From Candidatus Methylomirabilota bacterium (GTDB lineage: Bacteria; Acidobacteriota; Thermoanaerobaculia; Thermoanaerobaculales; Sulfomarinibacteraceae): a stretch of DNA of 64,000 nt. The stretch is taken from positions 1,009 to 65,008 of the forward strand of contig DATHSO010000191.1 of NCBI GenBank assembly GCA_035464095.1. Reading direction: 5' to 3'. The position numbers were made by a program, and so were the translations under genes. Positions 1 through 64,000 of this stretch are shown piece by piece. Every line of letters begins with the position of its first letter. The first letter of the stretch is position 1. Below the pieces are notes generated by a model. The model was not told the DNA's origin and ran no database searches. It saw only the letters and a list, made by a program, of their open reading frames with translations.

Positions 1-1182
1 GATCGCGATCCCGCCCCCGGCCTCCCGCGTCAGGCGCTCGGCCGACTGGCGGTTGGGAATGCCCGACTTGGCGTGGCCGAAGGCGTCCCGATTGGGGTCG
101 AGGACCAGTCGGACCCAGGCGCCGCGGCGGGCCGCCGCAACCAGGGCCTTGAGCACGCCGCGGTGGGACAGGTAGAACATCGCAAGGTCGACCTCGTCCC
201 CCGAGCCGGCCTCGCCGAGAAGCTCGAGCACCCGGTCTCGGATCGCGCTCTCGGTGAGGTAGGCGACCAGGTGGTCGCCGCCCGGGTCGCTGCCGCCGAG
301 CTCGGGCAGCTCGGCGAAGGGAGGCGTGCCCCCGGACAGCCGCAGCACTTCCATCTCGGCGGCGTACACCTGGCGCGCGAGGCCGGCGCTCGCCGCCTCG
401 AGGGCGACGTTGGAGTGGGCGCTGGAGGCGTCGTGGGGGTTGGCCGAGGTCACCAGGGTGTGCCAGCGCGGGCCGGCGTCCGCGAGCACCACCTTGCGGT
501 GGTTGGCCTTGAAGTTGGCCATCTGCAGGTAGGTGCGCAGGCCCACCGACCGGCCCCTGGCGTCGAGGGGATTCGGCAGCCAGCCGCCGCCGGTGGAGTT
601 GCCCCACCAGCTGAACAGCAGCCTCCAAACGGCCGAGTAGAGGGGGTTGGAGTCGCGCAACCGGACCAGGTCGGTGGCCACGACCTGGACCCCCGCCGCC
701 CGCAGCTCCTCGAGCTGGGGCGAGGGGTCGCCGCCGTAGAGGTCGTTGATGGGGTCGGTGAGGAGCACCACCGGCATGCCGGGGGTGCGGCTGCGGGCTT
801 CCAGCAGCGCGCCGGTGAGCTCGGAGCTCAGGGGGCGAAGGCAGGCCCCGTCCGGGCCCAGGTGGTCGTTGAGGAGAAACAGGTCCAGCACCAGCAGCCG
901 CCGGGCACCGGCTACGAGCTCGAAGACGCGGTCGAAGATCTCCTGCTCGTGGACCGTGCGGTGGTTCCGGTCTCGGTAGCTGAGGTCGATCAGAAAGCGC
1001 AGGTCGGAGCCCGCCACCAGCACCGGGGCGCCCGCGAAGACCAGGTCGGCGGGCAGCGGCTTGACCGTGTGCCAGCAGCCGACAGCGGCCCACAGCAGCG
1101 CCACGGCACAGCCCGCCAGCAGGGCGCGGCGCCGTCGGGTGGACGCCCACTCGCGCAGGCGGCCGACCGCCGACCGGATCAC
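1..1182 (-). CDS. Phospholipase D / cardiolipin-synthase-like (HKD motif) protein, 3' end cut by window edge
   Basis: Not in the supplied ORF track because there is no stop inside the window. Manual minus-strand translation from GTG at 1182 runs to base 1 without a stop: VIRSAVGRLREWAS.. then a TM-like ALLAGCAVALLWAAV .. LQMANFKANHRKVVLADAG .. SANPHDASSAHSNVALE. HRKVVLAD is an HxKxxxxD (HKD) motif. The GTG overlaps the TGA of the upstream gene (GTGA at 1182-1179). Plus-strand ORF 73..1902 is its antisense shadow. Confidence 0.65.
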   Translation of the reverse strand, partial: MIRSAVGRLREWASTRRRRALLAGCAVALLWAAVGCWHTVKPLPADLVFAGAPVLVAGSDLRFLIDLSYRDRNHRTVHEQEIFDRVFELVAGARRLLVLDLFLLNDHLGPDGACLRPLSSELTGALLEARSRTPGMPVVLLTDPINDLYGGDPSPQLEELRAAGVQVVATDLVRLRDSNPLYSAVWRLLFSWWGNSTGGGWLPNPLDARGRSVGLRTYLQMANFKANHRKVVLADAGPRWHTLVTSANPHDASSAHSNVALEAASAGLARQVYAAEMEVLRLSGGTPPFAELPELGGSDPGGDHLVAYLTESAIRDRVLELLGEAGSGDEVDLAMFYLSHRGVLKALVAAARRGAWVRLVLDPNRDAFGHAKSGIPNRQSAERLTREAGGGIAI

Positions 1183-1913
1183 CGGAACTCCTCGAACACC
1201 GGCGCCAGCCGAGCCGGGTCGTCGGACATCACCCCGGTCGCGCCGGCGGCGAGCAGGCGGCGCGCCTCGTCGGGGTCGTTGACGACCCAGAAGTCGGCGC
1301 GAATCCCGAGGGCCCGGCAGCGTTCCAGGAAGGAGCGGCGGTCCAGGCGCACTGCTCCGGAGCGCTGCGGCACCTGCGCCGCCTGGCCCCGGACCACCAG
1401 CCGCGCCACCGTCAGCGGCGCCAGCCGCAGCGCGGCCACCTCGACCTGGGTGAGGGCGGTTCGGCCCGTCCAGCCCAGGCGCCGCGCCCGCCACACCAGC
1501 CGGTCGTGGAAGCTCGCAACCGTCACCCGATGCTCGCCGCCGTGGGCCGACAGCAGCTCGAGCAGCGGCGCCACGGCTCCGGGGTCGTCGGGCTTGAGGT
1601 CGATGCTCAGCGGGGTGTCGGGGAACGCGGACAGAACCTCGGCCAGGCTCGGCAGGGGCTCGCCGGCGACCCGCCAGCCGCGCACGCCCTCCAGGCTGAG
1701 GTCGGCGATCCGCTCGGGGGTGCCGCTGAGCCGGGCGCCGTCGGGGTCGTGGGCGACCACGAAGTGGCCGTCGGCGGTGCGGTGGACGTCGAGCTCGAGG
1801 GCGTCGGCGCCGTCGGCCAGGGCGGCGGCGAAGGCGGTCAGGGTGTTCTCGGGCGCCCGCGCCGATGCGCCGCGGTGGGCATACAGCCGCAGGTTGAAGT
1901 GACGTGGTTTCAC
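1179..1913 (-). CDS. Glycerophosphodiester phosphodiesterase (GDPD family, GlpQ/UgpQ-like)
   Basis: 244-aa ORF. The N-terminus LYAHRGASARAPENTLTAFAAALADGADALELDVHRTADGHFVVAHD matches the GDPD signature (HRG..ENT..E.DV..T.D). It overlaps the downstream PLD-like gene by 4 nt. Confidence 0.85.
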   Translation of the reverse strand: MKPRHFNLRLYAHRGASARAPENTLTAFAAALADGADALELDVHRTADGHFVVAHDPDGARLSGTPERIADLSLEGVRGWRVAGEPLPSLAEVLSAFPDTPLSIDLKPDDPGAVAPLLELLSAHGGEHRVTVASFHDRLVWRARRLGWTGRTALTQVEVAALRLAPLTVARLVVRGQAAQVPQRSGAVRLDRRSFLERCRALGIRADFWVVNDPDEARRLLAAGATGVMSDDPARLAPVFEEFR

Positions 1914-1957
1914 CGAAGCACCATGGTACCGCGGGCCGTGCCGCCGGTGACCCGAGG

Positions 1958-2986
1958 TCAGGGCAGGGACTCGAGCTGCTCGCGGGCCATGGGGATGTCG
2001 GGGTGGTCCTCGGGGGCGAGCTCCAGGAAGCTCTCGAAGGCCGCCCTGGCGCCTTCGGCGTCGTCCAGGGCGACGCAGCAGATCCCCAGGTTCAGGTACG
2101 CCGTGACCGGGTCTTCCAGGACCTGGGCGAGGGCTTCGTACAGCTCCCGGGCCATCAGGTAGACGCCGTTACCGAAGAAGGTCCGCGCGTGCTCCTCGAT
2201 GGACGTCATCGTGCTCGGCTCGGCCTCGGCGAGGCGGACGGCGGCGTCGCCGACCCGAAGGTGGTGGCGCAGGACCACCAGGCTCAGGTAGAGGGTACGG
2301 ATGCCCTCGATGTCGTTGGGGTCGATCCGCAGGATGTCCTCGGCGTAGCGCGAGGCCTCGGCCCAGTTCTGGTTCTTGACCGCGATCCGGGCCAGGACCC
2401 GGTGGGGCTCGGCGAAGGTCGGGTCTAGGGAGGCCGCCTCGCGGAGCTTCGTCTCGGCCTCGAGCACATCTTCCTCGATGTTCTTTCTGACCCCGTCGTC
2501 GTACTGCTTGACGGCGCTGTTGTACAGGCGGATCGCCCGCTCGCGCTGCTTCGACATCGGTGCGTACCGGCTCTCGGCCGGCTCCCGGGGCTCGGACGGT
2601 GCTGCCGGCTCCGCATCCATCCTCACCGACCGCGTCATGGTGAGCTCGATCCTGGACACCACCAGGTGTTGGGGGCCGATGGCCAGCACCACGTCCTCGA
2701 AGCCGTCCAGGTGGAGGGTGAGCTCCCGGCCCGGCCGGATCTCGCCGGCGCCGATGGCGAAGGCGCCCTCGCGGTCGGTGGTGTGCCGCTCGACGACGTC
2801 GCCGCCGCCGGCCTCGCGCAGCACGACCTCGACGCCGGCGACGGGGCGGCCGTCGCCGTCGGTGACCACACCCTGGACGCCCTCGGGTTGGGCCGCCGCC
2901 GGCACACCCCAGGCCGCCACGACCAGGGCCGAGATCGCGGTCACGAGGATGGCGGGCGGCAACGGGTTCCGGTGCACGGCAAGCAT
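1958..2986 (-). CDS. Secreted or periplasmic TPR-repeat protein with N-terminal carboxypeptidase-regulatory-like domain
   Basis: 342 aa. Signal-like hydrophobic N-terminus (AILVTAISALVVAAWGVPAAAQ), then GVVTDGDGRPVAGVEVVL (CarboxypepD_reg-like). The C-terminal half has TPR-like helical repeats (AEASRYAEDILRIDPND, LGICCVALDDAEGARAAFESFLELAPED). Confidence 0.6.
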   Translation of the reverse strand: MLAVHRNPLPPAILVTAISALVVAAWGVPAAAQPEGVQGVVTDGDGRPVAGVEVVLREAGGGDVVERHTTDREGAFAIGAGEIRPGRELTLHLDGFEDVVLAIGPQHLVVSRIELTMTRSVRMDAEPAAPSEPREPAESRYAPMSKQRERAIRLYNSAVKQYDDGVRKNIEEDVLEAETKLREAASLDPTFAEPHRVLARIAVKNQNWAEASRYAEDILRIDPNDIEGIRTLYLSLVVLRHHLRVGDAAVRLAEAEPSTMTSIEEHARTFFGNGVYLMARELYEALAQVLEDPVTAYLNLGICCVALDDAEGARAAFESFLELAPEDHPDIPMAREQLESLP

Positions 2987-3099
2987 CGCCCGACGACGGT
3001 AGCAGGGCGCCTGGGCCTCGACAAGGCGACCCGGGGCGGCGCGATGTGGCGAGCCGCCCTGGGGTATTCTGAGGCATCGCTTCGCCTGGGAGGTCCGTC

Positions 3100-4617
3100 G
3101 TGCTCGACGACGTGAAGCGTGCCCGGGAGGTTTCGACGGCGGCGTGGGAGGCCGAGGTGCCGAAGCTGCGCCTCGAGCTCGTGGAGCTGCAGCGACGGCT
3201 GCGGGAGACGGCGGCCTTTCCGGTCGTCATCCTGGTCAGCGGCATCAACTGCGCCGGGCGGTCGGAGACCGTCAACCTCCTCAACGAGTGGTTGGATCCG
3301 CGCTTCCTCCTGACCGAGGCCTACTGGGAGCCGTCGCCCGAGGAGCGCTCGCGGCCGCCGTTCTGGCGCTACTGGCGAGACCTGCCGCCGGCCGGCCGGA
3401 TCGGCATCTACATGCACGCCTGGTACACCCAGCCCATGGTGCGTCGCTTCAACGGCAAGCTCGGGCGCCGGGCCTTCCTGGGCCACCTCGAGCGGGCGGC
3501 GGCCTTCGAGAGCACCCTGGCCGCCGACGGCGCCCTGATCCTCAAGCTCTGGCTGCACCTGGACCGCGACCGCCAGGAGACGCGCCTGCGGGCGCTCGCC
3601 GACGACCCGCTCCAGCGGTGGCGGGTCGCGCCCATGGACTGGGAGCTCAGCCGGCACTGGGGCCGCTTCGCGACGCTCGCCGAGGAGGCCCTGCGCCGGA
3701 CCTCCACCGACGCCGCGCCGTGGCACCTGGTGGACGGCGCCGACGATCGCTGGCGGTCGCTGGCGGTGGCGCGCCTGGTCCGCGACCGCCTGCGGGAGCG
3801 GTTGGACGGGCAGCCCGCCGTGGCCGCGCCGGCGGCTCTCGATCTGCCGCCGGGCGAGAAGCAAGCCACCCGAAGCGCCCTCGACGAGCTCGACATGACC
3901 CGCTCGGCGTCCGAGAAGGACTACCGGCGCCGCCTCGCCGAGCTCCAGGCGCGGGTCAACCGGCTCGCCCGGCTCGCCCGCGAGGAGGAGCTGCCGGTGG
4001 TGGCGGTTTTCGAGGGCTGGGACGCGTCCGGCAAGGGCGGGGCGGTTCGCCGCCTGACCGCCGCCATGGACGCCCGCGATTTCCGGGTGGTTCCGATCGC
4101 CGCGCCAACCGGCGAGGAGCGCGCCCACCACTACCTGTGGCGCTTCTGGCGCCACCTGAGCCGCGCCGGTCGAATGACCCTCTTCGACCGCTCCTGGTAC
4201 GGCCGGGTGCTGGTGGAGCGGGTGGAGGGCTTCGCCACCGAGGCCGAGTGGCGGCGGGCCTACGGCGAGATCCGCGACTTCGAGTCGCAGCTCACCGAGT
4301 TCGGGGTGGTGCTGCTGAAGTTCTGGCTCCACGTCACCGACGCCGAGCAGCTGCGGCGCTTCGAGGCCCGACGCGACACGCCGTACAAGAGCTGGAAGCT
4401 GACCGACGAGGACTGGCGCAACCGGGCCAAGCGCGGCGCCTACGAGGCGGCGGTGGCCGAGATGGTGGCGCGCACCTCCACCGGGAGTGCGCCCTGGACC
4501 CTGGTCGAGGGGGACTGCAAGCGCTTCGCCCGCCTCAAGGTCCTGGAGACGGTGGCCGACGCCCTCGACGACGCCCTGGCGGGCTCGCCCAGGCGCCGGA
4601 AGAAGGGCAGGGGCTGA
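3100..4617 (+). CDS. ppk2: Two-domain polyphosphate kinase 2 (class II PPK2, polyphosphate:AMP phosphotransferase-like)
   Basis: 505 aa, GTG start preceded by GGGAGG. There are two tandem PPK2 modules. The second has a canonical P-loop (VVAVFEGWDASGKGGAVRRL); the first has a degenerate one (VVILVSGINCAGRSETVNLL). Confidence 0.85.
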   Translation: MLDDVKRAREVSTAAWEAEVPKLRLELVELQRRLRETAAFPVVILVSGINCAGRSETVNLLNEWLDPRFLLTEAYWEPSPEERSRPPFWRYWRDLPPAGRIGIYMHAWYTQPMVRRFNGKLGRRAFLGHLERAAAFESTLAADGALILKLWLHLDRDRQETRLRALADDPLQRWRVAPMDWELSRHWGRFATLAEEALRRTSTDAAPWHLVDGADDRWRSLAVARLVRDRLRERLDGQPAVAAPAALDLPPGEKQATRSALDELDMTRSASEKDYRRRLAELQARVNRLARLAREEELPVVAVFEGWDASGKGGAVRRLTAAMDARDFRVVPIAAPTGEERAHHYLWRFWRHLSRAGRMTLFDRSWYGRVLVERVEGFATEAEWRRAYGEIRDFESQLTEFGVVLLKFWLHVTDAEQLRRFEARRDTPYKSWKLTDEDWRNRAKRGAYEAAVAEMVARTSTGSAPWTLVEGDCKRFARLKVLETVADALDDALAGSPRRRKKGRG

Positions 4618-5949
4618 TCAGCTGCCGTCGGGCGGCACGAAGAGCGATCGCCGCACCTTGACCTTGCGGTTGCCGGTGATCAGGCGCGCCCCCCGGTCGT
4701 AGAACAGGTAGCTCCAGATCCAGCCGGACATGACTGCCATCCGGTTGCGGAAGCTGACCAGGAACATGACGTGCACCACCACCCACAGAAACCACGCCAC
4801 GAAGCCGCGCAGCTTGAGGCCGCGGATGTCGGCCACCGCCTTGTTGCGGCCGATGGTGGCGAGGGTGCCCTTGTCGCGGTAGCGGAAGGGCTCGCGCTCG
4901 GGCGCCGGCCGGCCGGCGGCAGCGGCTTCGGCCTCGTCGGCGATGATGCCGGCGACGTAGCGGCCGCCCTGGATCGCCCCCTGGGCGAGGCCCGGGACCA
5001 TGGCGCCGGTCTCGGGGTCGACGGCGTGCGCCTGGTCGCCGATGACGAAGATCCGGTCGTGGCCGGGGATGCTCAGGTCGGGCTCGACCTTGACCCGGCC
5101 GGCGCGGTCGAGCTCCACGCCGAGGCTGCGGCCGAGGGGGGAGGCCTGAACCCCCGCCGCCCAGAACACGTTGTCGGCGTCGATCCGGTCCCCGCCCATG
5201 GTGACGCCGCCCTCGTCGATGGCGGTGACCTCGGTGCCCACCATCACCTCCACCCCGAGCTCCTCGAGGGCGCGGTGGGCATCCTTCGAGCAGCGCTCGT
5301 CCATGGCCGGCAGCACCCGGTCCTTGAGCTCGACCAGGACGACCCGGGCGGTGGTCGTGTCGATCATCTTGAAGTCGTGGGGGATGGCCTCGTGGGCGAT
5401 CTCGGACAGGGCGCCGGCGAGCTCGACGCCGGTGGGGCCGGCGCCGACAACGACGAAGGTGAGCGCCGCCAGGCGGGCTTCGGGGTCCTGCTCGAGCTCT
5501 GCCGCCTCGAAGGCGAGCAGGAAGCGGCGCCGAATTTCGGTGGCGTCGTCGATGGTCTTCAGGCCGGGCGCATACGGCGCCCAGTGGTCGTTGGAGAAGT
5601 AGGAGTGGGTGGCGCCGGCGGCCAGCACCAGGACGTCGAAGCCGATGTCCCCGAGGTCGGTGCGGACCACCTCGCGCTCGGGGTCGACCTCCCGGGCCTC
5701 GGCCAGGACCACGGCGGCGTTGGCCTGCTTCTTGAGCACCTTGCGGATCGGGCTCGCGATGTCGGCGGGGCTCAGCGCGGCGGTGGCGACCTGGTAGAGC
5801 AGGGGCTGGAACAGGTGGTGGTTGCTGCGGTCGACGAGCACCACGTCCACGGGGGCGTCGGCCAGCGCCCGGGCAGCGTTGAGGCCGCCGAAGCCGCCGC
5901 CCACGATGACCACTCGGGGCCGCCCCGATCGATGCGCCTGCTGGTTCAT
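4618..5949 (-). CDS. ndh: Type II NADH dehydrogenase (NDH-2)
   Basis: 443 aa. N-terminal Rossmann motif RVVIVGGGFGGLNAARAL and second dinucleotide fold FVVVGAGPTGVELAGAL. The overall layout is typical of NDH-2. Confidence 0.85.
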   Translation of the reverse strand: MNQQAHRSGRPRVVIVGGGFGGLNAARALADAPVDVVLVDRSNHHLFQPLLYQVATAALSPADIASPIRKVLKKQANAAVVLAEAREVDPEREVVRTDLGDIGFDVLVLAAGATHSYFSNDHWAPYAPGLKTIDDATEIRRRFLLAFEAAELEQDPEARLAALTFVVVGAGPTGVELAGALSEIAHEAIPHDFKMIDTTTARVVLVELKDRVLPAMDERCSKDAHRALEELGVEVMVGTEVTAIDEGGVTMGGDRIDADNVFWAAGVQASPLGRSLGVELDRAGRVKVEPDLSIPGHDRIFVIGDQAHAVDPETGAMVPGLAQGAIQGGRYVAGIIADEAEAAAAGRPAPEREPFRYRDKGTLATIGRNKAVADIRGLKLRGFVAWFLWVVVHVMFLVSFRNRMAVMSGWIWSYLFYDRGARLITGNRKVKVRRSLFVPPDGS

Positions 5950-6038
5950 GCTTAAGTTCCAACGCCCATGGCCGCTCGATGCTTCCCCGCGGATGCGGTT
6001 CGGCTAAGCTTCGGGCGGGCGATCGAAGGAGGCGAGCC

Positions 6039-6878
6039 GTGACCGACCTCGAGCTTCTGGACATGCTCCCCGAGGACCTGTTCGACGGCCGGGTGGTCTT
6101 CATCACCGGCGGCGGCAGCGGCATCAACCTCGGCATCGCCCGCGCCTTTGCCGCCCTCGGCGCCGATCTCGCCATCTGCGGTCGGTCGGCCGAGCGCCTG
6201 GAGGGTGCGGCGGCGGAGCTCGAGGCGTTCGGCGCCCACGTGGTGGCGGTGCCCGCCGACGTCCGGGACTTCGACGCCCTGGTCCACGCCATGGAGGCCA
6301 GCCGCGACGAGCTCGGGCCCCTGTCGGTGCTGGTGTGCGGCGCTGCGGGGAACTTCCCGTGCCCCGCCGAGCAGCTCAGCGCCAACGGCTTCAAGGCGGT
6401 GGTGGACATCGACCTGCTCGGCTCCTTCAACGCCTGCCGCGCCGCCTTCGAGCAGCTCGCCGAGACCCGGGGCTCGGTGACCTTCATCTCGGCCGGCCAG
6501 GCCTTCATCCCGTACCCCGCGCAGGTCCACGTGGGCGCCGCCAAGGCCGGGGTCGACCACCTCATGCGCAACCTCGCCCTGGAGTGGGGCCGCTACGGCA
6601 TCCGCTGCAACTCCATCGCCCCCGGCCCCATCGAGGGCACCGAGGGGATGCGCCGGCTCGGCCCCGACGACCCGTCGGTGCACGACCGGCTCAAGGCCGC
6701 CATCCCCCTCGGCCGCTACGGAACGGTGGACGAGATCGGCGCCGCGGCGGTGTTCCTGGCGTCCCCGCTGGCGTCCTACATCACCGGCACCCTGCTTGTA
6801 GTGGACGGCGGCCAGAACCTGGCGGGCTCGGCACCCTTTGCGGCCCTGCTCGCGTCCGCCACGAGGCAGGAACGGTGA
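6039..6878 (+). CDS. Short-chain dehydrogenase/reductase (2,4-dienoyl-CoA reductase-like)
   Basis: The ORF frame is open from 5979. I prefer the GTG at 6039 because AAGGAGG lies 6 nt upstream. The protein has GRVVFITGGGSGINLGIARAF (TGxxxGxG) and a DECR-like C-terminal half (ASYITGTLLVVDGG). Confidence 0.75.
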   Translation: MTDLELLDMLPEDLFDGRVVFITGGGSGINLGIARAFAALGADLAICGRSAERLEGAAAELEAFGAHVVAVPADVRDFDALVHAMEASRDELGPLSVLVCGAAGNFPCPAEQLSANGFKAVVDIDLLGSFNACRAAFEQLAETRGSVTFISAGQAFIPYPAQVHVGAAKAGVDHLMRNLALEWGRYGIRCNSIAPGPIEGTEGMRRLGPDDPSVHDRLKAAIPLGRYGTVDEIGAAAVFLASPLASYITGTLLVVDGGQNLAGSAPFAALLASATRQER

Positions 6879-6945
6879 TCGACCGACGGACCCACCCCCG
6901 AGGGGCCGCGATCGGGCGAAGGGCCCCAGCAGCTGGAGGGACACG

Positions 6946-7530
6946 ATGATCGATGAGCGAACTTCACGTCGCCGGCATGGGCTTCCGCTGTGGTTCGTCG
7001 CCTTGCTCGCGGCAGCGGCGGGGTCGATCCTTGTCGCCGGCTTCTTCTTTCTCCACGAGCGGCTGCGCTCGCTCGAGGAGCAGATTGCGCACCGCCGTCC
7101 CATCGTCAAGGTCCCGGGGACGCCGGCGGCGCCGGCGCCGCTGGCGAGCGGGGCGCGGGCGGCCTACGTCCCGGCCTACTCCCACATCTACGCCCTGGGC
7201 GGCCGCTCGGTGCTGCTCGAGACCACCCTGAGCGTCCGCAACACGAGCCCTTCCGGCGCGCTGACGGTCCACTCGGTGCGCTACTTCGACACCGACGGCA
7301 ACGAGGTCCGGAGCTTCCTCGACCAGCCCCTCGCGCTCGGCCCCCTGGCGACCGCCGAGTTCCTGGTGGAGTCCAAGGACACAAGCGGCGGCTCGGGCGC
7401 CAACTTCATCGTCGAGTGGAGCGCGGAGACGGCGTCGGAGGCGCCGATCATCGAGGCGGTCATGGTGGGCATGGACGGCGTCCACGGGCTGTCCTTCACC
7501 AGCCGTGCGGTGGATATCGTGACGCCGTGA
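6946..7530 (+). CDS. DUF3124-family protein with N-terminal membrane anchor
   Basis: ATG at 6946 preceded by GGAGGG. TM segment LWFVALLAAAAGSILVAGFFFL, then AYVPAYSHIY..LLETTLSVRNTS..VRYFDTDGNEV..FLVESKDTSGGSGANFIVEW, which I recognise as the DUF3124 pattern. Confidence 0.7.
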   Translation: MIDERTSRRRHGLPLWFVALLAAAAGSILVAGFFFLHERLRSLEEQIAHRRPIVKVPGTPAAPAPLASGARAAYVPAYSHIYALGGRSVLLETTLSVRNTSPSGALTVHSVRYFDTDGNEVRSFLDQPLALGPLATAEFLVESKDTSGGSGANFIVEWSAETASEAPIIEAVMVGMDGVHGLSFTSRAVDIVTP

Positions 7531-7654
7531 CCGGGGTATGATCGCGCCGTGACGTCGCCTGCGCCGTCGTCGCCACGACCGACTCGAGTGACCGCCGAGG
7601 TCATGAACGACCATCACGGGTGGCGCAACCGCCCTTGACAGCACGGGAACAGCA

Positions 7655-10558
7655 GTGACACCACCGAAGCTCGGGACAACCTTCGCCACCGTCGTCACCC
7701 TCGCCTTCGCCGCCTCGGCGGGGGCGGTGGAGCTCACCGGCCGGGTCGCGGCCGGGGTCGTGGTCGACCACCCCCGGGTCGCGGCCGCGCGGCTCGCCCG
7801 GGGCCCGGCCGTCGAGCCGGAGGACCTGCTGTTCGTCGCCTGGACGGCGCCCCTTGACGGCACCGCCGACCTCGGCGCGGCGGATGCCGTCCGCGACGCC
7901 GGGGCGCGGCCCTGGCTGCGGGCGGTGCTGACGACCCCGGCGCCGGTGGCCGACAACCTCGCCGGCCTCGAGGCCGAGCTCGCCGGCCTCGCGAGCCTCG
8001 CCGGGGCGGCCGGGGGCGAGGCCGTGATCCAGGTGCTGTGGGCGCCGGCCGCCGGTGAGCCATCGGTCCGGGACCACGGCTACGTGCTCAAGCGGGCCGC
8101 GGTGGCGGTGACCGGCGCCCTGACCGGGGCCACCTTCGCCGCCGGGCCGCTGCCCCGCGACCCCGAGAGTTTGGCCGCCCTCTACGCCGAGGAGGTGGCC
8201 GCCTACCTCGACGTGGTGGTGCTGGCCCCCGGCGCCGGCCTCGAGGCGGCGCTGGCCGCCGTCGCCGAGCTCGACCCCGGCAAGCCCGCCGCCGTGGACG
8301 CCCTCCCCTGGCCCGAGACCACGAGCGGCGCCGTCGCCTCGGTCGCGGCCGCTGCCGCGGCCGGGTTCGAGGTGGTCCTCCTCGACGCGGTCGCCGTCGC
8401 CGAGCCCGACCTCGCCCCGCTGGCGGTGGCGGCGCGGCAGCTCGAGGGCAGCCTGGTCGCCGACCCGTCGGCGGCGCCAACCGGCGCCGGCCCCGCCTGG
8501 GCCTTCGTCCGAGAGGACCTGTCGCTGCGGGTGGTGGCGGAGCCGGCGCCCGGCGCCGACCGGATGCGGCTGGTGTTCCCGGACCCGACCCTGCGCGGGG
8601 CGGAGCTGGTCGACCTCGCCACCGGCGAGGTGCGGCCGGTCACCGGCGTCCGCCGGGGCGGCGAGTTCGTGGTGGTGGTCGATCCCGCCCCCGAGCTGGC
8701 CCTGCTGCGGCTCGAGCGGGCCACCGTCGAGGAGCTCGACGCCTTCGGCGAGGAGATCGACGTCGGCGGCGGCCGCCAGATGCCGGTGGAGGAGATTCTG
8801 CGCCGGCTGCAGGCCTTCGAGGACGCCCAGCAGCGCCGCCTCGACCACTTCAGCGCGCGGCGCACCATGAACCTCCGCTTCCAGGGCCGCCAGGGCTCCA
8901 TCGAGGTCACCTACGCCGGCGACGCCTTCTTCCGCGACGACACCTTCGACTGGGTGTGGTCGGAGTTCTACGTCGGCGGGGTCCGGTGGCGCTCGCGCAA
9001 GCTGCCCAAGGTGCCCCTCATCCAGCCCGAGAAGGTGGCCTCCCAGCCGATCCGGATCAAGCTCGAGAAGGACTACGCCTACCGGCTGCGCGGCACCGAG
9101 ACCGTGGACGGCCGGGACTGCTGGGTGGTGGACTTCAAGCCGGTGGGATCGGTCGACGGCCGCAGCCTCTACCAGGGCACGGTCTGGGTCGACCGCGAGG
9201 TCTACGCCCGGGTCCGCACCCGCGCCGTCCAGATCGGTCTCGAGGGCGACGTGCTGTCCAACGAGGAGACCTACTTCTGGCGGCCGGTGGACGTTGCCGG
9301 CGAGCCGGTGGCGTGGTCGGACGACGCCTTCGTCCTGCCGCTAAGGGTCTCCGGCCAGCAGGTGTTCTCGATCCTCAACGCCACCGTGCCGGTGGAGGTG
9401 GAGATCCGGCTGGAGAACGTCCGGATCAACGGCGACGACTTCGAGGCCCGGCGGTCCGCGGCCCTGGCCTCCGACGCCACCATGCTCACCGACACCGACG
9501 AGGGTCTGCGCTACCTCAACCAGACCAAGTCCGGCGAGCGGGTGGTGGAGACCGAGTTCGACTCGAGCCGGCTGTTCCTGCTCGGCGGGGTGCTGTGGGA
9601 CGAGTCGCTGGACTACCCGATCCCGGCGGTCGGGGTCAACTACCTCGACCTCGACTTCAAGGACAGCGGCGCCCAGCTCAACGTCTTCTTCGCCGGGGTG
9701 TTCCTGACCGCCAACATCGCCGACCCCGACTTCCTGGGCACCAGGTGGAACGCCGGCGCCAACGTCAGCGGCCGGGTCTTCCAGACAACCGACGAGCTCT
9801 ACCGCGACGGCGAGGTGGTCCCCGAGGAGGAGGTGCGGCGGCGCTCCGGCAGCTTCAACCTCTTCGCCGGCCGGCCGATAGGCAAGTTCTTCTCCCTCGA
9901 GCTCGGTTACGAGGCGTGGTACCAGGGCTTCGACAGCTCGGACGAGACCGCCGACGACTTCGTGCTGCCCGAGAGCACCATCACCCACGGCTTCGAGGCG
10001 AGCCTCGACTACAACCGCGCCGGCTACCGGATCTCCGTCGGCGGCGAGCTCGACCACCGCGCGACCTGGGCGCCCTGGGGGCTGCCCGGCAACGACGAGT
10101 ACGACCCCGCGCAGCAGGACTACCGGCGCTGGAAGCTGACCGCCGCCAAGACCTGGTGGCTGCCCGAGTTCCGCAAGATCAACCTGGCGCTCGAGTACCT
10201 GGACAGCTCCGACACCGACCGCTTCTCGGGCTTCGACTTCGGCCTCTTCGGCGACTCCACGGTGGGCGGCTACCAGAGCGGCCTGGTGCGGGCCGAGCAG
10301 GCCTGGGGCGGCCACCTCACGGTCGGGGTCAACTACCTGGAGCTGATCCGGCTCACCGCCAGCGCCGACGCCATGTGGGCCAGCAACGAGACCACCGGCC
10401 TCGACAACGAACTCCTGGCCGGCGTCGGCATCGGCGGCACCCTGGCCCTGCCCTGGCAGGTGCTGGTCAACTTCGACGTCGGCTACGCGGTCGCGGGCCC
10501 GGGCAAGGGCAACGTCGCGCTGCGGGTCTTCTTCCTCAAGCTCTTCCCCGGCAGCTAG
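7655..10558 (+). CDS. Large outer-membrane protein (LolA-like middle region plus C-terminal beta-barrel); function unknown
   Basis: 967 aa with a GTG start and a signal-like N-terminus TTFATVVTLAFAASAGAVE. The central RDCWVVDFKPVGSVDGRSLYQGTVWVDREVYARV resembles lipoprotein-sorting (LolA-like) fold proteins. The C-terminal ~450 aa has an alternating beta-strand pattern ending ALRVFFLKLFPGS. The call is by resemblance only. Confidence 0.5.
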   Translation: MTPPKLGTTFATVVTLAFAASAGAVELTGRVAAGVVVDHPRVAAARLARGPAVEPEDLLFVAWTAPLDGTADLGAADAVRDAGARPWLRAVLTTPAPVADNLAGLEAELAGLASLAGAAGGEAVIQVLWAPAAGEPSVRDHGYVLKRAAVAVTGALTGATFAAGPLPRDPESLAALYAEEVAAYLDVVVLAPGAGLEAALAAVAELDPGKPAAVDALPWPETTSGAVASVAAAAAAGFEVVLLDAVAVAEPDLAPLAVAARQLEGSLVADPSAAPTGAGPAWAFVREDLSLRVVAEPAPGADRMRLVFPDPTLRGAELVDLATGEVRPVTGVRRGGEFVVVVDPAPELALLRLERATVEELDAFGEEIDVGGGRQMPVEEILRRLQAFEDAQQRRLDHFSARRTMNLRFQGRQGSIEVTYAGDAFFRDDTFDWVWSEFYVGGVRWRSRKLPKVPLIQPEKVASQPIRIKLEKDYAYRLRGTETVDGRDCWVVDFKPVGSVDGRSLYQGTVWVDREVYARVRTRAVQIGLEGDVLSNEETYFWRPVDVAGEPVAWSDDAFVLPLRVSGQQVFSILNATVPVEVEIRLENVRINGDDFEARRSAALASDATMLTDTDEGLRYLNQTKSGERVVETEFDSSRLFLLGGVLWDESLDYPIPAVGVNYLDLDFKDSGAQLNVFFAGVFLTANIADPDFLGTRWNAGANVSGRVFQTTDELYRDGEVVPEEEVRRRSGSFNLFAGRPIGKFFSLELGYEAWYQGFDSSDETADDFVLPESTITHGFEASLDYNRAGYRISVGGELDHRATWAPWGLPGNDEYDPAQQDYRRWKLTAAKTWWLPEFRKINLALEYLDSSDTDRFSGFDFGLFGDSTVGGYQSGLVRAEQAWGGHLTVGVNYLELIRLTASADAMWASNETTGLDNELLAGVGIGGTLALPWQVLVNFDVGYAVAGPGKGNVALRVFFLKLFPGS

Positions 10559-11400
10559 CGGAGCCGCCTGGGCCGGGGGAAGAAGGCCGGGGTCGAGCGG
10601 ATGTAGTCGGCGTAGCCGGGCTTGCGCTCGACGAGGGCGGCGTCGAGCATGGCGACCCCGGAGACCCGCAGCAGGGCGAAGGTGAGCACCGCCGGCCCGG
10701 CCAGGGCCAGCAGACCGCCGGATGGCAGGGCAAGGAGGCCGATGCCCCACCACAGAACCGCTTCGCCGAAGTAGTTGGGGTGGCGGGACAGGCCCCAGAG
10801 GCCGGATCTCAGCACCTCGCCCCGGTTGGCGGGGTCGGCCTTGAAGCGGGTGAGCTGGCGGTCGGCGACGGCCTCCCAGAGGAAGCCGGCGGCGAACAGG
10901 GCGAGCCCGGCCAGGTCGGCGGCGCGCAGGCCGAGCCGGGGCCCCGGGACCTGGGCCAGGACCACCGGCGACGACACCACCCACAGGGTCAGGGCCTGGA
11001 GCAGGAAGATCCTGAGGTAGGACACCCACCAGAACGAGCCGCCCGCCTCCTCGCGCCACTTGCGGTATCGGAAGTCCTCCCCGGCGCCGGCGTTGCGGGT
11101 GCCGATGTGGAGGGCCAGTCGCGCCGCCCAGAGGGCGACCAGGGCCAGGACCAGCAGGCCCCGCGAGGTCGGCGCCCCCGGCACCACCGCCAGGCCGACG
11201 GCCCCCACGAGAACGAAGCCCGGGCCCCAGGCGACGTCGACGATGTCGGCCCGGCCGAGGGCGAGGCTGAGCAGCCACAGGCCGGTGAAGGCGGCCACCG
11301 CGGCGGCCAAGCCGGGCAGGATCGGGTGCGGCCCCGCGACCAGAAGCGGACCGATCACCACCAGGGCGGCGACGAAGACGAGGGCGTTGCGGTCGGGCAT
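10555..11400 (-). CDS. DUF1295 / steroid-5-alpha-reductase-like polytopic membrane protein
   Basis: I place the start at ATG 11400, with GGAGGAG 6 nt upstream. The protein is polytopic and hydrophobic. GLWGLSRHPNYFGEAVLWWGIGLLAL is the DUF1295 hallmark. Confidence 0.75.
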   Translation of the reverse strand: MPDRNALVFVAALVVIGPLLVAGPHPILPGLAAAVAAFTGLWLLSLALGRADIVDVAWGPGFVLVGAVGLAVVPGAPTSRGLLVLALVALWAARLALHIGTRNAGAGEDFRYRKWREEAGGSFWWVSYLRIFLLQALTLWVVSSPVVLAQVPGPRLGLRAADLAGLALFAAGFLWEAVADRQLTRFKADPANRGEVLRSGLWGLSRHPNYFGEAVLWWGIGLLALPSGGLLALAGPAVLTFALLRVSGVAMLDAALVERKPGYADYIRSTPAFFPRPRRLR

Positions 11401-11600
11401 GGGATCTCCTCCGGGCGCCGGAGCACACTTCGGAGCAAGCGGTCGAGGGCCCGCTCTATTTCCGACGCGCCGCGCCGGTGGCCGCTCGACGACGTGGAAT
11501 TTCGGCACTTGTGCCGCCGGTTGCCTGAGGCGGGGACAGTCTCCCGACCACACACAAACTGAGCGCCCGCGCAGGGAGGCTCGAAGGGGACCACGGAGCG

Positions 11601-12851
11601 ATGAGGATCGCGGTCATCGGAAGCGGCATCGCGGGGCTCGGCTCGGCCTGGTTGCTCAGCCGGCGCCACGAGGTGAGCCTGTTCGACGCCGACACCCGGC
11701 TCGGCGGCCACACCCACACCGTGGCCCACACGGCCGGCAGCCGCCGCCTCGCCCTCGACACCGGCTTCGTCGTCTACAACGAGCGCACCTACCCGTTGCT
11801 CACCCGCGCCTTTGCCGAGCTCGGGGTCGCGACCCAGGCGAGCGACATGTCGTTCTCGGTGAGCTCGGCCGACCCCGACCTGGAGTACGCCTCCCACGGC
11901 CTGCGCGGCCTGGTCGCGACGCCGTCCGCCCTGGCCTCGGCGGCCTACCTCAAGATGCTCGTCGACGTGGTGCGCTTCGGGCGTCGCGGCCGCCGCCTGC
12001 TGGCCGGCCCGGGCGACCCCGACGCCACCATCGGCCAGCTCCTCGAGGAGGGACGCTTCGGCGAGACCTTCGCCCGCCTCTACCTGCTTCCCATGGTGTC
12101 CGCGATCTGGTCGTCGGGCACCGGGACCGCCGCCGACTACCCGCGCGACGCCCTGCTGCACTTCCTCGACAACCACGGCCTGCTCCAGGTCACCGGGCAG
12201 CCCGAGTGGCGGACGGTGGCGGGCGGCAGCTCGAGCTACGTCGCACCCATGATCCGGCCCCTGGGCGAGCGCATCTACCTAGGCCGGGCGGTGTCCGCCG
12301 TGCACCGGTCGGCCGACGGGGTGCGGCTGGTCCTGGACGACGGCTCGACCCACGACGCCGAGGGGGTGGTGATCGCGGCCCACGCCGACCAGGCCCTGGC
12401 CATGCTCACCGAGCCCACCGCCGCCGAGCGGGAGCTGCTCGGAGCCTGGCGCTACTCGGTCAACGACACCTGGCTGCACGCCGACGCCTCGCTCATGCCC
12501 CGCCGCCGCGCCGCCTGGGCGTCGTGGAACTACCTGATCGGCGACGGCAGCGGCGCCGCGGCCTCCCTGACCTACCACCTCAACCGCCTCCAGCGGCTCG
12601 ACGAGGACCGCGACTACCTGGTGTCCCTCAACCCCGCCCGCGAGCCGGCCCCCGACACGGTGATCCGGCGCCTCACCTACACGCACCCCGTCTACACGGC
12701 CGACAGCGTCCGGTCCCAGAGCGACCTGCCGGGCCTCAACGGCACGAACCGCACCTGGTTCTGCGGCGCCTACTTCGGCAACGGCTTCCACGAGGACGGC
12801 CTGCGCTCGGCGGTGGCGGTGGCCGCCGACCTCGGGGTCTCCTGGCCGTGA
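11601..12851 (+). CDS. FAD/NAD-binding amine-oxidase-like oxidoreductase (lipid-modification cluster)
   Basis: 416 aa with MRIAVIGSGIAGLGSAWLLSRRHEVSLFDADTRLGGHTHT (GxGxxG..D..GGH). It is the first gene of an overlapping plus-strand operon. Confidence 0.8.
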   Translation: MRIAVIGSGIAGLGSAWLLSRRHEVSLFDADTRLGGHTHTVAHTAGSRRLALDTGFVVYNERTYPLLTRAFAELGVATQASDMSFSVSSADPDLEYASHGLRGLVATPSALASAAYLKMLVDVVRFGRRGRRLLAGPGDPDATIGQLLEEGRFGETFARLYLLPMVSAIWSSGTGTAADYPRDALLHFLDNHGLLQVTGQPEWRTVAGGSSSYVAPMIRPLGERIYLGRAVSAVHRSADGVRLVLDDGSTHDAEGVVIAAHADQALAMLTEPTAAERELLGAWRYSVNDTWLHADASLMPRRRAAWASWNYLIGDGSGAAASLTYHLNRLQRLDEDRDYLVSLNPAREPAPDTVIRRLTYTHPVYTADSVRSQSDLPGLNGTNRTWFCGAYFGNGFHEDGLRSAVAVAADLGVSWP

Positions 12852-13609
12852 CCGCCTCGGCCCTCTACGTCGGGCGGGTGCGGCACCGCCGCTACGGCCG
12901 CCCCGAGCACGGCTTCGAGGTCCGCGTGTGGCACGCCCTCGTCGACCTCGACGAGCTGCCCGAGCTCGACCGGCGCCTGCGCCTGTTCTCCCACAACCGC
13001 TTCAACCTCACCGGCTTCGACGACCGCGACCACCTGGGTGCCTCCCGGGCGCCGGTGCGGACCAAGCTCGAGTCCTGGCTCGGCCACCAGGGTGTCGACA
13101 CCGACCTCGGCTCGGTCGCCCTGCTCACCCACCTGCGCGTCCTCGGCGGGGTCTTCAACCCGGTGTCGTTCTTCTTCTGCCGCGACCGGGAGGGCCGGCT
13201 CCGGCACGTGGTGGCCGAGGTCAACAACACCTTCGGCGAAACCTTCTGCTACCTGCTCGAGGTCGACGGTTCGGTGGTGCGGCACGAGGCGGACAAGGTC
13301 TTCCACGTGTCGCCCTTCCAGCCTGTGACCGGGCGCTACCGTTTCCGGGTCTCCCCGCCGGGGGAGCGCCTGACGGTCCACATCGACCTGCTGCGCGACG
13401 GCGAGCGGGTCTTCGACTCGACCCTCGGCGCCGAGCGCCGCGAGCTGAGCTCCCGGTCCCTGGCGGCGACCGTGCTGCGGCACCCCCACACCGGGTTGAG
13501 GACCCTGGCGCTCATCCACTACCAGGCGCTGCGGCTATGGTTCAAGAAGGCGCCGTTTCACCCGAAGCCGGAGCTCCCGGCAGGGGCATGGAGAACCCGT
13601 CATGGCTGA
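12848..13609 (+). CDS. DUF1365-family protein
   Basis: This is the 3' part of track ORF 11060..13609. The GTG at 12848 overlaps the upstream TGA (GTGA). ALYVGRVRHRRYGRPEHGFEVRVWHALVDLDELPELD is the DUF1365 N-terminal pattern. Confidence 0.8.
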   Translation: MTASALYVGRVRHRRYGRPEHGFEVRVWHALVDLDELPELDRRLRLFSHNRFNLTGFDDRDHLGASRAPVRTKLESWLGHQGVDTDLGSVALLTHLRVLGGVFNPVSFFFCRDREGRLRHVVAEVNNTFGETFCYLLEVDGSVVRHEADKVFHVSPFQPVTGRYRFRVSPPGERLTVHIDLLRDGERVFDSTLGAERRELSSRSLAATVLRHPHTGLRTLALIHYQALRLWFKKAPFHPKPELPAGAWRTRHG

Positions 13610-14918
13610 GACCCGACCCCGAGAAGGCGCTGCGCAGGAGGCGCTCCGGCCTGTCCGTGCCACTCTCGACCGCGCCGTCGAGACCCCCGCCCGCCTGACC
13701 GGCCGAGGAGCCCGGCCCCTGGCGGCCCGAGTCCTGCTCGCCCGCCTCGAGCGCATCCGGCGGGGCCACCTGCGCGTCGTCCTGCCCGATGGCGAGACCG
13801 TGACCTTTGCCGGTCGCGACGGCGGCGCGGCCCCCGTGCTCGAGCTCGAGGTCCACCGCTGGCGCTTCTTCTCCCGGGTGCTCAGGGGCGGCGACGTGGG
13901 GGCCGGCGAGGCCTTCGTCGACGGCGACTGGGACTCGCCCGACCTGGTCGGCCTGACCAGGCTCTTCCTGGACAACGAGGCCGAGCTGGCGCCGCCGGGC
14001 CTTCTCGGTGCCGCCGGCCGGGCCCGCGATCGCGTTCGCCACGTGCTGCGCAGCAACACCCGCTTCCAGGCGAGGCGCAACATCCACGACCACTACGACC
14101 TCTCCAACGAGCTCTACGCCCTGTTCCTCGACGGCACCATGACCTACTCGTCGGCGCTCTTCGACCGCCCCGGTCTCGACCTCGAGGCGGCCCAGCTGCG
14201 CAAGTACCAGAGGCTCGCCGAGTGGGCCGCGATCCGCCCGGGGGACCACGTGCTCGAGATCGGCTGCGGCTGGGGAGGCTTCGCGGCCTTCGCCGCCTCG
14301 GAGCTCGGCTGCCGGGTCACCGGGATCACCCTGTCCGAGGAGCAGGCCGCCCTCGCCCGCCGTCGGGTCGCCGACCGGGGCCTGGCCGACCGGGTCCGGA
14401 TCCGGGTCGTGGACTACCGCGAGCTGGCGGGCAGCTTCGACGCGGTGGTCTCCATCGAGATGCTCGAGGCGGTGGGCCACCGTTTCCTCGACGGCTTCTT
14501 CGCGGCCTGCGACCGGGTGCTGAAGCCCGGTGGACGGATGGCGCTGCAGACCATCACCATCCCGGACCAGGTCTACCACCGCTACCGGCGGGGCACCGAC
14601 TGGATTCGCAAGCACATCTTCCCCGGCGGCCACCTGCCGTCCCTGGGCGCCATCCAGGGGGCGCTGGCGAGACGGACCGGCCTGGTGGTCGACCGCCTCG
14701 ACAACATCGCCGCCGACTACGCGGCCACTCTCGCCGAGTGGCAGCGGCGCTTCAATGCCGCGAGCCGGGAGGTCCTGGCCCTCGGCTTCGACGAGCGCTT
14801 CATCCGCACCTGGAGCTTCTACCTCGCCACCTGCGAGGCGGCCTTCCGCCACCGCCAGATCGGCGTCCTCCAGCTGGCGCTGGGCCGGGCCGCCGCCGCC
14901 GCGGAGCCGGGGCGGTGA
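13602..14918 (+). CDS. cfa: Cyclopropane-fatty-acyl-phospholipid synthase family methyltransferase
   Basis: 438 aa with HYDLSNELYALFLDGTMTYSSALF and the SAM motif VLEIGCGWGGFA. The start overlaps the DUF1365 gene by 8 nt. Confidence 0.85.
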   Translation: MAETRPREGAAQEALRPVRATLDRAVETPARLTGRGARPLAARVLLARLERIRRGHLRVVLPDGETVTFAGRDGGAAPVLELEVHRWRFFSRVLRGGDVGAGEAFVDGDWDSPDLVGLTRLFLDNEAELAPPGLLGAAGRARDRVRHVLRSNTRFQARRNIHDHYDLSNELYALFLDGTMTYSSALFDRPGLDLEAAQLRKYQRLAEWAAIRPGDHVLEIGCGWGGFAAFAASELGCRVTGITLSEEQAALARRRVADRGLADRVRIRVVDYRELAGSFDAVVSIEMLEAVGHRFLDGFFAACDRVLKPGGRMALQTITIPDQVYHRYRRGTDWIRKHIFPGGHLPSLGAIQGALARRTGLVVDRLDNIAADYAATLAEWQRRFNAASREVLALGFDERFIRTWSFYLATCEAAFRHRQIGVLQLALGRAAAAAEPGR

Positions 14919-15952
14919 GCTGGGCCGTCGAGCTCGCCGAGCGGCGGGTGCTCCCCGACCCGGTGGTGCGGGCGGGGATGCGCCGCATCCTCGGCCGCCG
15001 GCTCCACCAGGAGTGGCGGCGCGACGTGGAGCTGGGCGGCCGGGCCCTCCACCGCTTCGTCGAGGAAATGCGCTCGTCACCGGTGGCTGTGGCCACCGAC
15101 GATGCCAACCGGCAGCACTACGAGCTGCCCGCCGAGTTCTTCGAGGCCGTCCTGGGGCCCTACCTGAAGTACTCCAGCGGCCTGTGGACCGACGACGTCC
15201 ACGAGCTGGCGAGGGCCGAGGAGCGGATGCTCGAGCTGACCTGCGAGCGGGCCGGGATCGCCGACGGCATGGAGGTCCTCGACCTGGGCTGCGGCTGGGG
15301 CTCCCTGAGCCTGTGGATCGCCCGCCACTACCCGGGCTGCCGGGTGCTGGCGGTCTCCAACTCGCGGACGCAGGCGGAGTTCATCCGTGCCCGCTGCCGC
15401 GCCGAGGGCCACCAGCGGGTCGAGGTCGTCACTGCCGACATGAACGACTTCGCCACCTCGCGCCGCTTCGACCGGGTGGTGTCGGTGGAGATGTTCGAGC
15501 ACATGCGGAGCTGGCCGCGCCTGTTCGAGCGGGTGGCGGGCTGGCTCGAGCCCGGCGGCGCCTTCCTCCAGCACGTCTTCTGCCACGGCCGCTTCGCCTA
15601 CCACTACGAGGACGAGGGCGAGGCCGACTGGATGGCCCGGTACTTCTTCACCGGCGGCATCATGCCGTCGGCGGACCTGCCGCGGCGCTTTCCCGAGCAC
15701 CTCGAGGTGGTCGAGCAGTGGCGGGTCAACGGCCTCCACTACAGCCGGACCCTCGATGCCTGGCTGGCCAACATGGACCGCGAACGGGAGCGGCTGATGC
15801 CGGTCTTCAACGCCACCTACGGCATCGACGCCGGGCGCTGGTTCGCCCGCTGGCGAATGTTCTTCATGGCCTGCTCCGAGCTGTTCCGGTATCGCGGCGG
15901 CACGGAGTGGTTCGTGATCCACACCCTGATGCGTCCGCGGGACGCCCGGTGA
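14915..15952 (+). CDS. Second CFA-synthase-like SAM-dependent methyltransferase
   Basis: This is the 3' part of track ORF 14222..15952. The GTG at 14915 overlaps the upstream TGA. It has HYELPAEFFEAVLGPYLKYSSGLW and the SAM motif VLDLGCGWGSLS. Confidence 0.8.
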   Translation: MSWAVELAERRVLPDPVVRAGMRRILGRRLHQEWRRDVELGGRALHRFVEEMRSSPVAVATDDANRQHYELPAEFFEAVLGPYLKYSSGLWTDDVHELARAEERMLELTCERAGIADGMEVLDLGCGWGSLSLWIARHYPGCRVLAVSNSRTQAEFIRARCRAEGHQRVEVVTADMNDFATSRRFDRVVSVEMFEHMRSWPRLFERVAGWLEPGGAFLQHVFCHGRFAYHYEDEGEADWMARYFFTGGIMPSADLPRRFPEHLEVVEQWRVNGLHYSRTLDAWLANMDRERERLMPVFNATYGIDAGRWFARWRMFFMACSELFRYRGGTEWFVIHTLMRPRDAR

Positions 15953-15962
15953 GGGCGGGACG

Positions 15963-16550
15963 GTGGCGCGCTGCTACCCCGTGGTCGTCGGTCTCGCAGT
16001 GGCGGCCGCCCTGCTTGCAGGCGCCGACGGTGGAGGGCTCATGACGATCTTCGACTTCGCGCGGGGCGACGAGCCGTGGCCGAGCATCAACGACGGCGTC
16101 ATGGGCGGGGTCTCCGACGGCGAGATGGTGGTCGCGGGCGGCATCGCCACCTTCAGCGGCAAGGTCTCGTTCGACAACAACGGCGGCTTCGCCTCGGTGC
16201 GCTCCCGACCGCGGCTCCGGAACCTGTCGGGATACGAGGGCGTGGTGGTCCGGGTCCGCGGCGACGGCCACCGTTACGGCCTGCGGCTGCGCACCGACGC
16301 CGCCTTCGACGGGGTCAGCTACCAGGCGCCGATCGAGCCGCCGGCGGGGGAGTGGGCCGACATCGCCGTCCCCTTCGGCGACTTCGAGCCGGTCTACCGC
16401 GGCCGGGTGCTGTCCGACCACCCGCCCCTCGACCCCTCGCGCATCACCACCTTCGGCTTCATGATCAGCCGCCAGGAGGGTCCCTTCCGGCTCGACATAG
16501 CCGCCATCGCCGCCTACCCCGAGGCCGCGGCGCCGGCGGCGAGCTCGTAA
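15963..16550 (+). CDS. CIA30 (complex I intermediate-associated protein 30)-like domain protein
   Basis: 195 aa with a signal-like N-terminus. INDGVMGGVSDGEM..FSGKVSFDNNGGFASVRS is the CIA30 pattern. Confidence 0.7.
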   Translation: MARCYPVVVGLAVAAALLAGADGGGLMTIFDFARGDEPWPSINDGVMGGVSDGEMVVAGGIATFSGKVSFDNNGGFASVRSRPRLRNLSGYEGVVVRVRGDGHRYGLRLRTDAAFDGVSYQAPIEPPAGEWADIAVPFGDFEPVYRGRVLSDHPPLDPSRITTFGFMISRQEGPFRLDIAAIAAYPEAAAPAASS

Positions 16551-16729
16551 CCGCGGTCTTCTGCAACCCGATCGACAGCGAGGAGCGGACCGGGTCCTTC
16601 GGGAGGACGCGCTCGGTGACGCGGTGATCCCTTTTCTCGGCCGATGTCGTCTGGAGATACAGGGGGACCGAAGCTGTCCAGCGGCCGATCGGGGTCACGG
16701 GCGGGCGTCCCCGCGATGGGGAGACCTCC

Positions 16730-19700
16730 ATGAAGGCACTCGAGAGGGTTCGTTTCGCGTTCATCGTGATCGCGGCGCTGGTCGTCGGGTTCGTGCCGTC
16801 GTCGGCCTCGGAGCAGGTCGCGATGGTCAAGGACATCGCCGCCGGGCCGGGCACCATGCCCGGCGACCCCAGGAACCTGCGGGCGCTCGACGGCAGCGTG
16901 GTGTTCTTCGCCGACGACTTCGCCCACGGCTTCGAGCTCTGGGCAACCGACGGGACCGCGGCGGGGACCTCCCTGCTGCGCGACATCCGCCTCGGTCCCT
17001 ATGGGTCGATGACGAGCAACTCCGAGAGCTGCGTGATGGGGGGGGAGCTCTTCTTCGTGGCCGACGACCAGGAGTGGGGCGACGAGCTGTGGAAGACCGA
17101 CGGCACGCCGAGCGGCACGGTGCGGGTCTCCGACGCCTACCCCGGCTACAGCTACTCGGACGTCAATTACCTGACCACCGTCGGCGACAGGGTTTTCTTC
17201 TGCGCCTCGAGCCCGGGCCTCGGCCAGGAGCTCTGGGTGACCGACGGCACCCAGGCCGGGACGAGCCTGGTCATGGACATCAACCCGGGCGACGGCTCGT
17301 CGTGCGGCGGGGGTGCGGTCGACCTCGGCGGAGTGCTGCTCTTCACCGCCAGCGATGGCGTTCACGGCTCCGAGCTGTGGCGCAGCGACGGGACGCTCGC
17401 CGGGACCTTCATGGTCAAGGACATCAAGCCCGGCAATCCCGGCAGCGATCCGAGCGGCACCTACGTCCACGACGGTGTCGCCTACTTCTCGGCGGACGAC
17501 CCCACTGCCGGCGACGAGCTCTTCAGGAGCGACGGCACCGAGGCCGGTACGGTGCTGGTGAAGGACATCAACCCGGGCTCCGCGAGCTCCTACGTCCAGG
17601 CCCTCGCCTCGTCGGGGGGCACCCTCTTCTTCGTGGCCAGCGACGGCGTCACCCCCTACGAGCTGTTCAAGACCGACGGGACCGGACCCGGCACGGTGCT
17701 GGTGAAGGACATCAACCCGGGCTCGAGCGGGTCCTCCCCGAGCCAGCTGACCGACCTCGGCGGCACGCTCCTCTTCGCCGCGTCGAGCGGCAGCGGGCGG
17801 GAGCTCTGGAAGAGCGACGGCACCGGAGCAGGAACCGTGCAGGTCAAGGACCTCTGGCCCGGCGCGGGTTCCTCCAACCCGGCCTCCCTGACTCCGGTGG
17901 ACAGCGAGCTGTACTTCTCCGCCCAGACCTCGGCCACCGGCAACGAGCTGTGGAAGAGCGACGGCACCGAGGCCGGGACGGTGCTTGTGGCGGACATCTC
18001 GCCGGGCGCCGATCACTCCTACCCGAGGGATCTCGCCGCCGTCGGGGGCGCGCTGGCGTTCTCGGCGGAGGATGCGGACGATGTGAGGCGGCTGTGGGTC
18101 AGCGACGGAACCGGCCCTGGCACGGCGATGCTCGAGTACGGCGAGCTGGCGGCATCGGGCGACCCGTCCGACCTGGCGCCCCTCGGTGACCGCGTCGTGT
18201 TCTCGGCCTGGGAGGCTGCGACCGGGCACGAGCTGTGGGTCAGCGACGGAACCGAGGTGGGGACGAGCCTCGTCGAGGACATCGCGCCCGGCCCGTCGGG
18301 GAGCACTCCCTTCTTCATGACATCGCTCGGTGGGTCGGTCGTGTTCGTCGCCGACGACGGTGTCGCCGGCCAGGAGCTCTGGATCACCGATGGCACGTCC
18401 GCAGGCACCTCGATGATCAAGGACATCAACCCCGGCTCGAGCCACGCCCTGCCGCAAGACCTGGTGGTCCTGGGCGATAGAGTCGTGTTCGCCGCCCGCG
18501 ATCCGTCGGTCAACCCCTGGGTCACCGACGGGACCGAGGCCGGGACCGTCAAGCTCACCGCCTCGTGCAGCAACGCCATCGACTTCTACTCCGACGGCTC
18601 CACGGTCTACTTCTCGTGCTATGCCAGCGCAGTGGGCGCCGAGCTCTGGAAGACCGACGGGACGCCGGCGGGAACGACGATGGTCAAGGACATCGTGGCC
18701 GGGCCGTCGTCGTCGAATCCCAAGCACTTCGGAGCGGTTGGCGGCGTCGTGTACTTCAGCGTTGTGTACGACTCGGAGCTCTGGAGGACCGACGGCACGC
18801 CGGCCGGAACCCAGCTGGTGAGCACCATCGCCGCCGGGACCAACTTCCCCTACGGCTTCACCGAGCTCGGCGGGGCGGCGTTCTTCAGGGCGTTGGGCGA
18901 CGGCGGCAGCGAGCTGTGGACGAGCGACGGCACCGCGGCCGGGACCGTCCAGGTCATCGACCTAGCTTCCGGGGGCGGCAACTCGTACCCCTCTTACCTG
19001 ACCCCCTTCAACGGGCAGCTGCTGTTCCTCGCCAACGACGCGGTCAGCGGCGGTGAGCTCTGGATCACCGACGGGACCGCCGCCGGCACGGTCCAGGTCG
19101 TCGACCTGGCGCCCGGTGCCGTCGGCACACCGCTCGCCGACCGCTTCGAGCCCTACCCGGTCTTCAACGGCTCGGCCTGGCTGGCGGCCCACGACGGTCT
19201 CACCGGCTCCGAGCTGTGGAAGACCGACGGCACCTCCTCGGGGACGCTGCAGGCGCTGGACGTCAATCCCGGTGCCGACTCGTCGTCGCCGGATGAGTGG
19301 ACCCGCGCCGGCCGCCGGCTGTTCTTCGCCGCGGACGACGGGATCCACGGCCGCGAGCTGTGGAGCGCGGTGGTCGCCGCCGACCTGGCGATCACCAAGG
19401 ACGACGGTCTGAGCGCCGTCGAGCCCGGGCAGACCGCGACCTACACCATCACCGCGACCAACAGCGGGCCCTCCGACGACCCTGCTGCGCACATTGTCGA
19501 CCTCTTCCCGGCGGGGCTCGACTGCAGCTGGACCTGCGCGGCCAGCGGCGGCGCGTCGTGTGCCGCCGGCCCGGTGGTCGGCGACATCGACGACACCGTC
19601 GGCCTTCCCGTCGGGGGTGCGGTGACCTACACTGCCGGCTGCACGGTGCTGGCCACGAGCGGTGTGATCAGCAACACCGCCACCGTCGCCACCTCCCCCG

Positions 19701-20674
19701 ACGTCGAGGACCCCGAGCCCTCCGACAACACTGCCACCGACGACACCACGGTCGTCGAACGCGACTTCGGCGATGCGCCGGACCCCTCCTACGAAACTCT
19801 GATGGCCTCCGACGGCGCCCGCCACGGGCTGGGCTCCGGCCTGTTCCTGGGCTTCACCGTCGACGCCGAGCTCGACGGCCAGCCGACGGCGAGCGCCGAC
19901 GGCGACGACCTCGACGGCACCGACGACGAGGACGGCGTGGTCTTCACATCGGGTCTCGGCAGAGGGCTCGAGGCATCGCTCGAGGTCACGGCGTCGGGAG
20001 CCGGGCTGGTCAACGCCTGGGTCGACCTCAATGCCGACGGCGACTGGCACGATGCCGGGGAGCAGGTCTTCATCGATCGACCGGTGGTCGCTGGCGTCAA
20101 CGTGCTGGGCTTCCCGGTCCCGGCCGGCGCGACACTGGGCACGACCTTCGCCCGCTTCCGTCTCGACTCGGCCGGAGGTCTGGCTGTCTCCGGCTACGCC
20201 GCGGACGGCGAGGTCGAGGACCTCGTGGTCGACATCGTCGAGGGCCCGGACCTCCTGGTCGACATGACAGCGTCGGTGGAGCCGGCTCCGTCCGGCAGGC
20301 CCTTGACCTACACCGTCACGGTGACCAACAACGGGCCGCTTCCCGCGAGCTCGGTGACGCTGAGCGACACGTTGCCCGCCGAGCTGAGCTTCGTCGGGTC
20401 GACGCCGGGACCGCCCGACTGCAGCTTCGCAAGCGGCACCCTGACCTGCGATCTCGGCTCCATGGCGGCGCTGGAGAGCATCCAGGTCACCGTCGAGACC
20501 GTCCTCGGCCACCCGGTGTGGGGCTCGTTCAGCAACACCGCCTCGGTGACGGCGGCGGAGCTCGACCCGATCACCGCCAACAACGCGGCCACCGTCGACA
20601 CCCGAATCGCCGTCTTCGTCGACGGCTGGGAGACCGGCGACCTGGGCGCGTGGTCGTTGTCCAGCGGCGACTGA
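16730..20674 (+). CDS. Giant secreted ELWxxDGT-repeat protein with DUF11-like and GEVED-like C-terminal domains
   Basis: 1314 aa with a signal-like N-terminus (FAFIVIAALVVGFVPSSASE). There are 17 full ELW/ELF-x-[ST]DGTxxGT units of about 50 aa. Next come two DUF11-like segments (TYTITATNSGPSD, TYTVTVTNNGPLPAS) flanking a GEVED-like segment (DFGDAP..NAWVDLNADGDW..ADGEVEDLVVDI). The protein ends FVDGWETGDLGAWSLSSGD. Confidence 0.8.
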   Translation: MKALERVRFAFIVIAALVVGFVPSSASEQVAMVKDIAAGPGTMPGDPRNLRALDGSVVFFADDFAHGFELWATDGTAAGTSLLRDIRLGPYGSMTSNSESCVMGGELFFVADDQEWGDELWKTDGTPSGTVRVSDAYPGYSYSDVNYLTTVGDRVFFCASSPGLGQELWVTDGTQAGTSLVMDINPGDGSSCGGGAVDLGGVLLFTASDGVHGSELWRSDGTLAGTFMVKDIKPGNPGSDPSGTYVHDGVAYFSADDPTAGDELFRSDGTEAGTVLVKDINPGSASSYVQALASSGGTLFFVASDGVTPYELFKTDGTGPGTVLVKDINPGSSGSSPSQLTDLGGTLLFAASSGSGRELWKSDGTGAGTVQVKDLWPGAGSSNPASLTPVDSELYFSAQTSATGNELWKSDGTEAGTVLVADISPGADHSYPRDLAAVGGALAFSAEDADDVRRLWVSDGTGPGTAMLEYGELAASGDPSDLAPLGDRVVFSAWEAATGHELWVSDGTEVGTSLVEDIAPGPSGSTPFFMTSLGGSVVFVADDGVAGQELWITDGTSAGTSMIKDINPGSSHALPQDLVVLGDRVVFAARDPSVNPWVTDGTEAGTVKLTASCSNAIDFYSDGSTVYFSCYASAVGAELWKTDGTPAGTTMVKDIVAGPSSSNPKHFGAVGGVVYFSVVYDSELWRTDGTPAGTQLVSTIAAGTNFPYGFTELGGAAFFRALGDGGSELWTSDGTAAGTVQVIDLASGGGNSYPSYLTPFNGQLLFLANDAVSGGELWITDGTAAGTVQVVDLAPGAVGTPLADRFEPYPVFNGSAWLAAHDGLTGSELWKTDGTSSGTLQALDVNPGADSSSPDEWTRAGRRLFFAADDGIHGRELWSAVVAADLAITKDDGLSAVEPGQTATYTITATNSGPSDDPAAHIVDLFPAGLDCSWTCAASGGASCAAGPVVGDIDDTVGLPVGGAVTYTAGCTVLATSGVISNTATVATSPDVEDPEPSDNTATDDTTVVERDFGDAPDPSYETLMASDGARHGLGSGLFLGFTVDAELDGQPTASADGDDLDGTDDEDGVVFTSGLGRGLEASLEVTASGAGLVNAWVDLNADGDWHDAGEQVFIDRPVVAGVNVLGFPVPAGATLGTTFARFRLDSAGGLAVSGYAADGEVEDLVVDIVEGPDLLVDMTASVEPAPSGRPLTYTVTVTNNGPLPASSVTLSDTLPAELSFVGSTPGPPDCSFASGTLTCDLGSMAALESIQVTVETVLGHPVWGSFSNTASVTAAELDPITANNAATVDTRIAVFVDGWETGDLGAWSLSSGD
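16934..19366 (+). repeat. Coding tandem repeat array (ELWxxDGT units, ~150 nt period)
   Basis: The first unit starts at the GAG of ELWATDGT (16934). The last partial ELWS is at 19355-19366. Units were counted in the translated ORF. Confidence 0.8.
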
Positions 20675-20773
20675 AGCAGGGTCCGGGAGAGGGCGGACCG
20701 GTCGCGACCGCGCCGTCACGTGCAGGGCAGGAAGCGGACCGTGGACTCGAGCTCCTCGAGGACCTCGGCCACC

Positions 20774-21784
20774 TCAGGGACGCTCTCCGCCAGCCACCGA
20801 CGCCAGGGCGAGGGCGAAGTAGCCGTCCTCCGAGCAGAACCAGTGGCGCGGGGTGAAGCCGGCGCCGGCCAGCAGCGCCGCCGCGCTGTCGCGGGTGAAC
20901 TTGCGCGAGATCTCTGTTCGGATGCGCTCGGCCCGGCGGATGTCCAGCACCATGTCGAAGCCCTCGAGGCACACCCGCAGGTCGCGGCGTGCCTCGAGGT
21001 ACATCTCGATCTGGCTGGCCGCAGCGTTGAAGATCGCCACGTGCTCGAAGTCGGCGGGGTCGAAGTCGCCGCCGACCTCGCGGTTCACCACGTCGAGGAT
21101 GTTGCGGTTGAACTCGGCGGTGATGCCGGCCCGGTCGTTGTAGGCCGCCTCCAGGACCGCCACCGGCTTGACCAGGTCGACCCCGAGCAGGAACCAGTCG
21201 CCGTCGGCTAGCCGCTCGCGCAGGCGGCGGAGCAGGGAAACGCCGGCAACCGGCGTGAAGTTGCCGATGGTGCTGCCCAGGAAGGCGGCGAGGCAGCCGG
21301 GCGAGGGCTGCAGCGAGGCCAGGCTGCGGGTGTAGTCGCAGAGCACGCCGTCCACCCGGACGCCGGGGAACTCGTCGGCCACCGAGGCGGCCTCGTCGAG
21401 GGCGTAGCGGCTGATGTCGAGCGGTGCATAGCGCAGCTCCGGCTCCTCCCTGACCAGTGCGCCGATCAGTGCGCGCGTCTTGCGGGCGGTGCCGGACCCC
21501 AGCTCCACGAGCTCCGAGGCCCTCGTGATGCGCGCGATCTCGCTGGCCCGCTCGTCGAGCAGGCGCTGCTCGGTCCGGGTCGGGTAGTACTCGGGCAGGT
21601 CGCAGATGGCGTCGAACAGGGCCGACCCCCGGTCGTCGTAGAAGTACTTGCTGGGGATCGACCGGGGGCGCGCGGCGAGACCGCGGCGGATATCCTCAGG
21701 TGCCGGGCCACCGTGCCGCTCGGGCGGCCTCACGCCTCGGCTCTGCCGGGCTTCGATCTGTGGGCTCTCCATCTGGGGCGCCAT
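20774..21784 (-). CDS. EgtD-family SAM-dependent methyltransferase (histidine N-alpha-methyltransferase-like)
   Basis: I place the start at ATG 21784 (MAPQMESPQ..). DIRRGLAARPRSIPSKYFYDDRGSALFDAICDLPEYYPTRTEQRLL is the EgtD N-terminal pattern. No EgtB/C/E-like neighbours were seen. Confidence 0.8.
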   Translation of the reverse strand: MAPQMESPQIEARQSRGVRPPERHGGPAPEDIRRGLAARPRSIPSKYFYDDRGSALFDAICDLPEYYPTRTEQRLLDERASEIARITRASELVELGSGTARKTRALIGALVREEPELRYAPLDISRYALDEAASVADEFPGVRVDGVLCDYTRSLASLQPSPGCLAAFLGSTIGNFTPVAGVSLLRRLRERLADGDWFLLGVDLVKPVAVLEAAYNDRAGITAEFNRNILDVVNREVGGDFDPADFEHVAIFNAAASQIEMYLEARRDLRVCLEGFDMVLDIRRAERIRTEISRKFTRDSAAALLAGAGFTPRHWFCSEDGYFALALASVAGGERP

Positions 21785-22045
21785 GCACGTCCCTTTCGAG
21801 CGACTCGCTGTTACGGGCTCGACGGTCGTTTCCACGACTAACCCGGGGACGAGGGTCGTTCTTCCGATCTGCGGCGGAGGACGTCCGTGATGGCAAATCG
21901 ACCTCGAGCACCGGGAAAGCCAGCCGCGATCGAGCCGAGCCTCCGGCCCAGCCGGGGACCCCGTGGGGTCCCGTGGCTGGGCCGTGTGGTTGGTCACCGG
22001 ACCGCACGGCCGGAGCCGTCGCGGTCCGCGAAGGCCCGGCACGCG

Positions 22046-23266
22046 TCAGTCGCGGGCACCGATCTGGCCGCGGACCTCGCCGCCCGGGTAGGTCGTGGTG
22101 TGCGCGTTGACGTACAGGGCGCCGGTGCGCAGCGCCGACACGAACGCCGGGAAGTCGCCCGCGAACGGACCGCCGTCGAGGTCGCTCTCGTCGAGCGTGA
22201 TCTCGATCTCGATCTCGTCGTCGTCGCAGTCGCCGCTGTCGTCGTCACAGTCGTCGTCGCCTCGGTCGGCGCCGTGGCGCCAGCCCTGGGATTCGCAGTT
22301 GCCGTTGCCGGGGTTGTCACAGTCGTCGGTCGGGTACAACGTGGCCACGATCGGGCCGTTGACACCGGGATCACCGAGGTGGATGTGGGCGGCCGTGAAA
22401 CCGTACAGGTCCTTGATCTTGAGCTTGACCTTCAGGCGATGATTGCCCTCGAGCTTGAGTCGTGCCTCACCGTGGGCGTCCGAGTCTGCCGGCGGAGCTT
22501 CCGCGAAGCCGCTCAGGTCGGTCGAGAACTGCCGGCTGCGTTCGTCGCCGAGGCCGACCACGGTCAGTCGGGCCACCGGTCCGGTCCAGGCGTGCTGGGC
22601 CCCGAGATCGCCGACGAGGGCGATTCCCGGATGGAGCGCCACCGGCTGGTGCGGAACCGAGTCGACGGCCACGTTCTCGTTGCCGTTCGGGTCGCCCGCG
22701 AGGACGACCGGGCCGAGGGCGCTGCAGGGATCCGGCAGGTCGCCGCTGAGCTCCGTGTTGTCCTCGCTGCCGGCGTCGAAGCCGAGGAGCCGGTAGGTGT
22801 CGCCTCCCTTCGGCAGCTTGATGCGGTCGACGCCGCTGAGCCCGTCGTTGGTGCACACCAGCATGGTCACCAGCGACAGCCGGTCGCCGCCGCGGGCCTG
22901 GATGTCGACGGTGGCGCGGTCGGTGAAGCCGCCCGCGCTCGAACCGGCCGGTACCAGAGGTGCTCCGAAGTCGACGACCTCGTTGACTCCGTGCAAACCG
23001 AGCAGGAGCTGGACCAGGGGCTGTTGGTCGCCGTTCTCGGCGAGCAGCTCGGCCTCGGCCGAGACCGGCTGCCCCACCTCGAAGAGAACGTGGTTGGGTC
23101 GGTGGGTCGCTGCCACCGGGGGTGACAGCGGCTGGCCCGACGTGAGGTTCTCGAGGGTTACGCGGTACATGTCGGCATCGCTGGCGTCGGTTGGAGACGC
23201 CACGATCGAGCACAATGCTGCGATGACCAGGGCTGCCAGGGGAACGGGGCGGATGTGATGGTCCAT
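22046..23266 (-). CDS. Secreted spondin_N + CHRD domain protein with acidic Asp/Cys-rich insert
   Basis: 406 aa with a signal peptide (PLAALVIAALCSIVASPTDA). It has a spondin_N-like region (YRVTLENLTSGQPLSPPVAATH). The CHRD-like C-terminal half (HGEARLKLEGNHRLKVKLKIKDLYGFTAAHIHLG .. LYVNAHTTTYPGGEVRGQI) is interrupted by DDDCDDDSGDCDDDEIEIEITLDESD. Confidence 0.65.
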   Translation of the reverse strand: MDHHIRPVPLAALVIAALCSIVASPTDASDADMYRVTLENLTSGQPLSPPVAATHRPNHVLFEVGQPVSAEAELLAENGDQQPLVQLLLGLHGVNEVVDFGAPLVPAGSSAGGFTDRATVDIQARGGDRLSLVTMLVCTNDGLSGVDRIKLPKGGDTYRLLGFDAGSEDNTELSGDLPDPCSALGPVVLAGDPNGNENVAVDSVPHQPVALHPGIALVGDLGAQHAWTGPVARLTVVGLGDERSRQFSTDLSGFAEAPPADSDAHGEARLKLEGNHRLKVKLKIKDLYGFTAAHIHLGDPGVNGPIVATLYPTDDCDNPGNGNCESQGWRHGADRGDDDCDDDSGDCDDDEIEIEITLDESDLDGGPFAGDFPAFVSALRTGALYVNAHTTTYPGGEVRGQIGARD

Positions 23267-23361
23267 GGAGCTTCCCTCGCCTTCGGCCCTTCCCGACCGT
23301 GAGCCCCCGCTGCGACGGCGGCGGGCTCCGAGCTCACGATCTGCGGGCTGAGGTTTTCTTC

Positions 23362-23378
23362 ACTCATGGATCATGAGT
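23362..23378. promoter_or_regulatory. 17-bp palindrome ACTCATG-GAT-CATGAGT in the divergent spondin/CHRD - cydA intergenic region
   Basis: Perfect 7-bp arms with a 3-bp spacer. It lies about 95 bp upstream of the minus-strand gene start (23266) and about 245 bp upstream of cydA. The operator role is a guess. Confidence 0.25.
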
Positions 23379-23620
23379 CCGCGTTGCAATCTCATGCTCT
23401 GGGGCGTCGCCTGATCGCGACCGGGGGCGGTGTCGGATATCTCGATCGACGCGCCCGGCGGTGACGCGGCCACGATTCGAGGCCGAGCGTCGGGCTGCTC
23501 CCCACCTACCTGGTAGCCGTGGGGCCGAACCCGCCGCTGCTCCCGCTCTGATCGGCGGCTGCGGGCGACGCTGTCCGTGCCGGCCGGGATTCGCTAGACT
23601 CGGGGCCGAGGAGGCGCGAC

Positions 23621-25147
23621 ATGGACGTCGTCCTGCTGTCCCGCATTCAGTTCGCCCTCACTATCGCCTTCCACTACATCTTCCCGCCGCTCACCATCGG
23701 CATGGGCATCGTGCTGGTCTTCCTCGAGGGCCGGTACCTGCAGACCGGCAAGAAGATCTACGAGACGGCCGCCAGGTTCTGGACCAAGATCTTCGCCCTC
23801 AACTTCGCCATCGGCGTCGCCAGCGGCATCGTCATGGAGTTCCAGTTCGGGACCAACTGGGCGACCTACTCGCGCTTCGTGGGCGACGTCTTCGGCTCGG
23901 CCCTGGCCGCCGAGGGGATCTTCGCCTTCTTCCTGGAGTCGGGCTTCCTGGCGGTGCTGGTCTTCGGCTGGGACCGGGTGTCGCCGAAGATGCACTTCTT
24001 CTCGACCCTGATGGTCGCCCTGGGCTCGATCTTCTCGGCGGTCTGGATCGTGGTCGCCAACAGCTGGCAGCAGACCCCGGCCGGCCACCACATCGTGCCG
24101 GTGCTGCGCGACGGCAAGCAGCTTCTGATCGGCGGCGAGCCGGTGTTCCGGGCCGAGATCGTCGACTTCTGGGCGTTGGTCTTCAACCCCTCGACCGTGC
24201 ACCGGCTGGGCCACGTCCTGATCGGGGCCTTCATCGTCGGCGCCTTCTTCATCATGAGCATCTCGGCCTACTACCTGCTGCGCGGCCGCCACCTGGAGTT
24301 CGCCAAGCACTCCTTCGCCGGGGCGCTGCTGCTGGCCACCGTCTCGTCCCTGGCCGCCCTGGTGTCGGGCCACCTCCAGGCCGACATGGTCTACCACCAT
24401 CAGCCGGCCAAGCTCGCCGCCTTCGAGGGCCACTTCGAGACCGGGCCGGCCGACATGAGCCTGGTGGGCTGGCCGGACGCCGAGGCCGAGGTGGTCCGCT
24501 TCAACCTCGCGGTGCCGGGCGGCCTGAGCTTCCTGCTCCACTGGGATCCAGCGGTGCCGGTGGTCGGCCTCGACCGTTTCCGGCCCGACGACCGGCCGCC
24601 GCTGCTCATCCCCTTCGCCACCTACCACCTCATGATCGGGCTCGGCATGGCCTTCATCGCCGTCACCCTGCTCGCCTGCTTCCTGCTCTGGCGTGGTCGG
24701 CTGTGGGAGACGCGGTGGCTGCTGTGGGTCTTCGTGTTCGCGGTGGTGGGCGCCATGGTCGCCAACCAGGTCGGCTGGGTCGCGGCCGAGGTCGGCCGAC
24801 AGCCCTGGATCGTCCACCCGCCGGTGGCCTGGACCGACGGCGGCGACCTCGTGGTCGGGCCGAGCGGCGTCGTCGAGTACGACGAGAAGCTCGGCCTGCG
24901 CACCACCGACGCGGTCAGCCCCAACGTGACCGCCGGGCAGGTGCTGGGCTCGGTGATCGGCTTCGGCCTGATCTACCTGCTGCTCGGCGCGGTCTGGGTC
25001 TTCGTCCTGGACCGCAAGATCCGCCAGGGGCCCGAGCCCCCCGACAAGGACCGGGAGAAGGACCTGGTCGAGGCCGCCACCGCCCTGCAGAAGCGGGCGA
25101 GCGGGATGACCGGCGACCGGCGGGGCGCCGCCGACGAGACGGCGTGA
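23621..25147 (+). CDS. cydA: Cytochrome bd ubiquinol oxidase subunit I
   Basis: 508 aa. [29 protein letters not shown] is the conserved CydA N-terminus. The protein is polytopic, and GAGGAGG lies upstream. Confidence 0.9.
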
Positions 25148-25157
25148 GGAGGGCGGC

Positions 25158-26186
25158 ATGGACTTCGAGACCCTGAGCGTTATCTGGTTCTTCATCGCGG
25201 GCGTCCTGCTCGCCGGCTACGCAGTCCTCGACGGCTTCGACCTCGGCGTCGGCATCCTCCACCCCTTCGTCGCCCACGACGACACCGAGCGGCGGATCTC
25301 CATGAACTCCATCGGCCCGCTGTGGGACGGCAACGAGGTCTGGCTGGTGACCTTCGGCGGCGTCCTGTTCGCGGCCTTCCCCAACGCCTACGCCACGGTG
25401 TTCTCGGGCTTCTACGTCGCCTTCATGCTGCTGCTGTTCGCGCTCATCTTCCGGGCCGTGTCGTTGGAGTTCCGCAGCAAGAACCGGTCCCGTGCGTGGC
25501 GGCGGTTCTGGGACTGGGGCTTCTTCTCGGGCTCGGCGCTGGCCACCCTGCTGTTCGGGGTGGCGGTGGGCAACGCCGTCCACGGCCTGCCCCTGGACGC
25601 CGAGGGCAACGTCCTCGCCTCGGTCCTCGAGCAGCTCAACCCCTACGCCGTGCTGGTCGGGATCATGACCGTGTCGCTGTTCGCCCTCCACGGTGGCCTC
25701 TACCTCTACCTCAAGACCGAGGGCGAGTTCCAGCACCGGCTGCGCGACTGGATGTGGCGCTCGTGGGGCTTCTTCCTGGTCACCTTCATGCTGACCACGG
25801 TCTACACGGTGGCCGAGGTGCCGCGGGCGACCCTCAACTTCGAGCGCTTCCCGGCCCTGGTGGTGGTGGTGATCGCGGCCGTCCTGGCGGTGGCCAACAT
25901 CCCGCGCTGCCTGTACTGGGACCGCCCGGGGCAGGCCTTCATCTCGAGCATCGTGACCATCGTGTCCCTGGTGGCGCTGTTCGGGGCCGCCCTGTTCCCC
26001 AACCTGGTGACCGCGAGCAACGACCCGGCTCTGAGCGTGACGATCTACAACGCCGCCTCGAGCGCCAAGACCCTGGGCATCATGCTGCTGATCGCCGTCA
26101 TCGGGATGCCCTTCGTGCTCGCCTACACCGGCATCATCTACTGGACCTTCCGGGGCAAGGTCGAGCTCGGCGAGCACTCCTACTGA
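25158..26186 (+). CDS. cydB: Cytochrome bd ubiquinol oxidase subunit II
   Basis: 342 aa, starting 10 nt after cydA. It has the CydB-type N-terminus LSVIWFFIAGVLLAGYAVLDGFDLGVGIL. Confidence 0.9.
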   Translation: MDFETLSVIWFFIAGVLLAGYAVLDGFDLGVGILHPFVAHDDTERRISMNSIGPLWDGNEVWLVTFGGVLFAAFPNAYATVFSGFYVAFMLLLFALIFRAVSLEFRSKNRSRAWRRFWDWGFFSGSALATLLFGVAVGNAVHGLPLDAEGNVLASVLEQLNPYAVLVGIMTVSLFALHGGLYLYLKTEGEFQHRLRDWMWRSWGFFLVTFMLTTVYTVAEVPRATLNFERFPALVVVVIAAVLAVANIPRCLYWDRPGQAFISSIVTIVSLVALFGAALFPNLVTASNDPALSVTIYNAASSAKTLGIMLLIAVIGMPFVLAYTGIIYWTFRGKVELGEHSY

Positions 26187-26233
26187 CGATTCGTTGCCGG
26201 ACGGTTCGCCGGGCGAACCGCGCAACGAATCGT
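26186..26233 (+). terminator. GC-rich hairpin directly after the cydB stop
   Basis: ACGATTCGTTGC ... GCAACGAATCGT forms a 12-bp outer stem, with an inner GGTTCG/CGAACC stem. There is no T-tract, so intrinsic-terminator function is uncertain. Confidence 0.4.
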
Positions 26234-26311
26234 GGTCGGGCCGCGGCGGCCCGAAACGGGCCTCGTTTCCTGTAGCGGTCGCCGGCCCTGACTGCCCGGA
26301 CGGCAGCGACG

Positions 26312-41793: not shown

Positions 41794-43464
41794 TCAGGGG
41801 ACCGTGATCTGACCGCGCGCGAGCAGCTCCGGAGTGTTCGCTGCCGGGTCGTACATCCCCATGAATCGGTTCACAAGGTCGGTGTCGGTCGCTGCCAGGT
41901 CCATGACGAAAGGGTACGAGAGGCTCTGGAACAGGAGCTCCGCCGTCACCGTCAACGGCGCTGCGAATCCGGTCACGTCGACCAGGTACACGACGCGGTC
42001 AGCACCCCCCTGGAAGTCGTCATCCGCATCCGCGGATCCATAGACGCCGACGTCGGTGCCCGTAGCGGCGGCCTTGTCGAACCCGGCCGGCAGCAGGCGG
42101 TTGTCCTTCGCGTACGAATGCGCTCGCAGCAGGGTCTGGGTCACGTCACCCTCATACGTGAGCATGATCGGCTCGTAGATCTGGACCTGGTCGGGCGATG
42201 TGATCTCGGTGTGGTGCGGCTCGAACGTCGCGGGATCCGAGTCGGCGGCGTTGCCCTCGATCCTGCCGTCGCCCGTCGGCCTCCCCGACTCGAAGACGAG
42301 CGCCCCGTCACCATCAGTGACCCTGAGGTGCAGCCAGGCCCGCCGCGACGGAAGACCGCTCGGGAGCTTGTGGCCGGTTCGGTTGACGACGTCCACCATC
42401 ACCCTGAGGTCGACTCCCAGATCCGCCTCGACCGTCAGAGCCGCAGTGTCGTTCAGGAGCTGACTCCGGGTCCGCGAGATGGTGTCGTCGAGTTGCCATG
42501 CCTCCGCGGTCACTCCGAGATCGGCGGCGTTGGCTTTGAGCAGCTCCAGCACGAAACAGTTGCCGCCGGCGAAGTGGTGCTGCCAGAAGGGCTCACGAGC
42601 TGCGAGGCGGGGCGGACGGTTGCTGATCACGACAGCTCCCACGGCTAGCGGCAGGTGGCAGTCCTGGCAGGTCGCGGGGAATCCGCTGTGCTCCCACTCC
42701 AGGTAGGTCGTCTGCTCCGGGAAGTAGGGATCGACCGGCACCGGGTTCCCGCCGGCATCGAGAACGGGCGTGTACAGGGTGTGGCAGCTGCCGCAGTGGG
42801 CCGGGTCCTCGATCTGGGCGCCGAGGGCCGGGTCGAAGCCCGCGGCCTGCCGCATCGCGTTCCGCAGTGGGTCCTGATAGGGCCCGAAGATCGTGCGGTC
42901 CGGGGGCCAGGTCGAGGTGTCGATCTCGTAGCCGCCGGTGAAGCTGCTCGGGGTTCCCAGACCGGTCGGCTGGACCTGATGGCAGAGACAGCAGGATACG
43001 CCGTCCATCGCAGCCTCGTGCAGGGAATGTGCGGGGTCGAGAAACCCGGGACCGAGCACCTCGACCGCCGAGCCGTGGGTGATCGCTTGGTAGCGCGCCA
43101 TGCCCATGTGGCACCGGGTGCACTTGTCCTCGATGACCTCCTTCACGTGGGGAGCGCGAGCCACCTCCGAGCTGATCTTGGCTTGCCAGAGGGGGTCCTT
43201 GGCGGCGTTGGCCATCATGGTTGATCGCCAGTGCGCGTCATTCGAGACATCGTTGCCAACCGAGTCTTTGAGCCTGCTGTGGCAGGTGGCGCAGACTCCC
43301 GCCCCGGAGAAGTCCTCGGTTTCGAAGGTGCTGAGCGTTGTGGCCCCCTGGCCCGCAGCGGGACCCGGCCCGGTGCCGGTCTGGGCGCTGACGACCATCG
43401 GCGCGAGCCACAGGGCGAGGGGCGCGAAGGCGACGCGAAGGACCCGGGAGAGCAGTGTCGACAT
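41794..43464 (-). CDS. Periplasmic pentaheme c-type cytochrome
   Basis: I place the start at ATG 43464, with AGGAGGAG upstream. Signal peptide LRVAFAPLALWLAPMVVSAQ. There are five CxxCH motifs (CATCH, CTRCH, CCLCH, CGSCH, CQDCH). Confidence 0.8.
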   Translation of the reverse strand: MSTLLSRVLRVAFAPLALWLAPMVVSAQTGTGPGPAAGQGATTLSTFETEDFSGAGVCATCHSRLKDSVGNDVSNDAHWRSTMMANAAKDPLWQAKISSEVARAPHVKEVIEDKCTRCHMGMARYQAITHGSAVEVLGPGFLDPAHSLHEAAMDGVSCCLCHQVQPTGLGTPSSFTGGYEIDTSTWPPDRTIFGPYQDPLRNAMRQAAGFDPALGAQIEDPAHCGSCHTLYTPVLDAGGNPVPVDPYFPEQTTYLEWEHSGFPATCQDCHLPLAVGAVVISNRPPRLAAREPFWQHHFAGGNCFVLELLKANAADLGVTAEAWQLDDTISRTRSQLLNDTAALTVEADLGVDLRVMVDVVNRTGHKLPSGLPSRRAWLHLRVTDGDGALVFESGRPTGDGRIEGNAADSDPATFEPHHTEITSPDQVQIYEPIMLTYEGDVTQTLLRAHSYAKDNRLLPAGFDKAAATGTDVGVYGSADADDDFQGGADRVVYLVDVTGFAAPLTVTAELLFQSLSYPFVMDLAATDTDLVNRFMGMYDPAANTPELLARGQITVP

Positions 43465-43680
43465 GATCTCCTCCTGCCTCGGCCGGACCGGTACCGGCAT
43501 GCGAGGGCTTCGAAGTGTTCATTCAACATTGCCGCGTCGAGTTGAGAAAAACAATGATCGATCTAAATCATTTTTGCTCTGACGCATGCGCATCAGGGTT
43601 CTGAAGCCTGGCACCACAACGTACCATCGATACCATCTATGGTGGGACGACGGCGGCGGGTCCGGGATAGACTGCGGGGG

Positions 43681-44880
43681 ATGGAACGTCCGGCGTACGA
43701 GCGTGACGCGTATCTGAGTGAGTTCGACACGGAGGTGGTCGAGGTTGGAAGGGACGGCGAGCGGCCGTGGGCGGTCACCGCCGACACGATCTTTTACCCC
43801 GAGGGCGGCGGCCAGCCGGCGGACCGGGGCAGGATGGGCGGGGTCGAGGTTGTCGACGTTCGGAATGTCGACGGTGCCATACGACATTGTCTGTCCCGCG
43901 AGCTGGCACCCGGTCCGGTCCGCCAGGAGCTCGACTGGTCGAGGCGCTTCGACCACATGCAGCAGCACTCCGGCCAGCACCTGCTGACCGTGGTCGCTCT
44001 GCAGCGCTTCGGCTGGCCGACCACCGCCTTCCACCTCGGCCCCGAGCTCAGCGACATCGAGCTCGACGTGCCCTCCCTCGGCGGGGACGACCTGCGCCGC
44101 CTCGAGGATGCCGTCAACGAGGAGATCCGGGCCGCGCACCCGATCGTGGTCCGCTACGCCGCAATCGGCGAGATGGAGACCCTCGGCGTGCGCTCGAGAA
44201 TGCTCCCGGAGGGTCTTACCGGCGAGCTTCGGCTCGTGGGGATCGAGGGCCTCGACCTCAACACCTGCGGCGGCACCCACGTCCGCTCGACGGCCGAGAT
44301 CGGCGCCCTGGCCCTGGTCGGCACCGAGGCGATGCGCGGTGGCACCCGGCTCCACTTCGTCGCCGGCGACCGGCTGCGGCGACGGCTCGCCGCCCACGAG
44401 GCTCGGAACGTCCGGCTGCGAACCCTCCTCGATGCGGCCGACGACGACCTCCCCGCTCTGGTCGAGCTCCGCATCGGCCGCGAGAAGGAGATGGCGCGGG
44501 AGCGGCGCCGGCTGCTCGCCGAGCTGGCCAGCGCCGAGGCCGAGCGCCTGGCGGTGGGCCCGGAGGGTGTGCTGACGGCCCACTGGGACGACCGCGACCT
44601 GCCATTCCTCCAGGAGGTCGGCAAGGCCCTGGTCGCCCTGGCGCCCGAGCGGGTTGCCCTGCTCAGCTCAGGCTGCGGCGCTGGGGGCGCCTTCCTGGTG
44701 GTCGCCCCCGAGGCCTCCGGTCTCGACCTGGCCTCGGTCGGGCCCGAGCTCTGCGCCCTCCTCGACGGCCGAGGAGGCGGCCGTGCCCCGTTCTTCCAGG
44801 GCAAGGCTGCCGCGGTCGACCGCCGCGGCGACGCCGCGGCCCTGCTCTCCCGAATTCAACCCCCGACCCCGAAGACCTGA
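43681..44880 (+). CDS. alaX: AlaX-L-type alanyl-tRNA editing protein (tRNA_SAD domain)
   Basis: The start is ATG 43681 (MERPAYERDAYLSEFDTEVV). It has TIFYPEGGGQPAD, the zinc motif HSGQHLL, and CGGTHV. Confidence 0.75.
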   Translation: MERPAYERDAYLSEFDTEVVEVGRDGERPWAVTADTIFYPEGGGQPADRGRMGGVEVVDVRNVDGAIRHCLSRELAPGPVRQELDWSRRFDHMQQHSGQHLLTVVALQRFGWPTTAFHLGPELSDIELDVPSLGGDDLRRLEDAVNEEIRAAHPIVVRYAAIGEMETLGVRSRMLPEGLTGELRLVGIEGLDLNTCGGTHVRSTAEIGALALVGTEAMRGGTRLHFVAGDRLRRRLAAHEARNVRLRTLLDAADDDLPALVELRIGREKEMARERRRLLAELASAEAERLAVGPEGVLTAHWDDRDLPFLQEVGKALVALAPERVALLSSGCGAGGAFLVVAPEASGLDLASVGPELCALLDGRGGGRAPFFQGKAAAVDRRGDAAALLSRIQPPTPKT

Positions 44881-44905
44881 CATCCTCAGACCTCACGCGT
44901 CCCAA

Positions 44906-44954
44906 CTCATAATTCATAATTCATAATCGAGAATTGAGAATTAAGAATTGAGAG
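44906..44954. repeat. AT-rich heptad repeat element in palindromic arrangement, (CATAATT)x3 then (GAATTNA)x3; likely a bidirectional hairpin between convergent genes
   Basis: CTCATAATTCATAATTCATAATCGAGAATTGAGAATTAAGAATTGAGAG. The AATTC and GAATT blocks pair, giving about 18 of 22 positions by hand folding. It fills most of the 74-bp gap between the alaX stop and the stop of the minus-strand gene. Confidence 0.7.
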
Positions 44955-46922
44955 TTACGGACCTGTGGACTCCCGAGCCTCCACGCCCCCCTCACCCGCT
45001 CCCTCGAGGCCGTCGTACCAGGCCCGCGGCTTGGCCAGGTGGACCTTGCTCTTGCCCCGGTCGAAGCCGATGCCGGCGGCGAGGGCCTTGTACTTGACGT
45101 AGACCCGGCCGTCGGGCTTCTTGTTCGCGATCCGCAGCGAACCGAGGACCTCGAGCCCGTCGCCGGCGACCATGAGATCGTCGATGGTGGTCCCGTCGGT
45201 GTCGGTGGCGAGGCTGGTCGTGGCAGTGATGTTCTCGATGTTCGGGACCAGCTTCATCCAGCCCGGTGTGTCGGCGATACTCCTCAGCAGGGCGATCACC
45301 GGACGGCTGTCCCGCATGGTGAGCCGGGTCGCCGACCGGGCGACCATCGGCCGCGCGAAGGTGACGGTGCCGCTCGCGATGTCCACGGTCCCGAACCACG
45401 GGTCGAGCTTGGCCTGCTGCTTGGCGCTCAGGGCGGTGTTGGCGATGTGCTCGAGGCGGATGTTTGTTCCCGACAGGTCGAAGCGGCGGGCGGCGAGGTC
45501 GCCGTCCGCCAGCGTCACGCGGGCCTCGAGATCACCGGAGAGCACGTCGCCTCTGTGGTCCATCCGGATGCTCTCGGCGATCAGCTCGAGGGAGCCGCTG
45601 GCCGCGCCGGCCTCGTCCACCTCGAGGTGGGCACTCACGTCGCCGGTGCCCGAGGTGATGGCGATCGGGAACGACTCGGGGAAGAGCGGGTCGAGTGCGC
45701 CGAGGTTCCTGATCTCGGCCTCCGGCAGGCTGAACTCGACCCCGGACGGCTTCACAGCCTCGGGCAGGTCGAAATCCCGCCAGGCAATGGTCAGCCCGAG
45801 ATTCGAGCCGACGACGTCGACGGAGCCGTCGGCGGGGTCCTCGATCTGGACGTGGTCGAGGACGGTCCGGACGGTGGTCACGTGCTGACCGCCGGCCCGC
45901 TCGGTGCTGCCGCTGACCTTGGCCGCGCCGGTGGCGACCAGGTTCATGATGCCGATCCGGAACGCGTCGGACTCCATGGAGTACGTCGACCCGGCACGAA
46001 CGGCGCCCCGCTCGAGCTCGAGGCGGGCCGCCAGGGTGCCCCCGGACCCCGACGTGGTCAGCCCCGGGGTGACCTGGTGCATCAGGTCCTCACTCGCCAT
46101 GAGGTGGCCGGCGAGCTCGACCGTGCCGCTGATGCCGCCGATCACGTCGGCCGGCCTGGCGCCCCGGGCCGGGAAGGTCTCGAAGCGGACGTCGCCGGCG
46201 ATCTCGAGGTTGTCGGTGACGAGGTCGCGGCCGATGCGGATCGTGGTCGGCTCGAGGTCGAGGCGGCCGCGGTGGATGGTGATGGTCTGCCTCGGTTTCA
46301 CGGTCACTCCGCCGCCGACCCAGCCCTCGCCCTCGATGCGGACGTGGTTGAGGGCCACCCGCACCGGTGAGTCGACGTGAACTCCGGTGAGCTTGATGGT
46401 CCACGGCCGGCGATTCTTCTTGCGCGGGTAGAGGTCCTCCGGCTTCGGGTCGGGCGGGTTCGCCAAGCCCGGGATCTCGGGGTAGAGCTCGACGAGCTCC
46501 GGTGGGAAGGGCTTCCGCTCCTCGGCAGCGTCCTCCCGAGGAGGTGCGTCCAGCCGCCGCCGGTACCGGAAGTCCACGTCCTCGGCGTCGACCCCGCTGA
46601 TGTGCACGATCTTGAAGGGCAGCTTCACGAGGTTGACGGTGGCGCGGGCCTCGCCGACCCGGACGTGGATCTGGTTCCGGAGGGTCTGGCTGCGCAGCTC
46701 GAAGCCCTCCACCCGGACCAGCCCCGGCAGGAAGGTCGACGCCGACTGCCAGGAGTAGTGGGTCTTCTCCGGCTTCTTGTTGAGGAGCCTCTCGATGGTG
46801 CCGGTTCGAAGGAGCGCGTTGGCCGCGACCACGTAGACGACCTCGACCGCGATGGCGACCACCGCGATCCGGACGAGCCACCTTCGCACCGGTTGACGCC
46901 ACCACGACCTCGTCGCGTTCAT
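44955..46922 (-). CDS. Membrane-anchored hypothetical protein (655 aa)
   Basis: Single N-terminal TM (WLVRIAVVAIAVEVVYVVAANALL), then a long beta-rich region. The architecture is vaguely AsmA/TamB-like, but I can name no motif. Confidence 0.55.
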   Translation of the reverse strand: MNATRSWWRQPVRRWLVRIAVVAIAVEVVYVVAANALLRTGTIERLLNKKPEKTHYSWQSASTFLPGLVRVEGFELRSQTLRNQIHVRVGEARATVNLVKLPFKIVHISGVDAEDVDFRYRRRLDAPPREDAAEERKPFPPELVELYPEIPGLANPPDPKPEDLYPRKKNRRPWTIKLTGVHVDSPVRVALNHVRIEGEGWVGGGVTVKPRQTITIHRGRLDLEPTTIRIGRDLVTDNLEIAGDVRFETFPARGARPADVIGGISGTVELAGHLMASEDLMHQVTPGLTTSGSGGTLAARLELERGAVRAGSTYSMESDAFRIGIMNLVATGAAKVSGSTERAGGQHVTTVRTVLDHVQIEDPADGSVDVVGSNLGLTIAWRDFDLPEAVKPSGVEFSLPEAEIRNLGALDPLFPESFPIAITSGTGDVSAHLEVDEAGAASGSLELIAESIRMDHRGDVLSGDLEARVTLADGDLAARRFDLSGTNIRLEHIANTALSAKQQAKLDPWFGTVDIASGTVTFARPMVARSATRLTMRDSRPVIALLRSIADTPGWMKLVPNIENITATTSLATDTDGTTIDDLMVAGDGLEVLGSLRIANKKPDGRVYVKYKALAAGIGFDRGKSKVHLAKPRAWYDGLEGAGEGGVEARESTGP

Positions 46923-46945
46923 TCCGCCCCCCGTTGTCCCGGATC

Positions 46946-48030
46946 GGTACCACGTATCACATTGTGATGTTTCGCAGTCGGGAGTAGGATGAATGGGTCC
47001 CGTCCGCGTGCATGGAAGGAAATGCCATGCCGCGAAAACCCCGACTGTTCATCCCATACGCGACCTATCACGTCTATTGCCGAGTGAACCGAGGCGAGTT
47101 CGTCTTCGCCGACCGAGAATACTCTGATTTGTTTCTCGAAACGCTGTGCGAGACCAAAGAACGAGATGGCCTCTCGATTCTCGCCTGGTGTTTGATGACG
47201 AACCACTACCACCTGGTGCTCAAGACCGGATCAGTACCCCTTTGGCGGACGATGGCCCGGTTGCAGCGAACGGTCGCCAGGGAGCACAACCGCAGGAGGC
47301 GGTACCTCGGGCGGCTGTGGCAGAGCAGGTACCGCGCGAGGCTTGTCGATTCCAACGACTACTTCGGGCAAGTGGTGGCCTATGTCCATTTGAATCCTGT
47401 CGCCGCGGGGTTGGTCACCGACCCTGCCGACTACGCGCTCAGCGGACACCGGGAAGCGATCGGCCAAAGGCGCTCTCAGATATTGGACTCGGGGGCATTG
47501 CTCGAGTTGTTCGGTGAGGAAGACCCGTCCCTGATGCGAACGGCGTACCTTGAATGGGTGCGCTCCGTCGCGGAGGCGAAGTGGCTGGAATTGGGTCTTC
47601 GCGAGCTTCCGTGGTGGACGGACGCCTCAGACGCCGAAGAAATCGTCGGGCCCGATTTACGTCGCCCTGTCGAGACGTACGACCAACGGAAGCTGGTTGA
47701 AGACAGGCTCCCACTGGATCTGCCCGCGATTGTTGGCGCAATCTGCGACCTCACCGGGGTGAAACTCGCCGACCTTCGCTCGCGGAAGAGACGGTCCGAG
47801 GTAGCGAAGGTGCGGTGGGATCTCGCTGCCATCGCGGTGGGAAGATACGGTCACAGAGTTTGCGACCTCGCGGTGATCTTGAGCAAAAACGCCGGTTCTG
47901 TGAGCCGGTGGCTAACCGAAGCTGAGCGCCGCCAAGCCTCCGACCCCGAGTATCGAACCCACCTCGATCACCTCGAGCGTCGAGTCGTCGACCGGGCGGT
48001 TCAGAACATCACAATGTGATACGTGGTACC
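46946..48030 (+). mobile_element. RAYT / IS200-like Y1-transposase unit bounded by perfect 26-bp inverted repeats
   Basis: The left IR at 46946-46971 is GGTACCACGTATCACATTGTGATGTT. The right IR at 48005-48030 is AACATCACAATGTGATACGTGGTACC, its exact reverse complement. Each IR contains the hairpin ATCACA-N-TGTGAT. The unit is clearly less GC-rich than its flanks. Confidence 0.8.
47012..48019 (+). CDS. REP-associated tyrosine transposase-like protein (Y1 HUH transposase, IS200 family) with C-terminal DnaA_C-like HTH
   Basis: 335 aa with the HUH motif CLMTNHYHLVLK and the Tyr motif RLWQSRYRARLV. The C-terminus LADLRSRKRRSEVAKVRWDLAAIAVGRYGHRVCDLAVILSKNAGSVSRWL resembles the DnaA C-terminal DNA-binding domain. 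The stop codon lies inside the right IR. Confidence 0.8.
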   Translation: MEGNAMPRKPRLFIPYATYHVYCRVNRGEFVFADREYSDLFLETLCETKERDGLSILAWCLMTNHYHLVLKTGSVPLWRTMARLQRTVAREHNRRRRYLGRLWQSRYRARLVDSNDYFGQVVAYVHLNPVAAGLVTDPADYALSGHREAIGQRRSQILDSGALLELFGEEDPSLMRTAYLEWVRSVAEAKWLELGLRELPWWTDASDAEEIVGPDLRRPVETYDQRKLVEDRLPLDLPAIVGAICDLTGVKLADLRSRKRRSEVAKVRWDLAAIAVGRYGHRVCDLAVILSKNAGSVSRWLTEAERRQASDPEYRTHLDHLERRVVDRAVQNITM

Positions 48031-48076
48031 TATCCTATCCCGTCCGACGAATCGTCGCAGCTGGCCAGCCCCCCGG

Positions 48077-49165
48077 TCACCGCTGAACCCGGGCTGTTCC
48101 GCCTTTGGCGAAGGCCTCGACCTCCGGGAGCCTGGCCATGGTCACATCGCCCGGGAACGTCGTGGACAGGGCGCCGTGGGCCCAACCCAGACGGACGACG
48201 TCATCCAGCTCGCGCCCGTCCAGCATTCCGTAGATCAGACCCGAGGCGAAGCCGTCGCCGCCGCCGATGCGATCGAGGACGCCGAGCTCGCAGGTCGGGG
48301 AGATGGCCCGCTGCCCGTTGTACCAGATCACGGCCCCCCACTGATGGCGGTTGGCGGTCTCGACCTCCCTGAGGGTGGTGGCCACCATCTTCACGTCGGG
48401 GAAGTCGCGATTGACCTCGGCGATCATCTCGAAGAAGACGGAGGTGTCCAGCTTCGACTTCTTCTCGACGTCGGGCCCCGTGACGGCCAACCCCATCTGC
48501 AGGTCCTCCTCGTTGCCGATGAGGACGTCGACATGTTCGACGATCCGCTTGAAGGTGCGCTGCGCGGCCTCGAGCCCGCCGATGGACTCCCACAGCTTGC
48601 CGCGGTAGTTCAGATCGAAGGACGTGACGGCGCCGTGTTGCTTCGCGGCCCTCATGGCCTCGATGATGAGCTCGGAGGTCGTTGCCGACAGTGCCGCGTA
48701 GATTCCCCCGGAGTGGAACCAGCGGACTCCTTCGCCGAAGATCGCCTGCCAGTCGAAATCGCCCGGCTTGAGCATGGCGCCGGCCTCGTTCGCCCGGTTG
48801 TAGAAGACCACCGGAGGTCGGACGCCATAGCCGAGATCGCTGTAAACAGTGGCGATGTTCGGCCCCCGAGCGCCGTCATGTTCGAACCACTTGTAGAAGG
48901 GTCTGACACCCATTTCCCTGACCCGGGTCTGGACCAGCTCGCCAATGCCGTAATCCACCATGGCGGTGGCGATCCCGGTCTTCAGACCGAAACAATCCGC
49001 CAGGTTGGCGGCGACGTTGTACTCACCACCCGAAACGTGGATCGCCACCGACCGCGCCTTCCGGAATGGGATTCGGCCCGGATCCAGGCGATGGACCAGG
49101 GAACCCAGGGACAGGAAATCGAGCGCACAGTCGTCGTTCCTGATTCTCAGCTCAGCCATGAACAC
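48077..49165 (-). CDS. PfkB-family sugar-acid kinase (2-dehydro-3-deoxygluconokinase-like)
   Basis: 362 aa with a PfkB signature near the C-terminus (DRIGGGDGFASGLIYGML) and an N-terminal GGEYNVAANL-type motif. Confidence 0.8.
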   Translation of the reverse strand: MFMAELRIRNDDCALDFLSLGSLVHRLDPGRIPFRKARSVAIHVSGGEYNVAANLADCFGLKTGIATAMVDYGIGELVQTRVREMGVRPFYKWFEHDGARGPNIATVYSDLGYGVRPPVVFYNRANEAGAMLKPGDFDWQAIFGEGVRWFHSGGIYAALSATTSELIIEAMRAAKQHGAVTSFDLNYRGKLWESIGGLEAAQRTFKRIVEHVDVLIGNEEDLQMGLAVTGPDVEKKSKLDTSVFFEMIAEVNRDFPDVKMVATTLREVETANRHQWGAVIWYNGQRAISPTCELGVLDRIGGGDGFASGLIYGMLDGRELDDVVRLGWAHGALSTTFPGDVTMARLPEVEAFAKGGTARVQR

Positions 49166-49202
49166 CTCTCCACACGACGAGAGCTCCTCTCGCCTGCCAA
49201 CT

Positions 49203-49251
49203 CATAGTTCATAATTCATAATTCATAATTCATAATTCATAATTCGCAATT
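49203..49251. repeat. Seven tandem heptanucleotide units (CATAGTT, CATAATT x5, CGCAATT)
   Basis: Read directly. It lies in the 90-bp gap between the gnd stop (49256) and the kinase start (49165). It is a local AT island in ~70% GC DNA. Confidence 0.85.
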
Positions 49252-49255
49252 GGGT

Positions 49256-50710
49256 CTATGCGGTGTACGTCCGCGCGGTGGTGTCGCCGCCGCGGCCGGT
49301 CCAGTCGGTGTGGGAGAACTCGCCCCGGGGCCGGTCGACCCGCTCGTAGGTGTGCGCCCCGAAGTAGTCGCGCTGGGCCTGCAGGAGATTGGCCGGCAGG
49401 CGGTCGTGCCGGTAGCCGTCGTAGAACGCGAGCGCGCTCGAGAGTGCGGGAACCGGGATGCCCATGGCGACCGCCGAGGCGAGGACCCGCCGCCAGGCCG
49501 CCTGCGCCTGGTGGACCTTGTCCGCGAAGTAGGGATCCAGGAGGAGGTTGTCGAGGTCGGGATTGGTGTCGAAGGCGTCTTTGATCCTGCCCAGGAAGAC
49601 CGACCGGATGATGCAGCCGCCTCGCCACATCAGCGCGATCCCGCCGTTGTTGAGGTTCCAGCCGTACTCCTTCGCGGCGGCCCGCATCAGCATGTAGCCC
49701 TGGGCGTACGAGACGATCTTGGCGGCCAGGAGGGCCTGTTGGAGGTCGTCGACGAACGCGGCGGGATCACCGCCGAAGCTCGCGCCTGCGGGCCCGTGGA
49801 GGACTCTGGACGCTGCCACGCGCTCGTCCTTGAGAGCCGACAGGAAGCGCGCGAAGACCGCCTCGCCGATGAGGGTCAGGGGGATGCCCATCTCGAGAGA
49901 GGCCATGGCGGTCCACTTGCCGGTGCCCTTCTGTCCGGCGGTGTCGAGGATCTTCTCCACCATGGGCTCGCCGTCGGTGTCCCTGAAGCCGAGGATGTCG
50001 CGGGTGATCTCGATCAGGTAGGAGTCGAGCTCGCCCTCGTTCCACTCGGCGAAGATGGCGTGCATCCGGTCGTGGTCGAGGCCGAGGCCGTCCTTCATGA
50101 GCTGGTACGCCTCGCAGATGAGCTGCATGTCGCCGTACTCGATGCCGTTGTGGGTCATCTTGACGAAGTGGCCGGCGCCGTTCTCCCCGACCCACTCGCA
50201 GCACGGCGACCCGTCCTCGACCTTGGCCGAGATGGCCTGGAAGATGGGCTTGACGTGGGGCCACGCTGTCGGCGAGCCGCCGGGCATGATGGACGGGCCG
50301 GTCCGGGCCCCCTCCTCGCCGCCCGAGACCCCGGTGCCGATGTAGAGCAGCCCCTCGGACTCGACTCGGGCGGTTCTCCGGATGGTGTCGTTGTAGTTCG
50401 AGTTGCCGCCGTCGATGATGATGTCGCCCTCCTCGAGCAGGGGAATCAGCTGGTCGATGAAGGCATCGACCGGTTTGCCGGCTTTGACCAGCAGCATGAC
50501 CCGTCTCGGAGTGGCGAGCGAGTCGACGAGCTCCTCGAGGCTGTGGACCCCGATGATCCCGGTGTCCTTGGCGGTGCCTGCCATGAACTCGTCGACCACC
50601 GAGGTGGTGCGATTGAAGACGGCCACCTTGAAGCCGTGGTCGTTCATGTTGAGGACGAGGTTCTGGCCCATCACCGCGAGCCCGATGAGGCCGATATCCG
50701 CTTGAGTCAT
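49256..50710 (-). CDS. gnd: 6-phosphogluconate dehydrogenase, decarboxylating
   Basis: The start is ATG 50710 (GAGGAGG upstream), giving 484 aa. MTQADIGLIGLAVMGQNLVLNMNDHGFKVAVFNRT and the full-length pattern are typical of Gnd. The longer track ORF to 51163 is an upstream extension through the neighbouring gene. Confidence 0.9.
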   Translation of the reverse strand: MTQADIGLIGLAVMGQNLVLNMNDHGFKVAVFNRTTSVVDEFMAGTAKDTGIIGVHSLEELVDSLATPRRVMLLVKAGKPVDAFIDQLIPLLEEGDIIIDGGNSNYNDTIRRTARVESEGLLYIGTGVSGGEEGARTGPSIMPGGSPTAWPHVKPIFQAISAKVEDGSPCCEWVGENGAGHFVKMTHNGIEYGDMQLICEAYQLMKDGLGLDHDRMHAIFAEWNEGELDSYLIEITRDILGFRDTDGEPMVEKILDTAGQKGTGKWTAMASLEMGIPLTLIGEAVFARFLSALKDERVAASRVLHGPAGASFGGDPAAFVDDLQQALLAAKIVSYAQGYMLMRAAAKEYGWNLNNGGIALMWRGGCIIRSVFLGRIKDAFDTNPDLDNLLLDPYFADKVHQAQAAWRRVLASAVAMGIPVPALSSALAFYDGYRHDRLPANLLQAQRDYFGAHTYERVDRPRGEFSHTDWTGRGGDTTARTYTA

Positions 50711-50715
50711 CGATC

Positions 50716-52005
50716 TTACCTCCTCTTGGTTCCACTCGAGTTTTCGGGTCGGACCCGAAAAAGTCGTTCGCCTGCTCTCGGTACGAGGAGGATTCCCTCG
50801 GCTTCCCGTCCGGCCCACTCCTGCAGCTCGACGGTCGACGGGTCGAGGTATCCGAGACCGATGCGCCGGCACCTCTCCTCCGGGATCCCGGTCGCCAGCG
50901 TGACGTTGATGCGCGCGCGCTCGACGCCGTCGAGGTAGGTGCCCGCCCCGCGCAGGTGAGTGGAGTGGGCGAGGATCCCCCAGGGAACGCGGGCGAAGCG
51001 CTCCCACTGTGCGACGAAGTAGTCGCGCACGTGGTAGCCCACCTCGTCGATGTGCTTGCCGTGCACGAAGGAGACCTCTGTGATGTGGGGGGCGAAGATC
51101 ACGACCTCGCCGCCGTCGGCGACCGCCGGCTCGAGCTTGTACATGCCCTTGGCGCCGGTCCACAGGTCGTCGTACATCCTCGGAACCACCGACAGCACCC
51201 GCCGGAACGGCCGGTCGACCCAGACGATGTCGAGCATTGCCGACAGCTCCGTCGCCCGGCGCCAGGTCTCGTCCATTTCGCCCACGAAAAGACCCCGAAG
51301 ATCATCGCCGTGCATGACCATCGCGACGAGCGATGTCGGCGTCGGGATGAACGACGCGGCGCGGTCGATGAGCCGACGCATGGGGGTGTCGGCAACGCCG
51401 ATGATCTCCTTGCTGGTCAGCAACGCGCCGAGCCAGTGGGTGGCGTCGATGACGGCCTGCCCCGACACACCCGGGACGAAGTACTTGTTACCCCCGGAAA
51501 ACCCGGCCACCTCGTGGGGGAAGACCGGCCCGCAGACGATGAGCTCGTCGTACGGGCGCTCGCCGTTCGGGTCGCCGACCAGCCGGTTGAGTCGCACCGG
51601 GACCTCGAGGTCCATCCGGCCTTCACTCGCGTCGCGGATCTCCTCCGCCGTGATCGTGCCCACGGTGACGAAGGTCTCCTCGAGGTCCCAGCGATGGTTG
51701 AACACCATGGAGGCACCGGTCGAACCGGCGGTCACCGGAACCCCGACCAGGCGCCCGAGAGCCTGCTCGCTCATGGGCGGGTGGGTCCCGAGAGCGACCA
51801 GGAAATCGAGCGCGCCGACCATCGGACCGAGCACCTCGTGGAAGCAGCGGTACATCTCGGGGATCGGCGCCGTCCGGGTGCCGTCCGGGATGATGACCAG
51901 GACCCTCTTGCCGGCGAACCTCGACGCCCCGAGCCCCGCCTCGAGCACGGCGCGCACCTCGTCCCCGGCGAGCGACCGGTCCGCGCGGCAGACGCTCGCG
52001 ACCAC
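50716..52005 (-). CDS. LarA-family (nickel-pincer-cofactor-dependent) 2-hydroxyacid racemase/epimerase-like protein
   Basis: 429 aa. It has the DUF2088/LarA N-terminal pattern GKRVLVIIPDGTRTAPIP and HEVAGFSGGNKYFVPGVSG (cf. the LarA GYSGG.K block). Confidence 0.7.
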   Translation of the reverse strand: MVASVCRADRSLAGDEVRAVLEAGLGASRFAGKRVLVIIPDGTRTAPIPEMYRCFHEVLGPMVGALDFLVALGTHPPMSEQALGRLVGVPVTAGSTGASMVFNHRWDLEETFVTVGTITAEEIRDASEGRMDLEVPVRLNRLVGDPNGERPYDELIVCGPVFPHEVAGFSGGNKYFVPGVSGQAVIDATHWLGALLTSKEIIGVADTPMRRLIDRAASFIPTPTSLVAMVMHGDDLRGLFVGEMDETWRRATELSAMLDIVWVDRPFRRVLSVVPRMYDDLWTGAKGMYKLEPAVADGGEVVIFAPHITEVSFVHGKHIDEVGYHVRDYFVAQWERFARVPWGILAHSTHLRGAGTYLDGVERARINVTLATGIPEERCRRIGLGYLDPSTVELQEWAGREAEGILLVPRAGERLFRVRPENSSGTKRR

Positions 52006-52012
52006 CGCCGCC

Positions 52013-52795
52013 TCAAATGGTCATGGCGGTGAAGCCGCCGTCGACCCGGATCAGCGCGCCGGTGACGAAGCCCGAGGCATGGGGCGAGGCCAACCACACC
52101 ACGGCCCCGGCGAGCTCTTCGGGTTCGCCGAAGCGACTCATGGGGGTGTGGTTGATGATGGCCGCCGTCCGTTCCTCGGTGAGCAGCTTCCGGTTCTGCT
52201 CCGCCGGGAAGAAGCCGGGGGCGATGGCGTTGACCCGCACGTTGTGCGGCGCCCACTCGCGGGCCAGGAACTGGGTCATGTTGTTGACCCCCGCCTTGGT
52301 GATGGAGTAGGTGAAGACCTTGGAAAGCGGCGGGCCCGACGACGCCGACGAGATGTTGATGATCGACCCCCCGTCGCCCTGCTCCACCATCCGCCTGCCG
52401 AACACCTGGCTGGCGAGGAAGTAGCTCGTCAGATTGACGGTGAGCACCCGGTCCCACTCCTCGCGGGTGATCTCGAAGACGGGCGTGCCCGAGTTGATGC
52501 CGGGAGCGTTGAGCAGGATGTCCACCCGCCCCCATCTCGCCACGATCCGGTCCAGCGCCCGGCGCAGGTCCTCGGCGCTGGTGGCGTCGGCCTCGAGCCC
52601 GACGGCGTCGACCCCGGCCGTGCTCTCGATCGATCGGGCCTGTGCCGTCGCGGCATCCCCGAGCAGGTCGAGGATCGCGACCCGTGCTCCGGCCCGACCC
52701 AGGGCCGTCGCCATGGCGCCCCCGAGCACCCCGCCGGCACCGATGGTCACCGCGACCTTCCCTTCGAGGGAGAAGAGATCTTCGAGGTAGCTCAT
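52013..52795 (-). CDS. SDR-family oxidoreductase (UxuB-like mannonate/fructuronate or gluconate dehydrogenase type)
   Basis: ATG 52795 (MSYLEDLFSLEGKVAVTIGAGGVLGGAMATALGRAGARVAILD) overlaps the upstream stop by 1 nt (TGATG). The catalytic region reads ..SSASSGPPLSKVFTYSITKAG... Confidence 0.8.
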   Translation of the reverse strand: MSYLEDLFSLEGKVAVTIGAGGVLGGAMATALGRAGARVAILDLLGDAATAQARSIESTAGVDAVGLEADATSAEDLRRALDRIVARWGRVDILLNAPGINSGTPVFEITREEWDRVLTVNLTSYFLASQVFGRRMVEQGDGGSIINISSASSGPPLSKVFTYSITKAGVNNMTQFLAREWAPHNVRVNAIAPGFFPAEQNRKLLTEERTAAIINHTPMSRFGEPEELAGAVVWLASPHASGFVTGALIRVDGGFTAMTI

Positions 52796-54354
52796 CAGGC
52801 CCTCCCGAACGCTCGGACGTGCCGCTCGAAGTGTCGCACCAGGTTTTCGTGGTGGGCTTCCTCGTTGGACTCGAGACACGCCAGGATCCGATTCTTGAAG
52901 CGCGTCCGACCGTCGCGGTGCCGCTCGGTGAGAACCCGGCCGAAGGTCACGTGGAGCACCTGCCGCGCGTCGTCGTCGTCGAGGAGGTCGGCCAGCTCCC
53001 CGTCGGTGACAGCGGGTCCGGCCGGGACCCGCTCGAGCCGAGCCGAAACGTGGTACGTCCGCCTCTCGTGCTCGTACAGCGAGCGTGCGAAGTCGAGAAC
53101 CTCGCGGAAGAGACCCGGATCGCGTGCCGCGACGGTGCGCAGGGCCTCGAGGTAGCTGGTACCGGCGGTCTTGACGTGAACCCGGCCCCTGCCGAGCTCG
53201 CCGATCACGCGGTAGACGCTGAACTTGTCGCTGCCGGAGTGGATGCTGATCTTGTAGGGGCCGAGGGACTCGGCGATGGTGAGGTGCTTGACATACTCGT
53301 CACGAAAGAGCTCGAGGTCGCCGCGGTAGTCGATCCCCTTCTCGAAGTCGCCGACGAAACGAGGCGCCAGACCGACCCAGCGCACCCCCATCCGCTCGAG
53401 CTCCGAAGCCACCAGCCAGTGCTCGAAGGGCGTCGTCACCGAGGCCGTCTCGTCCACCGAGACCTCGACCTCGAAGGGGCGGTCGCCCATCGTCGCGGCG
53501 ATGTGGTGGTACATCATGGCGGCGTGGGCGATCGCGGCGCCGTACTTGACCCAGGCTCGGCGCACCTCCTCGCGGCTCGGCTCCAGGACCAGATCCGGCC
53601 CGACCCCGATCCTCGAATCATCCCAGCGGGCAAGCGCTTCGTCCGCCGTCGTCCGCAGATCGACCCAGGGCAGAGCGGCCAGGGCCGACTCGAGCTCGGG
53701 CGGCGCCATGACATCGGCAGCATCGACGACGTGATCGCCGGGATCGATGGTGAACATGGTGAAGCCCGCCGCCGCCATCCGGTTGACGTCGGCCGGGTTT
53801 TTGAGGTGATCGGCATCGGCGCCGAAGCCCGACCGCCAGCCTTCCTGGAGCACGGCCCAGAACGCCGCGTCCATGACCTCCCCCGGGGTCCTGTCGGTGC
53901 GTTCGAGCTCGCGGATGGACTGCTGGGCGAGGACGACCTCGAAACCGCTCCCCCGCATGGCCTGCAGGTGAGCCGGGCCGGCGAGGCCGAGGCGGTCGCC
54001 GAGACCGAAGCTGTCCGCGAGACCCAGCGGCTGCGGGCGAGTCCAGCTCAGCACCTCGCGGATGGTGGTGGCGTTCGCCCGGCTCAACGGGCACCGTCGG
54101 ACCTGGTCACGATCGGCATCCGCCCAGCGCAGACAGGTTCCCTCGAGCCGTGTCGCCAGGGGGTCGTCGATGGGGGACACGACGTAGAGCCGGCGTCCGG
54201 GCGTGCCGTGCCCCATGAAGAGCACCGCGCCACCGATGCCGACGACGGATCGAGGGTAGAGATCGAGTGACCGTTCACCCAGAGCCAACGGCACCCGATC
54301 GATGCCTCGCGGAGGCTCCTCGATGAGGCCTTGCAGCGTCTGCCGGAGTTTCAT
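52795..54354 (-). CDS. UxaE-like tagaturonate/fructuronate epimerase family protein (tentative)
   Basis: 519 aa. ADSFGLGDRLGLAGPAHLQAM..LAQQSIRELERT..GFGADADHLK resembles my recollection of the UxaE family. The family call is unverified. Confidence 0.5.
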   Translation of the reverse strand: MKLRQTLQGLIEEPPRGIDRVPLALGERSLDLYPRSVVGIGGAVLFMGHGTPGRRLYVVSPIDDPLATRLEGTCLRWADADRDQVRRCPLSRANATTIREVLSWTRPQPLGLADSFGLGDRLGLAGPAHLQAMRGSGFEVVLAQQSIRELERTDRTPGEVMDAAFWAVLQEGWRSGFGADADHLKNPADVNRMAAAGFTMFTIDPGDHVVDAADVMAPPELESALAALPWVDLRTTADEALARWDDSRIGVGPDLVLEPSREEVRRAWVKYGAAIAHAAMMYHHIAATMGDRPFEVEVSVDETASVTTPFEHWLVASELERMGVRWVGLAPRFVGDFEKGIDYRGDLELFRDEYVKHLTIAESLGPYKISIHSGSDKFSVYRVIGELGRGRVHVKTAGTSYLEALRTVAARDPGLFREVLDFARSLYEHERRTYHVSARLERVPAGPAVTDGELADLLDDDDARQVLHVTFGRVLTERHRDGRTRFKNRILACLESNEEAHHENLVRHFERHVRAFGRA

Positions 54355-54383
54355 CCCGTCCCCTGCCCCATGGCGTTCAGTTC

Positions 54384-54420
54384 ACCATTCATAATTCATA
54401 ATTCATGATTCGAAACTCAT
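54384..54420. repeat. Third copy of the heptad repeat (CACCATT, CATAATT x2, CATGATT, CGAAACT)
   Basis: Read directly. It lies in the 141-bp gap between the epimerase-gene stop (54496) and the UxaE-like start (54354). It has the same orientation as the copy at 49203. Confidence 0.7.
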
Positions 54421-54495
54421 ATCTCCGAGCTCAGTCATCCGCCGGTGTCTCGTTGGAGCCTCGCCGACATGGTAGTGCTCCTGCCGCTGCCGCGG

Positions 54496-55305
54496 CTACC
54501 CGGCCACCGATCGCAGATGATCGATGGCCCGCCGGGCGGCGGTGTCCGCATCGGGCGCCGGCATGAACTCGCCGGAGACGAAGCCCCGGTAGCCGGTGGC
54601 CGCGAGGACCTCGAGGATCCGCCGGAAGTCCAGGTGCCCCGCGCCCGGGTACCACCGGTTGGAGTCGGCGACGTGGAAGTGGAAGATCCGATCGCCCACC
54701 GCCCGGATGGTGTCCTCGATGTCGGGCTCCTCGATGTTCATGTGGAAGGTGTCGAGCAGCAGCCCGAAGCGGTCCGAGCCGACCCGCTCGACCAGGTCGA
54801 GCCCCTGGCGGGCGGTGTGGACGAGGTCGGTCTCGTAGCGGTTCATGGGTTCGAGGGCGAAGCGGACCCCGGTTCCGGCGGCCACGTCGGCACACGCCCG
54901 AATGGCCTCGACCAGGAGCTCCATGGAGCGCTCGTGGCTCTGGCCCTCCGGCGTGATGCCGCGGATCAGGCCGAGGATGACGACTGCGCCGAGGCGCTCG
55001 GCGAGCGGTACGTGGCTCGAGATGCGATCGATCGCCGCGCTCCGTACCGCCTCGTCGTCGCTGGTGAAGGACAGGCCCTCCTCGCCCCAGGCCTGGCCGG
55101 TGCCGATGGCCGGCACCTCCAGGCCCTGGGCCCGGACGGTGCGCTCGAGCTCGCCGGCGTTCACCAGGGAAGGATCCCGCACGGCGAGCTCGACGCCGTC
55201 GTAGCCCAAGCCGGCGATCTTGGCCACGTTGGCCTCGAAGTCGCCCTTGAGGGCCACCGCCTGGAAGGCGGCGGCGTGGGTCGAGAGCACGATGCTCAGC
55301 TTCAC
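54496..55305 (-). CDS. Sugar phosphate isomerase/epimerase (xylose-isomerase-like TIM barrel)
   Basis: GTG 55305 lies 2 nt after the upstream stop, giving 269 aa. It has GYDGVELAV, FALEPMNRYETDL, LLLDTFHMNIEE and FHVADSNR, the typical AP_endonuc_2 / IolO/IolE-like pattern. Confidence 0.8.
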   Translation of the reverse strand: MKLSIVLSTHAAAFQAVALKGDFEANVAKIAGLGYDGVELAVRDPSLVNAGELERTVRAQGLEVPAIGTGQAWGEEGLSFTSDDEAVRSAAIDRISSHVPLAERLGAVVILGLIRGITPEGQSHERSMELLVEAIRACADVAAGTGVRFALEPMNRYETDLVHTARQGLDLVERVGSDRFGLLLDTFHMNIEEPDIEDTIRAVGDRIFHFHVADSNRWYPGAGHLDFRRILEVLAATGYRGFVSGEFMPAPDADTAARRAIDHLRSVAG

Positions 55306-55307
55306 GC

Positions 55308-56480
55308 TCAGTCCTCGCCCTGTCCGATCTTGGGCAGCGCGTACACCGTCTTCCAGCCCTTGCTCAGCGGCTCGCGCAGGAACGGCTCCATCTCCTTGGC
55401 GGAGCGCAGGGTCACCTCCTCCACCGGCGGTACTGTGCCGGCCGGGAAGGCCTCGAGGATCTGGTCGTTGAGCAGCGTCAGGTACTTGAGGATCGCCGCC
55501 ACCGGACGCTTCGCCTTGGCGGCGGTGCCGCGGGTCGACTTGCCGACCACGCCCTCGGGAGTGGCGGCGATCTCGATCGCGAAGTGGCCCTCGCCCTCGG
55601 ACCAGCGGCTCGGCCGGCTGAAGGGGTCGACCGACTTGTCGAAGTGTCCATCCGGCAGGTAGGCCTTGCCCTCGGTGTCCACCGCATACTTCATGTCCAC
55701 CATCTCGGGGTGCAGCAGCAGGCCGAGGGAGGTCTCGGACTCGTCGGCGTGGACGAAGTTGGTGTCCATGCTGCCGCCCTTGGGCGCGGTCCGGAAGAAC
55801 TCGCGGACCGCCCGGTGCCAGTCGATGACCCGGAAGATACCCGGCAGCTGGTAGCGCTTCTGGAACTGCTGGATGGCCGACTCGAGCATCCACAGGTGGC
55901 CGTGGTTGTTGATCAGGATCTGCTTGCGGAAGCCGTCGTTCCAGAGCCCGAGCATGACGTCCATGAGGAGCTCGCGGGCGACGTTTTCGCGGACGATGAC
56001 GGTGCCCGGCATGCCGAGGTGATGGTAGGGGTGCGAGCCATAGTTGAGCGGCGGCAGCGCCAGGTTGCAGGGCGCGCCGCGCTTGGCCGTGTAGCGGCGG
56101 AGACCTTCGAGGATCTGGCTCACGTACAGGGTGTCCGAGGCGCTCGGGAGGTGGCGCCCGTGCAGCTCGGTGCAGCCGATGGGGATGAAGACGATGTCGT
56201 TCTTCCTCCGGTTGGCCTCGACCTGGTGGCGGACCGTGGTCTGGATGTAGGAACCCGACTTGCCCCACTCGCAGGGCGACGGGATGCCGTACTCGGCGAG
56301 GATGGCATCGATCTCGGCGTCGGAAGCGTCCCAGACCTCCTTCTTGCAGCGGCCGACGGTGTTGTCCTCGAAGAAGAGGTCGGGCTGGTCGGTGGCGAGC
56401 AGCCCCGGGTTCTCGGACGAGACGCTCTTCTTCGGCTTGCTCTTTTTCGATTGGACCTTTTTCACGGTTTCGTGCTCCAT
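55308..56480 (-). CDS. Creatininase-family metal-dependent hydrolase with Lys-rich N-terminal extension
   Basis: 390 aa with GGAGGA upstream. VFIPIGCTELHGRHLPSASDT matches the creatininase-family G..E.HG.HLP..TD motif. The N-terminus MEHETVKKVQSKKSKPKKS is unusual. Confidence 0.7.
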   Translation of the reverse strand: MEHETVKKVQSKKSKPKKSVSSENPGLLATDQPDLFFEDNTVGRCKKEVWDASDAEIDAILAEYGIPSPCEWGKSGSYIQTTVRHQVEANRRKNDIVFIPIGCTELHGRHLPSASDTLYVSQILEGLRRYTAKRGAPCNLALPPLNYGSHPYHHLGMPGTVIVRENVARELLMDVMLGLWNDGFRKQILINNHGHLWMLESAIQQFQKRYQLPGIFRVIDWHRAVREFFRTAPKGGSMDTNFVHADESETSLGLLLHPEMVDMKYAVDTEGKAYLPDGHFDKSVDPFSRPSRWSEGEGHFAIEIAATPEGVVGKSTRGTAAKAKRPVAAILKYLTLLNDQILEAFPAGTVPPVEEVTLRSAKEMEPFLREPLSKGWKTVYALPKIGQGED

Positions 56481-57505
56481 TCTGGTTCCTCCGGCGAGCC
56501 GCTGGCAAGCGAGCGCCGGGCGGCGAGCGCCACCGACAGCGTCCCACGCGCCTCGGCGGCGCCGACCGGGTTCGGTAGGTTGTCTTTGACGCAGGCGACG
56601 AAGGCCTGGAGCATGGTGACGAAGGCCTCGCCCATCCGCTCCGGGGTGGTGTGAATCGTGTCGTGGTGGACCCCGGTCCGGTCGAGGAGGCGCACCGGCG
56701 TGCGCCGGAGGCGGCCGATCTGCACCGCCCCCTCCTCGCCGATGACCTCGCCTCGGAGGTCATGGCCGTAGCGTGTGGTCCGGCTGGCGCACAGGGTGCC
56801 CAGGGCGCCGCCCGCGAAACGGGCGTTGACCACCGCGGTGTCGACGTCGCCCACCGCCCCGACCTCGGGGGCGATGAGGGCGCCCCCGTTGGCGAAGACG
56901 CTGACGATCTCGTCGTCCATGAGCCAGCGACCGAGGTAGATGTCGTGGTACATGGAGTCGACGATCAGGCCCCCACTGACCGCGAGGTCGGCGAAGTCCG
57001 GCTTCGGCGGGTCCATGTCGCCGCTCAGCGAGCGGTAGAGCAGCGGCCGGCCGATGGTGCCGGAGTCGATGATCCGTTTGGCCTCGCGATAGCCGCCGTC
57101 GAAGCGCCGGACGTGCCCGACCATCAAGGTGACCCCGCTCGCAGCGGCGGTGCGAGCCGCACGGTCGCAGCCTTCGAGGTCGAGGGCGAGGGGCTTCTCG
57201 CACAGGATGTGGAGGCCGGCGCTGGCGCAGGCTTCGACGTTGTCCATGTGCGCCGAGGTGCTCGACGAGACGACCACCGCATCCAGGCGCTCGCCCTCGA
57301 GCAGGTGGTCGAGGCGCTCGTACACCGACACGACGCCGCAGCGCCGGCGGGCCTCGGCGGCCCGCTCGGCGCTGGACGTGGTGACCGCGACCAGGCGGGC
57401 GCCGCGAACGCGGTGGGCAAGGTGCTCGGCGTGGGTCATGCCCATGCGACCGACGCCGACCACGGCGACGCGGAGCTCGTCCTGAGTCGAGGGTGTTCTG
57501 TTCAT
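56462..57505 (-). CDS. Gfo/Idh/MocA-family NAD(P)-dependent oxidoreductase
   Basis: 347 aa with the Rossmann motif LRVAVVGVGRMGMTHAEHL and an EKP motif (ILCEKPLAL). Confidence 0.8.
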   Translation of the reverse strand: MNRTPSTQDELRVAVVGVGRMGMTHAEHLAHRVRGARLVAVTTSSAERAAEARRRCGVVSVYERLDHLLEGERLDAVVVSSSTSAHMDNVEACASAGLHILCEKPLALDLEGCDRAARTAAASGVTLMVGHVRRFDGGYREAKRIIDSGTIGRPLLYRSLSGDMDPPKPDFADLAVSGGLIVDSMYHDIYLGRWLMDDEIVSVFANGGALIAPEVGAVGDVDTAVVNARFAGGALGTLCASRTTRYGHDLRGEVIGEEGAVQIGRLRRTPVRLLDRTGVHHDTIHTTPERMGEAFVTMLQAFVACVKDNLPNPVGAAEARGTLSVALAARRSLASGSPEEPEWSTKP

Positions 57506-57511
57506 GGGTCC

Positions 57512-58669
57512 TCAGTTGGGGTGGACCATGATCTTGCCGTCGGTCCGCTCCACCGACTTGGCGATGGCCTCGACCGTCTTGGCGAGGTCGTAGTGCGCGG
57601 TGACGATGGGGCTCAGGTCGAGCCGGCCCGACGCGACCAGGCGGATCACGTTCGGGAAGTTCTCGTGGCCCGAGTGCCCCTGCGCCCCGAAGGCCTGGGC
57701 GCGCCGGACCTGGAAGGTCTCCAGGTACATGGGCACGCGCTGGGCGGCGCGGCCGATCTGGACGACCTTGCTGTTGATGGCGAGCGCCTTCTCCATCTCC
57801 GGGATCGAGCGCTCGGGCACCCCCGCCGCCTCGACGTGGAAGTCGAAGCCCTCGCCCTTGCTCAGCTCCATCATCACCTCGCTCGGCACCACCTCGCGGG
57901 GGTCGTAAACGAAATCGGCGCCCACCGCCTTGGCGAGCTCCCGCCGCTGCGGTGAGACCTCGAAGGCGACGATGATGCCGGCGCCGCCCGCCTTGGCGAG
58001 ACCGACGGCGGCGAGCCCGATGGGGCCGGCGCCGACCACGTTGACGTAGTGGCCCGGCTTGAAGCCGCCGGCGCGGGTGAACATGGCGTTGTAGGCGACG
58101 CACGACGGCTCGGTCAAGGCGCCCATCGTGTAGGCCATCTCCTCGCTGCCGAAGCGCTCGGCGATGGCGTCGATCTTCCAGCAGAACTTCTCGTCCACCG
58201 CGATGAAGTTGGCGAAGGCGCCCGGGATGGTGAAGCCGATCTCCTCGAGGTTGGTGCAGTGATTGGGGTAGCCGTTGCGGCACGGCGTGCAGCGGCCGCA
58301 CCAAATCATCTCTTCGACCGTCACCATGTCGCCGACGTTCAGCATCGAGACCTCGGAGCCGATCTCGACCACCTTGCCCGAGAACTCGTGGCCGAGGATA
58401 GTCGGAAACTTGGTCAGCCCGGGGTAGAGGATGTAGTTGTCCTTGTCGGTCTCGTAGAAGTGCATGTCCGAGCCGCAGACCCCGCAGGCCTGGACCTGGA
58501 GCAGGACCTCCTTCGGGCCGGGCTTGGGATCGGGCCAGTCCCTGACCTGGAGCGTCGGGTTGTGCCAGATGGCGTTGCCGGTGATGGCCTTGCCGGTCTT
58601 CTTCTCCCAGTCCGAAACCACGTAGTCCGGCTTCGGCTCCCACTTCGCGTCCAATACCATGCCTTTCAT
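57512..58669 (-). CDS. Zinc-dependent alcohol/polyol dehydrogenase (MDR family; scyllo-inosose-dehydrogenase-like)
   Basis: 385 aa with AGGAGGA upstream. It has the zinc motif ACGVCGSDMHFYE, the structural-Zn cysteines CGRCTPCRNGYPNHC, and the NAD fold VVGAGPIGLAA. Confidence 0.85.
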   Translation of the reverse strand: MKGMVLDAKWEPKPDYVVSDWEKKTGKAITGNAIWHNPTLQVRDWPDPKPGPKEVLLQVQACGVCGSDMHFYETDKDNYILYPGLTKFPTILGHEFSGKVVEIGSEVSMLNVGDMVTVEEMIWCGRCTPCRNGYPNHCTNLEEIGFTIPGAFANFIAVDEKFCWKIDAIAERFGSEEMAYTMGALTEPSCVAYNAMFTRAGGFKPGHYVNVVGAGPIGLAAVGLAKAGGAGIIVAFEVSPQRRELAKAVGADFVYDPREVVPSEVMMELSKGEGFDFHVEAAGVPERSIPEMEKALAINSKVVQIGRAAQRVPMYLETFQVRRAQAFGAQGHSGHENFPNVIRLVASGRLDLSPIVTAHYDLAKTVEAIAKSVERTDGKIMVHPN

Positions 58670-58718
58670 GACTGATATCCTCCTGTATCACCGGCCGCGC
58701 GCAGCGCACCGGTGTCGT

Positions 58719-64000: not shown

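What the first reader, a model, noticed from the sequence alone, without database searches (positions are those of the whole stretch)
49203..49251. AT-rich heptanucleotide tandem repeat (CATAATT)n recurring at three intergenic sites
Seen in sequence:
- Seven tandem 7-bp units lie here.
- Related arrays lie at 54384-54420 and 44906-54 (coordinates 44906-44954).
- All three are strictly intergenic, with the CATAATT units in the same orientation, in DNA that is otherwise ~70% GC.
- On the minus-strand mRNA of the catabolic operon they read (GAAUUAU)n. This creates an AUG every 7 nt, and mini-ORFs such as MNYEL-stop in all three frames, just upstream of the kinase and UxaE-like genes.

Possible roles:
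- slipped-strand (phase-variable) spacers;
- AU-rich RNase E processing or decay sites that segment the long operon mRNA;
- binding arrays for a regulator or nucleoid protein;
- a genome-specific repetitive extragenic element.
Basis: seen in the sequence. Interest (0 to 1): 0.55.

Follow-up and report, generated by a model that had tools for sequence, protein, structure and literature searches.

The report
Polymorphic AT-rich 7-base tandem repeats
Three short runs of the 7-base unit TCATAAT sit between genes of a very GC-rich marine bacterium and gain or lose whole units between near-identical strains, so they are a new example of the common but unexplained bacterial 7-base microsatellites, not a dedicated regulatory device.

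Summary
Shuffles predict none.

Two near-identical assemblies (99.88% over 21 kb) differ by only two indels. Both are exactly one 7-bp unit: A has one fewer in the other assembly and B one more. The arrays therefore behave as slippage-prone VNTRs.

The unit is not genome-specific. DNA around those genome hits is dominated by period-7 arrays of about 68 other units.

This matches the known, functionally unexplained class of intergenic heptanucleotide simple sequence repeats (Mrazek LSSRs, cyanobacterial STRRs, TAACTGA and GGGAATC repeats). I found no description of this unit in the searchable literature.

The unit carries TAA on one strand and TGA on the other. That closes all three frames in both directions and explains why the arrays are intergenic. 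Array C is a quasi-palindrome that folds into a significant hairpin between convergent genes.

There is no support for a regulator operator, on/off phase switching or a link to the nearby Y1 transposase. An RNase E or ribosomal protein S1 role is plausible but untested.

The parts
49202..49251 (.). Array A. The + strand reads TCATAGT, (TCATAAT)5, TCGCAAT. The operon (-) strand reads AATTGCG (AATTATG)5 AACTATG. It begins 4 nt after the gnd stop codon (49256-49258) and ends 43 nt before the pfkB ATG (49159).
   Evidence: One unit fewer in L132. Logan contig L133 ends inside it.
54382..54444 (.). Array B. The core is TCATAAT TCATAAT TCATGAT (54389-54409). It sits inside nine in-phase TC-initial heptamers, which look like a decayed older array. 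It lies in the 141-nt gap between the TIM-barrel gene (54496-55305, -) and uxaE (52795-54354, -), and the core ends 34 nt before the uxaE ATG.
   Evidence: One unit more in L132 and identical in Logan contig L001. The relative L122 has only the seed TCGAATCATGA at the matching place.
44907..44955 (.). Array C, a composite: (TCATAAT)3 followed by CGAGAAT TGAGAAT TAAGAAT TGAGAGT. The last base overlaps the TAA stop codon of the 655-aa ORF.
   Evidence: Identical in L132 and L133.
44895..44966 (.). Long imperfect hairpin formed by the two halves of array C plus flanking GTCC/GGAC. It lies between convergent genes, in the position a terminator or REP-like hairpin would occupy, and has no U tract.
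   Evidence: Fold z-scores are -5.45 (+ strand) and -4.75 (- strand), with 0 of 200 shuffles folding as well. Homologous genes in L276 and L277 are followed by G+C-rich stem-loops in the predicted fold; the folded segments as a whole are not more stable than shuffles (z +0.15 and -0.43).
49178..49192 (-). Small stem-loop CGAGAG-GAG-CUCUCG on the operon mRNA, between array A and the pfkB ribosome-binding site GGAGAGG.
   Evidence: L122 has CGAGG-UGGAU-CCUCG at the matching place, so the stem is kept through changed bases.
49208..49243 (+). Overlapping sigma-70-like matches TTCATA-N17-CATAAT, created by the 3 x 7 = 21 bp phasing of the repeat. They point antisense to the operon.
   Evidence: 9 of 12 matches each, and 4 sites in the region against 0.5 expected. 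These are consensus matches only.

Best explanation
The three arrays are heptanucleotide variable-number tandem repeats, that is, long simple sequence repeats.

How they arise and persist:
- They grow, shrink and re-homogenise by slipped-strand mispairing during replication or repair.
- Point mutation erodes their edges towards the GC-rich background.
- They are confined to non-coding gaps. The unit holds TAA on one strand and TGA on the other, and 7 is coprime with 3, so three units close all three reading frames in both directions.

What they probably do:
- They most likely have no dedicated sequence-specific function in this operon.
- Any effects are by-products: an unstructured AU-rich spacer upstream of pfkB and uxaE, and at site C a quasi-palindromic hairpin between convergent genes that may act like a terminator or REP hairpin.

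Shown here: the repeat structure, its non-randomness, unit-step length polymorphism, lack of conservation among relatives, cross-phylum recurrence and the C hairpin.

Inferred: slippage as the mechanism, near-neutrality, and the terminator-like role of C.
For: 1. Between two assemblies that are 99.88% identical over 21,083 bp (11 mismatches, 2 gaps), both gaps are single 7-bp units. One is in A (4 vs 5 GAATTAT) and one in B (3 vs 2). C is identical.
2. B sits in a 63-nt run of nine in-phase TC-initial heptamers, and A and C have partly eroded edge units. This fits a homogenised core with decaying flanks.
3. The closest syntenic relative, L122 (kinase 94% identical), has a different, degenerate heptamer run at the gnd-pfkB junction (GTTAGAC GTCAGGG GTTAGGA GTCAGAC GTGAGGA). 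At the uxaE junction it has only a single GAATCAT seed. L126 (91%) and L129 (86%) have no array. Most further relatives have no gap at all before pfkB.
4. The same unit forms arrays in many phyla. The genome scan stopped at its 120-locus limit. About 90% of those arrays are intergenic (130 of 145), in all four flanking-gene configurations: 37 and 24 co-directional, 19 convergent, 15 divergent.
5. In DNA around those hits, arrays more than 150 bp from the seeded ones are overwhelmingly period 7: 94, against at most 16 for any other period. They comprise 68 different units in 48 of 120 loci.
6. Distant homologues of the 655-aa gene also have heptamer arrays of other units next to them (L274, L275, L278, L280).
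7. The literature describes exactly this class. [quoted passage not shown] Their over-representation has been attributed to polymerase slippage (Mrazek 2007, as summarised in PMC4679880 and PMC4692102).
8. Rfam finds nothing in 44000-55500.
Against: - A 14%-GC tract persisting at three sites within 9.5 kb of a 70%-GC genome is not obviously neutral. The arrays must be young, actively homogenised or selected.
- The unit is 2-3 times commoner in viral contigs than four composition-matched controls (87 vs 26, 27, 42, 41). It is about as common as the published TAACTGA family (107). This hints at some unit-specific advantage.
- A and C share a 20-nt edge (CTCNCGCNTNCCAACTCATA). That suggests copying between sites, not independent birth.
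- In the two places where they sit inside the gene cluster, the arrays lie about 35-45 nt upstream of start codons.
- The polymorphism rests on two short-read assemblies, not on reads.
Confidence: 0.6

Rival explanations
1. Functional AU-rich RNA element on the polycistronic mRNA. (GAAUUAU)n would offer repeated single-stranded RNase E/G cleavage sites (GA|AUU fits RN|WUU), or ribosomal protein S1 binding sites. These would segment the operon transcript or boost translation of pfkB and uxaE. The small downstream hairpin would protect the new 5' end.
For: - A and B are predicted to be unstructured, with z-scores of -1.16 and +0.38.
- They lie 43 and 34 nt upstream of the start codons.
- They occupy the only sizeable intercistronic gaps of the ten-gene cluster.
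- A stem-loop between array A and the ribosome-binding site is kept through changed bases in L122.
- MacGregor proposed S1, Csp or CsrA binding for TAACTGA repeats (PMC4679880).
- The RN|WUU motif and AU-rich S1 enhancers are from my own knowledge.
Against: - C lies after a stop codon at a convergent gene end.
- L122 has a G-rich heptamer run at the same junction, and other relatives have none.
- Across phyla the arrays occur in both orientations and at convergent sites.
- The RNase E motif is low in information and expected in any AU-rich tract.
Confidence: 0.15
2. Expression-tuning contingency repeat, as with the heptanucleotide tracts upstream of Haemophilus influenzae hmw1A and hmw2A. Unit number would set how strongly the downstream gene is expressed, and the population would hedge its bets.
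For: - Unit-step polymorphism at both arrays that lie upstream of genes.
- A precedent exists for 7-nt repeats about 100 bp upstream of hmw genes that modulate expression (PMC2651432).
Against: - No sense-strand promoter-like site lies in or near A or B.
- The arrays are intercistronic inside an operon of sugar-acid catabolism genes, not surface or restriction genes.
- A 7-nt change alters only a spacer of about 90-140 nt.
- C cannot act in this way.
Confidence: 0.08
3. Sequence-specific protein-binding array. One version is contiguous heptads bound cooperatively by a ribbon-helix-helix protein, like the omega repressor of pSM19035. Another is an AT-rich landing pad for a nucleoid-associated silencer.
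For: - Contiguous 7-bp direct repeats are the known format of omega operators (my own knowledge).
- The tracts are extremely AT-rich islands in 70%-GC DNA.
Against: - No cognate gene was identified.
- Sites are intercistronic or at convergent gene ends, not at promoters.
- Copy number drifts between near-identical strains, and the unit is replaced in L122.
- The same unit recurs in unrelated phyla that would not share one regulator.
Confidence: 0.05
4. Self-assembled antisense promoter. Any run of four or more units places TTCATA and CATAAT 17 bp apart on the + strand. That would drive antisense RNA into gnd, the TIM-barrel gene and the 655-aa gene.
For: - Three overlapping matches of 9 of 12 lie in A, and 4 sites occur in the region against 0.5 expected.
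- TCATAAT has the best -10-like hexamer of the five A3T3C1 units tested and is also the most abundant of them. This is anecdotal, with n = 5.
Against: - These are consensus matches only.
- B has too few units to form the pair.
- There is no significant orientation bias towards downstream genes across 145 arrays (63 vs 46).
- Many carriers are Bacteroidota, which use a different promoter consensus.
Confidence: 0.05
5. REP-like mobile element spread by the neighbouring IS200-like Y1 transposase (47012-48019).
For: - A Y1_Tnp gene lies between A and C.
- A and C share about 20 nt of edge sequence.
- C is a hairpin.
Against: - tblastn with this transposase finds no relative in the 260 genome and viral loci then held (L002-L121 and L134-L273): 207 seeded on (TCATAAT)3 and 53 seeded on two control heptamers.
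- A and B are direct repeats without palindromic structure.
- L122 has heptamer runs but no transposase.
- B looks expanded in place from a GAATCAT seed.
Confidence: 0.03
6. Assembly artefact or chimeric join at a low-complexity sequence.
For: - The Logan contig L133 breaks inside array A.
Against: - Three independent assemblies agree on both flanks of B and C, and two agree on both flanks of A.
- The arrays (at most 49 bp) are shorter than the k=141 implied by the 'k141' contig names.
- L122 preserves the gnd-pfkB order across site A.
- The same arrays occur in isolate genomes.
Confidence: 0.01

Closest known systems
Heptanucleotide long simple sequence repeats (LSSR) of prokaryotes (Mrazek, Guo and Shah 2007; confirmed by Mori et al., SPADE, bioRxiv 10.1101/309039)
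   Same: - 7-bp head-to-tail unit, intergenic location and length variation in whole units.
- Co-occurrence with many other heptamer units in the same genomes.
- No established function.
   Different: - This unit (TCATAAT / ATGAATT) is not named in the papers I could search.
- The host is a roughly 70%-GC bacterium, probably of the Acidobacteriota (Sulfomarinibacteraceae-like), while the unit is 14% GC.
TAACTGA direct repeats of marine Beggiatoaceae, Cyanobacteria and Bacteroidetes (MacGregor 2015, PMC4679880)
   Same: - Heptamer carrying stop codons, mostly intergenic, with patchy cross-phylum distribution.
- Often mixed with other heptamers, and indels in 7-nt steps between strains.
- Similar abundance in viral contigs: 107 vs 87 stretches.
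   Different: - The unit differs.
- In the BOGUAY genome most TAACTGA sets lie within a few nucleotides of a start codon in forward orientation. Here the distances are 34 and 43 nt, and one array lies at a convergent 3' end.
STRR (short tandemly repeated repetitive) sequences of heterocystous cyanobacteria, and GGGAATC / GGGGAYT repeats of Xanthomonas and Nostoc (Rehm 2015, PMC4692102)
   Same: - Dispersed intergenic heptamer arrays that vary in length between close relatives and sometimes occur as inverted pairs.
   Different: - Those units are G-rich and can form G-quadruplexes. This one is AT-rich with a self-complementary AATT core and forms an ordinary hairpin only in the composite array C.
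Heptanucleotide repeats upstream of Haemophilus influenzae hmw1A and hmw2A (Dawid 1999, via PMC2651432)
   Same: - 7-nt tandem repeats upstream of a gene whose number varies between strains.
   Different: - Those lie within the promoters of surface-adhesin genes, where repeat number modulates expression, possibly through two alternative transcription start sites.
- Here the repeats are intercistronic in a catabolic operon, with no detectable sense promoter.
Heptad operator arrays of the omega repressor (Inc18 plasmids)
   Same: - Contiguous 7-bp repeats in tandem.
   Different: - Omega heptads (WATCACW) lie at promoters next to the gene for their ribbon-helix-helix binder. No such gene or promoter context was found here. 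The resemblance is one of format only.

Membership tests
Heptanucleotide LSSR / VNTR | Head-to-tail repeats of a 7-nt unit, longer than chance allows | tested here: met
   TRF gives 6.3, 3.6 and 3.0 + 4.1 copies. There are 11 matches to the doubled unit against 0.00 expected.
Heptanucleotide LSSR / VNTR | Length changes in whole units between close relatives | tested here: met
   The only two indels in a 21-kb alignment at 99.88% identity are -7 bp in A and +7 bp in B. The comparison is between assemblies, not reads.
Heptanucleotide LSSR / VNTR | Predominantly intergenic, with no fixed relation to gene orientation | tested here: met
   All three arrays here are intergenic. Elsewhere 130 of 145 arrays are intergenic, in all four flanking-gene configurations (gene calls made with a crude ORF caller).
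Heptanucleotide LSSR / VNTR | Carrier genomes are generally enriched in period-7 arrays of various units | tested here: met
   There are 94 independent period-7 arrays against at most 16 for any other period in 854 kb around the genome hits. Relatives L122, L274, L275, L278 and L280 carry other heptamer runs. This genome itself was seen only through one 64-kb window.
TAACTGA-type translational leader repeats | Forward-oriented array within a few nucleotides of the start codon, replacing the Shine-Dalgarno region | tested here: not met
   A and B end 43 and 34 nt before the ATG. pfkB keeps a GGAGAGG ribosome-binding site. C follows a stop codon.
Contingency-locus (phase-variable) SSR | Repeat inside an ORF, or between or next to promoter elements, so that unit changes switch or grade expression | tested here: not met
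   The arrays are not in any ORF. No sense-strand promoter-like site lies in or near them. The effect on expression could not be tested.
REP/BIME elements with RAYT (Y1) transposase | Imperfect palindromes dispersed in many copies and associated with a Y1 transposase | tested here: not met
   A and B are not palindromic. No relative of the Y1 transposase occurs in the 260 genome and viral loci then held, 207 of them seeded on this array. Only C folds.
Omega-type heptad operator | Heptad array at a promoter, with a cognate ribbon-helix-helix repressor gene | not tested
   The arrays are not at promoters. I did not search the window for a ribbon-helix-helix gene.
Known structured RNA family (Rfam) | Match to a covariance model | tested here: not met
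   No match with E-value up to 1 in 44000-55500 on either strand.

The most novel reading that the evidence does not exclude
(AATTCAT)n is not just one more slippage product. It would be a cross-phylum cis-element family, as abundant as the TAACTGA repeats, that is favoured because of what the unit does. One version: it is read by a conserved single-strand nucleic-acid binder or nuclease (ribosomal protein S1, a cold-shock protein or RNase E). Another version: any run of four or more units builds a TTCATA-N17-CATAAT promoter. In either case unit number would tune expression or antisense transcription of neighbouring genes, and arrays would be copied between sites, as the shared A/C edge suggests.
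Probability: 0.1. Interest if true: 0.65.

Novelty: new member of a known kind. Interest (0 to 1): 0.33.

Why it matters
- Heptamer tandem repeats are the commonest intergenic tandem repeat in prokaryotes, yet nobody knows why the period is 7 or whether the arrays do anything.
- This locus adds a clean case. The unit is AT-rich in a 70%-GC genome, unit-step polymorphism separates near-identical populations, and a different heptamer sits at the same junction in the nearest relative.
- The same unit recurs from Bacteroidota to Cyanobacteria, Lentisphaerae, Chloroflexota and viruses. That recurrence gives a concrete handle for a comparative survey: which units expand, in which lineages, and with which replication or repair genes.
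- For annotating this operon the practical message is modest. The arrays are best treated as polymorphic spacers and useful strain markers, not as regulatory sites.

Tried and rejected
1. Link to the neighbouring IS200-like Y1 transposase. tblastn against the 260 genome and viral loci then held (207 seeded on this array, 53 on two control heptamers) gave no hit. Rejected.
2. Defined element end 'CCAAC + array'. It occurs only at A and C of this organism among 3.95 Mb of fetched loci. The preceding unit looks like an eroded TCATAAC variant, and TCATAAC is a common variant elsewhere.
3. The recurrent composite (TCATAAT)n(TGAGAAT)n as a selected hairpin module. It appears in only 2 of 145 genome arrays (L053, L079). 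Most neighbouring units are one-base variants. Not significant.
4. Known RNA families. None found.
5. Literature search for the unit or the doubled unit. Nothing relevant to bacteria.
6. The two giant ORFs at 27037-35436, which I had assumed were rpoB and rpoC and wanted as taxonomic markers. They are not. They are domain-less hypothetical proteins. The best named hit nevertheless pointed to Candidatus Sulfomarinibacteraceae.
7. Exact-protein look-up of Gnd. Not on record. The sister contig L480 (11.8 kb) has no heptamer arrays, which is too little DNA to be informative.
8. Distance of arrays to start codons across phyla. My ORF caller places starts just after any all-frame stop, so the apparent clustering within 20 nt is an artefact and is not used.

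Full report
**Observation**

- A (49203-49251) is CATAGTT, five perfect CATAATT, then CGCAATT. TRF scores it as 6.3 copies at 97% identity.
- B has two perfect units plus TCATGAT.
- C is (TCATAAT)3 followed by four units of the related CGAGAAT/TGAGAAT/TAAGAAT/TGAGAGT.
- The doubled unit with up to two mismatches occurs 11 times, always on the + strand and only in these arrays. Shuffles expect 0.00.
- These are the only strong lag-7 tracts in the window. The window is 69.8% GC.

**Gene context**

Pfam and GC3-based gene calls and the gene calls of a second assembly give a minus-strand cluster:
- zinc alcohol dehydrogenase, GFO/IDH oxidoreductase, creatininase-family protein, TIM-barrel isomerase
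- [B]
- UxaE, SDR, LarA-N-like protein, 6-phosphogluconate dehydrogenase (gnd)
- [A]
- PfkB kinase

Then follow an oppositely oriented IS200-like Y1 transposase, a 655-aa protein with no Pfam domain, [C], and a convergent AlaX-like gene.

A and B fill the only sizeable intercistronic gaps of the cluster, 96 and 141 nt. C fills a 74-bp gap between convergent genes and touches the stop codon of the 655-aa gene.

**Why the arrays are intergenic**

The unit contains TAA on the + strand and TGA on the - strand. Because 7 and 3 are coprime, three units put a stop in every frame in both directions. Such an array cannot survive inside a gene.

**Length polymorphism**

Exact-protein look-ups recovered the same locus from other assemblies.
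- Logan contigs from SRR9691048 (L001, L133) are identical to the window. L133 ends inside array A.
- ENA contig ERZ27272644:k141_1141816 (L132) aligns over 21,083 bp at 99.88% identity, with 11 mismatches and two gaps.
- Both gaps are single heptamer units. A has 4 instead of 5 GAATTAT, and B has 3 instead of 2. C is unchanged.

This is the signature of slipped-strand mispairing. The arrays are shorter than the k=141 implied by the 'k141' contig names, so an assembly error is unlikely, but read-level confirmation is still needed.

**Relatives**

- The kinase has 78-94% identical homologues, mostly in MAGs labelled Marinimicrobia/Fidelibacterota.
- The closest syntenic contig is L122 (62% GC, kinase 94% identical). 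It keeps UxaE-SDR-LarN-Gnd-PfkB with a 93-nt gap before pfkB.
  - The part of that gap next to pfkB aligns with the window, including a small stem-loop kept through changed bases.
  - In place of (GAATTAT)n it carries GTTAGAC GTCAGGG GTTAGGA GTCAGAC GTGAGGA.
  - Upstream of uxaE it has only TCGAATCATGA, where the window has GAATCAT GAATTAT GAATTAT GAATGGT. B therefore looks expanded in place from a seed.
- L126 (91%) and L129 (86%) have no array. Most further relatives have gnd-larN-pfkB packed without a gap.
- Distant homologues of the 655-aa gene (23-57% identical) again have heptamer runs of other units beside them. One is a nine-unit run starting 4 nt after the stop codon in L274. In L276 and L277 the gene is followed by G+C-rich stem-loops in the predicted fold, although those folded segments are not more stable than shuffles.

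The lineage is thus rich in heptamers, but neither the unit nor the presence of an array at a given site is conserved.

**Distribution of this unit**

Hits came from Bacteroidota, Cyanobacteria, Lentisphaerae, Spirochaetes, Chloroflexota, Verrucomicrobia, Calditrichia and a Thermoanaerobaculia MAG, and included cultured isolates.
- Of 145 arrays, 130 are intergenic, in all four flanking-gene configurations.
- Away from the seeded arrays the same loci hold 94 further period-7 arrays of 68 units, against at most 16 for any other period.
- Counts of stretches in viral contigs:

| Unit (x3) | Stretches | Role |
|---|---|---|
| TCATAAT | 87 | this finding |
| TAACTGA | 107 | published family |
| TCAATAT | 26 | composition-matched control |
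| TCATTAA | 27 | composition-matched control |
| TCTAATA | 42 | composition-matched control |
| TCAAATT | 41 | composition-matched control |

The unit is favoured two- to three-fold but is not unique.

**Literature**

- Heptamers are known to be the most abundant intergenic tandem repeats in prokaryotes, with no known function (bioRxiv 10.1101/309039).
- Their excess has been tentatively ascribed to polymerase slippage (Mrazek 2007, as summarised in PMC4679880 and PMC4692102).
- Described families include the cyanobacterial STRRs, TAACTGA (PMC4679880) and GGGAATC (PMC4692102).
- The hmw heptanucleotide tracts of Haemophilus influenzae are a case where repeat number tunes expression (PMC2651432).
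- I found no paper that names this unit.

**Structure and signals**

- A and B are predicted to be unstructured on the operon mRNA.
- C folds into a long imperfect hairpin on both strands, with z = -5.45 and -4.75. The AATT core is self-complementary, and CAT pairs imperfectly with GAG or AAG.
- The + strand of A yields overlapping TTCATA-N17-CATAAT matches, antisense to the operon. No sense-strand site appears.
- Rfam finds nothing.

**Rejected links**

- The Y1 transposase has no relative in the 260 genome and viral loci held at that point, 207 of which were seeded on this array.
- Chimeric assembly is excluded by the agreement of independent assemblies and by synteny in L122.

**Verdict**

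This is a new unit of a known but unexplained class: a polymorphic heptanucleotide VNTR. My best reading, at about 0.6, is slippage-driven and largely neutral spacer DNA confined to gaps by its all-frame stops, with C doubling as a terminator-like hairpin. An AU-rich RNA role (RNase E or S1) comes next at about 0.15. On/off phase switching, regulator binding and a mobile-element origin are not supported.

Noticed in passing
window 47012-48019 (+): IS200-like Y1 transposase gene (Pfam Y1_Tnp, residues 18-126) with a roughly 200-aa C-terminal extension. Local GC is 0.55-0.63 in a 70%-GC window. It is inserted, in the opposite orientation, between pfkB and the 655-aa gene, and the same arrangement is present in L132 and L133.
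   Followed up: partly
window 27037-31602 (-) and 31603-35436 (-): Two adjacent giant ORFs (1522 and 1277 aa) with no Pfam domain. The 1277-aa protein has 676 homologues at E <= 1e-100. Nearly all carry no name or are called 'hypothetical'. The best named hit, at 88% identity, is from Candidatus Sulfomarinibacteraceae, and others are from Acidimicrobiia MAGs. The pair is conserved in L480.
   Followed up: partly
window 48077-58669 (-) compared with L122, L126, L129, L470-L479: The sugar-acid cluster (UxaE, SDR, LarA-N-like, Gnd-like, PfkB) is shared at 78-94% kinase identity with contigs of 43-63% GC, many labelled Marinimicrobia/Fidelibacterota. Gene order differs: gnd-larN-pfkB in most, larN-gnd-pfkB here and in L122. 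This suggests horizontal transfer and module shuffling, and the heptamer arrays sit at the module junctions.
   Followed up: partly
L023 675-978; also L024, L061, L074, L084 (Lentisphaeria MAGs): A higher-order repeat. Each module is (TGAATGC)n + GAGGCGCAT + (TCATAAT)n + TCGTTAGGGGCGAG.., and in L023 the module is repeated four times within 300 bp with 3, 4, 5 and 7 TCATAAT units. In L024 and L074 runs of GGGCGAG follow. L122 has a similar TGAATGCTGAAGCTGAGTGGGCGAGGGGCG upstream of uxaE.
   Followed up: no
L002, L003, L015, L039, L077, L081, L083, L097, L121 (Bacteroidales and relatives): The arrays often lie about 10 nt upstream of a Bacteroidota -7 promoter box (TAnnTTTG, for example TACCTTTG). 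Sometimes they lie between two divergent boxes, so unit number would change the distance between the promoters.
   Followed up: no
L043 6123-6265 (Thermoanaerobaculia MAG, 65% GC); also L089, L094, L106, L119: Inverted pairs of heptamer arrays, (ATTATGA)n - loop - (TCATAAT)n, which could form long hairpins. L043 mixes a GC-richer variant, (TCATCGT)7, with (TCATAAT)3.
   Followed up: no
window 17514-17777: A 144-bp tandem duplication (1.8 copies, 77% identity) inside the 1349-aa ORF at 16628-20674.
   Followed up: no
window 41794-43500 (-) and 43536-43587: A 568-aa protein with several CxxCH haem-binding motifs, probably a multihaem cytochrome c. It is followed by an AT-rich 52-bp tract in the divergent gap before the AlaX-like gene, probably a promoter region.
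   Followed up: no
L162, L215 (IMG/VR viral contigs): Single viral contigs carry several separate TCATAAT-type arrays: L162 has six exact (TCATAAT)3 matches, and L215 has at least five TCATAAT/TCATAAC mixed runs. Heptamer richness therefore extends to phage or prophage DNA.
   Followed up: no
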